DNA from: a virus
Lineage: Duplodnaviria > Caudoviricetes
Length of the DNA stretch: 53,531 nt
IMG/VR virus record: IMGVR_UViG_3300004806_000031
Span: 1 to 53,531 of that record
Strand: one strand, 5' to 3'
This document shows, piece by piece, positions 1 through 53,531 of this stretch (positions are counted from its first letter, which is position 1; each line of letters begins with the position of its first letter). The notes beneath the pieces were generated by a model. That model had not been told where the DNA came from. It saw nothing but the letters and a program-made list of their open reading frames with translations, and ran no database searches. The position numbers were made by a program, and so were the translations under genes.

Positions 1-1290
1 GGCGAAACTTTCCCGACGTGGACAACGGCGACGCGACCTGCGACGCCTAACCAAAGTCAAATGGGGTTTAATACGACCACAGTCGCTCTTGATGTGTGGA
101 ATGGCTCCGCATGGGCCAGTATTCCTATGCCGACCAGCCAAGGCTCGTCGGGGCAAGCGTTGCTCTCTGGTGGTTCCGGTTCCGCTCCTACATGGGGGTC
201 GGCGGGACTTTCTACTCAATCTGTTCAAACATCCAATTTCACTGCGTCTGCAGGATACATTTATCCTGTCAACACAACGTCCAGCGCAATCACAGTTACG
301 CTTCCTGCATCGCCTGTTGCGGGTAATCAGATAACTATTGTTGATTATGCGGGAACAGCGGGGGCAAATGCTATAATTGTAAATCCTAACGGGAACAACA
401 TTCAAGGGGCCGCTTCTTCCGTTCTAATAAACACAAATAGGCAAAGTTTGAATCTTGTTTATGTTGACGCAACCCAAGGTTGGGTTTCATACGCGCAACA
501 GTATGCTGCCATTGTAGGATATGTCGCAACATATCTTGTAGTCGCAGGTGGCGGCGGCGGAGGATGGAACCATGGCGGCGGAGGCGGCGCTGGCGGTTTT
601 CTTGCAAGCACAACTGGGTTTACAAAAGGTCAGGTTTACACCGTCACTGTTGGTGGCGGCGGTAATGGCGCATCGGGATCGGGACAAAACGGAAGTAATG
701 GTTCAAACTCTTCAATTTCCGGTACCGGAATTACAACCGTAACCGCAATCGGTGGTGGCGGTGGCGCTGGTGATGGTAGTGGATCTACAGGACAAAATGG
801 GGGTTCTGGAGGCGGCGGTCAAAATAGTAATACAACGCCCGGTTCAGGAACATCAGGGCAAGGTAATGCTGGCGGGGCTGGTGCTGGCAATAATGGCGGT
901 GGTGGAGGAGGTGCAGGCGCGGCAGGTTCAACGGGTAACGTAAGCAACGGTGCTGGTGGCGTTGGATTGCAATCTTCTATAACTGGTTCATCAACTTATT
1001 ATGCTGGTGGCGGCGGGGGTGGTTATAATAGCGGCGCTGGGGGATTAGGTGGTGGTGGTGCAGGTGGAGGAAACTCTTCTGACGGAGCATCTGCAACAGC
1101 AAATACAGGCGGCGGCGGTGGCGGCGGTGGTGGTGGCGGTTATGGCCGAGGAAATGGCGGTTCTGGTGTTGTTATTCTTTCAATACCAACAGCAAACTAT
1201 ACCGGGACTACGACAGGCTCTCCGACCGTGACAACATCCGGTAGCAACACTATTATGAAATTCACCTCTTCAGGGAGTTACACAGCATGA
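1..1290 (+). CDS. Glycine-rich tail fibre/adhesin-like virion protein, 5' truncated
   Basis: Frame is open from base 1 (GETFPTWTTATRPATPNQSQ-MGFNTT). Contains the VTLPASP..GNQITIVD module and a C-terminal Gly-rich domain (YLVVAGGGGGG...GGSGVVIL). Confidence 0.8.
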   Translation, partial: GETFPTWTTATRPATPNQSQMGFNTTTVALDVWNGSAWASIPMPTSQGSSGQALLSGGSGSAPTWGSAGLSTQSVQTSNFTASAGYIYPVNTTSSAITVTLPASPVAGNQITIVDYAGTAGANAIIVNPNGNNIQGAASSVLINTNRQSLNLVYVDATQGWVSYAQQYAAIVGYVATYLVVAGGGGGGWNHGGGGGAGGFLASTTGFTKGQVYTVTVGGGGNGASGSGQNGSNGSNSSISGTGITTVTAIGGGGGAGDGSGSTGQNGGSGGGGQNSNTTPGSGTSGQGNAGGAGAGNNGGGGGGAGAAGSTGNVSNGAGGVGLQSSITGSSTYYAGGGGGGYNSGAGGLGGGGAGGGNSSDGASATANTGGGGGGGGGGGYGRGNGGSGVVILSIPTANYTGTTTGSPTVTTSGSNTIMKFTSSGSYTA

Positions 1291-1628
1291 GCCATTTTGC
1301 CAAAGTTCTTGATGGTAAAGTTGTTCAGGTTATTGTGGCTGAACAAGATTTTTTCAATACGTTCGTTGACTCGTCACCGGGCCAATGGATTCAAACGTCA
1401 TACAATACGCATGGCAATCAGCATCCAGAAGGCCGTCCATTGCGCGGCAATTATGCCGGTATTGGTCATACCTACGATACAACGCATGATGTTTTTTACG
1501 CTCCTCAACCATACCCGTCGTGGACATTGAGCCAGACAACATGGTTGTGGGAAGCGCCCGTTCCATATCCTACTGATGGCAAAGAATATCGGTGGGATGA
1601 AACCGCCAAAAATTGGGTGACGCCATGA
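1287..1628 (+). CDS. Small protein coupled to Gly-rich fibre gene (possible fibre chaperone)
   Basis: ATGA overlap with the fibre gene; MSHFAK..WIQTSYN..LRGNYAGIG..PQPYPSW pattern, which typically follows such fibres. Confidence 0.7.
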   Translation: MSHFAKVLDGKVVQVIVAEQDFFNTFVDSSPGQWIQTSYNTHGNQHPEGRPLRGNYAGIGHTYDTTHDVFYAPQPYPSWTLSQTTWLWEAPVPYPTDGKEYRWDETAKNWVTP

Positions 1629-1804
1629 CTACTTCGGACAACAATAACCTTGTAATTGACGCCGCCGTTGCCGCGGGGTCGCTAACTCTTCCTTGGTGGG
1701 CGCAGGTACTTGGCGAATGGGTTGGCTTGGCAATTTCGGTATTTTGGCTTATCCTATTGGTAATTCGTATTGTCCTCGCTCTTCGTGAATGGTTTAGGGG
1801 TTAA
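1625..1804 (+). CDS. Small membrane protein (holin-like candidate)
   Basis: ATGA overlap; hydrophobic segment WVGLAISVFWLILLVIRIVLAL followed by a basic tail. Confidence 0.55.
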   Translation: MTTSDNNNLVIDAAVAAGSLTLPWWAQVLGEWVGLAISVFWLILLVIRIVLALREWFRG

Positions 1805-1806
1805 TT

Positions 1807-3000
1807 ATGTCAACAACAACAAATCTTGCCCTTAATGAACCCGCATATAACAGCACGTCCCCAACGTGGGACCAGCCACTTAATTACAATTCTACCATTC
1901 TTGATGCTGTCATGGGCAATACAACATCTATTGCCCTCACCAATTCAAATGTAACTTTGACCGGCCCGACATCAACGGGGGCGGGCCAAACGCAAGCCAT
2001 GCGGATTGTGCTGACGGGGGCTATTTCAACAAATATTACAGTTACTTTTCCGTCAGGCATTTCGGGAAGTTGGGTAATTTATAACACCACTTCTGGCGCG
2101 TATACCATAACAATTGCATCTGGTGGCGGCGGAACAACCGTGACTGCTCCGCAAGGTTTTAACATTATTGTCTATTCTGACGGCATTAATATTCGCTACG
2201 CCAATGACGGGACGGTTGTGTCTCCCCTCCCAGTTGCTAATGGTGGAACGGGGCTTACAAGTTTAACAGCCAACAATGTTGTGCTTGGCAACGGCACAAG
2301 TGCAGTGCAATTTGTTGCCCCCGGCGCATCTGGAAATGTATTGACCAGTAATGGCACAACTTGGGTTTCAGGTGGCGGAACTTCACCAACTCAAACAATT
2401 TATACTTCTGGGTCGGGAACTTATACACTTCCATCCAATGTAAAATGGTTGCGCGTCCGCATGGTCGGCGGCGGCGGTGGCGGCGGCGGAAGTAATGGCG
2501 GCGCCAGTGGCGGCTCGTCTGGCGGGACAACTACTTTTGGTTCGTCATTCTTAGTGGCAAATGGCGGGTCAGGAGGGGGAACCGGCGCAACCGGTTCAAA
2601 TGGCGGCACAGCAAGTATTAGTTCCGGTGCCGTAGGGGTTGCTTTTACAGGAACGTCCGGCATTCAAGCCGGAACATCTACCACAAGTCTTGCCGGTGGG
2701 AATGGGGGAAGTTCTCCATTTGGGGGCGGTGGTATGGGCGGAGGACCGACTGGCGGGTCGGGATATGCTGCCGTAACAAATACTGGTAGTGGCGGCGGTG
2801 GCGCAAGCAATCAAGGCAACCCCACAGGTAACTATGTCACAGGTGCCGGTGGCGGAGCGGGTGGTTATATTGATGTCATTATAGGAAGCCCTTCATCGTC
2901 ATATTCATATTCCGTTGGAACCGGAGGAAGTGGCGGAAGTGGTGGCGGTGCCGCTGGTGCTGCCGGTATTATTATCATTGAAGAACACTACGGTTCATAA
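1807..3000 (+). CDS. Glycine-rich tail fibre/virion protein
   Basis: S/T-rich N-terminus, LPVANGGTG spacer and Gly-rich C-terminal domain. Confidence 0.8.
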   Translation: MSTTTNLALNEPAYNSTSPTWDQPLNYNSTILDAVMGNTTSIALTNSNVTLTGPTSTGAGQTQAMRIVLTGAISTNITVTFPSGISGSWVIYNTTSGAYTITIASGGGGTTVTAPQGFNIIVYSDGINIRYANDGTVVSPLPVANGGTGLTSLTANNVVLGNGTSAVQFVAPGASGNVLTSNGTTWVSGGGTSPTQTIYTSGSGTYTLPSNVKWLRVRMVGGGGGGGGSNGGASGGSSGGTTTFGSSFLVANGGSGGGTGATGSNGGTASISSGAVGVAFTGTSGIQAGTSTTSLAGGNGGSSPFGGGGMGGGPTGGSGYAAVTNTGSGGGGASNQGNPTGNYVTGAGGGAGGYIDVIIGSPSSSYSYSVGTGGSGGSGGGAAGAAGIIIIEEHYGS

Positions 3001-3320
3001 TGCAATTTACATGGTCATTCCCTCAATTCATTGTTGCTTCGGTGTATGACGGTTTGCCCAATGTCGTAACCGCCATCAATTGGGTATGCACGGGAACAAA
3101 TGGAACTGTCACATCATCGGCATCTGGCACCGCTAAATTAGGCTCGCCAAATCCTGCTGAGTTTGTTCCGTATGCTGACATTACGCAAGAAATGGCGTAT
3201 ATGTGGGTGGCCGGTTGCATAAGCATGCCCGGCGTTGAAAACCAGATTGCGCAGCAAATCAATGCGCTGTCCAATCCACCGATACAACCGCAAAACCCAC
3301 CCTTTTGGGCAGGAGATTAA
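3000..3320 (+). CDS. Conserved phage hypothetical protein
   Basis: TAATG coupling; FTW..VVTAINW..FVPYADITQE pattern. Confidence 0.7.
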   Translation: MQFTWSFPQFIVASVYDGLPNVVTAINWVCTGTNGTVTSSASGTAKLGSPNPAEFVPYADITQEMAYMWVAGCISMPGVENQIAQQINALSNPPIQPQNPPFWAGD

Positions 3321-3321
3321 A

Positions 3322-3534
3322 TTGGAAAATCTTGAACTTGATCTAAAATTGACAGTTTCTCACGTAAATACGTTGTTGAAGCATCTTGGCGCGGGAATTT
3401 ATTCCGAAGTGGCTGAAGTGATTCAATTGCTTCACGGCCAAGCCCAGCCTCAAATTCAGGCCGCCGCCGTTGCTGCCCCCGCCGTTGACCCGGCGCCAGA
3501 GGCTGCACCGGCACCAGAAGCACCGGCGCAATAA
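3322..3534 (+). CDS. Hypothetical protein
   Basis: AGGAG at 3311 precedes a TTG start at 3322; Ala/Pro-rich tail. Confidence 0.65.
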   Translation: MENLELDLKLTVSHVNTLLKHLGAGIYSEVAEVIQLLHGQAQPQIQAAAVAAPAVDPAPEAAPAPEAPAQ

Positions 3535-3544
3535 CGGAGCCACT

Positions 3545-4009
3545 ATGGACCCGTTTACCGTCCTTGCTGGTGCTACGGCCATTTACAATGGTTTGAAGTC
3601 GGCTGTTAGTGCTGGCGAGGACGTTGTGGACACAGCACACAGAGTTGGCAGCCTTATGTCCGAAGTGGCTAAGGTTGTCCAACTTGTGTCTATGCCACGC
3701 AAGAAAAGCGTGTTTCAGTCACAGGCTGAGTTTGAGGCGGAGGCAATGAAGTTGTATGCCGCCAAAGATAAAGCCAACCAAATGGCCGCGGAAGCAAAGA
3801 ATATGTTTGTTTCCCTGCATGGGTTGGCGGCTTGGGATAATGTACAGCGTAAAGTTATTGAATTACGCAAAGAGGCGGCGAGACACGCCAAGGAAGAATA
3901 CGAGCAAGCAATGGAAACCCGCCGAGACATCATTATGGTGTCAAGCATTGTGGGCGGCCTATTGGTTGCTATGGGCGGTTTAGGTATTTGGTTATCATTG
4001 ACCCATTAA
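3545..4009 (+). CDS. Coiled-coil protein with C-terminal transmembrane helix
   Basis: GGAG RBS then MDPFTVLAGA; hydrophobic C-terminus; lies just upstream of the lysis genes. Confidence 0.7.
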   Translation: MDPFTVLAGATAIYNGLKSAVSAGEDVVDTAHRVGSLMSEVAKVVQLVSMPRKKSVFQSQAEFEAEAMKLYAAKDKANQMAAEAKNMFVSLHGLAAWDNVQRKVIELRKEAARHAKEEYEQAMETRRDIIMVSSIVGGLLVAMGGLGIWLSLTH

Positions 4010-4021
4010 GGGAAGCAAAAA

Positions 4022-4552
4022 ATGGATATTCTTAAAACTTTTGGGCCATTAATTGGGTCTGTTGCGCCGACAATCGCTACAGCCCTTGGCGGGCCAGTGG
4101 CCGGGATGGCGGTCAAGGCTGTGTCAAATGCATTATTCGGCCACGAGAATGGAACTGAAGACGATATTATGACCGCGTTGGCCAATCCAACGGGCGACCA
4201 GTTGGCGCAATTAAAAAAGATTGACGCTGACTTCAAAGTTCAAATGAAGTCGTTAGATATTGATCTTGAAGAAATTTCTGAGCAGGACCGCGACTCAGCC
4301 CGTAAAATGGAAATGTCTACGCGGAGTTGGCTTCCCGAAGTCCTTGCCATCCTCGTCACCGCTGGCTTTTTCGGCATTATTATCTTTATCCTTAAGTTTG
4401 GACTTCCCGAATCAGGGAAAGAGGCCATTCTTCTCCTTGTGGGATCGTTAGGCACGGCGTGGACTGGCGTTATGGCATTTTACTTTGGCAGCAGTGCTGG
4501 GTCTAAACAAAAGACGGAAGCGTTGACGGCGGCATTAAGCAATGGAAAGTAA
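4022..4552 (+). CDS. Putative holin (3TM-type)
   Basis: APTIATALGGP, DRDSAR and FYFGSS motifs; two C-terminal TM helices; overlaps the endolysin. Confidence 0.7.
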   Translation: MDILKTFGPLIGSVAPTIATALGGPVAGMAVKAVSNALFGHENGTEDDIMTALANPTGDQLAQLKKIDADFKVQMKSLDIDLEEISEQDRDSARKMEMSTRSWLPEVLAILVTAGFFGIIIFILKFGLPESGKEAILLLVGSLGTAWTGVMAFYFGSSAGSKQKTEALTAALSNGK

Positions 4553-5054
4553 TTTTGAGCAGTGCTTTGCCTTAGTTCTTCGGAACGAGGGCGGCTACGT
4601 TAATAACCCGGCTGACCCCGGCGGCGCCACAAATCTTGGCTGTACTAAAGCGACTTGGGAGGCTTGGGTTGGCCACGCCGTGACTAAGGACGATATTAAA
4701 GCACTCATGCCAAATGACGTAATGCCCCTGTACAAGGCAAAATATTGGGATACAGTTAAGGGCGATGATCTTCCTGTGGGGGTTGATTATGCAATCTTTG
4801 ATTTTGCCATCAATTCGGGGCCGTCGAGGGCCGCCAAAACTCTTCAGTCGGTACTCGGCGTGGCAGCAGACGGACAAATCGGCCCCGCCACGCTCACTGC
4901 TCTTGAAACGGCAAACCCTCGCGATGTTGCTACGTCAGTCTGCGAAGCAAGATTAGCGTTTTTGCAAAGCCTTCCAACTTATGCTACTTTTGGCAAAGGT
5001 TGGTCGCGTCGGGTTGCCGAAGTTGAGGCGGACGCCTTCAAAATGGTTGGGTGA
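4542..5054 (+). CDS. Endolysin, glycoside hydrolase family 108 with peptidoglycan-binding domain
   Basis: EGGYVNNPADPGGATNLG catalytic motif; DGQIGPAT; FGKGWSRRV. Confidence 0.92.
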   Translation: MESNFEQCFALVLRNEGGYVNNPADPGGATNLGCTKATWEAWVGHAVTKDDIKALMPNDVMPLYKAKYWDTVKGDDLPVGVDYAIFDFAINSGPSRAAKTLQSVLGVAADGQIGPATLTALETANPRDVATSVCEARLAFLQSLPTYATFGKGWSRRVAEVEADAFKMVG

Positions 5055-5057
5055 TCC

Positions 5058-5774
5058 ATGTCTTTGACTTATTCGTCATATGTCCAACAAATTGCGACTA
5101 TGGCGGTCGTCCCCGTCACGGACCCTAATTTCACGATTATTATTCCGTCTATGATTGATTACGCTGAATTGCGCATGCAGCGTGATTTGGATTTTTTAAG
5201 TACGCAAATTAGCACGACCTCTTACAGTTTTACTGCCGGGAATAACCAATTAACGCTGCCCACGTCTCAATTTATTGTTCTTCAAACTTTAGAAGTTATT
5301 GATAATTCAGGGAATTCGACCCCACTTTTGCCAGTCACAAAAGAATTTATTCAAAATGTTTACGGATCGGGTTCTACTACAGGCTTACCTCAGTATTTTG
5401 CTGTTTATGGTGGCGATAGTGCTACTACGGGTAACACTTCACAGTATCTAATAGTTGGCCCTGCCCCCAGTGCTAATTATGTAAATACGCGTTTGACCGG
5501 CACGGTTCGGTCAGCGCCTCTGTCTGCAACAAACACAACGACATTCATCTCAACCTACTTGCCAGATATGTTTATTATGGCGAGTATGATTTACATTTCT
5601 GCGTATCAGCGGAACTTTGGTCGAATCAACGATGACCCGCAAATGGCCCAAACTTACGAGGCGCAATATCAAGCGCTGAAGGCCAGTGCGTTGGTTGAAG
5701 AGAACCGCAAGAAGTTTGAGGCGGCGGCGTGGACATCATATTCACCTGCCCCGGCAGCGTCACCCACGAGGTAA
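5058..5774 (+). CDS. Putative head-tail adaptor/tail tubular protein
   Basis: IDYAELR..RDL, GLPQYFA and TFISTYLPDM patterns; position before the nozzle-like gene. Function inferred. Confidence 0.55.
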   Translation: MSLTYSSYVQQIATMAVVPVTDPNFTIIIPSMIDYAELRMQRDLDFLSTQISTTSYSFTAGNNQLTLPTSQFIVLQTLEVIDNSGNSTPLLPVTKEFIQNVYGSGSTTGLPQYFAVYGGDSATTGNTSQYLIVGPAPSANYVNTRLTGTVRSAPLSATNTTTFISTYLPDMFIMASMIYISAYQRNFGRINDDPQMAQTYEAQYQALKASALVEENRKKFEAAAWTSYSPAPAASPTR

Positions 5775-5777
5775 ACG

Positions 5778-7820
5778 ATGCCGCACAATACTATCAGACT
5801 CAATCCGGGCGTTGACACCAATGCCACGCTTGCCCTTAACCAAGCCAATTACTCTGTATCAAATTTGATACGTTTTTTGCCGGAGAGAAGCGGCGCTGGT
5901 TTGGCTCAAAAATTGGGCGGTTGGATCGCTTACTACGGATCGGCGCTATCCTCAAAAATTCGCGCATTGAAGGGTTGGGCGGACCTTAATGCCACTAACC
6001 ATTTGGGCATTGGAGCGGAAAGTGAACTTGCCGTTTTAACCAGTGGCAATTTAGTTGATATTACGCCGCAAATTACTATTACTAATACTTCGCCTAATTT
6101 TTCTACCACGTCTGGCTCAAATATTGTAACCATAGTAGACACAAATATCACGCCATCAGTATTGGATGTTGTTAATTTTGTAACGCCTGTTTCTGTTGGC
6201 GGTTTGCTGTTGACTGGTCCATATGTAATTTACACAGCAGCCAGCAATACTTACACAATTCAAGCAGCATCAAATGCAACATCTACAGTTACAAGTGGCG
6301 GCGCGTCTTACGCATTTTCTACGACCAGCGGCTCGTCTGTGGTGTCGGTTTCGCTTGCAAATCACGGTTATAATGTTGGCGACGAGTTTTATATTGGCGT
6401 GTCGACTACCGTTGGCGGCATTACTTTATTTGGTCTTTATACTGTTTTAAGTGTTACTTCATCCAGCGCATTTACGTTTGCCGCATCAAATACGGCGACA
6501 TCCACCGCCGGACCCACTTTGATCAATAGTGGGAATATTCAATCGGAATTTTATATTGCCCTTGGCCCACAGCCGACCGGCACGGGGTATGGTGTTGGTG
6601 GGTATGGTGTTGGCGGATTTGGCGTTGGAACGACCCAGCCATCAACTCCCGGCACGCCAGTAACTGCAACTGACTGGACGCTAGACAACTTTGGGCAGGA
6701 CCTTGTGGCGTGTCCGGCGGGCGGCGCAATTTATTATTGGCAGCCAAACGGTCAATTACAAAATGCTCAAATTGTTGGGGGCAGTGGTCCGTTAGTAAAT
6801 AGCGGTATTTTCGTTGCAATGCCGCAGCGCCAAATTATTGCCTACGGGTCATCATTCACCCTTTCTCCTGACCCATTGTTAGTGCGTTGGTGCGACATTG
6901 GCGATTTTACTGTTTGGAATGCTACGGCGGACAATCAGGCCGGGTCATATCGTATTCCGACCGGTTCAAAAATTGTTGCTGGCACACAAAGTTCTCAGCA
7001 GGGTTTACTTTGGACTGACCTTGACCTTTGGGCGATGCAGTATGTTGGCGCGCCATTGGTGTATGGATTTAACAAAATTGGATCAAATTGCGGCGCGATT
7101 TCTCGCCACGGCATGGGCCAACTTAACGGCGCAATCTATTGGATGTCGCAGAAGCAATTTTTTATGATGGCTGGGCAAGGCGTTCAGGCTATCCCATGCC
7201 CGATTTTTGACGTTATATTTCAAAATATTAACAAATCGTATTTGTCCAAGGTGTGTTGCGCCGTTAACTCGCAATTCAATGAAATCACTTGGTACTACCC
7301 GTCAGCGTCGTCAACGGAAAACAATAGTTATGTTAAATATAATGTCGGCCTTGGGCAGTGGGACTTTGGTTCTCTTGGCCGGACTGCTTGGATTGACCAG
7401 TCTGTTCTTGGCTCTCCCATTGGTGCTGGGTCTGATAATTACCTTTATCAGCACGAGGTAGGCAACGATGCCGCCAACGGAACGCAAACGACAGCAATGC
7501 TGTCATCGTTTCAGACGGGTTATTTTCAACTGAATGAGGCCGATAATATGATCTTTATTGATCAAATTTGGCCAGACATGAAGTGGGGAACTTACAGCGG
7601 TAACCCCAACGCCACCGTTCAAATTACATTTTATGTAACAAACTATCCGGGCGACACTCCAATTCAATACGGCCCCTACAACATGACACAAGCGACGGAA
7701 TATTTGTCCGTCCGTATTCGTGGCCGCCTTATGTCTGTTGCCGTGTCATCTAATGACGTGGGAACATTTTGGCGGTTGGGCGCTATTCGATACCGTTACC
7801 AACCGGATGGGAGGTTCTAA
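5778..7820 (+). CDS. Putative tail nozzle/DNA-stabilisation protein (P22 gp10/T7 gp12-like role)
   Basis: 680 aa, beta-rich (WTLDNFGQDL, VRWCD, NEITWYYPS); position ahead of the internal virion proteins. Function inferred. Confidence 0.6.
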   Translation: MPHNTIRLNPGVDTNATLALNQANYSVSNLIRFLPERSGAGLAQKLGGWIAYYGSALSSKIRALKGWADLNATNHLGIGAESELAVLTSGNLVDITPQITITNTSPNFSTTSGSNIVTIVDTNITPSVLDVVNFVTPVSVGGLLLTGPYVIYTAASNTYTIQAASNATSTVTSGGASYAFSTTSGSSVVSVSLANHGYNVGDEFYIGVSTTVGGITLFGLYTVLSVTSSSAFTFAASNTATSTAGPTLINSGNIQSEFYIALGPQPTGTGYGVGGYGVGGFGVGTTQPSTPGTPVTATDWTLDNFGQDLVACPAGGAIYYWQPNGQLQNAQIVGGSGPLVNSGIFVAMPQRQIIAYGSSFTLSPDPLLVRWCDIGDFTVWNATADNQAGSYRIPTGSKIVAGTQSSQQGLLWTDLDLWAMQYVGAPLVYGFNKIGSNCGAISRHGMGQLNGAIYWMSQKQFFMMAGQGVQAIPCPIFDVIFQNINKSYLSKVCCAVNSQFNEITWYYPSASSTENNSYVKYNVGLGQWDFGSLGRTAWIDQSVLGSPIGAGSDNYLYQHEVGNDAANGTQTTAMLSSFQTGYFQLNEADNMIFIDQIWPDMKWGTYSGNPNATVQITFYVTNYPGDTPIQYGPYNMTQATEYLSVRIRGRLMSVAVSSNDVGTFWRLGAIRYRYQPDGRF

Positions 7821-8167
7821 TGGATGCATCACTTGGCGATCTTCTGACAACCCAAAAAAACGGTGTTATTGCTATTAACGCCTACACAAATGCAATTAAC
7901 ACACAGGCGGGGTCGATTAATACTAAAGAACTATCCGCATCGACGGTAATTAAATCGTCATCGGGTTGGCTTGCTACCGTTAGCGTTATTGTTGCCGGTA
8001 GTACGCAGGGTTACTTATACGACACGAACAGCACGTCGGCCACGTCAGGGAATCGCATTTACGCGGTGCCAAATACAGTTGGCGTCTATAAAGTCATGAT
8101 GCCATTTTCAACTGGTTTAACATTTGTTCCGGGGACCAGTTCAGTCATCGCGGTGGGGTATACATAA
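7820..8167 (+). CDS. Hypothetical virion protein
   Basis: TAATG coupling; beta-rich 115 aa. Confidence 0.65.
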   Translation: MDASLGDLLTTQKNGVIAINAYTNAINTQAGSINTKELSASTVIKSSSGWLATVSVIVAGSTQGYLYDTNSTSATSGNRIYAVPNTVGVYKVMMPFSTGLTFVPGTSSVIAVGYT

Positions 8168-8688
8168 TGCCATTAGCACACGGTAAATCCCAAGCGACAA
8201 TTAGCAAGAACATTAGCGAAATGGTTCACTCTGGCAATCCGCACGATCAGGCCGTCGCCGCGGCGTTGAATATTGCCCGCTCTGGCAAAAAGCAGGGCGG
8301 CGAACAAACAGGGAACGTTGTCCACGTTGGCCCGATTCACAGCCCGGTCGCTGGCCGCACGGACCATTTGCCCATGCATGTCCCCGCTGGATCCTACGTC
8401 ATACCCGCGGAAGAAGTGGCATTTCTTGGCGAGGGCAATACCCTTAACGGGTTCAAAAACATTACCGAGTGGGTGGAGAAATACTATGACCACACATTTA
8501 CAAATGCTGGCAGTCCTGTCCCTATTGTTGCTGCTGGTGGAGAGTACGTTATACCCCCTCAGTCTGTTTATGGAATTGGTGACGGGAATTTGGAAAAGGG
8601 TCACCGGATTTTGGATGAGTATGTAAAGAAACTCCGCCAAAAGCACATCAAGACACTGCAAAAATTGCCGCCGCCCAAGAGGGATTAG
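8167..8688 (+). CDS. Virion-module protein with two G[SE]YVIP repeats
   Basis: AGRTDHLPMHVPAGSYVIPA and VPIVAAGGEYVIPP; N-terminal AVAAALNIAR then KKQGG. Confidence 0.7.
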   Translation: MPLAHGKSQATISKNISEMVHSGNPHDQAVAAALNIARSGKKQGGEQTGNVVHVGPIHSPVAGRTDHLPMHVPAGSYVIPAEEVAFLGEGNTLNGFKNITEWVEKYYDHTFTNAGSPVPIVAAGGEYVIPPQSVYGIGDGNLEKGHRILDEYVKKLRQKHIKTLQKLPPPKRD

Positions 8689-8689
8689 A

Positions 8690-9259
8690 ATGAATTTTTC
8701 ATTGAAAAAACAACGAGTTCGCCTGTCTAAAAGCGCCCGCGCGCGGCTCCCGCGTCCAGAGCGCGTCATGACCGACGCTGTAGCCAGAGTTGCTCAGCCC
8801 GATGACGAGGAAGGCATCATGACTTTGGCGCGGATGATTCACCAAGAAATTGGAATGTTTGAGTTAAATGAGCAAAAAGTCCGCGATACTATCCGCCCTA
8901 TGCTACATAAGCATTTTGGCATTATTGGCGTGGTGGGAAATAAAGACAATCTTGAGGCAATGATTTTGCTTCGGGTGGCTAATAATTGGTATTCGGACAC
9001 GCCATTTTTGGAAGAAATGTCTGTCTTTGTTCGCCCCGAATACAGGAATGCTACTGTTTCTCGCGTCCAAAAGATGATAGAATTTGCAAAAAAGGCCGCT
9101 GATGGCCTTGGCTTGCCGTTAATGATTGGCGTTTTGTCAAATCAGAGGACAAATGCTAAAGTTGAACTCTATGAAAAGCACTTTGGTGACCCGGCGGGTG
9201 CTTTCTTCATTTATGGGGCAAGGACGGGACAGCCTGAAGGGGCTGACCTTGCGTCTTAA
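8690..9259 (+). CDS. GNAT-fold acyltransferase-like protein
   Basis: RVAQPDD..I, then EMSVFVRPEYR (motif A-like) and LYEK; directly precedes the ejection-type protein. Confidence 0.7.
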   Translation: MNFSLKKQRVRLSKSARARLPRPERVMTDAVARVAQPDDEEGIMTLARMIHQEIGMFELNEQKVRDTIRPMLHKHFGIIGVVGNKDNLEAMILLRVANNWYSDTPFLEEMSVFVRPEYRNATVSRVQKMIEFAKKAADGLGLPLMIGVLSNQRTNAKVELYEKHFGDPAGAFFIYGARTGQPEGADLAS

Positions 9260-9276
9260 AGTTTAGGAGAAGGCCC

Positions 9277-12200
9277 GTGTGCGGTTCTAAAGGTACGTCC
9301 ACTACAACTTCCACTTACTCCCCTCCCGCGGGCGTTCAAGCCAATTATGACTATTTGGCTAACCAAGCGAAGCAAGTGTCGGCTACGCCTTTTCAACAAT
9401 ACACGGGCGAAATGGTTGCTGGCCTGACCCCCACGCAAGAGGCGGGGATATCTAATGTCAATGCATCGGCTGGACTAGCGCAACCATATTTTCAGGCTGG
9501 AACGGGATACGTTCAACAGGCAGCGAATCCATTTAACCAGCAATCCCTTAATCAATATATGTCGCCATACATCAATGATGTCGTGGCGCAGACAATGGCC
9601 AACTTGAACGAAACCAATGCCCAACAACAGCAACAAGTGTTGGGCAATCAAATTCAGCAAGGCGCGTTTGGCGGAGACCGCGGGAAAATCGCTCAAGCCG
9701 AGTTGGTCCGCCAGCAGAATTTAGCGAATGGCCAGACATTGGCCAACGTTCTCCAAGGCGGCTACGGCCAAGCATTGGGGCAATTTAACGCCGATCAGGC
9801 CCGCGCTTTGCAAGCCGGTTCAACTCTTGGGACATTCGGCACTCAGGCTCAGTCGGCAGCAATGCAGGGCGCTCAAGCGCAATTGTCTGCTGGCGCGCAA
9901 CAGCAAGCAGTCCAGCAAGCGCAAGACGTTGCAAATCAGCAGCAGTTCCAAGCGGCTCAGGCTTATCCGTTCCAAACAACCCAATTTTTGGGCAATATGT
10001 TGTTGGGTATTGGGGGGCAATCAGGCGGCACGGCACTTACAAGTGCGCCCGGTCCAAATATTGGGTCGCAAGTTTTGGGTGGCCTTACTACGTTGGCATC
10101 TATTCCGTGGGGGTCAGACGAACGCCTTAAAGAAAATATGGAGCCTGTCGGAAAAACCTTCGACGGACAAAATATTTACAAATTCAACTACAAGGGCGAC
10201 GGCCACACAATGCTTGGCTTAAGCGCGCAGGAAGTTGAAAAGCATAACCCAAATGCGGTTCACCGTGACGATCAAGGCATGCGTATGGTTGACTACGAGT
10301 CAGCGACACATGATGCTGCCGACAAGGGCCATTTTGCCCGCGGCGGCGTCGCTGATTGGATGGGTGGAGCAGTGCAAGAGGGATTGGGGCGCGCGCATTT
10401 TGAACTTGGCGGGATGCCATATTCAGACCAACCAACTGGCGGGTCAACAAAGCCATTGACGTTGGCCGATGTCATGCGTGTTTCAAATGCTATTCTTGCT
10501 AATAGGCCGGGCGGAAAAACTAATATTCCCCAAGCGCCAAAACCGTACGACGACACCGGAATTACAGATGTCGCAAAACAATTGGCGAATGCAACGCCAG
10601 AACAAAGAGCGAATATGAAGGCAAATATTGCCTCTATTCGCAATAATCTTGGCCTCGGCACAGTGGATGCTGCATCTATTATTGCGCCAACAAATTATCC
10701 TGATCAAACGGCAATGGGCGGTATGTACGGTCGTTTTGCGTCAGGTGGTTTGGTGGGCCGTAAAGCATACGCTGGAGATGATGGCCAATCTGGGGGCGTT
10801 TTGCCGTCCGATGGGAAAACTTTGTTCGAAAAAGCCACTGGCATGAATTTGTCTGACAATGCCCGCATGGGGCTGCTTGCTGCTGGCTTGGGTATGCTGT
10901 CTAGCCGCTCCCCATTCTTTGGCGTGGGCGTTGGTGAGGGCGCAACTGCGGGCCTTGGCACCTACTATAATGCTCTCGCCAACCAACGCGCTTATGAAAA
11001 CAAGCAGCGCGAATTGGGTTTAACAGAAGAAGAGCGTGAAATTGGACGGACACAAGCCGCCGCCTCGACGCTGAATGCTCAATCGACGGCAAAAGATGTT
11101 GCACTTAGAACCTTGGATAAAATTAAACAAAGTTACAGTTTAGGCACTGGTGACCCAATGTATCCTGATGGCCACGTCAATGGCCCATACGGGAAGCATA
11201 TGTCTTACGATGAATATCGCAAGCAAATGAGTGGAATGCTGGCCGCATCAGGGGCGTTACCCCCAGAATTAGTAAATATTTTATCCGACCCATCCCAATT
11301 AATTTCTCCTGCACCTTCCGTTGCAGGAAAGGCGTTGGGCGGTTCGGCGACAAACGCCAATCAAAGTGACGACCAATCAAACGCGAGCATTGTGGCAACT
11401 GCGCCCGCTCCAGACCAAGGGGCCGACGTAGAAAAGCCTATCCAATTGGCGCAAGCAGCGACTGGATCCTCAGCGACCGATCAGGGAGGAATGCAACCAA
11501 TTGATTATGACAAGTTGGCGCAAGATGCTTTGCGCCGTCGAGATATTGCGCGGTCGCACCCAGAATTTGCAAATTCTGACGCGGTGGCGAAGGCCGCTCA
11601 AGAAGATTACGATAAGTATTCTAAATTGTCGCCAACAATCCAAAAACAAGCGCGCGATTTAGAGGCGCAACAAAAGGCTATGGAATTGGGCATCACGCAA
11701 ATGGGTGATGTTGATAAAGGGTTGGGTGATCGTTCAGATTCACGCCCAGCCGCGCGCGCCCGCATCAACGACGCATCAAAACTTCTTTCCCTTTGGCAAT
11801 CGGGTCGCTTGAGTGACATTAAAGCGGCAGCGCCAGCGATTGCGGCGTCATTAGGCTTAGACATTAAAAACTATGCATTAAATGATGCGGCCTCGTATGA
11901 AACATTTACGAAGGACGCAACGCAAGCAATGTTTGACAAGGTTAAAGACCTTGGTGGCCGTATTTTGGTGACTGAAATTGAAGGCCAAAAACAAGCGAAT
12001 ATGAACCCCGACCTGCAACCAAAAACCAACCGCAACATTATTGGCGTTGCGAAGGGATTGATGGATGCTGAAGACAAATTCTTCGACGATTACAATACTT
12101 GGCGAGCCGGTGACGGTAAGTATGCAAACCTCGCACAATATAATGCGTGGAAGGCGGCGTGGCGCAAAGACCCCCAAAATAATTTAGATAATTTTATTGA

Positions 12201-12393
12201 TCAGGGGCGCGCCAATACTCCAGTTCGCGGCGACTTTGCTACGAATGAAAAAGAACGAAAGGCGGGATATAAGTATGTAATTCCGCCCGAAAAACTTGGC
12301 GACGAGCAACGCGCTCAATATCCAAATGGGTTGATTGCTCGTTGGACAGGTAAAGGTTGGGATCCGACGTCTTTGGAGGCTCCAGAGTTCTAA
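9277..12393 (+). CDS. Internal virion/ejection protein with internal peptidase S74-like (autocleaving chaperone) domain
   Basis: AGGAG then GTG start (MCGSKG); Q/A-rich pilot-like N-terminus; SDERLKEN...GLSAQEVE at about 10114-10300. Confidence 0.75.
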   Translation: MCGSKGTSTTTSTYSPPAGVQANYDYLANQAKQVSATPFQQYTGEMVAGLTPTQEAGISNVNASAGLAQPYFQAGTGYVQQAANPFNQQSLNQYMSPYINDVVAQTMANLNETNAQQQQQVLGNQIQQGAFGGDRGKIAQAELVRQQNLANGQTLANVLQGGYGQALGQFNADQARALQAGSTLGTFGTQAQSAAMQGAQAQLSAGAQQQAVQQAQDVANQQQFQAAQAYPFQTTQFLGNMLLGIGGQSGGTALTSAPGPNIGSQVLGGLTTLASIPWGSDERLKENMEPVGKTFDGQNIYKFNYKGDGHTMLGLSAQEVEKHNPNAVHRDDQGMRMVDYESATHDAADKGHFARGGVADWMGGAVQEGLGRAHFELGGMPYSDQPTGGSTKPLTLADVMRVSNAILANRPGGKTNIPQAPKPYDDTGITDVAKQLANATPEQRANMKANIASIRNNLGLGTVDAASIIAPTNYPDQTAMGGMYGRFASGGLVGRKAYAGDDGQSGGVLPSDGKTLFEKATGMNLSDNARMGLLAAGLGMLSSRSPFFGVGVGEGATAGLGTYYNALANQRAYENKQRELGLTEEEREIGRTQAAASTLNAQSTAKDVALRTLDKIKQSYSLGTGDPMYPDGHVNGPYGKHMSYDEYRKQMSGMLAASGALPPELVNILSDPSQLISPAPSVAGKALGGSATNANQSDDQSNASIVATAPAPDQGADVEKPIQLAQAATGSSATDQGGMQPIDYDKLAQDALRRRDIARSHPEFANSDAVAKAAQEDYDKYSKLSPTIQKQARDLEAQQKAMELGITQMGDVDKGLGDRSDSRPAARARINDASKLLSLWQSGRLSDIKAAAPAIAASLGLDIKNYALNDAASYETFTKDATQAMFDKVKDLGGRILVTEIEGQKQANMNPDLQPKTNRNIIGVAKGLMDAEDKFFDDYNTWRAGDGKYANLAQYNAWKAAWRKDPQNNLDNFIDQGRANTPVRGDFATNEKERKAGYKYVIPPEKLGDEQRAQYPNGLIARWTGKGWDPTSLEAPEF

Positions 12394-14651
12394 TGGCTAA
12401 TCAACAACAGAAAATTTTATCGGACGCTGATTTGGGTATTGTTGGGACGCCAACCCAAACAAACCAAAATGCTGCCGCGCCTCAACAGCCCACACAACCC
12501 CCAAATAAGTCTGTTTTATCTGACGCTGATTTGGGGTTGTTGTCTGCGCGGCCAGATTTGCGCCCAACTTACGATGTCCCCAAAAGCGCATTGTCTGCGG
12601 CTGAACGCATGCCAATTGGATTTGTTAATGCGCCCGCTGACATTATGAATTTTGTGTCTGACGCATTGGAAAAAGGCTTGGCAACAACTGTTGATGGCGC
12701 AATAAATCTTTACAATTCTGCCGTTGGCGACACAGACACTCCTGAAGGCAAGCGTCGTTTGGAAGTTGCCCGAGGTGCTTTGAGTAAAGCGCATGAAACA
12801 AATTTAGCGACGCGCCCCTATTCAACTTCACAAATTGCCACGGAAGTTGACCCGTATGCTCGTCAAGTGCTGCCTGTTGGACCCGCGTATCAGTCAAAAA
12901 CTGGCCCCGGACAATTTACGCAAACGGCTATTGATGTTGCTGGGCCGGGCATGTTTGGTAAAGGGAAACTTGCGACAAAATTGTTGCGCGGCGCTACTTC
13001 TGTTCTTGGGGTTGAGGCGGCGGATACTGCCGCTGACTACGCTGGCTTGACTGACCCAACAACTCGCACGGCATTGAGTATGTTGGGAGGCATTACTGGC
13101 GGCGGTGTTGGTGAAATGGCCGTGCGCGGCAAAAATGTTGTCGGCAATATTGTTGACCCAACACAGGCGGCAAATGAACGAATTGCTCAGGTTATTAAAC
13201 AAGCCAGAGAAGAAGGGCGAGCGCCAACTGACGCAGAAATTCAACAAGCACTTGCGTCAAATGCGCCGCTAACGGCTTACGATTTAGCGGGCGAGCGCAG
13301 TCCTGAACTTGTAAATCCAGCAGCCACTGGCCCAGAGCGAGACGCTCTGTTGCAAATAAATAAGGCCATTCAAGATCGTGGCGCGGCGGCATTTGGTCGT
13401 GTCAACGATGGCTTGGATAATATTCTTGGCCGCAAAGTTGACGCCGGTGAAACGCGCGCAAAAATTTCTGAGCAACAAGGTATAGACAATAAAGCAAATT
13501 ATGAAAAAGCATTAAGTGACCCTCTAGCAGCAAACATGGAATCGCCAACGGTTATGAAATTAAAGGATAACCCTTTAATTCAAGGCGCTTACAACGACGC
13601 TGTAAAAACTTTGGGTGGGTATTCCCCGTCATTAAAGTTTTGGGATCAAGTTAAGCGCAATTTGGATGACGCCAGTAATGCGGCATTTCGTCGAGGCGAG
13701 GGCAACTTGGGGTCTGATTTATCGACTGTCCGCAATCAATTGCGTGATGATCTAAAATCACAAAATCCAACTTACGCTGACGCATTGTCTGGCGCGTCTG
13801 ATTTTTTCAAAGCCAAAAATGCAGTTGATGCGGGGTATAAATACGCAAGTAAATTTAATACTTTCGACGCTGCCCAAGTGAGACAGGCTATTTCTAAATT
13901 TAGCCCAGACCAATTGGCTTTGTTTCAAGAAGGTTTTGTTAGTGCTTTGAAGGATAAAGCGCAGGGTGGTGCCGATAAACTTTTAACAGGCCTTGATAAA
14001 GCATCGTCGGTTGGGAAATTAAATGATGTGTTCCCGTCCAAAAATGGAACACAAGCGCGTCAAATCCAAAGCATGGTTGATTTGGAAAATATGACGCGCG
14101 ACGTTGACACAATTAAACTTGCCCAAAATCTTGGCGAAAGCAGTCAGGCTGGCGCTGGAAACCGCATGCTTGAATTTGCAGTTTCCGGTGCTTCTGGATT
14201 AGGTTTAGGAGCATTTCAAGGTCCAACAACAGGGACCATTGCTGCTTTAGGAACTTTCCTCGCAACGGAGGCAACGCGTGGCGTTTTAAGCGCCGCTCAA
14301 AAAAACGTGGCGCGTCAAGTTGCTGAAACATTGGCGTCTGGCGACGCTGGGAAAATTGCAGAATTGTCTAAGTTGGCCGAGACAACGCCAGCCGTAAAGA
14401 CAACACTGCAAAAACTAGAACCATTCCTCGCGCATACCGCACTGACCATGACTGGCGTTAATGCAGCCAATGCAAATCAACGCCCGCAACGCGCGTCGGG
14501 CGGGTCCGTCATCGACAAAAAGGCAGACGCTTTGGTGAGCGAATCACTCCGCAACCAAAAATTAATCGCCAATCACACAGAGCAAATGCTTTCGATGCCC
14601 GACGACGCGGTGATGCAAGCGTTACATGTAGCGCGGAGCGTGGCGGCCTAG
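12393..14651 (+). CDS. Large internal virion/ejection protein
   Basis: TAATG coupling; Ala-rich helical sequence; duplicated LSDADLG near the N-terminus; last gene of the late operon. Confidence 0.7.
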   Translation: MANQQQKILSDADLGIVGTPTQTNQNAAAPQQPTQPPNKSVLSDADLGLLSARPDLRPTYDVPKSALSAAERMPIGFVNAPADIMNFVSDALEKGLATTVDGAINLYNSAVGDTDTPEGKRRLEVARGALSKAHETNLATRPYSTSQIATEVDPYARQVLPVGPAYQSKTGPGQFTQTAIDVAGPGMFGKGKLATKLLRGATSVLGVEAADTAADYAGLTDPTTRTALSMLGGITGGGVGEMAVRGKNVVGNIVDPTQAANERIAQVIKQAREEGRAPTDAEIQQALASNAPLTAYDLAGERSPELVNPAATGPERDALLQINKAIQDRGAAAFGRVNDGLDNILGRKVDAGETRAKISEQQGIDNKANYEKALSDPLAANMESPTVMKLKDNPLIQGAYNDAVKTLGGYSPSLKFWDQVKRNLDDASNAAFRRGEGNLGSDLSTVRNQLRDDLKSQNPTYADALSGASDFFKAKNAVDAGYKYASKFNTFDAAQVRQAISKFSPDQLALFQEGFVSALKDKAQGGADKLLTGLDKASSVGKLNDVFPSKNGTQARQIQSMVDLENMTRDVDTIKLAQNLGESSQAGAGNRMLEFAVSGASGLGLGAFQGPTTGTIAALGTFLATEATRGVLSAAQKNVARQVAETLASGDAGKIAELSKLAETTPAVKTTLQKLEPFLAHTALTMTGVNAANANQRPQRASGGSVIDKKADALVSESLRNQKLIANHTEQMLSMPDDAVMQALHVARSVAA

Positions 14652-15067
14652 TATTTCTCTGCCGCCCGCAATACCCGCTTGGCGTATCTATTTTTTGTAG
14701 ATACGGAGCCATTATAGCAACCAAGCATGAGCGTAACATCCTCGTGCTTGTCGCGGCAGTAACTCAAATACCGCAAGCCATACTCCAAGTTGTTTTCGGG
14801 TTTCATCAGGTCGCTGGCGGACCCACGGAAGCCCATTGATCTGGCAGTGCCGATGCGGATTTGCATCAATCCGTAATTGCCGTCCTTTTCAACGTTCGGC
14901 TTAAATGTGCTTTCTACGTCAACAAGCCCCAATGCAATTTCTGGCTTGATGTCATGTGAAATCGCTGCCGCACGAATCATTTCATGCAGGGGCGAATTGG
15001 CTGATTTGCTAACGGTCTCGCAACCTACCGAAACCAAACAAGCGAGTATTAAGGTCGATAGTTTCAT
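14648..15067 (-). CDS. Lytic transglycosylase (SLT) with lipoprotein signal
   Basis: ES, GLMQI, NLEYG..YL and YNG motifs; MKLSTLILACLVSVG-C lipobox-like N-terminus. Confidence 0.85.
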   Translation of the reverse strand: MKLSTLILACLVSVGCETVSKSANSPLHEMIRAAAISHDIKPEIALGLVDVESTFKPNVEKDGNYGLMQIRIGTARSMGFRGSASDLMKPENNLEYGLRYLSYCRDKHEDVTLMLGCYNGSVSTKNRYAKRVLRAAEKY

Positions 15068-15072
15068 CACGC

Positions 15073-15429
15073 TCAACGCGGGACGATTGAACCATCTAAC
15101 TTCTTTTTCCACTTGGAGGTTTTACCATATGGAAGCGGAGATTTCGACCCCCTAATTCCCAGATGTTTGGCTTTCTGTCTTTTGGCTTTTGCGGTCATTT
15201 GATGGTCCTTTTTTGTCTTTTCTTTTGCACATGGCTTGCATGTCAAACGAATGTTGTCGTCAGTGTCCGTGCCGCCTAATTCCAATGCACGGACATGCTC
15301 GAATATAAACTGCCCAGTCATCAATTTGATGCCGCACAGCATGCACTTCCCGCCCTCGCGCTCCCAAATCGCCAATTTTCTTTTGGCTGATAGGTTGCCA
15401 CGCTTGGTTGTTCCGACGTCCTCAATCAT
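15073..15429 (-). CDS. HNH endonuclease
   Basis: CMLCG...EHVRALELGGTD..DN....CKPC. Confidence 0.85.
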   Translation of the reverse strand: MIEDVGTTKRGNLSAKRKLAIWEREGGKCMLCGIKLMTGQFIFEHVRALELGGTDTDDNIRLTCKPCAKEKTKKDHQMTAKAKRQKAKHLGIRGSKSPLPYGKTSKWKKKLDGSIVPR

Positions 15430-15868
15430 GATTTAATTCCGATTGCGGGACAAAAAATGCTGGTCGTCCACCGGCGGGGTCGCGCCACCATTTTTCTTTT
15501 TTCCCGTCGCGGGCAGTAATCCACCCCCTGACGTCATAAGTTCCATTCAAGCCAGTGAGCAACCAGAAAATTTTATCGTCCTCGTCCTTTGGGTGAAGAA
15601 TTAAATCACCATTGGACCGTGACGATGTTCTCACTTGGTAATTACCAACGTCATCGCCGCGCATCTTTCCCTTGCCATGCCAAAACACATTTAAGTGCTT
15701 CGCCAATGCAAATTCCCCCATCGCGCCCTCAATGGAGTATTGCCAATCGTTTTCATGGCCAGCGCCATACGCTGGCTTCACATTGTTTTTCACATTTTCT
15801 ATTTGTCGCATGATGCCAGCATTTGCCGCCAGCAACATATCGGATGCGGTTAAAACAATTCGCGTCAT
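15422..15868 (-). CDS. Hypothetical protein (possible PD-(D/E)XK nuclease fold)
   Basis: EGAMGEFALAK, DDVG.YQVR and GW motifs; overlaps both neighbours. Confidence 0.6.
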   Translation of the reverse strand: MTRIVLTASDMLLAANAGIMRQIENVKNNVKPAYGAGHENDWQYSIEGAMGEFALAKHLNVFWHGKGKMRGDDVGNYQVRTSSRSNGDLILHPKDEDDKIFWLLTGLNGTYDVRGWITARDGKKEKWWRDPAGGRPAFFVPQSELNHD

Positions 15869-16200
15869 TTGAAATTGTTTCCTGCTCGTTGGTTGGCTTG
15901 TTCTGATCGCCACGCCTCAATTACAGCGTCGGCGCGGTTTCTTTCGGCTCGGTAATATTCGTCCCACTTAATTGCTTCGGCTTCATCATCAACGGCTTGG
16001 ATATACCGACTGTGTTGCTCGGCCCAAGCCTCTTTCATGGCGGATGTTTTTTCTTCGGAGTTGAGGATCAGGTTCGCCCTGACCCTCTTTCTCGCGTGTT
16101 CAGCCCTGAAACGATTGGCTCTGGCCTCGGCCCCCTGCTCACTGTGCGCCGCAAGGAAATTAAGCGCCTCTTCCATCATTTCATCGGTTATGAACTTCAT
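15865..16200 (-). CDS. Hypothetical helical protein (recombination operon)
   Basis: ATGA couplings; IEAWRSEQANQR C-terminus. Confidence 0.7.
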   Translation of the reverse strand: MKFITDEMMEEALNFLAAHSEQGAEARANRFRAEHARKRVRANLILNSEEKTSAMKEAWAEQHSRYIQAVDDEAEAIKWDEYYRAERNRADAVIEAWRSEQANQRAGNNFK

Positions 16201-16418
16201 TCGTATTTCTCACTGAAATTAGGATCATACGGGACCAATGTAATCCAGCACTCACCGTCTTGATTTGTTAGTGGGGCCGCTTCAAGGGACACATTGATAT
16301 TTGTGCCATTGCGGCCCAAGAAGCCGCGGCCCAGTTTTGTTTTCCTGACATTGCCATGCCGATCCTGACGGTAAGACAAGACAATATATTCAGTTGATCC
16401 ATCTTTATCTTGATTCAT
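16197..16418 (-). CDS. Hypothetical protein
   Basis: Coupled to its neighbours; KTKLGRGF..INVSLEA beta-rich pattern. Confidence 0.65.
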   Translation of the reverse strand: MNQDKDGSTEYIVLSYRQDRHGNVRKTKLGRGFLGRNGTNINVSLEAAPLTNQDGECWITLVPYDPNFSEKYE

Positions 16419-16884
16419 ATTGCCTGTGCCTTTCTGCATGGTGTGTCCGGCACAACCAAATTACTTCTAACGGTTTTGAATAGTCTTCGTGATGCGCCTC
16501 AGACCTTGAATTACCACAAACTACACAAGGCGTCTTTATCAATTTTTTGCTCCTTATGGCATTGCGAACTATAATATGCGTTTTCCGTTTTTCTGGATTT
16601 TTTTCAATCCAATTTTTTTTGTGTTCTCTTAACTTTTCTCTATTTTTTTCTGCCCAACGTTTTCTTTGTTGCCTAGCATATTCACGACGTTCTTCATTAT
16701 GATAATACCTATTCCGGTCATATTCCCGAACGTGGTCATTTTCTGCTCTGTGAACTTTAACTCTGGATTTAACGCATTCTTTACAATGGTTTAGATATCC
16801 ATCTGCCATTTTAGCATGAGCATAAAATCCAGAGTTGAGTTCTTTTTCACATCCGCATGAAATGCAAACTTTGGTCTTACCCAT
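16405..16884 (-). CDS. Zn-binding HNH-like protein
   Basis: CxxC..CKEC at the N-terminus; PCVVCG..EAHHEDYSKPL..WLC..HH at the C-terminus. Confidence 0.75.
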   Translation of the reverse strand: MGKTKVCISCGCEKELNSGFYAHAKMADGYLNHCKECVKSRVKVHRAENDHVREYDRNRYYHNEERREYARQQRKRWAEKNREKLREHKKNWIEKNPEKRKTHIIVRNAIRSKKLIKTPCVVCGNSRSEAHHEDYSKPLEVIWLCRTHHAERHRQYESR

Positions 16885-16922
16885 AACAAACCTCTGCGAG
16901 TTGGGAATCAGTCCCACAGAGG

Positions 16923-17228
16923 TTAATTAAAAGGGATTTCGTCGTCAATATCTACTTCCTCCGCTTCCGCAACCTTAGGCTTGGCTTTGGTCATCGTCTT
17001 ACTCAGTAAGGAAGTCTTTGGCGGGGCGGATGCACGTTCGCCCGATGAATTCTTTTCGGTGAAGGAACAAGTCCAGAACTCGCCAGATTTGCCATTCTTC
17101 GACCAAATGCTGATGTAGTATTCCTTCCCATCAACCATGACCGAGCCGTTAAAGTCCGGCTGGTTGTCACGCGTTTTGCGATTATTGACGAAGAAGGAGC
17201 CACTATTGTCGCGTTGTTCGTATGCCAT
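16923..17228 (-). CDS. Single-stranded DNA-binding protein (phage type)
   Basis: Acidic DDEIPF tail; NSG..F.N..K....PDFNG; adjacent to ERF. Confidence 0.75.
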   Translation of the reverse strand: MAYEQRDNSGSFFVNNRKTRDNQPDFNGSVMVDGKEYYISIWSKNGKSGEFWTCSFTEKNSSGERASAPPKTSLLSKTMTKAKPKVAEAEEVDIDDEIPFN

Positions 17229-17229
17229 T

Positions 17230-17898
17230 TCACTTTGCCTTTTTACTTGCATTGATTTCTTTTACGCGGTCTGAACAGAGTTGGCGCAGTGCCTCGTAGT
17301 CCTCGCTGTCCTTTTCCAAATTCATGGTCGCAAAGTTTTCTTTTAACTCTTGCTTCCAAAAATCCTGAACGTCCTTGACCGTCTCGCACATTTCCACGGC
17401 CATTTGGAAGACCCGCATATAAGTCAGCAAGTCTTTTGTATAGTTGGCCCACGGCAATGTCTTGGCTGGCTCAGATGACGAGGCTTGCTGATCCCGCTCA
17501 GGATCATCGCCAGTCTCAATCTGAAACAGTTTGAACAAGAAATATTTATTCGCGCCAGTGATGGCCTTGTAAACACCCTTGTCACCCACAGCGCCATTCT
17601 TTGCGCGGTCGTTACCGCAGCCAGAAATGCGAATGGGCGTCGGCCAAATGTCGCCATCCCTGTGGACCAGCGTGTATTTCATGTCCACAATGGTGTTGCC
17701 ATGCTCGTCCATCGGCCTGACCATTTCAACCGACGGGATAAGGATCAAGCCTTCCTCGATCAAGGCTGGACGCAAACGCTCCAACAAGTCGGCCTCTGAC
17801 GCATACTTGTAGCCGTGAAATTTATTCTCACTGCCCTTTTGAACGTAACCGACCTTTGCCATTACGTTGTGCAATGCTGTCGCTATCTTCGCACTCAT
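17230..17898 (-). CDS. erf: ERF-family single-strand annealing protein
   Basis: K...NKFHGYKYASEAD and DKGVYKAITGANKYFL..LF.I.TGDD motifs. Confidence 0.85.
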   Translation of the reverse strand: MSAKIATALHNVMAKVGYVQKGSENKFHGYKYASEADLLERLRPALIEEGLILIPSVEMVRPMDEHGNTIVDMKYTLVHRDGDIWPTPIRISGCGNDRAKNGAVGDKGVYKAITGANKYFLFKLFQIETGDDPERDQQASSSEPAKTLPWANYTKDLLTYMRVFQMAVEMCETVKDVQDFWKQELKENFATMNLEKDSEDYEALRQLCSDRVKEINASKKAK

Positions 17899-17902
17899 TT
17901 CT

Positions 17903-18400
17903 TCAATTTCCTCTGATTGATAAGGCTGTTCCGCCATTTGAGAGGGTGACGCCCGGCACATCCATTTTCTCCAACATTTCTTTCAGCAATACCCTATTTG
18001 GTTCTTTTTTGATTCGCATGAAGTCGTCTGGGATCGCGTACTCGTCATACACGACGACCGACGGCGGCACGTTCCTGATGGAAATCGTCGCGGTCGGGAA
18101 TTCCATTTTCTTGATGTCCGCCACTTCCATCAGGCGCTTCATCAATTCACGGCCAAATTCGACCCGCTTGTCAAACCGAATTTGGCGATCCTTGATGTCA
18201 CGCATGGCGGCGTCGCAAGCATTGGACAGGTAAATTGCGTCTTGTGTGCGGCGCAACAATCTTTCCATAGTTTCACGAAAATCTGTAGAACCTTCAAGCA
18301 TATCCGCCCTAAGTTCCTCGTCTGCGGCCAGTTCTGGGTAGCGTTCCAGAAGCAGTTCAATTGTGCGCCGCAATATTTCAATATCGTATTGATTTGGCAT
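17903..18400 (-). CDS. Siphovirus Gp157-family protein
   Basis: Coiled coil, then ISIRNVPPSVVV.DE..IPDDF...K.EPN and VPGVTL. Confidence 0.85.
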   Translation of the reverse strand: MPNQYDIEILRRTIELLLERYPELAADEELRADMLEGSTDFRETMERLLRRTQDAIYLSNACDAAMRDIKDRQIRFDKRVEFGRELMKRLMEVADIKKMEFPTATISIRNVPPSVVVYDEYAIPDDFMRIKKEPNRVLLKEMLEKMDVPGVTLSNGGTALSIRGN

Positions 18401-18433
18401 TCGATTCCTTTCACAAAACCTGTTTAGGTTTTT

Positions 18434-18448
18434 GTTCTTATGTTGTCC
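18434..18448. promoter_or_regulatory. Possible alphaproteobacterial LexA box (one mismatch)
   Basis: GTTC-TTATGTT-GTCC just downstream of the leftward promoter. Confidence 0.4.
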
Positions 18449-18461
18449 CCAACGGGAAGAT

Positions 18462-18490
18462 CATTTACGCATAGTGAAAATTTAGTCAAG
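18462..18490 (-). promoter_or_regulatory. Putative sigma70 promoter of the leftward recombination operon
   Basis: Minus strand reads CTTGACT-aaattttcactatgcg-TAAATG. Confidence 0.5.
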
Positions 18491-18499
18491 AGGCCCACA

Positions 18500-18748
18500 A
18501 TGCTATTACAACTCAATCCGCCCATCCCAGTCATTACGCCAAAGGGCAAGGGGCTGGCCCATGTCCTGATCGACTACGGACCAGAACATGATCTTCTTTG
18601 GGTCGTATTTCAAGACGAAAATGGCGAGTGTTGGACTTTTAACAACAAAGAAGTCCGCGGTCAGGTAAACGTAACCATGAGCAGACCAATTGTTGCCCAG
18701 CCATTTGCGGCTAACCATGAGCGGCCAAGGATTGTGCCAAATGTCTGA
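18500..18748 (+). CDS. Conserved phage hypothetical protein
   Basis: MLLQLNPPIPV.TPKG.G.A...IDYG.EHDL.WV pattern. Confidence 0.75.
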   Translation: MLLQLNPPIPVITPKGKGLAHVLIDYGPEHDLLWVVFQDENGECWTFNNKEVRGQVNVTMSRPIVAQPFAANHERPRIVPNV

Positions 18749-18962
18749 ACATCCATTGCGAAAATGGCGCATAAACAACAACATTACCCTGACAGAATTG
18801 GCGTCGCGGTGCGGCACGACGGCAGCGTCAATCTCACGCATTGAGCGAGGATCGCAGCAGCCGTCTATGGCCATGCTTATGAAAATTTTTAAGGCCACAA
18901 ACGACGAAATTAATTTTTGGCATTTCATGTGTGAGTGGGAGGGTAATCGTGATCAGGCTTGA
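18741..18962 (+). CDS. Cro/XRE-family HTH regulator
   Basis: LRKWR...ITLTELASRCGTTAASISRIERG.QQPS. Confidence 0.85.
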   Translation: MSEHPLRKWRINNNITLTELASRCGTTAASISRIERGSQQPSMAMLMKIFKATNDEINFWHFMCEWEGNRDQA

Positions 18963-19332
18963 ATTACCATTAGCGCCCAGCACCAATCGGCTTTGGCGCG
19001 TCGGAAAGGGCGGTCGCATGTATCGCGCCCCTGAGTATGTCGCTTGGCTAGAAGAAGCCGGTTGGATGATTAAAGAACAAACCAAGAACCAAATATCGGG
19101 GGCGTATGTCCTCCACATTTCTGCAACCAAGCCAGATCGTCGGAAACGCGATTTGGACAACTTACTGAAATCAACGAGCGACCTTTTGGTGAAGATGAAA
19201 ATAGTCGAGGACGATTCGGAATGCCGCGGAATTGCCGCCGAGTGGGCGGATCATGGCATCCCGATGGTTGTGTCTATTTACGGCATCGAGGAGGACGCAT
19301 GGACAGAGAACCGCAAACGATTGATGAATTGA
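18949..19332 (+). CDS. rusA: RusA-like Holliday junction resolvase
   Basis: PSTN.LWR, RDLDNLLK...DLL and IVEDD catalytic motifs. Confidence 0.88.
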   Translation: MIRLELPLAPSTNRLWRVGKGGRMYRAPEYVAWLEEAGWMIKEQTKNQISGAYVLHISATKPDRRKRDLDNLLKSTSDLLVKMKIVEDDSECRGIAAEWADHGIPMVVSIYGIEEDAWTENRKRLMN

Positions 19333-19715
19333 AGGCTCGCTATTTGGCCGTGAAAAAACGGCTGGGCGGCGTTTCTGGCCCCACGGGTGTTGTGCCGGTG
19401 GAACGCGTCCGCGTGTCGCCTGACCGACGTGAAATCCGCCCCGACATTCTTGAAGTTGCGCCGCCCAAAATGCGGTTTACGGCAATGCTTAGGGAACTCG
19501 CCAAGATGCACGACCTCGACCCCGATATAGTGAAATCACCATGTTACAAACACGACGTAATTCGCGTCCGTCAGGAATTATTCTACCGCGCCGTCAATGA
19601 GTTAGGCATGGGCTATTCGCAAATTGGCCGCATGATGCACACAACGCACTCGACCGTGATGTATGGCGTAAAGGCCCACCAAAAAAGACTTGCCGAGGCT
19701 GGTTTAAGGGCTTAG
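19299..19715 (+). CDS. Protein with DnaA C-terminal (domain IV) HTH
   Basis: RQE..YR..NELG..YSQIGRMM.TTHSTVMYG resembles the DnaA RQ.AMYL..SL..IG..F..RDHTTV.HA signature. Confidence 0.75.
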   Translation: MDREPQTIDELKARYLAVKKRLGGVSGPTGVVPVERVRVSPDRREIRPDILEVAPPKMRFTAMLRELAKMHDLDPDIVKSPCYKHDVIRVRQELFYRAVNELGMGYSQIGRMMHTTHSTVMYGVKAHQKRLAEAGLRA

Positions 19716-19718
19716 GTT
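19690..19718 (+). promoter_or_regulatory. Putative sigma70 promoter for the sRNA
   Basis: TTGCCG-N17-TAGGTT. Confidence 0.5.
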
Positions 19719-19724
19719 ATTTTT

Positions 19725-19813
19725 GTCCGCCGGATGGTCCGGTGGCAGTTCCTGTAATCCTCCTTTGACTTCACCCCGCCAGCGAAATCTCCCATTCGTT
19801 GGTGGGGTTTTTT
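19725..19813 (+). ncRNA. Candidate anti-Shine-Dalgarno small RNA (AbcR-like)
   Basis: 8-bp 5' hairpin, exposed GUUCCU and CCUCCU, then a 14-bp terminator stem with a CUCCCA loop and U-tract. Confidence 0.55.
19773..19813 (+). terminator. Rho-independent terminator
   Basis: ACCCCGCCAGCGAA/TTCGTTGGTGGGGT stem followed by a T-run. Confidence 0.8.
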
Positions 19814-19815
19814 CT

Positions 19816-19935
19816 CGCGCGCGCGCGTTGACTTCCAGTGCTTGACTTCCAGTGCTATGCTAAGGTAATCTAGCCAGAGTAATGTAATGGATATCTTCCA
19901 GAGTATAGTAATAATAATATATATATATAATACAC
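19816..19935. other. Candidate replication origin
   Basis: (CG)6, tandem TTGACTTCCAGTGC x2 (19828-19855), two CCAGAGTA copies and an AT-only tract at about 19909-19932, directly upstream of the helicase. Confidence 0.55.
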
Positions 19936-19950
19936 ATAACAGGAACCGAT

Positions 19951-21453
19951 ATGGTCAAGGCTATTCTCCGAGATTACCAAACCGACGCAATCGCTAAACT
20001 TCGCGAATCACTTTCGTCCGGCCACAAGCGCCCGGTCGTGCAAATGCCAACTGGCGCTGGCAAGACAATTGCGGCGGCTGAAATTGTCCGCATGGCGCGG
20101 TCGAAGGACAAACGGGTTTTGTTTTGCGTCCCGTCACTGTCCCTGATCGACCAAACCGTGGACAAGTTTGAAAAGCACGACATTTGGGAAATTGGGGTGC
20201 TTCAGGCGATGCATGAGCGCACTGATTTGACCCAGCCCGTTCAAGTTTGTTCAGTTCAAACTCTGGCTAGGAGAAAAATACCGCCAGCGGATTTGATTAT
20301 CGTAGACGAGTGCCACGTCATGTTCAAATTCTACGACGATTGGTTCAACAGTGATGCTTGGAAGGATGTTCCGGTCGTCGGCTTGACTGCCACGCCGTGG
20401 GCCAAGGGCATGGGCCGCATTTACGATGATTTGATTATTGGCACTACGACGAAAGAACTAATCGACCGCGGCCATCTGTCTGACTTCCGCGTTTTTGCTC
20501 CCGCTCACCCTGACCTGACCGGCGTGACTGTTGTTGCGGGTGACTACAACAAAAAGCAACTTGGCAAGGCGATGGACAAGGCTCCCTTGGTTGCCGATAT
20601 TGTTTCGACGTGGTTAGAGCGCGGCGAAAACCGGTCAACGATTTGCTTTGCGGTGGACAGGGCGCATGCCAAGCACATCCAGAGACTGTTTTTGGAGGCG
20701 GGAGTTCCAACAGGATACATGGATGCTTACACTGATCTGTTGGAACGCGCCGAGATCGCCAGACGGTTTGCTGATGGAGAATTGAAAATTGTCTGCAACG
20801 TTGGGGTGCTTACAACCGGAGTAGATTGGGATGTGCGTTGCATCATTCTGGCGAGACCCACAAAGTCGGAAATTTTGTACACGCAAATGATTGGCCGCGG
20901 TCTGCGCACTGCCGAGGGTAAGCAAGACTGTTTGATCCTCGACCACAGTGACACCACTCTGCGTCTGGGATTTGTGACGGATATTTCTTACGACAAACTT
21001 GATGATGGACAAGGCAGGGGAGTAGCAGAGCGTGAAAAACAAATTCCATTACCCAAGGCATGCCCCAAGTGCGCGTTCCTTAAACCCCCGCGCACTCCGC
21101 AATGCCCGGCATGTGGTTTTAAGGCTGAGGCTGTTAGTAAGGTTGAACATACTACGGGAGAATTGCTGGAACTTTCACGTGATGGAAAGAAGCAAGTCTC
21201 TGCTTACACCACGAAGGAAAAGGAAACGTTCTACTCCGAATTGCGTGGTTACGCGATCACTCGTGGATACAAAGACGGGTGGGCATATTGGGCATACAAG
21301 GATAAATTTGGGGTTGGCCCCGCAAACTCGTTTAAGGCAGTCGCCCTCGCGCCGTCGGCGGCTACGCTGAGTTGGATTAAACACCGCAACATTGCTAAAG
21401 CAAAATCGAAAGAGAAACATGAAAAACGAAACGAATCCCGTCCTTCGGCCTGA
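19951..21453 (+). CDS. Superfamily 2 DExH helicase with C-terminal Zn finger
   Basis: PTGAGKT, DECH, TAT, QMIGRGLR and CPKC..CPACG motifs. Confidence 0.93.
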   Translation: MVKAILRDYQTDAIAKLRESLSSGHKRPVVQMPTGAGKTIAAAEIVRMARSKDKRVLFCVPSLSLIDQTVDKFEKHDIWEIGVLQAMHERTDLTQPVQVCSVQTLARRKIPPADLIIVDECHVMFKFYDDWFNSDAWKDVPVVGLTATPWAKGMGRIYDDLIIGTTTKELIDRGHLSDFRVFAPAHPDLTGVTVVAGDYNKKQLGKAMDKAPLVADIVSTWLERGENRSTICFAVDRAHAKHIQRLFLEAGVPTGYMDAYTDLLERAEIARRFADGELKIVCNVGVLTTGVDWDVRCIILARPTKSEILYTQMIGRGLRTAEGKQDCLILDHSDTTLRLGFVTDISYDKLDDGQGRGVAEREKQIPLPKACPKCAFLKPPRTPQCPACGFKAEAVSKVEHTTGELLELSRDGKKQVSAYTTKEKETFYSELRGYAITRGYKDGWAYWAYKDKFGVGPANSFKAVALAPSAATLSWIKHRNIAKAKSKEKHEKRNESRPSA

Positions 21454-22378
21454 AGACCTCGCCCGCGGCAAGTGGCAAGAAATTCTCCCGCAATTGGGTG
21501 TCGAGTCCCGATTTTTAGTAAACCGCCACGGATCTTGCCCGATATGCGGCGGCAAGGATCGCTTTCGGTGGGACGATAAAGACGGGCGCGGCACGTTCAT
21601 CTGCAACTCGTGCGGCGCTGGCGATGGGTTTCGATTGGCGCAACTTGTCACTGGGAAGAGTTTCCGGTCTATATGCGACGCAATTTCAAGCATGACTGGA
21701 AAGAAATTGCTGGCGTCTTCCGACCACGCCGAAAGGTTGCGCCAGAGACAGGTCGTCAAATCAATTTGGGACGGCGCTGGGGCGGTTTCAAATGATGGGC
21801 CGGTAGCAACCTACATGAAGGCCAGACTGGGCATTCAGTGGCGTTCTAAATCAATCCGTGAGTATAGCGGCGCAAACCTATTGTGGCACCCTGAGGCCAA
21901 GAAATCATTTCCGGCAATGGTGTCTCAGGTCGTGGGCGTCGATAACATGGCCCACAATGTCCACATCACGTACCTGACCGACGACGGACACAAGGCTAAG
22001 GTAAATCCAGCCAAGCGGGTTGGCGCTGGGCAAATACCAGACGGGTCAGCAATTAGGCTCGCGCCGTCGGATTTCCACATGGGCATTGCCGAGGGCATCG
22101 AGACAGCCATTGCGGCGTCGATCATTAATCGCATACCCGTGTGGTCGGCCATTAACGCAAACAACATGGCAAAATGGAAGCCGCCACAGGTCGTCAGAAA
22201 AGTGACAATATTTGGCGATAATGATGCCACATACACTGGCCACAAGGCAGCATATACGCTAGCCCAGCGGCTCAGTGTTCAGGAGAAACTGGACGTTGAG
22301 GTTCGGATTCCTGACTACGTAGGGCAGGATTGGGCAGATGTTCTGGCTGGGGTTTCCAAGGATCGAGACCGGCGATGA
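21419..22378 (+). CDS. Primase (Zn-binding plus TOPRIM)
   Basis: H.SCPICGGKDRF..CNSCGAGDG; AEGIETA; GDND; DWAD. Confidence 0.9.
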   Translation: MKNETNPVLRPEDLARGKWQEILPQLGVESRFLVNRHGSCPICGGKDRFRWDDKDGRGTFICNSCGAGDGFRLAQLVTGKSFRSICDAISSMTGKKLLASSDHAERLRQRQVVKSIWDGAGAVSNDGPVATYMKARLGIQWRSKSIREYSGANLLWHPEAKKSFPAMVSQVVGVDNMAHNVHITYLTDDGHKAKVNPAKRVGAGQIPDGSAIRLAPSDFHMGIAEGIETAIAASIINRIPVWSAINANNMAKWKPPQVVRKVTIFGDNDATYTGHKAAYTLAQRLSVQEKLDVEVRIPDYVGQDWADVLAGVSKDRDRR

Positions 22379-22538
22379 CTGCGGCGGCAACCAAGTCCGC
22401 ATACAGTGGGGAGCCGGTCTTTTTCCATTGGGCAATGGTTGTCCTATGAAATCCCATCGCCTTAGCCAGTTGATATTCCCACGCGCCAAATTCGTCGCGC
22501 ACGTAGTCCACAAAGGCAGTAAATTCTTCCGCAGTCAT
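22272..22538 (-). CDS. Small HTH protein
   Basis: MTAEEF...QLAKAMGFHRTTIAQWKKTG; convergent overlap with the primase 3' end. Confidence 0.7.
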   Translation of the reverse strand: MTAEEFTAFVDYVRDEFGAWEYQLAKAMGFHRTTIAQWKKTGSPLYADLVAAAVIAGLDPWKPQPEHLPNPALRSQESEPQRPVSPEH

Positions 22539-22612
22539 GCTGTTAACCTTTACGGGGTTGTAATTACTCCCGTTTTATGTATTTTACGCTCGAAGTCAAA
22601 AGGGGGTGTTCA

Positions 22613-23563
22613 ATGGGCATGAAACCAGTATCCGACGAAATATTGAAGCAAACACTGCACGTTTATTACCGATCAGGAAAAAGCAGAATGGCGGCGGCGG
22701 CGTCATTGTCCATTCCGAAGCCCACATTTCAAACGCGATTAGAAAAAGCAGTTTTTAGGTTTCCAGAATTAGTTGAGCAATACGAAAAAGAAATAATTGG
22801 GGTTTTGGCGGAGCAATGGCTTTACCCCCAAATTTTGTCTGGCGAAGTAAAAAGTGGGTCGGTGTTAATTGGTGGCGATGCCCACATATGGCCCGGCGTT
22901 AATACCATAACGATGCAAGCATTTGCCAAAGTGGCAAAGATATTAAAGCCAGACACAATTATTTTGAATGGTGACATCATAGACGGCGCGCGGGTTTCAC
23001 GGCATGGCGCGACACTAAAATCAGCCGCCCCAAAAGTTTCCGCCGAAATCGACGCCGCCAATGAGTGGATGTCAACTTTCCCCAGTGCCAAACGGCGCAT
23101 TTTTACAATTGGCAACCACGATATGCGGGTCGATAATTACCTCGCCAATCAAGCCAGTGAATTAGAAGACTACGTTGGAAGATTGTCTGACCGTTTTCCA
23201 ATGTGGGAATTTTGTTACTCGTATATCATTAATGACTCAGTGGAAATCAGGCACCGGTTTCGTGGCGGCATTCACGCAGCCTACAACAATGCATTGAACA
23301 CGTCTTTAACGACGGTCACAAATCACACGCATGCCCAGCAGGTCACAGCCATCAGGAACCGTCGCGGCTCTCACTGGGGAGTGGAAACTGGAATGCTTGG
23401 CGATCCAAACCACAAAGCATTCCAATACGCTGAGGGGACGCAAAGCCGCGCTCACCTTGGATTTGCCGTCCTTACATTTGACGAAGACGGGATCCTTCTC
23501 CCGCCCGAACTTTGCCAAAGCGTGAATGGTCGTCCGGTTTTCCGCGGTTCGTACGTTCTGTAA
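22613..23563 (+). CDS. Calcineurin-like metallophosphoesterase with N-terminal HTH-like segment
   Basis: DAH, GDIID, GNHD and NHTH motifs. Confidence 0.88.
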   Translation: MGMKPVSDEILKQTLHVYYRSGKSRMAAAASLSIPKPTFQTRLEKAVFRFPELVEQYEKEIIGVLAEQWLYPQILSGEVKSGSVLIGGDAHIWPGVNTITMQAFAKVAKILKPDTIILNGDIIDGARVSRHGATLKSAAPKVSAEIDAANEWMSTFPSAKRRIFTIGNHDMRVDNYLANQASELEDYVGRLSDRFPMWEFCYSYIINDSVEIRHRFRGGIHAAYNNALNTSLTTVTNHTHAQQVTAIRNRRGSHWGVETGMLGDPNHKAFQYAEGTQSRAHLGFAVLTFDEDGILLPPELCQSVNGRPVFRGSYVL

Positions 23564-24017
23564 AAACTTCATGGTAATGCTTCCGGCACCACGACGAATT
23601 ACGGAAGGGCGTCCCGCCACAGCATTTGATCTTGTGGGCGTCCCGTGACGTATTGAGAATATAAGTGCAGTGATGGAAGCGCCGCGTCTCAAAGTATGGG
23701 ATGCCCTCCACCGGTGCTTCTTGCTCTACAATTGGCGTGAATGCATTAATTACGGGCAACGGTTCCTTTGCCACTTTAATAACCTTCGGGCGCGAAATTC
23801 GTTTTGGCCGAGCATGGAAACGTTTTTCGCGCGTTGGCCGTCCCTCCGTCTTTTTTGGAACGTCGGGCATTTCTTTCCGAAGCCGGTGTAAATAACCCAA
23901 GACGCTATTGCGTGTTCGGCCATTGCCAAGTGTTTCCGCAATTGCCACTGCGGTTTCGCCCTTGCGCCACATATCAAGCACAATGTCTTTTTCGTCTTCT
24001 GACCAGTATGCTGGCAT
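23472..24017 (-). CDS. gcrA: GcrA-like cell-cycle regulator
   Basis: WSEDE...LDMWRKG.TA..IAETLG..RTRNSVLGYLHRL N-terminus, plus a C-terminal C...CG.....WC..H motif. Confidence 0.85.
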   Translation of the reverse strand: MPAYWSEDEKDIVLDMWRKGETAVAIAETLGNGRTRNSVLGYLHRLRKEMPDVPKKTEGRPTREKRFHARPKRISRPKVIKVAKEPLPVINAFTPIVEQEAPVEGIPYFETRRFHHCTYILNTSRDAHKIKCCGGTPFRNSSWCRKHYHEVFTERTNRGKPDDHSRFGKVRAGEGSRLRQM

Positions 24018-24191
24018 CACATCACCACCAAAAAAACACATAATAGAACAACGGAGCGATTAAAGGTAGTAATACCCAAACTGCCCTGACAGCAGTCAAT
24101 TCAGCGTCTTTATAATTGTAATACCCACACCATCCCAAACTCCAAAACAAACAGAAAATTATATATTTTAGAACGTAATGAAAAGTTTCCA

Positions 24192-24569
24192 TCACTCCCC
24201 CTCCTTCAGTGCAGCACGGGCAGTATTCCCGCCATCCTGTAAAATTTCTTCGTCAAGCACCGGCGACACGATGCCCCAGTCAGCATAATACTGCAACGCG
24301 TTACGCAATTTTTTGATCTCCATGCCTAACTTAAAATTGTGATTCCACGCCTCCAATGCCATCCTGACATCATCACCTAGATATGACTGAACCATATCCA
24401 GCATGCAAGAAACAGTTCTCAATGACGCAGCAATGGGAGTTGCAACATCCAAGAGTTCATGCCCCTCTAATTCCAAACGCCTTAACCGATACGTATCAAT
24501 CCGCATCAGCCTAGACTTAAGGGCTTCATTTTCTGCTTTTAATTGTTTAATTTCGTCATCCGTAGTCAT
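24192..24569 (-). CDS. Hypothetical protein
   Basis: Coiled coil; LRNALQYYA; ends ARAALKEGE. Confidence 0.65.
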   Translation of the reverse strand: MTTDDEIKQLKAENEALKSRLMRIDTYRLRRLELEGHELLDVATPIAASLRTVSCMLDMVQSYLGDDVRMALEAWNHNFKLGMEIKKLRNALQYYADWGIVSPVLDEEILQDGGNTARAALKEGE

Positions 24570-24649
24570 TGATCTTTATCCTCTAACAGTGGGTTTAGAT
24601 TGCTCCCAATCATTCTTAACGCCTTCTCGCAAACGATCAACGATGTCCA

Positions 24650-24853
24650 TCACTCACCCTCCTTCAACGCATTCAATTCTTTTTCTTTCTCTTCATAAAG
24701 TGCAAAATATTTTTCGTATCGTTCTTCCCAATAATTGTCTTGCCATTTTTCAACGAAGTCTTTCATTTCGATCAGCAGCCTGACAGCAGCCCATACACCC
24801 ATAACGATCCATGCGATTTCAACCAGATTGCTTGTATTTGTAATTGTAATCAT
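24650..24853 (-). CDS. Small membrane protein
   Basis: One TM helix; ends ALKEGE. Confidence 0.6.
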   Translation of the reverse strand: MITITNTSNLVEIAWIVMGVWAAVRLLIEMKDFVEKWQDNYWEERYEKYFALYEEKEKELNALKEGE

Positions 24854-24855
24854 TA

Positions 24856-25053
24856 CTACCCCTCCTTTAGTGCAGCGTCAGATATTTCATACGCTTTCAT
24901 TGAATCTCGCGGCGTATCACCAAGTTCATCCCTGATTACACGCAACGCTTCCCGCAACCGCTCATTCTCTTTGCGTAAATCTACGATGTGATCCAATGTC
25001 ACTGGATCAGCGTATCTGTCTGTCACAAGTTTTTTGCTTCTGAAACCAGTCAT
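24856..25053 (-). CDS. Hypothetical protein
   Basis: ENERLREAL; ends ALKEG. Confidence 0.6.
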   Translation of the reverse strand: MTGFRSKKLVTDRYADPVTLDHIVDLRKENERLREALRVIRDELGDTPRDSMKAYEISDAALKEG

Positions 25054-25388
25054 TGTTGCGCCTCATTCGTTGCGGTGATTTTTGACCGGCGTTTGCTTAT
25101 GCTTCCACCCTTGGCCCCGGCCTTGCGGGCCGCGTCGGGGTTGCGAACGAAGTGCCGTTTTTCGCGTGGTGAATTGGCTCCGCCCTTGGCCGCCAGCAGT
25201 TTGCGCTTCTCCTCGCTCATGCTGGCAAAGCCCCGACGTTTGTGGCCATTGGGGGCGTCGCTGACGGTCTTCGCGTTTTCTTGGCTAGGCGAGGACTGCT
25301 CAACTATTGGAGCGGCCTCCTTGGCCTTCTTGCGCGGTTTAGTCATGCTTTGCGGGTCCGGTTCCGCTTTAATGATACGGATAGCCAT
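25050..25388 (-). CDS. KGG-repeat general stress protein-like
   Basis: RRGFASMSEEKRKLLAAKGG...F..NP.AARKAGAKGG. Confidence 0.85.
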   Translation of the reverse strand: MAIRIIKAEPDPQSMTKPRKKAKEAAPIVEQSSPSQENAKTVSDAPNGHKRRGFASMSEEKRKLLAAKGGANSPREKRHFVRNPDAARKAGAKGGSISKRRSKITATNEAQQ

Positions 25389-25663
25389 TAGTGCAATGCT
25401 CCGTCTGGGCCTTCTTCCTCGTCTTCGCCAACGGCATCGACAATTGCCATCATAACGGCCACCATCATTTGGTCGCGCACCTCCGTCAATTTACGGGCGA
25501 GGTCGGTAACAATTGCCAATTGCGTCATCGGTTCCATCACCTGAAATTCTTCAAGGAAAAACATTGCCTCATCACCAACAATCACTATTGGTCGGCCAAT
25601 GTCTTCATTTGCTTTGACGGTAAATTCCGCCATTTTCACCTTGTCCTGTTTTTTCTTGCTCAT
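25388..25663 (-). CDS. Hypothetical protein
   Basis: Coupled ORF with an acidic tail. Confidence 0.65.
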   Translation of the reverse strand: MSKKKQDKVKMAEFTVKANEDIGRPIVIVGDEAMFFLEEFQVMEPMTQLAIVTDLARKLTEVRDQMMVAVMMAIVDAVGEDEEEGPDGALH

Positions 25664-25806
25664 GGTTGTTTGTCCTTTGTGATGTTAACGGATACCAAAT
25701 ATGCGGGGTTACTAGAAACTTTCGGGTCTCTCATTATTAGCCAAGTCCTGACGCGCGGCCCCGTGAGGTCGCGCGCCTTCTTTTTCTTCAGCCAAGGAAT
25801 AATCAC
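25660..25806 (-). CDS. Small hypothetical protein
   Basis: GTGA and ATGA overlaps with both neighbours. Confidence 0.45.
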   Translation of the reverse strand: MIIPWLKKKKARDLTGPRVRTWLIMRDPKVSSNPAYLVSVNITKDKQP

Positions 25807-26126
25807 GCGACCTTGACCGATGCCAGATCGACGTAGGCTGAGAAGGTGATTGCGCCAGCGCGCATGCTCTGCTTGCTGTGCTTCTGGACCCACATTTCGC
25901 CCATTTCCTTGGTGATCTTGTCCTTGTCGAGCGACCACGCGATCACGCTGTCGCCGACTTTTGCAGTGAAGGCGTGGCCATTGATCTCGCTCTTGCCGCG
26001 CGACCGAATGACTGCCTTGGCCTCGTCCAGTTTCTTGCCAATCGCGGCGTGAAGGGCGTGGAGTTTTGCCGTCTCGTCCACGAGGTCGGCGTCGCTCAGT
26101 GCAATAAAATCAACTGCTGGTATCAT
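25803..26126 (-). CDS. Early hypothetical protein
   Basis: Strong RBS AAGGAGAACGACAATG; GC3-rich codons. Confidence 0.75.
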   Translation of the reverse strand: MIPAVDFIALSDADLVDETAKLHALHAAIGKKLDEAKAVIRSRGKSEINGHAFTAKVGDSVIAWSLDKDKITKEMGEMWVQKHSKQSMRAGAITFSAYVDLASVKVA

Positions 26127-26169
26127 TGTCGTTCTCCTTGTTGTGGGCTGTCGCCCTGTTGACGCATAA

Positions 26170-26206
26170 CCACTAGCATACGAATTTCGTGTCAGTCAAC
26201 TGACAA
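26170..26206 (-). promoter_or_regulatory. Putative early promoter with a palindrome over the -35 element
   Basis: Minus strand TGTCAGT-TG-ACTGACA palindrome contains TTGACT; -10-like CTAGTG/TAGTGG downstream. Confidence 0.5.
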
Positions 26207-26209
26207 TTT

Positions 26210-26449
26210 TCAATCGCATGACGTGCTTCGGACCACATGCACCGAATATTCGCCGTCGATTTCGTCCACGCGGGTCGATGGTCCGTATCCCCAGTTTCGG
26301 TCGTAGTAGGCATCCGCCCAGCGTTTTGCGTGTTCCTTGTCGCGGAATCCGGTCATGGTAAACGATACCTGACTGCGGCCATACAGCAATGGTTTCCCGT
26401 CGATGCATGTGAGGCCAGTGGGGTCGAGTGGATTTGTTTGGTCAAGCAT
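26210..26449 (-). CDS. Early hypothetical protein
   Basis: RBS AAGGAGAAGACCAATG; ends RSTSCD. Confidence 0.7.
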   Translation of the reverse strand: MLDQTNPLDPTGLTCIDGKPLLYGRSQVSFTMTGFRDKEHAKRWADAYYDRNWGYGPSTRVDEIDGEYSVHVVRSTSCD

Positions 26450-26645
26450 TGGTCTTCTCCTTCTTTGGTTCGATTACGAATTGCCCGCCCTGCCATGTGA
26501 TGACGTCGTAGTGGTCGGGGTGCTGCTGGTCTTCTTAAAGCCAGTAGATTTTGCCTGAGATGGCGCGGATGGCCTCTGGCACTGTCTCTGTCTCCGCAAT
26601 CACGCGGATCGCATACATGTTGGTGTAGTCTTTGACCTGATACAT
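26442..26645 (-). pseudogene. Small early gene with an internal TAA stop
   Basis: Strong RBS; MYQVKD...IYWL*EDQQHPDHYDVITW...KTNA*, with TAA at 26537-26535. The frame continues to a stop overlapping the next gene start. Confidence 0.6.
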
Positions 26646-26656
26646 TGTCGTTCTCC

Positions 26657-26977
26657 TTATGCTAATGCTTTAATTGCGTTGCGCGCTTCCTCGATGTTGT
26701 CAAATATGCCAACACCGCCCTGCTCTGCTCGCTCAAACAATCGTTGCGCGGCATCTTGCGATGCCTCGTCGGTGATCACCATTGCGGTTTGAAAACCCTT
26801 GGCAAGTTCATATCGCTTGTCGCTGTTAGGCAGTCTGTATGACGTGACAATGCCACCCTTAACGCCCGCCGCCTTGGCCACTGTATAGTCAGTGTAGAAG
26901 GTCTTTTTCATCTTGATATCGGTCATGCTTTTCTGGGTGGCAATCATGATCACCTTGCCGCGTTTTGTCGTTGCCAT
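26657..26977 (-). CDS. Early hypothetical protein
   Basis: RBS GGAGAATGACAATG. Confidence 0.7.
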   Translation of the reverse strand: MATTKRGKVIMIATQKSMTDIKMKKTFYTDYTVAKAAGVKGGIVTSYRLPNSDKRYELAKGFQTAMVITDEASQDAAQRLFERAEQGGVGIFDNIEEARNAIKALA

Positions 26978-27011
26978 TGTCATTCTCCGTGTTGTTTGTT
27001 TCAGTGAAATC

Positions 27012-27060
27012 ACTTTAAAGAAAAGCATGAGCATATGTTAAGCGCACTGCTCATGCTTTT
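27012..27060 (-). promoter_or_regulatory. Early promoter overlapped by a 13-bp inverted repeat
   Basis: AAAAGCATGAGCA (27021-33) and TGCTCATGCTTTT (27048-60) flank TTAACA; -10-like TAAAGT. Confidence 0.55.
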
Positions 27061-27066
27061 TTATTT

Positions 27067-27327
27067 TTATTCTTCGGCACAATGTTCAGCAATTTCCCGC
27101 CAATTGACTGATGAAAGAAAAGCAAGTGCATAACTTTCCGCCAATGAATTTTCGGTAATCTTCAAAGGACAAACAATCTCCTCTGCGTATTCTTTTATTG
27201 CCAATGCAAAGTCGCCTAAATCTTTTTTATTCCAATTCATGTCCTCAACGTCTATGCCGTCAAAAATTTCAAGGTTTACGCGCCACGTCGCATAATTAGT
27301 CCATCCATTGTATGTATTGTCTGTCAT
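27067..27327 (-). CDS. Conserved early phage protein (YNGWTNYATW type)
   Basis: MTDNTYNGWTNYATWRVNL...VNWREIA; RBS GGAGACTGACAATG. Confidence 0.8.
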   Translation of the reverse strand: MTDNTYNGWTNYATWRVNLEIFDGIDVEDMNWNKKDLGDFALAIKEYAEEIVCPLKITENSLAESYALAFLSSVNWREIAEHCAEE

Positions 27328-27373
27328 TGTCAGTCTCCGTTGGTTTGGGCGTCGCCCCGTTGTTGATGATTGG

Positions 27374-27476
27374 AGATTACGAAAAGCATCAGCATAAGTG
27401 AAGCCACAAAAAAGCATGACTGTTATGCATAAAATGCAATGCTCATGCTTGCCATGCATTGGACGCGTGATAGAAT
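27374..27476. promoter_or_regulatory. Divergent promoter pair with ATGCTNATGCTT boxes
   Basis: Leftward TTCACT-N17-TAATCT (27402-27374) with a box in its spacer; rightward TTGCCA-N16-TAGAAT (27449-27476) with a box at 27439-50. Confidence 0.6.
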
Positions 27477-27532
27477 GCTTATGTGATTGATTCGTCAGTG
27501 TTTTTTGCCTTTCACTGATTCGTTACAGGGGT

Positions 27533-27772
27533 ATGACAATGCAGTTTTTGTGGTTTCTCGCGCATGAAGATGGGTCAGTCACAATGAAATATCGTGGCGA
27601 GCCAGATGAGTGGGATGAGGCTGTAAAAGCGAACGTGATCATGGCTGTGAGGGATTTGGTCGAGGGCATGACAGGCGAAGACATCGCTGACATCGAGATA
27701 GTGGAATTCGATGAAGAACTGCCCGAAATGGTTGGTAGAATAACACCGTTCAAACCCCGCACAGTGCAATGA
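27533..27772 (+). CDS. Acidic hypothetical protein
   Basis: First gene after the rightward promoter; D/E-rich. Confidence 0.65.
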   Translation: MTMQFLWFLAHEDGSVTMKYRGEPDEWDEAVKANVIMAVRDLVEGMTGEDIADIEIVEFDEELPEMVGRITPFKPRTVQ

Positions 27773-27778
27773 AAGGTC

Positions 27779-28030
27779 ATGCTTATGTCTGATTATGATG
27801 AAGTGCCGATGCTCACTGTCAGCATCATTAATGATGAGGTCGCTGATAATATCGTCGATCTTGATTGGGTCGAGGAATTTGATTTGATGCCGTTCGAGAC
27901 GCAGATCGCTTTCCTTGAGCAGTTGATTGACCAACTTGAGCAGACGCTTGAGTGGGTTCTTGAGGCGGCTGAGGATGCCGATGATTTATCTGACGAAGCG
28001 GATGAGGAAGAAGACGACGCTGATGCTTGA
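27779..28030 (+). CDS. Extremely acidic protein (DNA-mimic candidate)
   Basis: About 30 D/E in 83 aa and no K, R or H. Confidence 0.7.
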   Translation: MLMSDYDEVPMLTVSIINDEVADNIVDLDWVEEFDLMPFETQIAFLEQLIDQLEQTLEWVLEAAEDADDLSDEADEEEDDADA

Positions 28031-28104
28031 TAATGCTATTGGTTGCGGCGGGGTTAATCGCCTTGCCGCAATCACACTGGCAAGCACAAGCATAAGGTAA
28101 CACA

Positions 28105-28731
28105 ATGCCAGATACACACACAGACAACAGCAAGACAGCCAATGCTCATGCTTTGACAGACAAGCAAGCCAAGGAAAAGAAGCGCAAGGGCAATGCAATG
28201 GACCCGCAAGAAAAGGCAAAGATAGCCAACAAGGGCATGCTCACAATTGCTGATGTCGATGCCATGCTTGACCCGAAGAAGAGCAGGGGAAGGCCGACAA
28301 TGTATAGCGAGGAAATGCGTGACAGAATATGCATGTATCTCGCGAATGGCATTACAATGGCCAAAATATGTCAGACAGATGGCATGCCAGCGTTTGATAC
28401 TGTTTGGAAGTGGACTATGCGCCACCCAGATTTTGCGGAAGCCACCGCGCGCGCCCGTGAAATTGGCACGCATTACCTTGCCGACGACTGCATTCGGATA
28501 TCGGACGACCCTGAACTGGATCCCGCTGACAAGCGCGTGATGATCGACACCCGCGTTCGGCTAATTGGTAAGTGGAACCAATACTATAGCGACCGTCAGC
28601 AGGTGCTTGTCGCGGGCAAGATCGACGTCCAACCCATTGATGTGAACGCATTGGACTTTGACCAGCGCGATGCATTGGCGAGCATGCTTGAAGCAGTAGC
28701 ATTGCCCAGCCCTGATCAGGATGATCTATAA
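28105..28731 (+). CDS. terS: Terminase small subunit (Sf6 gp1-like)
   Basis: GRPTMYSEE..DRIC..LANG.....IC..DGMP...TV.KW....PDF.....RARE signature. Confidence 0.88.
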   Translation: MPDTHTDNSKTANAHALTDKQAKEKKRKGNAMDPQEKAKIANKGMLTIADVDAMLDPKKSRGRPTMYSEEMRDRICMYLANGITMAKICQTDGMPAFDTVWKWTMRHPDFAEATARAREIGTHYLADDCIRISDDPELDPADKRVMIDTRVRLIGKWNQYYSDRQQVLVAGKIDVQPIDVNALDFDQRDALASMLEAVALPSPDQDDL

Positions 28732-28828
28732 CACCCAGTGCTAGGATTGCATTAGAAGACCAAGGACGGCCTTTATGCTCATGCTAGGCAATCACACATG
28801 CCAGCCAAGAGATTGCCGCTGTTGACGA

Positions 28829-28843
28829 ATTCACGTTTTGTTC
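28829..28843. promoter_or_regulatory. LexA box (alphaproteobacterial type) beside TTGACG
   Basis: ATTC-ACGTTTT-GTTC. Confidence 0.6.
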
Positions 28844-28885
28844 TGTTTCCATAATGGGAATAAAAGCATAAACGCACGCTATGCA

Positions 28886-29073
28886 ATGCTCGTGCTTGCC
28901 CATGCTCATGCTTGCGTATAGTCATGCTTACGCACCGTTATACTCATGCTTACCTATCTGTATGGTCATGCTTACGATGCGTCACGCTTATGCTTATCTG
29001 CCGTATGGTCATGCTTAACGTATCGTTATGCTTATGCTTAACGTATAGTCATGCTTTACCAATGGTCATGCTT
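28886..29073. repeat. Imperfect tandem array of YATGCTT cores, partly 22-bp phased
   Basis: Cores at 28891 (variant), 28907, 28923, 28945, 28967, 28989, 29010, 29027/29033, 29050 and 29067. Confidence 0.9.
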
Positions 29074-29075
29074 TG

Positions 29076-29168
29076 GTTCTGCTTTCGTTCACCTTTTGTT
29101 CCGCTCGGTCGCGCGCGATAGAACAAACCGTGAACAAACAGGGAACAGACCGTGAACAAAACCAGAAC
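29076..29168. repeat. 11-bp phased GTTC x3 and GAAC x5 array (tandem LexA boxes)
   Basis: GTTC at 29076, 29087 and 29098; GAAC at 29121, 29132, 29143, 29154 and 29165. Confidence 0.85.
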
Positions 29169-29273
29169 ATGGGGGTGGGGTGGGGGTGGCGGCACCCCCC
29201 GCTAATGGGCTAGGTCCCCATACGGATTCGCACGCAATCCACTCGGACATTTCAAAAATCTGTCCAAAGCAAT

Positions 29274-29302
29274 TTGACATCCCACGTAAACGCCCCTATG
29301 TA
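29274..29302 (+). promoter_or_regulatory. Sigma70 promoter
   Basis: TTGACA-N17-TATGTA. Confidence 0.7.
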
Positions 29303-29307
29303 TGCTT

Positions 29308-29486
29308 CAGTCATGCGGCGGCGTGGAAAGCAGACACGCAGCAATTTATGGGTAAACAGGAACCACAATACGAGCGCCCATACGTCCCAAGTCCATACGG
29401 CCAGTGGTAGGGCTATGTTATGGCGGATGTCGATTACCACAGATCGTTTTGGTTCCAGCCGGAGTAGCGACCGGCCCGCATGACTG
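29308..29486 (+). ncRNA. tRNA-like structured RNA candidate
   Basis: 11-bp terminal stem, D-like and T-like hairpins and a long internal arm; starts just after a promoter. Confidence 0.6.
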
Positions 29487-29494
29487 TTCATCAT

Positions 29495-29523
29495 TTGACA
29501 TCCCCCGTAAACTGTAGCATAAG
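29495..29523 (+). promoter_or_regulatory. Sigma70 promoter (paralogous to 29274)
   Basis: TTGACA-tcccccgtaaactgtag-CATAAG. Confidence 0.6.
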
Positions 29524-29809
29524 CATACCACTGGCCTACACTGGTTTGCGTTCCGGTCTGGCTGTGGCGTCTGCTCGTACGCTTATGGTAAACGCAATGC
29601 TGTCACGCTGGGCGGGGGCGTGGCTTAAGACAATGGAAAGCCACTCAGGCAATTCATAGCCCGTCCCCTTTTATTTTGTTCAAGGGGGTGGGGGTGGGGT
29701 ATCCTTATGGCCCCGTATTCAATACAAATTATCAACAGGCCGCGGGACTCCAGCGCATAGTTGGCCCCTATAATTTGCATGATACGCAAAAGCGACAAAG
29801 GAACCACTC

Positions 29810-30298
29810 ATGACTGCCAAACCCCAAAGCGACGGGTCATTTGAACTAATGTCCTTGAAGGGCCTTAAGGAAAAATACCAATCACCGGTGCAGCCGCCCA
29901 AACAATCAAATTCTGGCAAGCCCTTGTCATGGTGGAAAAAGGTTAAGCAATACCTTAACCGTAACCAAATTTTGCGGGAAGAGAATGCGCGGCTGCAAGC
30001 AAAACTTTTGGAAGCCATCCACACATCGCAAGAGTCTGGACACAATGGGCTAAAGTTGTATGCCGAAAACGAAGCACTGCACTTTGTTGTAGCGGAATTG
30101 CGGAAAGACCTCGAAGCATCAAAAAAGCATCCGTATGAATTTAATGGCGAAAGTCGTTACTACTTCATGGATAGAATGAGGGCCGCCGAAGAAAAGTTGG
30201 GCATGCTTCAACTTCAACATGACAGCCTAATGGAATGTTATGGCCGCATATTGAAGGATTGGGAAAATCTGACCGGAATTAAATTCAACCCAAAATAA
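29810..30298 (+). CDS. Coiled-coil hypothetical protein
   Basis: AAGGA RBS; 162 aa ORF. Confidence 0.65.
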   Translation: MTAKPQSDGSFELMSLKGLKEKYQSPVQPPKQSNSGKPLSWWKKVKQYLNRNQILREENARLQAKLLEAIHTSQESGHNGLKLYAENEALHFVVAELRKDLEASKKHPYEFNGESRYYFMDRMRAAEEKLGMLQLQHDSLMECYGRILKDWENLTGIKFNPK

Positions 30299-30333
30299 TA
30301 CCCGCCAACTTATTAAATATAAACTAACACCCC

Positions 30334-30366
30334 AATTGACAGTCCCAAGTTTACGCGCTATGTAAA
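30334..30366 (+). promoter_or_regulatory. Sigma70 promoter, copy 1 of a 33-bp direct repeat
   Basis: TTGACA-N17-TATGTA; matches 30922-30954 at 32 of 33 bases. Confidence 0.75.
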
Positions 30367-30378
30367 GGACATTCGGAA

Positions 30379-30468
30379 TACCCACCAATATAGTCTCCCT
30401 GCAACCGAGGCGGCAACGGGCAAGCGTTTAAGGCGCTACAAGGTTAGGTTCGGTTTATTGGTGGGGTA
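30379..30468 (+). ncRNA. Structured RNA or leader candidate
   Basis: CCCACCAATA/TATTGGTGGG 10-bp stem plus AACCGA/TCGGTT and inner hairpins. Confidence 0.45.
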
Positions 30469-30526
30469 AGTATATTTGGGACCGTGAAACTTAACAAGCC
30501 GTCATTTACATTAACGGAGAAATAAA

Positions 30527-30910
30527 ATGGAAAAAACTGGTGATAAGGGGCTTGGCATAAGGACGTGCAACATTATCCCGCTTTTAAGTGCTTCAACTAA
30601 TTTCTATCGTCAGCATTGGGATTCCATGCCCCAAAATACCAATCGTGAATACATAGAGTTTATGGCAACAGCGAGTAAGGACCTATTTGATGATCCTGAG
30701 GACGTTTTGTCAAAATTGCTTATGAGTGAAATTAATAGGATTCATGAAACAAAAGTTTGGCAGCGAAATGCTATTTATAAAAACAAGCAAGAACTAAGGT
30801 GGAACATTGAATGGAAAGTTTTCCCAGAATGCAATGAATCGGAAAAATTCGCAAAAATTTATGCAAGGTTTGCAATTTATCCAGAGCCTGTTACAGAAGC
30901 GACAAGTTGA
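30527..30910 (+). CDS. Hypothetical protein (promoter-flanked cassette)
   Basis: GGAGA RBS; AT-rich. Confidence 0.65.
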   Translation: MEKTGDKGLGIRTCNIIPLLSASTNFYRQHWDSMPQNTNREYIEFMATASKDLFDDPEDVLSKLLMSEINRIHETKVWQRNAIYKNKQELRWNIEWKVFPECNESEKFAKIYARFAIYPEPVTEATS

Positions 30911-30921
30911 CACTACACGCA

Positions 30922-30954
30922 AATTGACAGTCCTAAGTTTACGCGCTATGTAAA
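30922..30954 (+). promoter_or_regulatory. Sigma70 promoter, copy 2 of the 33-bp direct repeat
   Basis: TTGACA-N17-TATGTA. Confidence 0.75.
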
Positions 30955-30981
30955 TGCAATGAATTGCAACGGAGAATAAAC

Positions 30982-31197
30982 ATGACTACTGACGATCAAC
31001 TAGACAAGCGGCACCAAGCACTACACAAAATTGGCGAGGCAGTTGATGGACTGAAATACGCGGAAGTCCTTGGCGTGTTGGCTTCCTTTGCCAGCCTTGT
31101 CCTTGATGAATTGCCACCCGAAGTGCGGGCAAATGCCGCCAAAGGATTTTACGAAGCAATTTGCGAGCCATCCCAACCACGGATAATCATCCAATGA
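30982..31197 (+). CDS. Hypothetical protein
   Basis: GGAGA RBS. Confidence 0.65.
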   Translation: MTTDDQLDKRHQALHKIGEAVDGLKYAEVLGVLASFASLVLDELPPEVRANAAKGFYEAICEPSQPRIIIQ

Positions 31198-31733
31198 TTG
31201 CCACGCGCCGCAAATTTATCACCGGCTTGGCTGCACTTGTAGCCGCGCCAGCAGTAATACGCTTCTCTGGCATTATGCCGGTCAATGCCGCGCAAGCATC
31301 ACCATTTGCAATGATACGCGGCCTAGATTTGACCGGCAGGGAAGTGGTCCACAAATTGTGGGAGCCAATGTCAGTCAATCAATTTGCTGGCACGGAAATG
31401 TTCCGCAATATGTCCATGGTTAATTCATGGGAATACGCAAAGCCAGTAGTCCCACTGGCCCCGCCGCCATTTGTGCTGGATGACAAGACTGTTGACCAAA
31501 TTATAGAGGAACGCATCCTTAAGCGGGAGCAACAGCGCCAAACGTGGAGAGATTCACTTGCCATTGGCTGGTGGGGCAATGACAAAACTACTGCGGCGGC
31601 ATCTCAATTGCGTCCTTTTAAGGACAAAACAGCCGATCTTCAAATATTTGACGGCAACAATTTATGGATGCAAAAAAATCATGGGTTACAACCAGTAACA
31701 TCAGCAAAAGAGGAGTGGTTCCGATGTTTATAA
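31194..31733 (+). CDS. Protein with twin-arginine (Tat)-like signal
   Basis: MIATRRKFITGLAALVAAPAVI. Confidence 0.7.
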   Translation: MIATRRKFITGLAALVAAPAVIRFSGIMPVNAAQASPFAMIRGLDLTGREVVHKLWEPMSVNQFAGTEMFRNMSMVNSWEYAKPVVPLAPPPFVLDDKTVDQIIEERILKREQQRQTWRDSLAIGWWGNDKTTAAASQLRPFKDKTADLQIFDGNNLWMQKNHGLQPVTSAKEEWFRCL

Positions 31734-31996
31734 ATAGAGAAAATACATTTCCCCTAGAACCATACATTCCCGACCACCCATCCGTGGCCGAAGACAAAGC
31801 AAACGCTGTGCTTGATGATACAAAATCGGATTTTGAGGCGCAAGTTAAGTGGGAAGTGTTTATGAGAAATCATTTCTTAAAAATGCGGAACAGTGACCGG
31901 TTCAAAGATTTTTCGCCCGATGTACAGCAAGAAATTATCGACTGGCTAGAACACGCGGAGAAAATTGATGCCAAAGTCAAGGCGCAGTCACGGTGA
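31724..31996 (+). CDS. Hypothetical protein
   Basis: GAGGAG RBS; overlaps the upstream gene. Confidence 0.6.
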   Translation: MFINRENTFPLEPYIPDHPSVAEDKANAVLDDTKSDFEAQVKWEVFMRNHFLKMRNSDRFKDFSPDVQQEIIDWLEHAEKIDAKVKAQSR

Positions 31997-32147
31997 CTCC
32001 GGCATAGGGAATAGCCTAGACCCCGGGTACAGGGTCAGGCTCACTACAGTCCGCGAAGAAAAGCGGCTGCAAAAGATACGGGCAACACTCAGCCCCGAAA
32101 AGTCAAAAGTAACACTGCCTAAATTTTCATGGGACAAAGACAAATGA
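31968..32147 (+). CDS. Small basic hypothetical protein
   Basis: Ends VTLPKFSWDK; ATGA coupling with the next gene. Confidence 0.5.
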   Translation: MPKSRRSHGDSGIGNSLDPGYRVRLTTVREEKRLQKIRATLSPEKSKVTLPKFSWDKDK

Positions 32148-32383
32148 AAAGCACAATGGAAATGTCATTCTCTTTGAAACGAGAGTGCGATAGAGGCCCA
32201 ACAGTCACAACAATGAAGTTTACTCCCGGCACACCCAGCGTTCTCGTTATTCGCCAAGGATCAAACCGCGTGGAACTTACAGTTCCTGAATTGTCCGCGT
32301 TTCGCTATGTCCTTGGCGAGATACTTTCAATCAAACGCATCGTAAAAGACATGGATAAGGAAGAAGACAATGACGACTACTGA
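32144..32383 (+). CDS. Hypothetical protein
   Basis: Coupled ORF. Confidence 0.55.
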   Translation: MKSTMEMSFSLKRECDRGPTVTTMKFTPGTPSVLVIRQGSNRVELTVPELSAFRYVLGEILSIKRIVKDMDKEEDNDDY

Positions 32384-32636
32384 TAACCCGCATTATGTGA
32401 CGCCTGAAGAGGCTAAAAAGAAAATCTGTCTATCATCAATGGGCGGCTTATTAATGGTTCATGATGCTGTTATGGCATCAGAACATGAGTGCTATGGCCC
32501 AGATTGCATGGCTTGGCGGTGGACGACTTATTTTGAGTATGATGAAAATACTCTAAAGCGCGAAGAAAAATTTAGTACAACCCACGGTTATTGCGGGATG
32601 GTGCAGTCATGGAATCTATTTATCGGTACTTCTTAA
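32370..32636 (+). CDS. Cys-rich protein (CxAWRW family), paralogue of 36913-37146
   Basis: DNPHYVTPEE..C...C....CMAWRW...GYCG. Confidence 0.75.
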   Translation: MTTTDNPHYVTPEEAKKKICLSSMGGLLMVHDAVMASEHECYGPDCMAWRWTTYFEYDENTLKREEKFSTTHGYCGMVQSWNLFIGTS

Positions 32637-32785
32637 ACCAACCCGGCGTGGATAAGCCATTTGCTGTGTTCAGCACGATAATGTTGATTGGATTTGTATT
32701 TCCAGCAGCCATCATTGTGTTTTTTATCTTATGGACATTTTTGCTAGAAATTATTTCAATGATTTTGTTTGGAACAACTTTTTGA
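32609..32785 (+). CDS. Small membrane protein
   Basis: Long hydrophobic stretch. Confidence 0.5.
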   Translation: MESIYRYFLNQPGVDKPFAVFSTIMLIGFVFPAAIIVFFILWTFLLEIISMILFGTTF

Positions 32786-32800
32786 AAGGATGGTGCGGTC

Positions 32801-33037
32801 ATGAGTGGTGGCATTGAACCACAAACAATTAAACAAGTTCCTCAGCCGGATTGGGTTGTGATTGAATACACGACGACACAAGGGAATTTTAGAAAATGCC
32901 TGTTAAGCAATAGGGATGCCAAAGATCACTGGGCAAGATGCAACGATGATCTCAAATCATCATACATAATACGTGATGCAGAGCCTGATGACTTTGAAGG
33001 AGAATATCATCTGTTTTCAAAGGGAATAAATGTATGA
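32801..33037 (+). CDS. Hypothetical protein
   Basis: ATGA coupling with the next gene. Confidence 0.55.
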   Translation: MSGGIEPQTIKQVPQPDWVVIEYTTTQGNFRKCLLSNRDAKDHWARCNDDLKSSYIIRDAEPDDFEGEYHLFSKGINV

Positions 33038-33249
33038 CTGAATGGCAACCAATAGAAACCGCGCCAAAAGATGGAACGCGCATTCTTGCTTATGGTCGTT
33101 GTGGGTTTGAATCCATATCAGGAATTGCAACTGTTAAGTGGCATCGTAATTCATGGATTTGTGATCCAAATGAAGCGACTGAATATGATTATGAAGAGTG
33201 TCAGGTTACTCATTGGATGCCACTTCCTCCTTGCCCCGCCGGAAAATGA
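33034..33249 (+). CDS. DUF551-family protein
   Basis: WQPIETAPKDG...VTHWMPLP. Confidence 0.85.
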   Translation: MTEWQPIETAPKDGTRILAYGRCGFESISGIATVKWHRNSWICDPNEATEYDYEECQVTHWMPLPPCPAGK

Positions 33250-33265
33250 TGTTATACTGGATGCC

Positions 33266-33769
33266 ATGAAGATACGTGGTCAAACAGTTTACCCATTAAA
33301 AGAACGCCTTGATAGGCTTTCTAAGGCAATGCCTTCTGGCTGCATTGAATGGCAGTCAACAATAAGAAATGGGTACGGGCGTTTAATTATAGGCTCCCGT
33401 ACTGATGGTAGCAGGAAGTCTGTTTCTGCCCATAGATTGGCTTACGAAGTTTATGTTGGGGAAATTCCCGATGGAATGTTTGTTTGTCATACCTGTGACA
33501 ATCCTAAGTGCATAAACCATGAACATTTATTTGTTGGAACACGGCAAGACAATGTGGATGACAGGGAAAACAAACAACGCAATAAAATGCCGCCTGTTGC
33601 AAAAAATGAACAAGCGTATTTTGTCAAATATACCGATGATATAATTAATAAAATACGACAAGAAACTGGACCAAGCAGATTAGCCGCTGCCAAATATGGC
33701 GTCAGTGAAAGATACGTAAGAGACATAAGAAATAATAAATATAGAAAATTACCGGAGCCGCCAAAATGA
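33266..33769 (+). CDS. HNH homing endonuclease
   Basis: CIEW..GYG..AHRLAY...VCHTCDNPKCINHEHL..GT..DN; own promoter TTGCCC-N16-TATACT at 33231-33258. Confidence 0.88.
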   Translation: MKIRGQTVYPLKERLDRLSKAMPSGCIEWQSTIRNGYGRLIIGSRTDGSRKSVSAHRLAYEVYVGEIPDGMFVCHTCDNPKCINHEHLFVGTRQDNVDDRENKQRNKMPPVAKNEQAYFVKYTDDIINKIRQETGPSRLAAAKYGVSERYVRDIRNNKYRKLPEPPK

Positions 33770-34296
33770 ATTTATACCAACCAGTTGGCTCATATGGCGG
33801 TTCATTTCCCATCAAAAGGGTTGAAGGCTCTAAATTTATTGTGATCGGGGAAGTTTGGAATATAAAACACCAATATGTGTTTAATTCTTTTTGGCGTCAA
33901 TTTAATCCGTATTGGATAAAGTTGCGCAAAACATATGCCAAGGAAGAATTGGCTTGGCTCAATATCCATTATGATGGCGATGACCTCAATCACACGTTCT
34001 TGGGGCCTGAACATTGGCAAGGATGGCCAAATGCTAGGAAATTGTCAGAATGGTACAATGCTCTGCACAAGCGCAACATGATGCTCCGATTGCAAACTAT
34101 GACTGTTTATTCCGCAGACATTTCGTTGGCACATGATCGGCAAGAAATTGCAGAATGCGCATTGGAGTTGACCAAACTGATTAAACGCCACCCCGACGAT
34201 GAACACCGAGTTGGAGTTTTGGATTGGTCTCCAACGGGTCAAGTATGGCTGGATGGAAAAAGGTGGGTTAAAGTTTTACCGGAACAATTGAAATGA
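33766..34296 (+). CDS. Hypothetical protein
   Basis: ATGA coupling; 176 aa. Confidence 0.65.
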   Translation: MNLYQPVGSYGGSFPIKRVEGSKFIVIGEVWNIKHQYVFNSFWRQFNPYWIKLRKTYAKEELAWLNIHYDGDDLNHTFLGPEHWQGWPNARKLSEWYNALHKRNMMLRLQTMTVYSADISLAHDRQEIAECALELTKLIKRHPDDEHRVGVLDWSPTGQVWLDGKRWVKVLPEQLK

Positions 34297-34380
34297 TTAC
34301 ACGTTGAGGATTTATTCAAAGTTTGAAAAAACTGAACTGCGTGAATGGTTTTCACATTTTAATGCGAGGGATAGTAAACA

Positions 34381-34476
34381 ATGATTGAAATTGGGAAAAA
34401 TTTGGCTGAAGCAATTGAATTGGTTGCAGTCATGCTTGGACTTATTGGGTTTGCGTTTTTTATGATCAGGGCATAG
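34381..34476 (+). CDS. Small TM peptide
   Basis: MIEIGKNLAEAIELVAVMLGLIGFAFFMIRA; GAGG upstream. Confidence 0.4.
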   Translation: MIEIGKNLAEAIELVAVMLGLIGFAFFMIRA

Positions 34477-34489
34477 AGGGGTAATTAAA

Positions 34490-34588
34490 ATGAACTGGTA
34501 TATTGAATTGCCATTGGCGATTAATCTGTGGTTTGGTGTTTTGTGGTGGGTCAGCAAGTGCCTTGTAGCGTGGAAGGACAGCCAATGA
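34490..34588 (+). CDS. Small TM peptide
   Basis: MNWYIELPLAINLWFGVLWWVSK; GAGGGG RBS; ATGA coupling with the next gene. Confidence 0.4.
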   Translation: MNWYIELPLAINLWFGVLWWVSKCLVAWKDSQ

Positions 34589-34845
34589 TGTTACCGGCAG
34601 ACATAGTTAAAGCCCTCAGGGAAGCGGCGGAAGAATGCGAAAAAAGCGAGCGTGACCCGCGGACTGGCGTGTCTACTTGGCCAAAAGAAACAACAGTAGA
34701 ATGGAAAGCCGCCGACTTGCTTGAGGAGCGGTTTGCAGAAATATGCCGATATGAAGAATTACTTGAAAGCGTGTTTAAGGCAATGGATCAGTATGAAAAA
34801 TCCAAGAGCGCGTTTCGGGTAAAAGTTAAAGTCAAAACCAAGTAA
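34585..34845 (+). CDS. Hypothetical protein
   Basis: DIVKALREAA...WKAADLLE pattern. Confidence 0.6.
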   Translation: MMLPADIVKALREAAEECEKSERDPRTGVSTWPKETTVEWKAADLLEERFAEICRYEELLESVFKAMDQYEKSKSAFRVKVKVKTK

Positions 34846-34890
34846 ACAGGCAAATTTGTCGGCGTTTCCTTGGCGTGGTAATTTCTGTGT

Positions 34891-36585
34891 ATGGCAATAG
34901 ATTTACAAAACCTGACAGAAGGCCAGCGGCGGGAACTTGTTCGCCAATTAAAGGCCAAAAATTACGAGGAAAGCCTGTATGACTTTACAGTCAGGGCTTG
35001 GCGCGAGGTTGACTCCGCGCCATTTGCCCACGGCGGATTCGCCTTGCAAGCCATATGTGAACACCTTCAGGCATGTTGCGACGGGTATATCCGTAATTTG
35101 ATCATTAACGTCCCGCCCCGCTTTTCAAAGTCAACCATTACGGGGACAATGTTTCCCGCGTGGGTGTGGACGCAAAGCATAAGCAGCCCAACGTCCGGCC
35201 CCGGTATGCAATTTTTGCATTCCTCATATGCAATGAATTTGTCAATTCAGGATTCGGTCAAGTGCCGACGCTTGATTGAAAGCAAGTGGTATCAAACACT
35301 GTGGGGCAACCGCTTTAAGTTGGTGGGCGACCAAAACACCAAGACGCGGTTTCAAAATGACAAGAATGGCATACGCAATACTGTGTCGGTTGGATCAGCC
35401 ACCACCGGCTTGGGCGGTAACTATTTGATTGCCGACGATCCTAACAATGCTCAGGAAGCCAATTCGGAGGCAATTATTGCCTCGACAATTGAGTGGTGGG
35501 ACATGGCGTGGTCAACCCGCCTCAACGACCCCAAGAAAGGCGTCAAGATTGTCATTCAGCAACGCCTGTCGGAGCAGGATGTTACCGGACACATTTTGTC
35601 AAAGGACGTGGGCGATTGGACACACTTGTGCTTGCCAATGCGATTTGAGGCGGCGCGTCGAACTTACAATGTATTAGTCCCCGCGGAATTAAATGGCGGG
35701 GAGGCGGTGGTGTGGACAGACCCCCGCACTGAGGAGGGGCAACTTCTTTGGCCCGAACGTTTTGGCGAGCAAGAAGTTAACTTGCTGGAGAAGACCCTTG
35801 GCCCCTACGCCACGGCGGGGCAATTGCAGCAACGGCCTGAACCAGCGGGCGGCGGTATTATCAAGCGCGAGTGGTGGGGCGAGTGGACCAAAGAAAAATA
35901 CCCACACAATTTGGAAATTGTTGTCGCGTCGGTCGATACTGCTTTCGGCGCAAAGGAATTTGAGGGTGACTTCTCCGCTTGCACTATTTGGGGCGTTTAC
36001 CGTGACGCTGGCCCAACGACCGGCATCGTGGGCGGAGACATGGGCGGAAGTTGGCAACGCATTTCAGCGGAGGAGCGCGAGGCTGACGTCCCCAAGGCTA
36101 TCATAATGCATGCGTGGCAGGGACGCATGGAATTGCATGAACTGGTGCAAAAGATTGCCGCGTCGGCCAAGGAGTGGAAAATTGATATGCTCCTGATTGA
36201 AAACAAAGCGTCAGGTATATCGGTCAGCCAAGAATTGCGTCGTCTATTTGGCGGAGAAAGTTACGGCGTCCGCCTCATTGACCCCAAGGGATTGGATAAA
36301 GTGGCGCGCACTTACTCAATTCAACACTTGTTTTCGGAGGGCATGATTATGGCCCCCACCGACCCGTCTGGCGAGGTATTCCGCGTGTGGGCCGAAATGG
36401 TTGTGGCGCAGTGCGCGACATTTCCAAAAGGCAAGCATGACGACTTACATGATACTGTCACGCAAGCATTGAATTGGTTGCGCTCAACTGGAATGCTTCA
36501 GCGTGGCGCGGAGCGGACGGCGGAATTGGCCAGCATGAAACAATTTGTCAGTGGCCGTGAAACGCAACCACTTTACCCAATATAA
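34891..36585 (+). CDS. terL: Terminase large subunit
   Basis: NVPPRFSKS (Walker A variant), LIADDP (Walker B), SVDTA, IENKASG and FPKGKHDDLHD. Confidence 0.95.
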   Translation: MAIDLQNLTEGQRRELVRQLKAKNYEESLYDFTVRAWREVDSAPFAHGGFALQAICEHLQACCDGYIRNLIINVPPRFSKSTITGTMFPAWVWTQSISSPTSGPGMQFLHSSYAMNLSIQDSVKCRRLIESKWYQTLWGNRFKLVGDQNTKTRFQNDKNGIRNTVSVGSATTGLGGNYLIADDPNNAQEANSEAIIASTIEWWDMAWSTRLNDPKKGVKIVIQQRLSEQDVTGHILSKDVGDWTHLCLPMRFEAARRTYNVLVPAELNGGEAVVWTDPRTEEGQLLWPERFGEQEVNLLEKTLGPYATAGQLQQRPEPAGGGIIKREWWGEWTKEKYPHNLEIVVASVDTAFGAKEFEGDFSACTIWGVYRDAGPTTGIVGGDMGGSWQRISAEEREADVPKAIIMHAWQGRMELHELVQKIAASAKEWKIDMLLIENKASGISVSQELRRLFGGESYGVRLIDPKGLDKVARTYSIQHLFSEGMIMAPTDPSGEVFRVWAEMVVAQCATFPKGKHDDLHDTVTQALNWLRSTGMLQRGAERTAELASMKQFVSGRETQPLYPI

Positions 36586-36598
36586 TAGGAGATTTGTA

Positions 36599-36910
36599 AT
36601 GAACGGGCGTAGATTTTTCTTAAAAATGCTTGGTTTTACGCCAATTGCGTTGTCTTCAAAAACGCAAGCCTCCAATAAATTAGAAGCAATTGATAAAAAT
36701 AAAGAAATTTCTCCATCCGTTTCTCGTTTAATTAAATTAACAAAAGAAGAAGTTGATTTGTGCCAAAACAATTTTTTAATGATTTCTCCAAAAGAATATG
36801 CAAAAAATAAATTAGAATTAATATTAAAAAATGAATTGCCAGATGAAAATCCAAACGAGTATGTGGTTGAATATGATTTTTTTGAAGACGGTGTTAAAAG
36901 GAGATTTTAA
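36599..36910 (+). CDS. AT-rich protein with Tat-like signal and scaffold-tail-like motif
   Basis: AGGAG RBS; MNGRRFFLKMLG; IKLTKEE...MISPKEYAKNK. Confidence 0.7.
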   Translation: MNGRRFFLKMLGFTPIALSSKTQASNKLEAIDKNKEISPSVSRLIKLTKEEVDLCQNNFLMISPKEYAKNKLELILKNELPDENPNEYVVEYDFFEDGVKRRF

Positions 36911-36912
36911 TA

Positions 36913-37146
36913 ATGGCAGACAATCCGCACTACATGACGCCGGAAGAAATGTCGAAATTGGTTTGCCCAATTGGGCGCGGCAATGGCATTCCCGGCAAGG
37001 AAGTTGTTGTTGAGGGGCAAATCCTTGGCAAGCCGTGCGTGGCAAATCATTGCGCCGCGTGGCGCTGGGCCACATACTTTGACGAAGAATCGGGCGAATA
37101 CTTGCACAGTGATGAATACGGAAGTTGCGGATTTTTGGGCGTATGA
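36913..37146 (+). CDS. Cys-rich protein, paralogue of 32370-32636
   Basis: DNPHYMTPEE..C...C....CAAWRW...GSCG. Confidence 0.75.
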   Translation: MADNPHYMTPEEMSKLVCPIGRGNGIPGKEVVVEGQILGKPCVANHCAAWRWATYFDEESGEYLHSDEYGSCGFLGV

Positions 37147-37295
37147 GCAAAGAAATCAAAGCAATAGCGACAAGAAAAATGGATGACGGTCGCATTATGT
37201 TGACGGTAGTAATTGACACAAAAATTGTCCAAGTCGCGGTTAAAAAAAATGTGGCGGTCAGCATAATTAAGGCGTTGGCTGACGTCCTTGACTAA
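37143..37295 (+). CDS. Small hypothetical protein (50 aa)
   Basis: ATGA coupling; MSKEIKAIATRK...LADVLD. Confidence 0.5.
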   Translation: MSKEIKAIATRKMDDGRIMLTVVIDTKIVQVAVKKNVAVSIIKALADVLD

Positions 37296-37316
37296 AACTT
37301 TCATGCCGTGTAAAGC

Positions 37317-37466
37317 ATGACTTGTATTCGCACTGGGAATTTTCGATACGTTGCGTATCACCTAGTGGACGACTACCACCGGCTTGGGTGGATGATCGTA
37401 GCACACCTTGGCGCAACGCATGGAGAATATTCGGTTCTCATGTGGCGATGCGATTGCGAGGAGTAA
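37317..37466 (+). CDS. Small hypothetical protein (49 aa)
   Basis: MTCIRTGNFRYV...YHRLGWMIVA..HGEYSVLMWRCDC; fills the gap between neighbours. Confidence 0.55.
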   Translation: MTCIRTGNFRYVAYHLVDDYHRLGWMIVAHLGATHGEYSVLMWRCDCEE

Positions 37467-37469
37467 TCC

Positions 37470-37730
37470 ATGATGACGTGGAACCACCGAGTTGTGAAAT
37501 ATAAGACACGGAATTTGTTTGGGGACCCCGACGTGGGGTTTGCCATCCATGAAGTGTATTACGATCAAGACGGTAATGTGCAAGGAATGACGGCCAATGC
37601 GGTAAAGCCTTGGGGCGACACCAAGGATGAACTGCGGTTGGAACTTATGCGTATGCTGGATGCCCTCAACAAGCCAGACCTTGATCTTGATGAACAAGAC
37701 GACGATTGGAGATTTGCGAACGAGGCGTAA
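37470..37730 (+). CDS. Conserved phage hypothetical protein
   Basis: MTWNHRVV...FAIHEVYYD...M.DAL.KP.L. Confidence 0.75.
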   Translation: MMTWNHRVVKYKTRNLFGDPDVGFAIHEVYYDQDGNVQGMTANAVKPWGDTKDELRLELMRMLDALNKPDLDLDEQDDDWRFANEA

Positions 37731-37742
37731 TTGGCCTATAAT
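37714..37742 (+). promoter_or_regulatory. Sigma70 promoter for the portal/head operon
   Basis: TTGCGA-N17-TATAAT. Confidence 0.6.
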
Positions 37743-37769
37743 GCGCGGAACTTCAACAGGATACCGCAC

Positions 37770-40064
37770 ATGGCACTGACGCCCGGTCTCGTTCCAAACC
37801 TTCGTCTTGATCAAGATGAGCCTGAAAACACTCTCGGCGAGGGTCAAGACACCATTGTCATTATGGACGCCGACGAGGGCGCGGATCTGCCGGAGTTGGA
37901 TGCCGATGGAAATGTGTTACGGATTGACCACGGGGACGGCTCTATTAGCGTTTCGCTTGACGGCAACCCTATACAATCTGGCAAGAAAAATAAAAACGAG
38001 GGCTGGTTTGCTAACTTGGCCGAAGATTTAAGCGAGACAGAACTGTCATCTATTGCAGAAAAGTTAATTAGAGGAATTGAGGAAGACATTGAATCCCGCA
38101 AAGATTGGATTGAGGACCGCGCGCAAGGTTTGCGCCTTCTTGGCCTTAAAATTGAACTTCCGGGTCTCCAAGGGACGGCGGACGGCGCACCACTTGAGGG
38201 AATGTCACGCATTCGGCACCCGCTCTTGCTTGAGGCAGTGCTACGATTCCAAGCGAACGCCCGGTCAGAACTATTGCCTACGGATGGACCCGTAAAGGTA
38301 AGGGTTGACGGCAACCAAGACTCGCCAGAAGTAGATCAAATGGCGGAGTATTTGGAGCGTGATTTTAATCACTACCTGACCGCGGTGGCCAAGGAATACT
38401 ACCCAGACACCGACAAAATGCTATTTATGCTTGGTTTTGGCGGCTCATCGTTCAAAAAAGTGTATTTTTGCCCACTACGCAACCGCCCGGTGTCTGAAAC
38501 GGTCGATGCGGACGATTTAATTGTCAATAATGAGGCCACAGACCTGTCAAATGCCCGCCGAGTGACCCACAAAATCTCAATGAGGCCGTCTGTCGTCAAA
38601 CGCATGCAGATTATTGGCGCTTACCGTGACGTTGACCTTGGCTCGGCCAAGGAAAAAGACCTAAATGCGGTCGAAAAAGAAAAAAATGCCATTGGCGGCG
38701 TCGAGGGAGACGTCCGCGACGTTGAAGATCGTGACCGCGAAATTTACGAATGCTACTGCGAACTGGATATTTTGGGATTTGAGCATAAAATTGACGGCGA
38801 GGAGACAGGTTTAGAAGTCCCCTACCGCGTAACCATCGACGCCTCGTCCAAAAAAGTGCTAAATATTGTCAGAAATTACAAAGAAGAAGAACAAGATTTG
38901 CCTGAGGCGCTTGTTCACTTTGTAAAATTTGATTTTGTGCCGGGATTGAAGTTTTACGGCATGGGATTGCTCCATATTTTGGGCAATACGACCAATGCAC
39001 TGACCGCGGCGTGGCGCGAATTGCTTGACGCTGGCATGTACGCCAATTTCCCCGGCTTTTTGTATGCCAAGGCGGCTGGGCGTCAGAATACTAACATATT
39101 CCGTGTGCCTCCGGGCGGCGGCGCTCAAGTGGACACGGCTGGCATGCCCATCCAACAGGCCGTTATGCCGTTGCCATACAAGGAGCCGTCCGCGGCATTG
39201 GGCGCGTTGGCGGAAAACATTAGCCAATACGGCCAGCGGGTCGGCGGCACGTCTGAATTGCAAGTGGGCGAGGGAAAGTCTGACGCGCCGGTCGGGACAA
39301 CTTTGGCCATTATTGAGCAAGCGCAAAAGGTTTTGAACAGCGTCCACAAGCGTCTGCATGCGGCTCAGGCGGACGAATTTCAATTGCTGGCGCAGTGTTT
39401 CCGTGACCACCCAGAATCATTCTGGCAACGCAACAAGCGGCCAGCAACGCAGTGGGATGAGAAAATATTCCTTGATGCGTTGGAAAATTATGAATTGGTT
39501 CCCCAAGCCGACCCAAATACGGCCAGCCACATTCAGCGGGTGATGAAAGTCACGGCCTTGATCCAGTTGGCGCAGCAAGCGCCTGATCTTTATAACCTTG
39601 ATGCTGTAAACCGCGAGGCATTGCTGACCCTTGGTTGGGCAAACCCGTCATCGTTGTTGCGTGACACCGTTAACCAGCCCGCCCCGCCTGACCCGCAAGC
39701 AATGGCCGCGCAAACTGCGGCGCAAGCGGCCATGATCACCGCACAGTCAAAGATGACTGAGGCTCAGGTCAAGGTTCAGGAGTTGCAAAACAAGACCGGG
39801 GGCGGCCAAGGCATGGCCCCAGAGGATCAGGTCAAGTTGGCCGAAATCCAGCAGAAGAACATCGACGCGCAATTGGATGCCACGAACCGCAAGCGCGACC
39901 GCGAGAGCCGTGAGCGGCTGGCTGCAATGAAGTTTGCGGAGGAAATGGCGGAGAATCCGTCTGGTTTGGCTATTGCTCGCCAATTGATTGACCCCGGCAT
40001 GTTACAGAGACTTGAAGGAAACGAACCAGAAATGTCTCCCACGCCCGGCGGCGTCATCCAGTAG
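37770..40064 (+). CDS. Portal protein
   Basis: HPLLLEAVLRFQA, GSSFKKVY, FYGMGL.H.LG and APVGTTLA motifs; follows terL. Confidence 0.9.
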   Translation: MALTPGLVPNLRLDQDEPENTLGEGQDTIVIMDADEGADLPELDADGNVLRIDHGDGSISVSLDGNPIQSGKKNKNEGWFANLAEDLSETELSSIAEKLIRGIEEDIESRKDWIEDRAQGLRLLGLKIELPGLQGTADGAPLEGMSRIRHPLLLEAVLRFQANARSELLPTDGPVKVRVDGNQDSPEVDQMAEYLERDFNHYLTAVAKEYYPDTDKMLFMLGFGGSSFKKVYFCPLRNRPVSETVDADDLIVNNEATDLSNARRVTHKISMRPSVVKRMQIIGAYRDVDLGSAKEKDLNAVEKEKNAIGGVEGDVRDVEDRDREIYECYCELDILGFEHKIDGEETGLEVPYRVTIDASSKKVLNIVRNYKEEEQDLPEALVHFVKFDFVPGLKFYGMGLLHILGNTTNALTAAWRELLDAGMYANFPGFLYAKAAGRQNTNIFRVPPGGGAQVDTAGMPIQQAVMPLPYKEPSAALGALAENISQYGQRVGGTSELQVGEGKSDAPVGTTLAIIEQAQKVLNSVHKRLHAAQADEFQLLAQCFRDHPESFWQRNKRPATQWDEKIFLDALENYELVPQADPNTASHIQRVMKVTALIQLAQQAPDLYNLDAVNREALLTLGWANPSSLLRDTVNQPAPPDPQAMAAQTAAQAAMITAQSKMTEAQVKVQELQNKTGGGQGMAPEDQVKLAEIQQKNIDAQLDATNRKRDRESRERLAAMKFAEEMAENPSGLAIARQLIDPGMLQRLEGNEPEMSPTPGGVIQ

Positions 40065-40071
40065 GTGAGTT

Positions 40072-41841
40072 ATGGCAAATAAACCCAAAACAATAGGCAA
40101 GAGGACTGGATACGCTACTCTTGGCGGGGTTCCTTTGTCAGAAGATGAAGCGTTGGAATTTAACCAAAATTTGGTTTCTGGTTACGACCCAATGGCTGAA
40201 GCCATTACCCATGCACTGCGTTCAGCCCGCAAGCACTTTGATGATGGCGGCGGCGCTGAGGGCGGCGGCGAAGGTGAGAGCGAAAGCAACCAAACCGACC
40301 GGTCAGAGGCTGCGGCTAATGCTGATATGGCGGCATCGCAATCTATTGCTAACGCAACAGAAAACAACTCCCGCGCTGACAGTTTAGCAGAATCACAGCA
40401 AGCCACAGCAGATCGGCAAGCAGAAGCATACAATCAAGATGTTGGCCGGTTCTCTTTTGGCAACAACATCAATACCGGAGCGGCTTCTGATTTTGGGCTA
40501 ACCAGCAACGCATCGCCTCAAACCATATCGGAATACACTGAACAAAGATTAAATACCCCCTATCAAGGGACGCTGCAAAACGCGGTCATGTTTCCCGGCG
40601 ATGCTTTTGGCATGTCCTACCCCGGTCTGGTGGGAAAGCAAAACACGGCGGCTGGCGCTGCTGGATTTTTGGGAAGCCTTATGGGGGAAAGCGGTAAAAC
40701 GTTGGACCCGTCAGCCATCAACGGCCCGTCTATTGGCATTGCGCAAGAAACAGGGCCACGGGCTGCGGCCCTCAAAGAGGCCCTTGGAATTGACCCAAGT
40801 TTGACGGGAAACGCGTTGCGCGATGCCTTGGCTGGTACGCAAATGGCCCAAATGGGTTTTGCCCTAAATGAGGTTAACGCCCCCGCGTATGGCCCAACTG
40901 CTCGCGCTATGGCAACTGGCACAAACCCTGCTGATGTGGCCGATATTGTTACGCAAAATTTTGAACGCCCATCATTGGAAAACCTGATTTCGTCCGCGCC
41001 AATGCGTGAGGCATACGCCCAAAGTATTATGTCGGGCAAACCATCCGCGGCCACAATGCAGCCGGGTGCTTATGATGTCGCGCCAGCAAGCGTTATGGCG
41101 GCCCTGCAAAGCGGGGTAAAAATGGCAGACACGCAAAGCCAAAATGCGCCGCGGCAAATTGCAAACGATGCGCAATTGGTTGGCGGGACAGCCAGTGATG
41201 CGGTCAATGACCCCGCAGTTACAGCCGCTATGAAAGCGGCGCAATCAGCGAACGCAACAACAGACCCATACGCGGCATTAATGAGTTTGCCCGGATATGG
41301 ATCGGAAGACCCCTCTCAAATTGCGGCATTTAATCGGGCCGCAGCCGCAGAACTTGGCCAATCTATTGGGCCGCAAAGTGCTATGGGAGTTCTCGCCGCC
41401 GGGCAACGGACGCCACAAACAAATACATTTATGGGCGGCCTGAGCGGCGCGTTGGAAAATTTATTTGCGCCAAAATTTGTTGGCGTGAACGATCCCAATT
41501 ACGCTAAAATGGCTTCGCAAAAGGACGTTGAATTTACGCCCGGCCCACAAAACGACCACACCCCAGTGTATGTGCCACCAATTGCCGGAACAACCGCAGC
41601 CGCGGTAACTCCAACAACATACCCAGCGTATGTCCCGCCAACTTACAATTACACTCAAAACCAGCCGTATAAGTCTTTGGGGGCGACGGCCTATAATTAT
41701 GGCGCAAATCCCCTAACTTACCAAAACGCTATAGATTGGAGCAGGATCCCCGGTTATGGGGCGGCATCCGGTGGGGCAATTAGCAATAACAATGCCTTAT
41801 CCAACGCTTTGCGTATGCTTCGGGGTGGGAACAAAGAATGA
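40072..41841 (+). CDS. Internal virion protein with phage tail lysozyme-like domain
   Basis: AAGFLGSLMGESG..DP.A...SIGIAQ..G.R...Q..F...E....FERP pattern. Confidence 0.7.
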   Translation: MANKPKTIGKRTGYATLGGVPLSEDEALEFNQNLVSGYDPMAEAITHALRSARKHFDDGGGAEGGGEGESESNQTDRSEAAANADMAASQSIANATENNSRADSLAESQQATADRQAEAYNQDVGRFSFGNNINTGAASDFGLTSNASPQTISEYTEQRLNTPYQGTLQNAVMFPGDAFGMSYPGLVGKQNTAAGAAGFLGSLMGESGKTLDPSAINGPSIGIAQETGPRAAALKEALGIDPSLTGNALRDALAGTQMAQMGFALNEVNAPAYGPTARAMATGTNPADVADIVTQNFERPSLENLISSAPMREAYAQSIMSGKPSAATMQPGAYDVAPASVMAALQSGVKMADTQSQNAPRQIANDAQLVGGTASDAVNDPAVTAAMKAAQSANATTDPYAALMSLPGYGSEDPSQIAAFNRAAAAELGQSIGPQSAMGVLAAGQRTPQTNTFMGGLSGALENLFAPKFVGVNDPNYAKMASQKDVEFTPGPQNDHTPVYVPPIAGTTAAAVTPTTYPAYVPPTYNYTQNQPYKSLGATAYNYGANPLTYQNAIDWSRIPGYGAASGGAISNNNALSNALRMLRGGNKE

Positions 41842-41919
41842 ACAGATATTGTGCCGACGCAGAAATTAGGTTAATATTCACTTATTGTGACTGCGTTGCC
41901 GCAGCGATGGAGCAAGCCT

Positions 41920-43311
41920 ATGCATGAGTACCTTAAAGCGGCCCGCGACGGAGCGGCAAAGAAACTGAAAGCCATTGAATCTGGCGAGCCGCACACGAAA
42001 GTCGATTCGTCTTCGTGGTCCCCGCCCGAAGCAGAGGGTTCTCAAAAGCAAACGGGTATGCGCCCCGTCAGCCCACGCCAATACAAGTCTGGCGGCAAAG
42101 TGCATGGCACAATGGCCAAGAAGCGCGCAGACCGCAAGGCCCGCAAAGACGGCGGGAAGGCAATGCCACCAGTAGATCGCTTTATTAACCGCGACATGAA
42201 AAAGGCTAATGATCTTCGCGAGGGCGAAAAACACGTCGGCGGCATGAAGAAGGGTGGCCGGATCAAGCGCGAGCATCACGCTGATGGCGACGCTGTGGGT
42301 GATTTGATTCGTCAGGACCAAATTCAGCAAGGAATGAAGGGCCGCGGCCTCCCGATGCGCGCGCCGCTTCCGCCCCGTCGCCCGATGCCAGCGCCTCGGT
42401 ATATGCCAGACACCAATTTGACGACGCAGGGCGCAAAGCGTGGCGGCAAAATTGCTCACCCCGATGAGGCCGCTGACAAGGCGCTGATTAAGAAGATGGT
42501 TAAGCCAGAAGCCCGCACCGGCAAGAAAGACGGCGGCGGCGAAAAATGGATTCAGGGCGCAATCAAGCACCCCGGCTCTCTTCATAAGGCACTGCATGTC
42601 CCGGCTGGGGAAAAGATTCCCGCCAAGAAATTGGAAAAGGCCGCACACAGCGACAATCCAAAATTGGCTAAAAAGGCTAATTTGGCCAAAACGTTGAAGC
42701 GCATGCACCACGCTGATGGTGGCGCTACTGAAGCGCAACGCGTTGGTGCGAATTCTTCAAAGTTTTATAAAGAAGGTAATAAACCTGCTGTTCAATCAAC
42801 AAAATCATCAGATTTTGATGCAATGCGTAATGCTGACCGTAATTTAACCACTGCTTTAGAACAGCAAGGGTATAAAAAAGGTGGTCGTATTAAACACGCA
42901 TCTGGCGGTGAAACTGGCCGCGGCCTGTATGTCCGCAAGGGCTACCCGCACGAAGTTCCGGGCGCTGACGGTGGCCGCACGGCTAAGAAGCGCGGCGGAT
43001 CCATTGGCAAGGGCAAGACGAACGTGAACATTATGATTCACCCGCACAACCCTAATATGGCCATGAATCCTCCAATGCCAGCGGGCGCTAACATTCCTCC
43101 TCCGCCCCGCCCTGTTTCATTGCCTCCAATGGGCAGCGCGCCAATGGCCGCTCCAATGGCCGCACCGGCAATGCCCCCAATGGGCGCGGCTCGTCCGGGC
43201 ATGCCCCCAATGGGCCGCAAGGATGGCGGCAAGGTTGAGCATGTGATTGATCACGCGGCGGGCGGTGGATTAGGCCGCATGGAAAAGATTAAAGCATACG
43301 GCCTCAAATAA
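41920..43311 (+). CDS. Basic, low-complexity protein built from GG-delimited modules
   Basis: About 12 xx[AK]xGG motifs; K/R/H-rich; Pro/Met-rich segment. Confidence 0.8.
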   Translation: MHEYLKAARDGAAKKLKAIESGEPHTKVDSSSWSPPEAEGSQKQTGMRPVSPRQYKSGGKVHGTMAKKRADRKARKDGGKAMPPVDRFINRDMKKANDLREGEKHVGGMKKGGRIKREHHADGDAVGDLIRQDQIQQGMKGRGLPMRAPLPPRRPMPAPRYMPDTNLTTQGAKRGGKIAHPDEAADKALIKKMVKPEARTGKKDGGGEKWIQGAIKHPGSLHKALHVPAGEKIPAKKLEKAAHSDNPKLAKKANLAKTLKRMHHADGGATEAQRVGANSSKFYKEGNKPAVQSTKSSDFDAMRNADRNLTTALEQQGYKKGGRIKHASGGETGRGLYVRKGYPHEVPGADGGRTAKKRGGSIGKGKTNVNIMIHPHNPNMAMNPPMPAGANIPPPPRPVSLPPMGSAPMAAPMAAPAMPPMGAARPGMPPMGRKDGGKVEHVIDHAAGGGLGRMEKIKAYGLK

Positions 43312-43372
43312 CCTGTTTAGGTTTTTGGCCCGTCTATAGGAATATTAGCCATGCGGCATTTAAGGTGGCCGC

Positions 43373-43582
43373 ATGGTTCAAACATATAGCACATATCTCG
43401 AATACGAAATCGGACGCCTTATCGACGAGGCGATTGCCGACGAGATTGCTATTCTTGCCAACGGCAACGTCGAAGACATCAAAGATTACAAACTTAGAGT
43501 TGGCATAATTCGTGGCTTGCAGAAGGCCAAAGACCTTATGCCCGAAGCAGACCGAAACCTTCAAACAGGCGAAAGAGGATAA
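43373..43582 (+). CDS. Conserved head-module hypothetical protein
   Basis: LANG...D..DYK..VG.IRGL pattern, lying before the GroES-like gene. Confidence 0.75.
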   Translation: MVQTYSTYLEYEIGRLIDEAIADEIAILANGNVEDIKDYKLRVGIIRGLQKAKDLMPEADRNLQTGERG

Positions 43583-43584
43583 AC

Positions 43585-43977
43585 ATGCCGTATACGCGCA
43601 TGCACCATGACGTTGAACCCAAAGATGCCATTTTAAGTGAACTTGGCGACATTAGCGGCATTGAGATTTTCAATACGCATGTCCTTGTCGCGACATATGT
43701 TCGCCCCAACAAGACCAAGAGCGGCATTCACCTGACCGACAAGTATGTCGATGAGGACAAGTATCAAGGCAAAGTTGGCCTTGTAGTCAAGAAGGGGCCG
43801 CTGGCTTTCATTGACGAGGACCAAGACTGGTTCAGGGGTGTTGAAGTCAATTTGGGCGACTGGGTTGTTTACCGCCCGTCCGACGGCTGGTCGATGAATG
43901 TGCATGGCGTCCAGTGCCGTGTGTTGCGTGACATAGACATTCGCGGTCGCATTCCGGCCCCGGATGCGGTTTGGTAA
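43585..43977 (+). CDS. GroES/Cpn10-like co-chaperonin
   Basis: VLV....KTKSGIHL......GKVGLVVKKGP.....V.LGDWV....G......CRVLRD.DI. Confidence 0.8.
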   Translation: MPYTRMHHDVEPKDAILSELGDISGIEIFNTHVLVATYVRPNKTKSGIHLTDKYVDEDKYQGKVGLVVKKGPLAFIDEDQDWFRGVEVNLGDWVVYRPSDGWSMNVHGVQCRVLRDIDIRGRIPAPDAVW

Positions 43978-43991
43978 AGGAATTGTTTCAC

Positions 43992-44897
43992 ATGGAACAG
44001 GAAGAAAATCAGGTTCAAGACGACGTGACCATTTTGGATGATGCTCCAGATGAGGCCGTCAATGAGAACAAAACGGAAACAAAAGTTGCGGCAAATGATT
44101 CGCAATCGCCAGAAGACGGCATTGCGGAACTAAAAGAGCGCCTTGAAGAAGAGCGGCGCATGCGTCTGGAGGCAGAGCAGCGCGCGCATCAGGCCCAGCA
44201 GACAGCGACCAAGGCCACGGCTGAGGTTCAAGATAGCAATCTGCAACTGATTAACAGTGCAATTGATAAACTGAAACGCGAATCAGACTACTCAAAAACG
44301 CGTTACCGGGATGCATTGGCTTCGGGCGATTATGACACTGCCGCCCAAATCCAAGAGGCAATGTCGATCAATGCAGCCAAGATGTTGCAACTTCAAAACG
44401 GCAAGACGGCCCTTGAAGAGAAGTTAAAGAACCCGCCCCCGCCGCCTCCGCCAGTAAATGCTGACGTTGTTGAGCAGATTGCATCGCAATTGTCGCCACG
44501 CTCCGCGGCTTGGGTGAGGGCTAATCCTGACGTTGTGCGGGATAAAAGTCGGTATGACGACATGGTTCGGGCGCATAATCACGCCATTGGCGAGGGCCAC
44601 GTTCCTGACTCAGACGCGTATTTCCAACACATCGAAATGCGTTTGGGCAAGAGAAAGCCACAGCCGGTCGTTGATGACGGTGAGGACGTTGCTTTGTCAG
44701 CCGCCTCTGCGCCAACTCAAAAGAGAACTGCGCCAGCCGCCGCGCCAACCACACGCACTGCGTCTGGGACGGGCAATAAGCAAAACGTCGTCCGTTTAAC
44801 GTCAGAAATGCGTGAGATTGCATCTATGATGGGCATGTCGCCCGAAGATTACGCCAAAAACATGGTCGCCCTTCGCAAAGAAGGCAAACTTAACTAA
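43992..44897 (+). CDS. Capsid scaffolding protein
   Basis: Acidic N-terminus, long coiled coil and C-terminal VRLT..MREIA..MGMSPEDYAK; precedes the capsid genes. Confidence 0.75.
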   Translation: MEQEENQVQDDVTILDDAPDEAVNENKTETKVAANDSQSPEDGIAELKERLEEERRMRLEAEQRAHQAQQTATKATAEVQDSNLQLINSAIDKLKRESDYSKTRYRDALASGDYDTAAQIQEAMSINAAKMLQLQNGKTALEEKLKNPPPPPPPVNADVVEQIASQLSPRSAAWVRANPDVVRDKSRYDDMVRAHNHAIGEGHVPDSDAYFQHIEMRLGKRKPQPVVDDGEDVALSAASAPTQKRTAPAAAPTTRTASGTGNKQNVVRLTSEMREIASMMGMSPEDYAKNMVALRKEGKLN

Positions 44898-44909
44898 TAG
44901 GAGTGCCAA

Positions 44910-45467
44910 ATGGCCAATACTGAATCCGGTTTGACTAAACTCACGCGCAAGGCGCCACAGGCCGCAATGCGCCCCGATGTCCGCAATGAAGTGCGGGAAA
45001 ATAACCCAGCGGACCGCGCTCGCCAACGGGCGGCGGAAATCCGCAAGCACCGCGCTGGCCTTGATTTGGACAGCACTGACCGCTTTGCTTTTGACACGTC
45101 AATCATTCCCGATGGCTGGTCATACGAGTGGAAACGCAAGTCTATCTACAATCAGGAAGATCCTGCGTATCAAATCCGCCTCGCTGACGGCGGCTGGACC
45201 CCCGTTCCGGCGTCGCGTCATCCCAATCTTATGCCGGTCGGCAACTACGCTACAATTGAGCGTGACGGCATGGTTTTGATGGAGCGTCCTAAGGAGTTGA
45301 CAGACGAAGCAAAAGATATAGAATTGCGTCGTGCTAGAAATCAGGTTCGCGCTAAAGAAGCGCAACTGAGCGCAACACCGGATGGAACATTGTCGCGTGA
45401 CGCTGATCCGCGCACCCGTCCATCGGTGAGAAAATCTTACGAGGCTATGCCCATTCCAAAGGAATAA
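44910..45467 (+). CDS. Conserved head-module protein
   Basis: IPDGWSYEWKR..GWTPVP..GMVLMERP. Confidence 0.75.
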   Translation: MANTESGLTKLTRKAPQAAMRPDVRNEVRENNPADRARQRAAEIRKHRAGLDLDSTDRFAFDTSIIPDGWSYEWKRKSIYNQEDPAYQIRLADGGWTPVPASRHPNLMPVGNYATIERDGMVLMERPKELTDEAKDIELRRARNQVRAKEAQLSATPDGTLSRDADPRTRPSVRKSYEAMPIPKE

Positions 45468-45564
45468 GGGCGGCCTCAAATCCGCCCCCGGGGAGGCGGG
45501 TTAAAATTGTCGGGGTTGGCAGTGCCGGGCGCATAGCAACCTCATCACTCATGGAAAATCTGCT

Positions 45565-46188
45565 ATGGCTAATACGCAAGCGTATTATGGCTTCTTGCAG
45601 TATCAGGGTGGTGCTGGCGGCGCTCCAACGTTCGCCCAGTCTGCCCGTCGTATTGCAAGCACCAACAACACGGCTATTTACACTGGCGACCCGGTAATGC
45701 CGGTCGTTAGCACGGCCAATGGTTATATTACTCAGGCTTCCCCCGGCACGACGACCCTCGCGGGTATTTTTGTCGGTTGTAAGTATCTCTCGACCTCCCA
45801 GAAGCGTACCGTTTGGTCGTCTTACTGGCCCGGTTCGGATGCAACTGGCGACGTTGAAGCATACGTGATCGATGATCCGAATGCTCGTTTCGTTGTCCAG
45901 ACAAGCACGTCCGCGTTCCCGATGACGGGTACTGCCACCACGATGGGTTCTGGCGTTATTGGCCAGTATGCTCAATTCTCCATCGGAACGGGCAACACCT
46001 CAACGGGTCGTTCGGGTGCTTATCTTTCATCCGTCGGCACAACCGTCACCTTCCCATTCACCATTGTGGATTACGCTATTGGCTTCGGCAATGGCGGCGA
46101 TCCGACCACGCAATACTGCAACGTGATCGTTGGCTTCAACAACGAAATCTTCCGCAGTAACGGCGCTGGCCCGACCGGTATCTCGTAA
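45565..46188 (+). CDS. Putative capsid decoration/cement protein
   Basis: AIYTGDPV, GIFVGC.Y and AYVIDDPN motifs; directly upstream of the capsid gene; biased codons. Confidence 0.7.
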   Translation: MANTQAYYGFLQYQGGAGGAPTFAQSARRIASTNNTAIYTGDPVMPVVSTANGYITQASPGTTTLAGIFVGCKYLSTSQKRTVWSSYWPGSDATGDVEAYVIDDPNARFVVQTSTSAFPMTGTATTMGSGVIGQYAQFSIGTGNTSTGRSGAYLSSVGTTVTFPFTIVDYAIGFGNGGDPTTQYCNVIVGFNNEIFRSNGAGPTGIS

Positions 46189-46203
46189 GAGGAGTAAGGA
46201 ACT

Positions 46204-47118
46204 ATGGCTGTTAATCTTTCGCAGATCAAAGACCTTCTCCTCCCCGGTCTCCGTGGTGTTGAAGGCAAGTACGAGATGATTTCATCTCAGTACGACAAAA
46301 TCTTCACAAAGCATGATTCGAAGATGGCTCTCGAACGTACCGCAGAAATGCGCTACCTCGGCCTCGCGCAGTTGAAGACCGAAGGTGGTCAGACTGCATT
46401 CGATTCGGGCGCTGGTGAGCGTTTTGTGTACAACCAAGAGCATACTGAAATTGCTCTGGGTTACGCGATTACCCGTAAGGCTATCGACGATAACCTCTAC
46501 AAGACTCAGTTCATGCCGTCGAACCTTGGCTTGGTGGAATCATTCCAGCAGACCAAAGAAATCTATGGCGCGAATATCCTTAACACGGCCCAAACGTACA
46601 ATGCTTCGGTTGGCGGTGACGGCGTGGCACTCTGCTCCACGTCACATCCTATCGACGGCGGTACGGTCGCTAACACGCCATCAACGCAACTTGACCTCAA
46701 CGAAGCCTCGCTGCTCAACAGCATGATTGCTGTCCGCACGAACTTCCGCGATCAAGCCAACTTGAAAGTGTTCGCTCGCGCTCGCAAACTCATCGTTCCA
46801 CCTCAGTTGGAGCCAGTCGCGATCCGTCTCACGAAGACTGAATTGCGTCCGGGTACAGCAGACAACGATGTCAATGCGATCATGATGACGGCGGGTGGTC
46901 TTAGCGAAGGCTACATGGTCAACGACTTCTTGACCTCGGCTTACGCTTGGTTCTTGCTCACCAACATCGACGGCCTTGCTTACATGGAACGCATCAAGTT
47001 TGAGACCGACATGCAAGTCGATTTCGTGACTGATAACCTCCTTGTTAAGGGCTACGAGCGTTATTCGTTCGGCTATTACAACTGGCGCGCGATCTACGGC
47101 TCGTTCCCAACCTCGTAA
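46204..47118 (+). CDS. Major capsid protein (Mu gpT-like)
   Basis: LLPGL, K.EG, ALGY.IT..AIDDNLY, DGVAL.S.SHP, KLIVPP.L and ERYSFG motifs; strong codon bias. Confidence 0.92.
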   Translation: MAVNLSQIKDLLLPGLRGVEGKYEMISSQYDKIFTKHDSKMALERTAEMRYLGLAQLKTEGGQTAFDSGAGERFVYNQEHTEIALGYAITRKAIDDNLYKTQFMPSNLGLVESFQQTKEIYGANILNTAQTYNASVGGDGVALCSTSHPIDGGTVANTPSTQLDLNEASLLNSMIAVRTNFRDQANLKVFARARKLIVPPQLEPVAIRLTKTELRPGTADNDVNAIMMTAGGLSEGYMVNDFLTSAYAWFLLTNIDGLAYMERIKFETDMQVDFVTDNLLVKGYERYSFGYYNWRAIYGSFPTS

Positions 47119-47130
47119 GGAGAAGGCACT

Positions 47131-48366
47131 ATGGCTGATACCGCATTCTCCGGTCCAATTATTGTGTTTGGGCAAAACCCAACACAGCCTTTGGACTATA
47201 ACCCAGACTTAGGCTCCTCGCTATTTTATGCGGGGGGCGGCATCCTTGATCCACGCCTACCATTCACCTACATCCCCGGTGAATCGCAGGCCGCGCAGGA
47301 TTTTGGATGGTATGGTTTCAGTGATATTTCTACATATCTCAATTCGCCATACACGAATTCGACAACTGCAATTGTCGCTTCGGCCAATCCAACGAGCGCG
47401 ACACTCTCGCTCGTCACATCTAACTCCGCGACCACTGGCGTCTATTATTCGTCAACATTTACTCGTTCGGATACAGGCGCTACGGACACGGTTCTTGTTC
47501 TGGATGCTTACGCTTCAGTCACCGCTTCGGCAACGAACGGCGTTCTGACAGTTACGGCAAACAGCAACTTGCCAATCGGTCCGGGTATGGTTCTCCTCTC
47601 GTCAAGCACGACGGTAACGGGTGGAACTCTTGGTGCATCTTCTGGCGTTTACATTGTTTCACAATTGACGACGACGGGAACTTCATCATCGGTGGGTAAC
47701 GGACAAACTGGTACTTATCAGTTGAGCCAAAACGTAACATTCACATCTGGCACGGTCACATTGGCCTACCCAAATGTGCAATCTTGCGCCGTTCCAACGA
47801 ACCTCCAATCGCCATCAATTTGGCTTTGGAGTCCAATGGCTCTCTTGAGCCGCGCAGTAAGCATTACTGCGGCAGCAAGTGCTACCTACGCAACCGCGAC
47901 GGTTAACGGCTACGATATTTACGGATATCCAATGACGGAAGCCATCACGATTTCGGCTGGTAACACTGTTAACGGCAAGAAGGCGTTTAAGTATATCAAG
48001 TCGGTGGTGCTTTCGGGCGGCACGGCTGATACGACCCACGCCTACTCCGTTGGCACGACTGCAATTCTGGGCCTCCCAGTTCGTGCAGATAGTGCCGCTG
48101 AAGTAATCGTTAACGCTGCTGCGTCTCAAGTTGCTCTCCCAATCAGTGCTGGTTGGGGTGCAAACGGGTTCCTGCCCGCTGATCGTACTACACCGTCCGC
48201 TACAACGGGCGATGTCCGTGGCACGATTGACGTCTCGAACGCTTCGGGTGTCAATCTTACGCCTTCCACTGGCACGAACAAATATGCGTTCCGCCAAGTC
48301 CCATTGGCCATGAATGTCCAGTCTTCGGCTGGCTTGTTTGGCCTTACCCAGTACTACAACTTCTAA
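47131..48366 (+). CDS. Virion structural protein (S/T-rich)
   Basis: AGGAG RBS; TAFSGP N-terminus; GYDIYG.P.TE, GKKAFK.I and ATTGDVRGT motifs. Confidence 0.75.
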   Translation: MADTAFSGPIIVFGQNPTQPLDYNPDLGSSLFYAGGGILDPRLPFTYIPGESQAAQDFGWYGFSDISTYLNSPYTNSTTAIVASANPTSATLSLVTSNSATTGVYYSSTFTRSDTGATDTVLVLDAYASVTASATNGVLTVTANSNLPIGPGMVLLSSSTTVTGGTLGASSGVYIVSQLTTTGTSSSVGNGQTGTYQLSQNVTFTSGTVTLAYPNVQSCAVPTNLQSPSIWLWSPMALLSRAVSITAAASATYATATVNGYDIYGYPMTEAITISAGNTVNGKKAFKYIKSVVLSGGTADTTHAYSVGTTAILGLPVRADSAAEVIVNAAASQVALPISAGWGANGFLPADRTTPSATTGDVRGTIDVSNASGVNLTPSTGTNKYAFRQVPLAMNVQSSAGLFGLTQYYNF

Positions 48367-48377
48367 GGAACTAGGCC

Positions 48378-48791
48378 ATGAAGAAGGCATCTAAGTCTGA
48401 ACAAGACGGTACGCACGGCGAAAAGTATGCCGATGCTGCTGTTAAAGACGTGTACGCTGGTGGCAACTCGCCAACAGAACACGAAGCACAAGAGCGTAAG
48501 CATGGTGGTCGCGCCAAGCGTAAACATGGTGGTCATGTTGCACATCACAGCATGAAGCACAAAGAGCATCACCATGAGCATCCAAAGGCTGAACATCGCG
48601 CAAAGCGTAAGCGCGGTGGTCACGTCATGCATGCTGAACACGCAGTGCATGGCGAACACGCCAAGCATCGTGCAGACCGTAAGGCCCGCAAGTCGGGTGG
48701 TGAAGTTGGTGCGAACATGCACCCGCTCTCCACGGCGGCCAAGGGCATTGAGCCAAAGGCTCACAAGTCTTACGAGCCTGAACACGATTAA
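48378..48791 (+). CDS. His/Lys-rich protein with four RKxGG motifs
   Basis: RKHGG x2, RKRGG and RKSGG. Confidence 0.75.
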   Translation: MKKASKSEQDGTHGEKYADAAVKDVYAGGNSPTEHEAQERKHGGRAKRKHGGHVAHHSMKHKEHHHEHPKAEHRAKRKRGGHVMHAEHAVHGEHAKHRADRKARKSGGEVGANMHPLSTAAKGIEPKAHKSYEPEHD

Positions 48792-48798
48792 TAAAATC

Positions 48799-48825
48799 AG
48801 AGGGGGTGTAACAGCCCCCTCTTTT
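48799..48825 (+). terminator. Rho-independent terminator
   Basis: AGAGGGGG/CCCCCTCT stem plus T-run. Confidence 0.75.
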
Positions 48826-48841
48826 CCAACATAGGTGATTC

Positions 48842-49084
48842 ATGACTGCTGCTTGGACACGCAAAGAAGGCAAATCGCCATCTGGTGGACTTAATGAAAA
48901 GGGCAGGCAGTCTGCCCGCGCTGAAGGCCATCACCTGAAAGCACCTACGAAGGATTCAAGCAATCCTCGCCACAAATCATTTTGTGAGCGGATGACAGGC
49001 GTGAAACGGAAGATGACTGGCGCTGCTGCCGCCGCTGATCCAGACAGCCGCATTAATAAGTCGCTTCGCAAGTGGGGATGCTAA
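48842..49084 (+). CDS. Small basic conserved phage protein (DUF6321-like)
   Basis: AWTRKEGK.P.GGLN.KGR...SFC.RM..SRINKSLRKW.C. Confidence 0.75.
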   Translation: MTAAWTRKEGKSPSGGLNEKGRQSARAEGHHLKAPTKDSSNPRHKSFCERMTGVKRKMTGAAAAADPDSRINKSLRKWGC

Positions 49085-49085
49085 A

Positions 49086-49250
49086 ATGGCAGACAAACCA
49101 TTTTGGGAAACTAAATTGCCCAAAGATCATCACACAAAGCACTTGTCGCACAAGCAAGAACAAAGTGCTAAAGCGAGAGCAAGAGCGGCTGGCAGACCCT
49201 ACCCAAATCTGGTAGATAATGCTGCCGCGGCCCGCAAGAAAGGTAAGTAA
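49086..49250 (+). CDS. Small basic conserved phage protein
   Basis: MADKPFW...AKARARAAGRPYPNLVDN; missing from the ORF track (54 aa). Confidence 0.7.
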   Translation: MADKPFWETKLPKDHHTKHLSHKQEQSAKARARAAGRPYPNLVDNAAAARKKGK

Positions 49251-49252
49251 TT

Positions 49253-50077
49253 ATGGCTTCGATTTCTCAAACCGGCGTTATTTGGGATTCAATTACCAAA
49301 AACGGCAAGCACGAGCCATTTGAACTTCAAGTTGGCCGTGGATTGATTACCAACCATCAACCGGTTGAAATCTTTGGCTACAGCACTCAGGTTGCCGGAA
49401 CGGCTCTTGGTCCTTTGTGGGAAGGCTTAACGCAATCGGGCGGAGCATATGCTTACCCATCTTCCGCGGGCGTTGTGGTGCTTCTCAGCGCATCCGGCGC
49501 AACCGACGCTGGGTTGATTATTCAGGTCAATGGTTTGGATGCAAACTACAACCTTTTGTCAGAAACAGTCACGTTGAACGGTTCAGGCACTGCAACGACG
49601 ACCAACTCATTTTTCCGCATCAATGGTTTGTTTGTGACCAATGGCATCAATGCCGGTAACATCACAGCCAAAATTGCGACCGTCCTTTACGCGCAGATCA
49701 ACGCTGGCGTTGGGCAGACGCAAATGTCAATTTACACCGTGCCAAAGGGCTACACGTTCTATCTGACTTATGTTCAGGCGAACGCAAGCATTGGGTTCAC
49801 ATCCAGCAACTACATGATTTTTGCTGAATACAACAAATTCAACCTTGGCAATACAATCCAAGAAAACGGCTACAACTACACAGTCAATGGCAACACGACG
49901 TTGCTGTCGCAGTCGCCATTTGTGCAGATTTTTAACATTCCTTACACGGTTCCTGTAGGCCATCCCGGCGGCACGGACATTCAATATCAAATGAAGTCCA
50001 ATACGGGTGGGCCGTTTACCGCATCAATCTTTGCAGGTGGCTATCTTATCGCTGATCCTACGCCTACAACGTTCTGA
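49253..50077 (+). CDS. Virion structural protein
   Basis: FELQVGRG.I..H, GLDANY..SE and QTQM..YTVP motifs. Confidence 0.7.
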   Translation: MASISQTGVIWDSITKNGKHEPFELQVGRGLITNHQPVEIFGYSTQVAGTALGPLWEGLTQSGGAYAYPSSAGVVVLLSASGATDAGLIIQVNGLDANYNLLSETVTLNGSGTATTTNSFFRINGLFVTNGINAGNITAKIATVLYAQINAGVGQTQMSIYTVPKGYTFYLTYVQANASIGFTSSNYMIFAEYNKFNLGNTIQENGYNYTVNGNTTLLSQSPFVQIFNIPYTVPVGHPGGTDIQYQMKSNTGGPFTASIFAGGYLIADPTPTTF

Positions 50078-50089
50078 TAGGGGGCCGTT

Positions 50090-51052
50090 ATGACAACGAG
50101 CGGCACCTATAATTTTAACCCCTCGCTTGGCGAGATTGTACTTTACGCGTACAATCTCTGCGACGTTAGAAACACAGCATTGGCGCAAGAGCATATGGAG
50201 GCCGCTCGTATGGCTTCCAACTTGCTATTTTCCAATTGGTCTAACCGTGGCGTCAATTTGTGGGCGGTTGACCTTCAACAAGTGTCGTTTGATCAAACGC
50301 CAACAATTTTGACCGTTACAGGTAACGGCAAAACGGCCACACTTACCTACGCGACGCCAAATACACCAATCTACACGGTCGGCACTCAAATCACGATTTA
50401 CAATACAGGCGTGGTGGATGGGACGCAGACAGTGACTGCCGCATCCAATGGGTCGGTGTCATTTGCCTCAACATATAATGGAACAACCACGCCAACGGGC
50501 GCGACCATTGTGCCAATAAACCAATACGGCATTCAAACTTCGGTCAGCACCTACTCGGTTGATCCAAGCACGGTTGTTATTTTAGACGCGTATGTCACGA
50601 CGACCGCAAATGAAACAAATCCTATTGATAGGATTATTTTGCCAGTGTCGCGCACCGAGTATGCGTCTTACCCAAACAAGCAGCAGCAGGGATTCCCGAC
50701 CGTATTTTGGTTTGACCGGCTGATTAGCGGGACACGTTCAACGGGGTCAACTGGCCCCACAGTGACGTTGTGGCCCGTGCCGGATGGCCAATCGTCGCAG
50801 TATTTGAAATACTATCGCGTTCGGCAAATTCAGGATTCCAATTTTACGTCAGGCCAGACGGTTGAAATTCCTTACCTTTGGCTTGAAGCATACGCGTATA
50901 ATTTGGCGTATCGCTTGGCTATTATGTATAATGCCCAAAAGGTAGCACTGCTTAAACCTTTGGCTGATGAGGCGTATGCTATTGCGGCAGAGCAAAACGT
51001 TGAAACTGCTCAATTCTATATCAGCCCGCAAATGCAGGGTTATTTTAGGTAA
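50090..51052 (+). CDS. Putative head-tail adaptor with inserted beta domain
   Basis: MTTSGTY.FNP, NLL..WSNRG.NLW, SR.EY...PNK..QG.P and WPVPD motifs. Confidence 0.65.
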   Translation: MTTSGTYNFNPSLGEIVLYAYNLCDVRNTALAQEHMEAARMASNLLFSNWSNRGVNLWAVDLQQVSFDQTPTILTVTGNGKTATLTYATPNTPIYTVGTQITIYNTGVVDGTQTVTAASNGSVSFASTYNGTTTPTGATIVPINQYGIQTSVSTYSVDPSTVVILDAYVTTTANETNPIDRIILPVSRTEYASYPNKQQQGFPTVFWFDRLISGTRSTGSTGPTVTLWPVPDGQSSQYLKYYRVRQIQDSNFTSGQTVEIPYLWLEAYAYNLAYRLAIMYNAQKVALLKPLADEAYAIAAEQNVETAQFYISPQMQGYFR

Positions 51053-51060
51053 ATAAACCT

Positions 51061-51795
51061 ATGGCTTATGCTTCAAGATTAGGCCGCGCACAGATCAGTT
51101 CTCGCAATCCGAGGGCTGCGGGTCAGTGCGACCGGTGCGGGTTTATTTACAATCATGACCAATTGCATTGGCAATTTGATTTTGCTGGCGCGGGCTTGAT
51201 TAATAAGCGGATCCTTGTTTGCACACCATGCAATGACGTGCCTCAAAACCAACTCCGCGCAATCGTTCTACCGGCTGACCCAATGCCGATTGAGAACCCG
51301 CGCACTCAAGACTATTACAATGCGGAAACGACAACAATTGCCATTTCAATGGGCGCGCCAAAAGACCCAGTTACCGGCATCCCAATTTACCCAATTGTTT
51401 CGCTGGTGAATAACAACGGCATGTATCCAACGCCGCCGCCAATTGGCATTCCAACTGGCTTGGATCAAAATGCCGTCCAGCCACAATTTTTAACGACGGC
51501 ATACCGTGTAAATTTGGAACCATTGTCCATTATTGCCAATGGTACGAATACGATTACGGTCACTTGCCCGGCCCCGCACGGCCTATCAACCAATGCCCAA
51601 ATTGCGGTTGAGGGATTAACCAATAATGCTGCGGACGGTTTTTACAGTGTCACTGTAACGACGGCCACGCAATTCACTTACCAAACGAATAATGCTATAC
51701 CCGCTGGGAACTTGCTCCAAGGCACGACGCTCATGTTAACTGCGCTTGTCGGTCTGCCTTATGGCTACACGCAGATACCACAAACTGGGGTCTAA
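51061..51795 (+). CDS. Neck-region protein with CDRCG..C..C motif and beta-rich C-terminus
   Basis: CDRCGF.Y...LVC..C.D.PQ.QL; PHGL..N domain. Confidence 0.7.
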   Translation: MAYASRLGRAQISSRNPRAAGQCDRCGFIYNHDQLHWQFDFAGAGLINKRILVCTPCNDVPQNQLRAIVLPADPMPIENPRTQDYYNAETTTIAISMGAPKDPVTGIPIYPIVSLVNNNGMYPTPPPIGIPTGLDQNAVQPQFLTTAYRVNLEPLSIIANGTNTITVTCPAPHGLSTNAQIAVEGLTNNAADGFYSVTVTTATQFTYQTNNAIPAGNLLQGTTLMLTALVGLPYGYTQIPQTGV

Positions 51796-51797
51796 CA

Positions 51798-53531
51798 ATG
51801 GCAAACATTACCATTACGAACCTCCCAGTTGCTACATCGCTGAGTGGTTCGGCGGCACTTATGATTGTGCAGGGTGGAACGTCTTATCAGACCACCGTTG
51901 GCCAAATTGCCGGGTTAAATTCGTATGGTGGGACGGTTACGTCAATCACGGCGTCGTACCCACTTTCTGGTGGGACAATTACTACAACTGGGTCTATTGG
52001 CCTGACGCCGGCCAGTGTGGACAATACCTATTTGTCACTGATGCCGGCAAATACGATTAAGGGCAACAATTCTTCGTCTACCGGCGTTCCACAAGATTTA
52101 ACGGTTGCCAAAACAATGACATTGTTGGGCGCCGCGCCTCTTAATTCCCCTAATTTTACTGGCACACCCACGGCTCCCACTGCGTCTGCATCAGATAATA
52201 GCACGCAAATTGCTACGACGGCTTATGTGAAGGCGCAGGGATTTGGCGTTGGCACAGTGACATCCGTCGCGACTGGGACCGGATTGACGGGCGGCCCCAT
52301 TACTACGACTGGAACAATTTCCATCGCCAATACTGGCGTTTCGCCACAGACATATGGCTCCGCGACAACAGTCCCTCGACTTGCAATTAATGCACAGGGG
52401 CAAATTACAACCGCAAACAATGTGGCCATTTCCATTACGCCCAGCCAAGTGGTTGGGCTTGGAACAATGGCAACACAAAACGCCAATGCTGTTAATATTA
52501 CAGGCGGCACAATAGACCAAACCACTATTGGCGGCACAACTCCAGCGGCGGGGACGTTTACAAATTTAACGGCTACGGGGACTTCTTCTTTTGGCACGGT
52601 TTCATCGGGGACTTGGCAAGGAACCCCGGTGGCTATTTTTTATGGTGGCACTGGCGCAACAACTGCTTTAGGCGCAAGAATGAATCTTGGGGCGGCTGCT
52701 TCAGGCGCAAATAGTGACATTACATCACTTTCTGGGTTAACGACGCCTCTTTCTTCTACGCAGGGCGGGACGGGGTTTGCTTCGTACACCACGGGTGACC
52801 TTCTATACGCCGACTCATCGACAACATTGGCCCGTTTGAATGACGTAGCGGTGGGCAATGTTTTGCTTTCTGGTGGCATTGGTGTCGCGCCATCATGGGG
52901 CAAAGTAAATATTGCGACCTCTATTACTGGCACATTGCCAACCTTTAATGGCGGCACTGGGTTAGGGGGTGCCACGCCATTCACGTCTGGCGGTGCAGTG
53001 TACGCGACTTCTGCATCCGCATTGACCACTGGAACATTGCCCGTAACATCGGGCGGTACGGGAGTCACCACATCAACCGGGACCGGTTCAGTAGTGTTGT
53101 CAAATTCGCCAACACTTGTGACGCCAACACTTGGTAATGCTACAGCGACAAGTTACACCGCGACACGCGCGCTGTCGGTCTCAACGCCATATAATACGGG
53201 CGCTTTTACTTATGGGATACTTGGGTATTTCGACACAAATATTTTTTCGTCATTTGTGAATGGCGTCAATTCATACAATCAAATGGTGTTGCAGAATACC
53301 AATGCTGGGTCTGCGGCATCTACAAACTTTATTGTGTCAAACGACCAAGGCTCTCCAACCGGATACTTTGGCGAGTTTGGCATGAATAGCAGTGCCTTCA
53401 CCGGCACAAGTTCATTCAATCTTCCCAATGCCGTCTATCTTGACGCAACCAATGGTGATCTTGTTCTCGGCACCACAACGGCCAACGCGATCCGCTTTGT
53501 CGTCAACAGCAATTCCACCGACGCGATGTCC
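51798..53531 (+). CDS. Long tail fibre protein, 3' truncated
   Basis: ATG at 51798, open to the window end (missing from the ORF track). APLNSPNFTGTPTAPT..STQIATTAYV, GTVTSV..G.GL.GG and GGTG repeats. Confidence 0.85.
   Translation, partial: MANITITNLPVATSLSGSAALMIVQGGTSYQTTVGQIAGLNSYGGTVTSITASYPLSGGTITTTGSIGLTPASVDNTYLSLMPANTIKGNNSSSTGVPQDLTVAKTMTLLGAAPLNSPNFTGTPTAPTASASDNSTQIATTAYVKAQGFGVGTVTSVATGTGLTGGPITTTGTISIANTGVSPQTYGSATTVPRLAINAQGQITTANNVAISITPSQVVGLGTMATQNANAVNITGGTIDQTTIGGTTPAAGTFTNLTATGTSSFGTVSSGTWQGTPVAIFYGGTGATTALGARMNLGAAASGANSDITSLSGLTTPLSSTQGGTGFASYTTGDLLYADSSTTLARLNDVAVGNVLLSGGIGVAPSWGKVNIATSITGTLPTFNGGTGLGGATPFTSGGAVYATSASALTTGTLPVTSGGTGVTTSTGTGSVVLSNSPTLVTPTLGNATATSYTATRALSVSTPYNTGAFTYGILGYFDTNIFSSFVNGVNSYNQMVLQNTNAGSAASTNFIVSNDQGSPTGYFGEFGMNSSAFTGTSSFNLPNAVYLDATNGDLVLGTTTANAIRFVVNSNSTDAMS

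Follow-up and report, generated by a model that had tools for sequence, protein, structure and literature searches.

In the noncoding region that follows the small terminase gene of a Caudoviricetes record (the window, i.e., the whole 53,531-nt stretch of DNA analysed here) lies a segment of about 180 nt that a first-pass annotation had drawn as a tRNA mimic of YrlA- or tmRNA-like topology, possibly a decoy for anticodon nucleases or a scaffold RNA. Is this segment a gene, to which known RNAs is it related, and what would a phage do with a tRNA-shaped RNA?

The element in the window

The five helices and the promoter-like hexamers described in that annotation were found where it had placed them or within one base, and define the following parts:

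29308..29486, + strand: whole tRNA-shaped RNA element, 179 nt including the 11-bp stem (R1 match, fold and covariation)
29308..29318, + strand: 5' strand CAGTCATGCGG of the closing (acceptor-like) stem (inverted repeat I13)
29319..29320, + strand: CG linker, where nucleotides 8-9 of a tRNA would lie
29321..29339, + strand: D-position hairpin (GCGTG 29321-29325, loop GAAAGCAGA, CACGC 29335-29339)
29340..29457, + strand: variable middle domain (two helices in the window clade, an unrelated domain in other lineages)
29359..29365 and 29450..29456, + strand: closing helix of the middle domain, GGAACCA/TGGTTCC (clade version GGAACC/GGTTCC, 29359-29364/29451-29456)
29404..29409 and 29435..29440, + strand: inner helix of the middle domain, GTGGTA/TACCAC
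29458..29475, + strand: T-position hairpin (GCCGG 29458-29462, loop AGTAGCGA, CCGGC 29471-29475), directly abutting the 3' strand of the closing stem
29476..29486, + strand: 3' strand CCGCATGACTG of the closing stem (inverted repeat I13; covariation)

The two strands of the closing stem pair perfectly (CAGTCATGCGG/CCGCATGACTG, 11 nt at 100% in the inverted-repeat search), and the window element has neither a TTC loop nor a CCA after the stem, as had been observed beforehand. R1, a covariance model of the family core, matches at 29310-29484 over its full length (95.6 bits, E 8e-16), its sole match in the window. Taken from the window sequence alone, without relatives, the structural case is modest: the + strand folds at -65.9 kcal/mol (z = -2.87, with 2 of 200 shuffles as good), the - strand reaches z = -2.14 (6 of 200 shuffles as good), and 17 inverted repeats lie within the same 1.3 kb as the element. 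One of these, a 22-nt, 82% complement between 29399-29420 and 29515-29536 (inverted repeat I1), was considered as a functional pairing and set aside, being not kept in the flanks of relatives, and is taken as chance or iteron likeness. All 24 sequencing runs containing the region 28000-31000 of the window are freshwater DNA contig sets, and contigs from four of them span the element without differences.

Upstream and downstream of the element, three further features were located:

28105..28731, + strand: small terminase gene (TerS), Sf6 type (PF20901, 91.6 bits; phrog_1482, 1.8e-27), upstream neighbour of the noncoding region
29274..29302, + strand: promoter-like site (TTGACA 29274-29279, 17-nt spacer, TATGTA 29297-29302), ending 5 nt before the closing stem
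29493..29512, + strand: promoter-like 20-nt word ATTTGACATCCC[A/C]CGTAAAC, repeated 221 nt after its first copy (29272-29291)

Relatives in the window clade retain the promoter-like site, as TTTACA-N17-TATATG/TATGTA/TATATA at equal distance, and more distant family members lack it. A consensus promoter scan of 28000-30500 gave 4 sites (vs. 3.5 expected), none of them at this site, which went uncalled because TATGTA lacks the final T. The 20-nt word has two matches in the window vs. 0.00 expected, and its copies bracket the element. Further downstream, the element heads a + strand gene block of ~39 kb (29810 to 53531, continuing 1 to 14651) that includes the large terminase (TerL), portal, virion and tail genes. 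The window holds no tRNA gene (ARAGORN).

Extent of the family

A search with the 3' motif of the core yielded 8 loci from viral records, 37 from metagenomes and 1 from a genome; motif-bearing entries, including the window, number 48, some of which are one contig held twice. The exact 5' sequence CATGCGG lies 119-201 nt upstream of the 3' motif in 46 of the 48, and the other two have UGUGCGG, giving two G.U pairs. Searching with the 5' motif by itself brought in at least 120 viral stretches, and R1 matched all of the 100 viral loci fetched in this way (L079-L178), as well as the named phages Persinger, PotUPM1 and POI1126 and one Stappia prophage, each of these four with one element copy in the R1 search. 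One copy per genome is the usual number; tandem copies occur in locus L159. The named phages were found by a 31-nt core query (blastn, GenBank phages); the 1.15-kb element region and two related loci gave no blastn match among GenBank phages. A 16-mer scan returned 30 loci; the element is present in only 4 of these, the others being chance matches.

By these matches, the family is one of well over 100 viral members that is absent from the RNA family libraries searched. The Rfam check proposed in the first-pass annotation was run (Rfam 15) and matched no known family at the element, nor did ARAGORN. None of the R1-matched copies carries an RNA annotation, and in GenBank records the gene is either unannotated or covered by "hypothetical protein" calls. 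Named carriers are the Pseudomonas phages Persinger, PotUPM1, D14H and the Ori group, Ochrobactrum phage POI1126 and the Stappia indica prophage, so that the range covers phages or prophages of at least Pseudomonas, Ochrobactrum and Stappia, together with many uncultured freshwater and other viruses. Among 401 genomes sampled from the phylum to which the Stappia genome belongs, the 5' motif occurs in two. It is rare in cells, consistent with carriage by prophages.

Core architecture and covariation

The core common to the family consists of a closing stem of 8-9 bp, the CG linker and two hairpins. The first hairpin has the loop GAA(A)GCAGA; the second, with the loop NNUAGCGN (loop core UAGCG), stacks on or abuts the 3' strand of the closing stem. 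Most often this stem is 8 or 9 bp long (25 and 29 of 106 members), with an inner GCGG that is fixed family-wide (GCGG/CCGC) and variable outer bases. Across 78 members, the outer pairs take all four Watson-Crick types, with pairs 3-5 partly selected by the search rule.

Covariation was measured first on an initial alignment (A4), in which core pairing is 95.4% and none of 500 shuffles matches, and on an alignment of 78 diverse members (A10), in which the three core helices are 97.0% paired vs. 81.1% when shuffled and 30.8-45.6% when slid. In A10, 11 of the 19 core pairs changed on both sides (240 cells), again a result matched by none of 500 shuffles. The D-position hairpin is 100% paired in A4, with three pairs changed on both sides, and 98.5% paired in A10. 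The T-position hairpin, which is not part of the pattern that fetched most A10 loci, is 99.2% paired there, and all five of its pairs changed on both sides somewhere. The CG linker is invariant in A10, where it was included in the search pattern; it is also found in 19 of the 20 distinct sequences fetched by the 3' motif (the exception, L061, has AA). Much of the invariance of the core sequence is imposed by the search patterns; that it is real is supported by each half being conserved when fetching used the other half only.

Covariation among homologues, on which the first-pass annotation had made its case depend, was equally found close to the window: in eight sequences of the window clade, the five helices that it had drawn are 96.0% paired (vs. 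26.8-45.6% with slid partners), six pairs changed on both sides, and none of 500 shuffles matches. Of the two middle-domain helices, the third of the five is 87.5% paired in this clade and the fourth 97.9%, with two double changes in the latter. At the level of comparative sequence analysis, this confirms the flagged segment as a real, strongly conserved phage RNA-type gene of ~175 bases.

Its strand and coding status were also considered. Within 17 inner pairs, G.U outnumbers A.C by 7 to 2, a weak test of strand. Two 1-nt indels separate the window from the L003 clade, and therefore no coding frame runs through the element; coding potential was ruled out on this ground. Together, these data support a structured RNA-type element on the + strand. 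We also considered reading its two loops as a loop E (bulged-G) motif (consensus AGUA with GAA), and rejected it: what is conserved in the T-position loop is UAGCG, not AGUA.

A hypervariable middle domain

Between the two hairpins, at the position of the anticodon arm, lies a middle domain of ~40-170 nt that varies to a far greater degree; the smallest members, L179 and L189 among them, measure ~100 nt in all. The middles of 106 distinct members fall into 96 sequence clusters, of which 93 are singletons. Two pairs of loci, L011/L057 and L003/L062, have common flanks and core and unrelated middles, and the two tandem copies in L159 have identical stem and core and, again, unrelated middles. 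The middle domain is swapped between otherwise near-identical loci. A canonical T arm (GGTTCRANNCC) is present in 6 of the 106 middles, two of which (L090 and L172) also have a D-arm-like stretch, and the other 100 showed no tRNA-like motif in this T-arm and D-arm test. No conserved anticodon stem-loop mimic was found in the family.

Complementarity of the middle to nearby DNA was no higher than expected. Against 2 kb on each side, no excess was seen (median best score 18.3 bits, complementary and direct matches being equal), with matches of at least 24 bits numbering 4 complementary vs. 1 direct. Against the whole window genome, the best complement scored 22.3 bits, equalled in 51 of 60 shuffles. 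Seeds of 5-8 nt would be missed by both comparisons.

Comparison with known RNAs

The proposal of a tRNA mimic held for the layout, which is tRNA-like in its terminal stem, 2-nt linker, D- and T-position hairpins and large insert at the anticodon arm, and failed for YrlA membership and a tmRNA-like identity. Identity with tRNA, tmRNA, YrlA and C4 was ruled out. For tRNA, ARAGORN called no gene at the element in the window or in 12 loci, and the Rfam model RF00005 matched only the two true tRNAs of L056. A tRNA has a 7-bp acceptor stem, a TΨC loop and a D loop, whereas the element has a stem of 8-9 bp and the loops GAA(A)GCAGA and NNUAGCGN; in the shortest members, no anticodon arm can be drawn. 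The T-position stem and inner acceptor pairs are GC-rich as in many tRNAs, with a possible likeness to initiator tRNA; neither this likeness nor one to 5S rRNA is borne out by Rfam, which gave no match at the element.

With tmRNA, the element shares a tRNA-like terminal domain (acceptor stem and T arm) around a large, variable, structured insert. It differs in having a T-position loop of UAGCG type rather than TΨC type, hence a core without a canonical T loop, and in encoding no CCA. ARAGORN called no tmRNA in the window, at the element in 12 loci or in the loci searched for tRNA genes, Rfam gave no tmRNA match, and nothing in the middle is conserved that might accommodate a tag frame.

The likeness to YrlA and other Y RNAs is one of principle: according to Chen et al. 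(2014, PMC4201824), these are non-decoding RNAs of tRNA-like architecture, some of them in phages and one a substrate of RNase P, that combine a conserved protein-binding module with a second module. In the same account, YrlA is encoded next to a Ro60/Rsr gene, has D and T arms of tRNA consensus and a GNCGAAN0-1G motif, and its 5'/3' stem is the Ro-binding stem, equivalent to an anticodon stem, with the D and T arms distal (PMC4201824). The ends of the element form an acceptor-like rather than an anticodon-like stem, and its core loops lack the tRNA consensus. The YrlA model RF02553 had no match in the window and none at gathering score in 10 related loci; the Ro60/Rsr domain (TROVE, PF05731) was detected in control genomes and gave no match in the window record or among the neighbouring ORFs scanned.

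Among phage RNAs, C4 of P1/P7 and CI of P4 are cloverleaf-like, are released by RNase P from longer transcripts and have variable specificity parts, with short loop sequences that pair with target transcripts. They measure ~77-79 nt, whereas the element is longer and showed no complementary target in its flanks or in the window genome, and the Rfam C4 model gave no match in 28700-29850 even at E up to 10. The rnaC and rnaD of T4 are stable phage RNAs of ~120-140 nt in a tRNA cluster, on the tRNA strand; four family loci (L099, L179, L134 and L143) likewise lie in tRNA arrays, but the window has no tRNA gene and 96 of the 106 loci have none in the fetched DNA. The fold of rnaC has a terminal stem, a T arm beside the 3' strand and long hairpins in between, with paired changes in relatives, and it has a canonical T loop, unlike the family core. 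The word GAGTAGCG occurs twice in T4, both times in rnaC, and was rejected as a shared motif or sign of homology: it is lost in relatives of rnaC, where part of it is one strand of a covarying stem, and R1 finds nothing in T4 (with filters off it reaches at best 4.5 bits, E 1.3, in the tRNA region; the whole T4 record gave 0 matches). Two papers describe the function of T4 RNA C and RNA D as still unknown (PMC3014915, PMC9697503).

A 2023 catalogue of candidate structured RNAs (csRNAs), for which IMG/VR was mined using comparative genomics ([quoted passage not shown], PMC10690425), includes, in its available text, candidates that are tRNA-like and 14 that precede a putative large terminase. 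That portion of the text describes no motif with the features of the element, and the catalogue may already list the family.

Genomic settings and possible functions

We read the element as the gene for a stable, non-decoding, tRNA-shaped phage RNA that is processed, combines a conserved handle with a variable module and acts in trans, an interpretation that we consider probable though by a long way not secure. Of the functions suggested in the first-pass annotation, a scaffold RNA fits best. In the window, the promoter-like site that precedes the stem by 5 nt would drive its transcription, and elsewhere the RNA would derive from longer transcripts. Host tRNA-maturation enzymes would cut it out, with RNase P acting at its 5' side or on a downstream tRNA and the 3' end being trimmed back to the stem. 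The RNA would then act in trans: its GC-rich inner stem and pair of invariant loops would be the handle for a conserved protein partner, and the middle domain would serve as exchangeable cargo or specificity module. This partner would more likely be a host than a phage protein, because no phage gene travels with the element: clustering of ORFs within 3 kb gave only lineage-specific families, the largest of them TerS, in 12 of 106 loci.

Cleavage by RNase P is what we infer from shape and placement only. Against recognition by RNase P or the CCA-adding enzyme stand a stem of 8-9 bp rather than 7, loops without the tRNA elbow consensus, and the CCA not being encoded (a CCA within 6 nt of the stem occurs in 11 of 106 members vs. 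8 of 106 in the control). An intrinsic terminator within 130 nt downstream was detected in 6 of 101 members vs. 5, 6 and 4 in controls, i.e., without enrichment, and because this frequency equals that of controls the element is probably processed rather than terminated. tRNA genes are absent from the fetched DNA in 96 of the 106 loci; in the 10 that hold any, 22 of 23 tRNA genes are on the strand of the element. In L099, the element is flanked by a tRNA-Ile that ends 3 nt before it and a tRNA-Met that begins 5 nt after it; in L179, a tRNA-Arg begins 3 nt after it; and in L134 and L143 it sits within tRNA arrays. Where tRNA arrays are present, the element is therefore on the tRNA strand and at tRNA-like spacing. 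The strands of neighbouring genes formed no consistent pattern (26/20/24/13 over 83 loci), figures that come from simple ORF calling, which is unreliable in GC-rich DNA.

In the window and several other lineages, the element heads a terminase or late block, an arrangement that speaks against a trans-acting RNA and also fits a cis-acting leader. Such a leader in the late transcript, possible if rather unlikely in our view, could be a tRNA-like punctuation mark for processing or stabilising, as are the t-elements of plant mitochondria, or could act in the manner of the put RNAs of phage HK022, which modify RNA polymerase in cis for processive antitermination. Its appeal comes from the window, where the element directly follows the promoter-like site and precedes ~39 kb of + strand genes, from the TerS or TerL gene that comes immediately after the element in L010/L068, L067, L012/L013/L042 and the Stappia prophage, from PotUPM1, where the element adjoins cI and opens a rightward gene row, and from the rarity of a terminator of its own. 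Other loci fit it poorly, however: tRNAs lie only 3-5 nt from the element in L099 and L179, tRNA arrays enclose it in L134 and L143, it comes 13 nt after the integrase stop in Persinger and after TerS-TerL in L057, and the genes downstream are heterogeneous across the wider family (portal, polymerase, methylase, sheath and integrase in Pfam tallies of crude ORF picks). A hypervariable middle, and tandem copies with differing middles, are also hard to reconcile with a polymerase contact.

That the middle might instead specify base pairing, in a regulatory RNA setting immunity or specificity as C4 of P1/P7 and CI of P4 do, seems doubtful. Swapping of middles between near-identical phages and their divergence between tandem copies are what specificity determinants would show, and several carriers have lysogeny genes or are prophages (the integrase of Persinger, the cI gene that adjoins the element in PotUPM1, the Stappia prophage). 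Yet the middle has no excess complementarity to its 2-kb flanks or to the window genome, where seeds of 5-8 nt would escape notice, the Rfam C4 model does not match, and no integrase was found in the window, whose record is 92% complete.

We are as sceptical of the decoy proposed at first pass, here a sponge for a host tRNA-directed defence enzyme or tRNA-binding factor. The tRNA-like layout, the copies in tRNA arrays, the six middles with a canonical T arm (L090 and L172 being also D-arm-like) and a hypervariability expected of an arms race would all suit it. The conserved loops are, however, unlike tRNA D and T loops, the middle offers no conserved mimic of an anticodon stem-loop and is itself hypervariable, 100 of 106 middles have no tRNA-like motif, and nothing in this analysis ties the element to any defence system.

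A role at the level of DNA, with the inverted repeat acting in packaging or replication as a cruciform or a site for protein binding, is very improbable. It was suggested by the closing-stem arms, which contain AGTCATGC, the core of an iteron (RGTCATGCTT) repeated upstream of the element, by the location of the region, with TerS on one side and a block with possible cos or pac signals on the other, and by the TerS family within 3 kb in 12 of 106 distinct loci. Family-wide, however, the outer arms take any sequence provided that they pair, and therefore the iteron likeness is peculiar to the window clade; the internal hairpins covary too, the strand follows that of the tRNA genes (22 of 23), and the position in the genome varies widely. 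Least credible of all is a decayed tRNA gene, or one with an intervening sequence, which the cloverleaf-like order of helices and the GC-rich T-position stem and inner acceptor pairs might recall, since ARAGORN and the Rfam tRNA model find nothing, the anticodon arm cannot be rebuilt in the shortest members, and conservation of the non-tRNA loops in more than 100 lineages reflects selection rather than decay.

Implications for phage biology

Taking the trans-acting RNA as the preferred reading, it is tempting to speculate, tentatively and with a good deal less confidence, that the family is an unnamed, widespread class of phage RNAs whose invariant handle engages a conserved cellular machine and carries horizontally exchanged cargo, i.e., a modular arms-race effector that would be either an anti-defence decoy or a specificity determinant. 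The few members with tRNA-like cargo would then hint at the target. If this were true, the element would be an RNA counterpart of the modular effectors of the phage-host arms race, its cargo exchanged, duplicated and diversified.

Apart from tRNAs, phages encode few stable RNAs, whose roles are for the most part unknown, with RNAs C and D of T4 unexplained for decades. The present family is tractable, having a sharply defined core, well over 100 natural variants, culturable carrier phages and a modular design, and R1 provides a covariance model usable for its annotation. It thereby opens the question of what a tRNA-shaped phage RNA is for to direct study.

The element and its closest relatives

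The first-pass annotation had picked out a tRNA-shaped RNA at 29308-29486 (+), and every feature it listed was recovered in the window sequence where it had been placed. Single-sequence fold statistics for the element are only suggestive (z = -2.87 on the + strand and -2.14 on the - strand). Six related viral loci were retrieved with the small terminase protein as query: by blastn, two of them (L003 and L004) carry the element, three (L002, L005 and L006) have only adjacent noncoding blocks in common with the window, and one (L007) gives no match. In window-clade alignments the element is conserved far above its flanks, with paired changes in the closing stem (CAGTC..GACTG to TACTC..GAGTA), the T-position stem (GCCGG/CCGGC to GTGGG/CCCAC) and a helix of the middle domain (GTGGTA/TACCAC to ATGGTA/TACCAT). 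Two 1-nt indels fall within it, which excludes a reading frame.

The five helices proposed in the first-pass annotation are 96.0% paired across eight window-clade sequences, with 6 pairs changed on both sides; none of 500 shuffles paired as well, and slid partners reached 26.8-45.6%. In helix GGAACCA/TGGTTCC the outermost A-T pair occurs in the window alone (1/8 sequences). The promoter-like site before the element is conserved in the window clade, where it ends 5 nt before the stem, and is not evident in the flanks of other lineages; a consensus promoter scan makes no call there because the second hexamer is TATGTA.

Genome layout and neighboring noncoding features

The window is the whole of a linear IMG/VR virus record (53,531 bases, completeness estimate 92%) and is organized as follows.

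Gene layout of the window around the element
~15-28 kb: helicase, primase, Erf, Gam-like and nuclease genes (ORF lists and family scans)
28105-28731: Sf6-type small terminase gene (ORF lists and family scans)
Directly 3' of the small terminase gene: noncoding stretch of ~1.08 kb
29810 to record end, resuming 1-14651, +: uninterrupted row of genes
33071-33769, +: HNH endonuclease, within this row
34891-36585, +: large terminase, within this row
37731-40064, +: portal, within this row

The + strand row also includes virion, ejection and tail genes, and no integrase, TROVE gene or tRNA gene was found in the window.

An iteron-like repeat array (28770-29075; core RGTCATGCTT or ATGCTCATGCTT, spacings 16-28 nt) lies directly 3' of the small terminase gene. 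The exact word RGTCATGCTT has 12 copies in the window, 5 of them within 28920-29073, for 0.25 expected in the whole window, and the array could be where terminase (pac/cos) or an initiator binds. Four head-to-tail 11-nt repeats, GAACA(A/G)A(C/A)CNG, occupy 29121-29175 and are also kept in L005 and L006, both without the RNA element. G-run words resembling GGGGGTGGGGTGGGGG (29168-29187 and 29681-29700, 513 nt apart) flank the promoter-element-promoter block, the first being able to pair with a downstream CACCCCCC. A 20-nt promoter-like word is duplicated on either side of the element (29272-29291 and 29493-29512), as if element and promoter copy had been inserted together; L002 has ~190 nt of unrelated sequence at this position. 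A second conserved noncoding block, 29595-29675 (GCTGGGCGGGGGCGTGGCTTAAGACAATGG...CCATAGCCCG), is common to L002 (without the tRNA-shaped element), L011 and L057, has a predicted structure in which some pairs are changed on both sides, and could represent a further RNA or a cos-type site.

A large family with a fixed core

A first pattern, running from the T-position loop through the 3' side of that hairpin's stem into the 3' strand of the closing stem, retrieved 8 viral, 1 genomic (Stappia indica) and 37 metagenomic loci. Motif-bearing entries, including loci already in hand and the window, number 48, several being one contig in two collections. The exact complement CATGCGG lies 119-201 nt upstream of the 3' motif in 46 of these, and L054 and L067 (one sequence) have TGTGCGG instead, giving two G.U pairs on the + strand. 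This set comprises 20 distinct sequences (128-210 nt), with the L054/L067 element (~133 nt) counted apart. The 5' halves, which lie outside the 3' pattern, are nearly identical (GCGG-CG-GCGUG-GAA(A)GCAGA-CACGC), with compensated D-position stem variants in L056 (GUGUG/CACAC) and L061 (GCACG/CGUGC) and a divergent form in L068, and across lineages the stretch separating the two conserved hairpins is unrelated. Pairing over the 21 core pairs reaches 95.4% across the 20 sequences, and 7 of these pairs are changed on both sides (equaled by 0/500 shuffles).

A second pattern, restricted to GCGG, the CG linker and the first hairpin, matched at least 120 viral stretches and gave 118 new loci (L079-L196). 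The exact 7-nt complement of the 5' arm occurs 74-237 nt downstream in 93 of them, this rule having picked an earlier chance complement in a few loci (L123, L129, L139). Directly before the complement, nearly all 93 carry GCCGG-AGUAGCG-N-CCGGC, which lies outside the 5' pattern. R1, a covariance model of the family core built on 78 diverse members and annotated for the three core helices alone, matches all 100 loci L079-L178 (104 matches, 37-98 bits) and all 25 loci failing the complement rule, two of which (L121, L146) are cut by the locus end. Among L179-L196, R1 was applied to L182, L184 and L191, all of which matched, and the rest were identified by the complement rule. The model matches the window exactly once (95.6 bits) and L002, L005, L006 and L007 not at all.

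Core pairing across the 78-member alignment is 97.0% vs. 81.1% when shuffled and 30.8-45.6% when slid, and 11 of 19 core pairs are changed on both sides (240 cells; equaled by 0/500 shuffles), closing-stem pairs 3-5 being selected in part by the complement rule and invariance being imposed by the patterns on the 5' half in the second set and the 3' half in the first. Free of this bias are the conservation of either half when the other served for fetching and the covariation of the T-position stem at 5/5 pairs; the two outermost closing-stem pairs, never selected, are paired in 69/78 and 51/78 sequences. The outer closing stem can have any sequence so long as it is paired, and therefore the iteron likeness of the window arms is a clade trait, not a defining one. 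The element is real and belongs to a large family of tRNA-shaped phage RNAs in which the core is fixed and the middle exchangeable.

The exchangeable middle

Sequence clustering of the middles from 106 distinct elements (76-251 nt, median 155) gives 96 groups, 93 with a single member. Flanks, stem and core are near-identical and middles unrelated between L011 and L057, and likewise between the L003 and L062 groups, so that each scaffold variant is found with both middle types. The tandem copies of L159 (11778-11930 and 12617-12759) share identical stem and core with unrelated middles, and a second, more divergent copy is found in L102 (9141-9316, 10574-10742) and L096 (6610-6823, 8230-8360). 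The two copies in such phages lie within 0.7-1.5 kb, and in second copies the first hairpin loop is sometimes enlarged or the T-position loop altered. A canonical T arm (GGTTCRANNCC) is present in 6/106 middles (L090, L172, L041, L130, L115, L101); in L090 and L172 a D-arm-like stretch accompanies it, hence a second tRNA-like body nested in the first. Complementarity of the middle to the flanks and to the window genome does not exceed that of controls.

Named carriers

A 31-nt core query matched 10 GenBank phage records, namely Pseudomonas phages PotUPM1, Persinger (2 records), vB_PaeS-D14H, Orimi01 and Orisa01-03, and Ochrobactrum phage POI1126 (2 records), in which the match is annotated with no feature or as "hypothetical protein." Such CDS calls overlap the element in PotUPM1 (3099-3431), Orimi01 and Orisa01-03, and are likely over-annotations. 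R1 identifies full-length elements in Persinger (52.9 bits), PotUPM1 (65 bits) and POI1126 (75.1 bits), with one copy in each and one in the Stappia genome; the 5' motif occurs in 2 of 401 sampled genomes of the latter's phylum. The contexts are varied: 13 nt 3' of the integrase stop codon on the same strand in Persinger (2996-3094), adjoining cI in PotUPM1, among small genes close to the capsid gene in POI1126, and between helicase-primase genes and TerS/TerL in the Stappia prophage. The Persinger position is one where attP is often found.

Comparison with known RNAs

The family is not described in Rfam: Rfam 15 gave no gathering-score match for the window and 10 diverse loci, and at E up to 10 the sole row across 28700-29850 is a chance lncRNA match. 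The tRNA and tmRNA identities are rejected, as ARAGORN finds nothing in the window or at the element in 12 loci, and the Rfam C4 family does not match. A YrlA identity, compared on the defining features given in PMC4201824, is likewise rejected, with no TROVE gene in the window and no RF02553 match. Closest in placement and general build are T4 rnaC and rnaD, whose function is likewise unknown according to PMC3014915 and PMC9697503; homology is rejected in the absence of an R1 match, the T4 genome holding zero R1 copies. The 168,903-base T4 genome has just two copies of GAGTAGCG, both in the rnaC sense strand (1409-1547, minus), and the word is not kept in rnaC of more distant T4-like phages. 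Literature searches with the element's exact sequences found no paper, and keyword searches found nothing on such an element save a possible overlap with the candidate lists of the catalogue PMC10690425, available in part, which are the main reservation on the family's novelty.

Probable RNA nature and function

Several lines point to the element acting as RNA, from the + strand. Genes for tRNAs occur in 10/106 distinct loci, and 22 of the 23 tRNAs share the element's strand (ARAGORN). The element of L099 lies 3 nt downstream of a tRNA-Ile and 5 nt upstream of a tRNA-Met, that of L179 lies 3 nt upstream of a tRNA-Arg, and those of L134 and L143 sit inside tRNA arrays. G.U outnumber A.C combinations 7 vs. 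2 at the 17 inner pairs, with two further G.U contributed by L067.

At the 3' end, an intrinsic terminator lies within 130 nt downstream in only 6/101 members (controls 5, 6 and 4), and no CCA is encoded, this triplet occurring within 6 nt of the closing stem in 11/106 members vs. 8/106 in a control. The count of G at positions +1 to +5 after this stem is 6, 16, 8, 10 and 11 of 106, and the G-poor trailer could be an unpaired tail or serve as a signal for processing. The tRNA-maturation machinery may excise the element, in keeping with the spacing in tRNA arrays, the lack of terminator enrichment, the missing CCA and the G-poor trailer; cutting of the element itself by RNase P is left open by its 8-9 bp closing stem and non-tRNA loops.

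The main rival reading, a leader acting in cis, appears rather improbable to us. On balance, we lean toward a processed trans-acting RNA, in which the conserved core would be a handle binding a conserved partner, and the middle would serve as a variable module.

What the first reader, a model, noticed from the sequence alone, without database searches (positions are those of the whole stretch)
41920..43311. Shared xx[AK]xGG peptide code across six virion-module proteins
Seen: this 463-aa basic protein is punctuated by YKSGG, RKDGG, MKKGG, HADGD, AKRGG, KKDGG, HADGG, YKKGG, HASGG, KKRGG and RKDGG, often followed by x[VIA]. The motif recurs in otherwise dissimilar proteins: 48378 (RKHGG x2, RKRGG, RKSGG), 40072 (FDDGG, AASGG), 8167 (KKQGG), 9277 (FARGG, FELGG, FASGG, KALGG) and 12393 (RASGG). 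I did not see this motif class recurring in capsid, terminase or replication proteins. 41920 and 48378 also share AKxRADRKARKxGG. Established: adenovirus and ASFV proteases cut after GG, and lambda gpH carries FATGG/YATGG in its C-terminal region. Inference: this is a genome-wide tag that marks internal proteins either for cleavage into peptides or for docking into the procapsid. No conventional prohead protease was recognised.
Basis: partly seen in the sequence, partly recalled or inferred. Interest (0 to 1): 0.85.

Follow-up and report, generated by a model that had tools for sequence, protein, structure and literature searches.

The report
Glycine-pair box marking internal phage proteins
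A short, strongly conserved "aromatic/basic – Ala/Lys – x – Gly – Gly" box sits in the floppy linkers of the proteins this phage carries inside its particle, and the same box lies exactly where phage T5 cuts its tape-measure protein, so it is most likely a processing or release mark rather than a chance pattern.

Summary
The motif is real. In a 63-protein gene set, the strict box [FYHKRM][AK]xGG occurs 23 times. Twenty hits lie in five proteins: 41920 (10), 48378 (4), 9277 (3), 12393 (2) and 8167 (1). Composition-matched shuffles give 0.59 for 41920 and 0.18 for 48378. 40072 does not fit the strict box.

The GG pairs are invariant in orthologues whose surrounding sequence cannot be aligned. 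Portal, capsid, scaffold, GroES-like and tail families show no enrichment.

The box lies in disordered linkers. It often sits 20-60 residues from a protein end, next to a terminal amphipathic helix.

The same box with a following beta-hairpin unit is conserved in tape-measure proteins, including lambda gpH. T5 pb2 is cut after R1127, inside its RAEGG box (PMC10038345).

No protease was found in the window, as in lambda and T5, where the cutting enzyme is also unknown. My best reading is a processing or release box delimiting modules of ejected proteins (about 0.4). A non-cleaved docking motif is the main rival (about 0.25). All function is inferred; no virion proteomics exists for this clade.

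The parts
41920..43311 (+). P0001: a 463-aa basic (pI 10.3), mostly disordered protein carrying an array of boxes. Strict boxes start at aa 55, 75, 109, 202, 264, 318, 326, 356, 433 and 445, plus AKRGG at aa 172.
   Evidence: AF2 mean pLDDT is 50.7, with 274 of 463 residues under 50. More than 1925 homologues were found.
42082..42258 (+). The three N-terminal boxes: YKSGG, RKDGG (preceded by the shared KRADRKARK stretch) and MKKGG. Their GG pairs are invariant, or in one case nearly so.
   Evidence: G58, G59, G78, G79 and G112 are invariant and G113 is at least 90% conserved in 29 sequences.
42523..42723 (+). The only confidently folded piece of P0001, a small helical module at aa 207-265. It is bracketed by KKDGG (aa 202-206) and HADGG (aa 264-268).
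   Evidence: (pLDDT 77-84). It has a weak, sub-threshold Pfam hit to Fusello_VP2 (E 0.01).
43216..43308 (+). C-terminal cassette of P0001: the RKDGG box followed by a conserved tail (..HVIDHAAGGGLGR.EKIKAYGL).
   Evidence: (R433, G436, G437, G448, G450, R453 and K456 invariant).
48378..48791 (+). A His-rich (16% His) basic 137-aa protein with four RK.GG boxes at aa 40, 48, 77 and 104. The last box follows the HRADRKARK stretch shared with P0001.
8167..8688 (+). A 173-aa internal-protein candidate. It has an N-terminal helical hairpin (aa 1-44, phrog_2423) that ends in the KKQGG box (aa 41-45). It then has two beta-beta-alpha-alpha repeats in which ..PAGSYVIP.. and ..AAGGEYVIP.. form hairpin turns.
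   Evidence: E 7e-14; G44 and G45 invariant; AF2 pLDDT 73.5; 5520 representatives.
9277..12393 (+). A 1038-aa DNA-ejection-type protein. Boxes are FARGG (aa 353, directly after a Peptidase_S74 domain at aa 280-329), FASGG (aa 487) and KALGG (aa 685).
12393..14651 (+). A 752-aa internal-protein candidate with a C-terminal cassette: the RASGG box (aa 700-704) followed by a helix ending ..LSMPDDAVMQALHVARSVAA.
   Evidence: (14 of the 18 invariant columns lie in the last 50 aa).
40072..41841 (+). A 589-aa post-portal protein with a Phage_lysozyme2 domain (aa 186-320). It has loose terminal cassettes: N-terminal ..DPMAEAITHALRSARKHFDDGGG and C-terminal ..AASGGAISNNNALSNALRML...
   Evidence: It has no strict box. 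Its relatives carry 2-5 strict boxes.
37731..40064 (+). Portal protein (context). No box enrichment.
   Evidence: 5 observed vs 5.6 expected in 53 sequences.
43585..43977 (+). GroES-like protein (context). It lies downstream of P0001, separated by a ~70-aa ORF.
   Evidence: A homologue is present in 67 of the 81 loci in the BLAST set; its position there was not tabulated.
43971..44897 (+). Scaffold-like protein (context). It has no GG at all. Its C-terminal helix-turn-helix resembles the 12393 tail helix.
46204..47118 (+). Major capsid protein (context). No box. It is at least 90% identical across the 12 related loci aligned.

Best explanation
The box is a specific linker element that marks module boundaries in proteins carried inside the virion and expelled at infection. 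Its form is aromatic or basic residue, then Ala or Lys, then any residue, then Gly-Gly, usually followed by any residue and Val/Ile/Ala.

It most likely works as a proteolytic processing or release site, cut just before the Ala/Lys as in T5 pb2.

In the large ejection-type proteins it separates a terminal amphipathic 'anchor' helix from the body. The order is helix-box-body at N-termini and body-box-helix at C-termini. The helix could hold the protein in the assembling particle, and cutting or hinging at the box would free the body for ejection.

In P0001 and the His-rich 48378 protein the box is arrayed 4-13 times. Processing would turn them into a set of small basic peptides and one ~60-aa helical module that travel with the DNA.

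The protease is not encoded recognisably. It would be a host enzyme or an unrecognised virion domain.

What is shown: the motif, its conservation, its restriction to these families, its position in disordered linkers and near termini, and its identity with the box at the T5 cut. What is inferred: that these proteins are in the virion, that the box is cut in this phage, and the anchor role of the helices.
For: 1. Selection acts on the box itself. The GG pairs are invariant while their flanks carry large indels or cannot be aligned:
- P0001 family, 29 sequences.
- 8167 family, 16 sequences.
- 9277 family, 15 rows.
- 12393 family, 11 sequences at 17-57% identity, where 14 of 18 invariant columns lie in the last 50 aa.
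- Ala and Lys swap at position -2 in orthologous sites (RASGG / RKSGG).

2. Family restriction across relatives, observed vs shuffle-expected:
- Enriched: P0001 511/37.5, His-rich 33/1.6, 8167 24/1.8, post-portal 28/3.1, 752-aa 10/1.4, 1038-aa 30/7.4.
- Not enriched: portal 5/5.6, capsid 0/1.4, scaffold 2/1.0, GroES-like 0/0.9, adaptor and tail families 0.

3. Accessibility. Most P0001 boxes fall in segments with pLDDT under 50; the rest sit at their edges. Two boxes bracket the only folded module.

4. Terminal placement. Of 180 boxes in large ORFs, 68 lie within 60 aa of an end, against 29.8 expected. The helix always lies on the terminal side of the box.

5. Modules bounded by the box exist elsewhere as separate genes. 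The 8167 N-terminal module (phrog_2423) is a stand-alone 48-aa ORF in Pseudomonas phage O4 and a 44-aa ORF in Enterobacter phage phiEap-2. Both end where the box would start.

6. Direct precedent in T5. pb2 is cut after R1127 (PMC10038345, passage in section 9). In the T5 record that is ..FVPR|AEGGMMYPG... pb2 has only two strict boxes in 1219 aa, so a chance coincidence is about 1%.

7. [quoted passage not shown] HFATGG lies in that region, and a cut before A736 gives 79.9 + 12.3 kDa.

8. The box-unit-box arrangement is conserved in tape-measure proteins of lambda, Tls, Vibrio phage Pel, Pseudomonas phage Cruim01 and phage A110b. The lambda segment matches 1044 phage records by tblastn. The same arrangement is at the N-terminus of F116-like phiC725A gp53, next to an 'internal virion polymerase'.

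9. A host protease trimming an ejection protein has a precedent. The RefSeq note on P22 gp7 says its N-terminal 20 aa are removed by host OpdA, which would leave ..SYPE|KGGKGG...
Against: - No protease family was detected in 50 window proteins by Pfam or in 24 by PHROGs.
- There are no proteomic or N-terminal data for this phage or any cultured close relative. Among cultured or catalogued phages, P0001 matches only one metagenome-derived record.
- The T5 link rests on one mapped site and a 5-residue resemblance. hhalign finds no similarity between the 8167 family and pb2C, and only a weak 27-column match to lambda gpH (E 0.018, probability 2.6%).
- T7 and P22 ejection proteins and the HK97 tape measure lack the box, so it is not general to ejected proteins.
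- Residue -3, which would be P1, ranges over F, Y, H, K, R and M. That is unusual for a single protease.
- In the folded 8167 repeats a box-like AAGGEY is simply a hairpin turn, so GG may be structural.
- Counts across relatives are inflated by shared ancestry.
Confidence: 0.4

Rival explanations
1. The box is a non-cleaved docking or packaging motif. The box, with its neighbouring terminal helix, binds a repeated site in the assembling particle (scaffold, capsid interior or portal) and recruits cargo. The arrays in P0001 and 48378 would give avidity.
For: - Terminal cassettes sit on proteins with unrelated bodies.
- Box copy number varies, with gains inside insertions, as in multivalent linear motifs.
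- The 12393 tail helix resembles the scaffold-like protein's C-terminal helix-turn-helix.
- In P22, scaffold is necessary for ejection-protein incorporation and portal is not (PMC8402733, passages).
Against: - The same box is conserved in tape-measure proteins, which assemble in tails and not in procapsids.
- The scaffold-like protein has the helix but no GG at all, so the box is not needed for that contact.
- No partner has been identified.
Confidence: 0.25
2. The box is a structural hinge or beta-turn. The GG turn, flanked by residues that favour beta strands, nucleates hairpins. These let unfolded proteins thread the channel and refold, or pack against the neighbouring beta-hairpin unit. 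No cutting or dedicated partner is involved.
For: - In the 8167 model..IVAAGGEYVI.. and ..HVPAGSYVI.. are hairpins with the glycines at the turn, in regions of pLDDT 83-94.
- Boxes lie 17-45 aa upstream of such units in 84 of the 150 best representatives; in 28 more the only upstream match is a GG inside the unit signature itself.
- The same arrangement is seen in tape-measure proteins.
Against: - Isolated boxes in P0001 and 48378 have no adjacent unit and are predicted to be disordered.
- A generic turn would not need Ala/Lys at -2 and an aromatic or basic residue at -3.
- T5 does cut there.
Confidence: 0.15
3. The boxes are DNA- or metal-binding repeats. The Lys/Arg- and His-rich boxes of P0001 and 48378 would bind packaged DNA or metal ions, like internal histone-like proteins.
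For: - P0001 has pI 10.3 and 48378 has pI 9.75 with 16% His.
- P0001 has a Met/Pro-rich region near its C-terminus.
- Its helical module has a weak hit to the fusellovirus DNA-binding VP2 family (E 0.01, below the cutoff).
Against: - Orthologous sites swap Lys for Ala.
- The Ala-type boxes (FASGGLV, YADGGIV) are uncharged.
- The invariant part is GG, not the charges.
Confidence: 0.1
4. The pattern is a compositional accident of Gly- and Lys-rich low-complexity sequence.
For: - P0001 is 13% Gly and 19% Lys+Arg.
- In-window counts for 8167, 12393 and 40072 are individually weak.
Against: - 0 of 2000 composition-matched shuffles reach the observed count in 41920 or 48378.
- The GG pairs are invariant across highly diverged orthologues.
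- Much more Gly-rich fibre proteins show no excess of the loose pattern at 61-1290 (4 vs 3.7), though 1807-3000 has a modest one (5 vs 2.0, p 0.05).
Confidence: 0.02

Closest known systems
Tape-measure protein C-terminal processing (T5 pb2 to pb2* + pb2C; lambda gpH to gpH* + gpHC)
   Same: - These are ejected, largely unfolded proteins.
- The same box is present: T5 ..PR|AEGG.., and lambda HFATGG and GYATGG.
- The box is followed by a ..PAG.VH.GEFVF.. hairpin unit that resembles the 8167 repeats.
- The cut separates a C-terminal piece that stays bound in the particle.
- The protease is unknown.
Sources; PMC10038345; PMC12617516.
   Different: - Those are tail-lumen proteins of siphoviruses with one or two boxes. 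Here the carriers are podovirus internal proteins, and two of them carry arrays of 4-13 boxes.
- Sequence homology beyond the box and unit is weak or undetectable.
- Cleavage in this phage is untested.
Adenovirus and ASFV maturation sites cut after Gly-Gly by clan CE cysteine proteases (consensus recalled from memory: hydrophobic-x-G-G|x)
   Same: A Gly-Gly-centred tag recurs in several core or internal virion proteins. Precursors have both ends trimmed, and small basic DNA-associated peptides are produced.
   Different: - No clan CE or other protease is detected.
- Position -2 is Ala/Lys, not Met/Leu/Ile.
- The only mapped cut at this box (T5) is three residues before GG, not after it.
T4 capsid targeting sequence on internal proteins (recalled; cited in the reference list of PMC8402733)
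   Same: A short terminal peptide directs cargo into the prohead and is then removed at a defined motif. This is the same anchor-then-release logic.
   Different: - T4 uses an N-terminal tag cut by the prohead protease at a different motif.
- Here the cassettes are at either end and no prohead protease is present.
P22 ejection proteins gp7, gp16 and gp20
   Same: - Internal proteins are recruited into procapsids through scaffold, not portal (PMC8402733).
- gp7 loses 20 N-terminal residues to the host protease OpdA, next to a K-G-G-K-G-G stretch.
   Different: - P22 ejection proteins lack the strict box.
- There are no arrays and no terminal helix-plus-box cassette.
Encapsulin cargo-loading peptides (recalled)
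   Same: Short Gly-rich C-terminal peptides dock cargo onto the inside of an HK97-fold shell. P0001's invariant tail is Gly-rich and C-terminal.
   Different: No binding was shown here. The resemblance is recalled from memory and untested.
PHROG family phrog_2423 (function unknown)
   Same: 8167 aa 1-44 matches it at E 7e-14. The family is the helical hairpin that ends at the box.
   Different: In phages O4 and phiEap-2 it is a free 44-48-aa protein without GG. Here it is fused through the box to a larger domain.

Membership tests
Tape-measure-type processing box (T5 pb2 / lambda gpH) | A box of the form [basic/aromatic][A/K]xGG lies at the mapped cleavage position | tested here: met
   T5 is cut after R1127 (PMC10038345), which is R|AEGG in NC_005859. 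The window proteins carry the same box.
Tape-measure-type processing box (T5 pb2 / lambda gpH) | The box is followed by a ..PAG.V..GE[FY]V.. hairpin unit | tested here: inconclusive
   The unit is present in 8167 (two copies), phiC725A gp53 and five tape-measure proteins. hhalign of 8167 against gpH gives only E 0.018 and probability 2.6%. There is no unit next to the P0001 or 48378 boxes.
Tape-measure-type processing box (T5 pb2 / lambda gpH) | The protein is actually cleaved at the box during assembly | not testable with these tools
   This needs virion mass spectrometry. No cultured close relative is available.
Adenain / ASFV pS273R-type GG|x sites | A clan CE cysteine protease is encoded by the virus | tested here: not met
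   There is no protease family in the Pfam scans of 50 window proteins. Small ORFs under ~105 aa were mostly not scanned.
Adenain / ASFV pS273R-type GG|x sites | A hydrophobic Met/Leu/Ile lies two residues before GG (recalled consensus) | tested here: not met
   At that position, Lys is 45% and Ala 20% of 1993 GG sites in 121 family members.
T4-type capsid targeting sequence | A prohead protease removes the tag | tested here: not met
   No prohead protease was found by PHROGs or Pfam. The 44910 family has no catalytic-looking invariant residues.
Scaffold- or capsid-docking peptide | The cassette binds capsid or scaffold | not testable with these tools
   No binding evidence was obtained; see Tried and rejected.
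Double-glycine bacteriocin leader (C39 peptidase substrates) | An N-terminal leader ending in GG, plus a C39 peptidase/ABC exporter nearby | tested here: not met
   The boxes are internal and repeated. No C39 peptidase or ABC transporter is in the window.
phrog_2423 | A significant profile match over most of the 52-position model | tested here: met
   8167 aa 1-44 matches model positions 1-44 of 52 at E 7e-14.

The most novel reading that the evidence does not exclude
A single, so far undescribed processing box, cut as [basic/aromatic]|[A/K]xGG, is shared by proteins that leave the virion through the tail channel in both siphoviruses and a large uncultured podovirus clade. A host enzyme, or an unrecognised virion-borne one, does the cutting.

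This would explain the 50-year-old unmapped lambda gpH to gpH* cleavage (predicted at F735|A736) and the T5 pb2 cut. In this clade it would turn P0001 and the His-rich protein into about ten small basic internal peptides, and would release ejection proteins from terminal anchor helices.
Probability: 0.3. Interest if true: 0.8.

Novelty: new variant of a known kind. Interest (0 to 1): 0.66.

Why it matters
How internal and ejection proteins are loaded into phage particles, and later freed for ejection, is poorly understood outside T4 and P22. How lambda and T5 cut their tape-measure proteins is explicitly described as unknown (PMC12617516).

A five-residue box links three things:
- the one mapped T5 site;
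- the Gly-rich cleavage region of lambda gpH;
- thousands of uncultured podovirus internal proteins.

This gives a concrete prediction that can be tested by mutation in lambda or T5. It also gives a sequence handle for recognising internal or ejected cargo proteins in metagenomic phage genomes, where these are usually 'hypothetical'. If the terminal cassettes prove to be loading signals, they could be used to load foreign proteins into capsids.

Tried and rejected
**Complex prediction.** I submitted capsid protein (alignment A4) with the 12393 C-terminal cassette (A5, aa 690-752). The result was 'no answer', score 0.00 against a mark of 0.32, and the controls were not run. This is neither for nor against binding. 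Only this one pair was tried. Portal, scaffold, 8167 and P0001 peptides were not tried because the cap is one job.

**Fold of the 8167 protein.**
- Foldseek against the PDB gave no match at E <= 0.001.
- The VIA wide search gave best Z 5.0, and only on the N-terminal hairpin.
- BFVD returned only uncharacterised phage proteins.
- I considered 8167 as a metallopeptidase that cuts the boxes. H53, D66, H67, E126, H146 and D150 are over 90% conserved in 112 representatives. However, that set was picked by a pattern containing part of these residues, F116-like gp53 lacks the histidines, and there is no fold match. I left it as a lead.

**A universal tag of ejected proteins.** Rejected: T7 gp14-16, P22 gp7/16/20 and the HK97 tape measure have no strict box.

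**Mimicry of the co-chaperonin mobile loop.** I considered this from memory because a GroES-like gene lies just downstream of P0001. I did not test it. Most boxes lack the hydrophobic run such a loop needs.

**The 44910 family as a hidden protease.** It has no Ser/His/Cys/Asp set among its invariant residues and no PDB sequence relatives.

**Sequence searches of the PDB** with the P0001 and capsid profiles found nothing.

**Literature.** Searches for the motif as printed letters and for tape measure + cleavage site + Gly-Gly found nothing relevant. These three searches are the only basis for saying I found no description in print, and subscription journals are not covered.

**Supplements are closed.** I did not see T5 fig. 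S5G or table S3. The R1127 site comes from the main text only.

**Papers.**
- For PMC10721106, PMC12617516, PMC10038345, its bioRxiv version and PMC8402733, I saw only the passages returned by 'find'.
- For Zweig & Cummings 1973 and Hendrix & Casjens 1974, I saw only titles in reference lists.

**Method limits.**
- ORFs in related loci were called mechanically (first ATG/GTG/TTG to stop), so distances to N-termini are approximate.
- The 68 'post-portal' ORFs include at least one terminase ORF from loci without a portal.
- Counts over relatives are not independent events.
Full report
**What the window is.** It is an IMG/VR virus record of 53,531 bases, linear and about 92% complete. Its architecture is podovirus-like:
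- large terminase at 34891-36585;
- portal at 37731-40064;
- GroES-like protein at 43585-43977;
- scaffold-like protein at 43971-44897;
- major capsid protein at 46204-47118;
- SU10-type adaptor at 5058-5774;
- a DNA-ejection-type protein at 9277-12393.

The nearest catalogued record is a metagenome-derived Caudoviricetes genome, MW202675. More distant portal relatives are pelagiphage HTVC023P-type, roseophage CRP-901/902 and Caulobacter phages.

**The observation.** 41920-43311 encodes a 463-aa protein, P0001, with pI 10.3.

The loose pattern [AK]xGG occurs 13 times against 1.9 in composition-matched shuffles, and 0 of 500 shuffles reach that count. A stricter pattern, [FYHKRM][AK]xGG, was derived from the site statistics of 121 family members. 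Among their 1993 GG sites, Lys is 45% and Ala 20% at -2, and K/R/H/M/Y dominate at -3.

The strict pattern gives 23 hits in my 63-protein gene set:
- 41920: 10
- 48378: 4
- 9277: 3
- 12393: 2
- 8167: 1
- one each in a Gly-rich fibre, the terminase and the 47131 protein.

Shuffles expect 0.59, 0.18, 0.44, 0.19 and 0.08 for the five carriers. The other 57 proteins together give 3 observed against 2.15 expected. 40072 has no strict hit. Inside the window only two proteins are individually beyond doubt. The strict pattern was chosen after seeing the data.

**Conservation.** This is the independent test.
- **P0001.** It has at least 1925 metagenomic homologues among the 8000 candidates scored. In a 29-sequence alignment, identity outside the N-terminal 120 residues is low and there are long indels. 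Even so, the glycines at 58, 59, 78, 79, 112, 359, 360, 436 and 437 are invariant. Insertions bring extra boxes with them. Family members carry 7-16 loose boxes, most often 11-12.
- **48378.** In this family (the window plus 8 distinct sequences), most of the RK.GG boxes and the RADR..RK.GG stretch shared with P0001 are kept throughout. The box at aa 77 lies in a segment missing from 4 of the 8 relatives.
- **8167.** G44 and G45 are invariant in the 16 sequences aligned in A2. They lie between an N-terminal hairpin and the C-domain.
- **9277.** GHFA.GG directly follows the S74 domain in all 15 rows but one, which reads GHFSLGG. [YF][AS].GG[LV][VI] survives, with a few variants, inside an otherwise unalignable linker.
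- **12393.** The body is 17-57% identical across 11 sequences, yet 14 of the 18 invariant columns lie in the last 50 residues, including the GG pair. Ala and Lys alternate at -2 (RASGG, RKSGG, RKHGG), which shows that the 'Ala-type' and 'Lys-type' boxes are one motif.

**Restriction to certain families.** I called ORFs in 80 loci around P0001 homologues (497 of 598 candidate stretches confirmed), in the MW202675 stretch (L001) and in 24 loci around 9277 homologues. I assigned the ORFs to window proteins by BLAST. Box counts against shuffles were as follows:

| Family | Observed | Expected |
|---|---|---|
| P0001 | 511 | 37.5 |
| His-rich (48378) | 33 | 1.6 |
| 8167 | 24 | 1.8 |
| post-portal lysozyme-domain | 28 | 3.1 |
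| 752-aa (12393) | 10 | 1.4 |
| 1038-aa (9277) | 30 | 7.4 |
| GNAT-like (8690) | 5 | 0.7 |
| terminase | 11 | 2.2 |
| 411-aa (47131) | 5 | 1.3 |
| portal | 5 | 5.6 |
| capsid | 0 | 1.4 |
| scaffold | 2 | 1.0 |
| GroES-like | 0 | 0.9 |

The terminase count comes from one conserved folded site. The adaptor and the 274/320/244-aa tail-region families have 0. These counts repeat inherited sites, so they show which families keep the box, not how many independent events occurred.

**Anatomy.**
- **P0001 structure.** It is predicted to be mostly disordered. AF2 with the alignment gives mean pLDDT 50.7, with 274 of 463 residues under 50. The Atlas model has pLDDT 0.46. The only confident piece is a helical module at aa 207-265, bracketed by KKDGG (202-206) and HADGG (264-268).
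- **Position in large proteins.** In the large proteins encoded between portal and the P0001 homologue, 52 of 68 distinct ORFs of at least 250 aa carry one or more boxes. That set includes at least one terminase ORF from loci without a portal.
- **Bias towards ends.** Of 180 boxes in large ORFs, 68 lie within 60 residues of an end against 29.8 expected. Of these, 49 are at the C-terminal end.
- **C-terminal cassettes.** These read body, then [FY]A.GG.V(D), then an amphipathic helix (..D.AL....LP..DA[VI]..A..RR). I found 106 distinct tails.
- **N-terminal cassettes.** These are the mirror image: helix (..DP.KA[VI]R.A..[VI]AKH), then FA.GG, then body.
- **Window examples**:
  - 8167 N-terminus (..NPHDQAVAAALNIARSGKKQGG);
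  - 40072 N-terminus (..DPMAEAITHALRSARKHFDDGGG);
  - 40072 C-terminus (..AASGGAISNNNALSNALRML..);
  - 12393 C-terminus (RASGG...LSMPDDAVMQALHVARSVAA).
- **Scaffold.** The scaffold-like protein ends in a similar helix (..GMSPEDYAKNMVALRKEG..) but has no GG anywhere.

**The 8167 protein and the link to tape-measure proteins.**
- 8167 aa 1-44 is PHROG family phrog_2423 (E 7e-14). In Pseudomonas phage O4 (gp21, 48 aa) and Enterobacter phage phiEap-2 (44 aa) this module is a free small protein. It stops where the box would begin.
- The C-domain of 8167 is two beta-beta-alpha-alpha repeats (AF2 pLDDT 73.5) whose hairpins read ..HVPAGSYVIP.. and ..VAAGGEYVIP...
- A profile of the family finds 5520 representatives at E <= 0.001 in 1.84 billion cluster representatives. 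The domain is usually C-terminal to variable extensions. In 112 of the best 150 a strict-pattern match lies upstream of the domain. In 84 it is a separate box, typically 17-45 residues upstream; in the other 28 the only match is a GG four residues upstream, inside the domain's own signature.
- A cultured example is F116-like phage phiC725A gp53. Its N-terminus reads RFADGG, unit, unit, FFADGG, and it lies next to a 'putative internal virion polymerase'.
- Lambda gpH has the same layout: HFATGG, then ..PAGIVHRGEFVFTKEATSRIGVGNL.., then GYATGG.
- The gpH segment matches 1044 phage records by tblastn. In the four diverged tape-measure proteins I read (Tls, Vibrio phage Pel, Pseudomonas phage Cruim01, phage A110b) both boxes and the unit are kept: F[AS].GGYTG.GGK..P.G.VH.GE.V.. 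then GYA.GG.VG.
- The statistical link between 8167 and gpH is weak: 27 columns, 41% identity, E 0.018, probability 2.6%. I treat common descent as likely for the box-unit arrangement but not proven.

**Why I favour processing.**
- **T5.** T5 pb2 is cut 'after R1127' (PMC10038345, section 9, passage). In the T5 record the residues are ..FVPR1127|AEGGMMYPG... The cut falls inside a box, between positions -3 and -2. pb2 has two strict boxes in 1219 residues, so a chance hit is about 1%.
- **Lambda.** PMC12617516 (passages) states four things:
  - the C-fragment stays in the tail tip;
  - the precise site is unknown;
  - how cleavage is catalysed is unknown.
  By the T5 rule, a cut before A736 gives 79.9 and 12.3 kDa. 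This is compatible with the report but not diagnostic.
[quoted passage not shown] I saw the title only.
- **P22.** The RefSeq note on P22 gp7 says host OpdA removes its first 20 residues. By my count that leaves ..SYPE|KGGKGG... Host-enzyme trimming of ejected proteins therefore has a precedent.
- **Absence of a protease gene.** Because lambda and T5 also lack an identified enzyme, the absence of a recognisable protease here is not decisive against cleavage.
- **Fit with the layout.** Two features fit an anchor-then-release scheme: the helix-box-body and body-box-helix layout, and the existence of box-bounded modules as free genes. If P0001 were cut at all ten strict boxes it would give pieces of 8 to 93 residues.

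**What speaks against it.**
- There are no proteomic data for the clade.
- There is only one mapped precedent.
- The residue that would be P1 is heterogeneous.
- Box-like sequences act as plain hairpin turns in a folded domain.
- T7, P22 and the HK97 tape measure lack the box.
- A docking role for the cassettes remains reasonable, given that P22 ejection proteins need scaffold and not portal for incorporation (PMC8402733, passages). The two roles could also coexist.
- My single complex-prediction job gave no verdict and is reported only under Tried and rejected.

The closest known system is the tape-measure C-terminal processing of T5 and lambda, whose site logic and enzyme are themselves unresolved. 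I rate this a new variant of a known kind (a virion-protein processing or targeting motif). Confidence is about 0.4 in processing and about 0.25 in pure docking.

Noticed in passing
window 10114-10263 (9277 protein aa 280-329): A Peptidase_S74 intramolecular-chaperone domain (E 3.2e-7) sits in the middle of a 1038-aa ejection-type protein, not at a fibre C-terminus. The S-D-E-R..K-E-N start is conserved in 14 orthologues, with the invariant GHFA.GG box directly after it. This suggests that a Gln/Gly-rich N-terminal ~275-aa part is released by self-cleavage.
   Followed up: partly
window 46204-47118 vs 41920-43311, and loci L013-L081: The capsid protein is 90-99% identical across the 12 related loci aligned, while the neighbouring P0001 homologues fall to 35-50% identity. 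This is a very uneven rate of change within one head module.
   Followed up: no
window 43585-43977: A phage-encoded GroES-like protein (Cpn10 E 1.7e-7; phrog co-chaperonin E 3.7e-11) lies between P0001 and the scaffold gene. A homologue is present in 67 of 81 related loci.
   Followed up: partly
window 48842-49084: An 80-aa basic ORF matches the extreme C-terminal ~80 residues of eight PHROG families of very different lengths (99 to 928 positions, E down to 2e-31). This is another free-standing version of a module that is a terminal domain elsewhere.
   Followed up: no
window 8317-8685 (8167 aa 51-173) and P0122-P0271: In 112 representatives of the 8167 superfamily, H53, D66, H67, E126, H146 and D150 are over 90% conserved (the GRTDH and GH..LD motifs). 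This hints at a metal or catalytic site. No PDB fold match was found, and F116-like gp53 lacks the histidines.
   Followed up: partly
window 51798-53531 and 1-1290: The ORF running off the 3' end (578 codons, in frame to the last base) and the ORF open at the 5' end (429 codons from base 1) are both Gly-rich fibre-like. If the record were circularised they would join in frame into a fibre of about 1007 aa.
   Followed up: no
window 28105-28731 vs 34891-36585: An Sf6-type small terminase (E 3.9e-26) lies about 6 kb upstream of the large terminase. Small unknown ORFs and an HNH endonuclease (33071-33769) lie between them. A second HNH is at 15073-15429.
   Followed up: no
L001 (MW202675) 4316-11813: In the nearest catalogued genome, the slot between portal and the P0001 homologue holds three large proteins annotated peptidase M15, hypothetical and 'type I restriction enzyme'. 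They carry 5, 2 and 1 boxes. This slot appears to be a polymorphic cargo position.
   Followed up: partly
L109 (HK97) 13834-14442: The HK97 gpI-like tail protein carries two boxes (FAAGG, YAFGG), while the HK97 tape measure has none.
   Followed up: no
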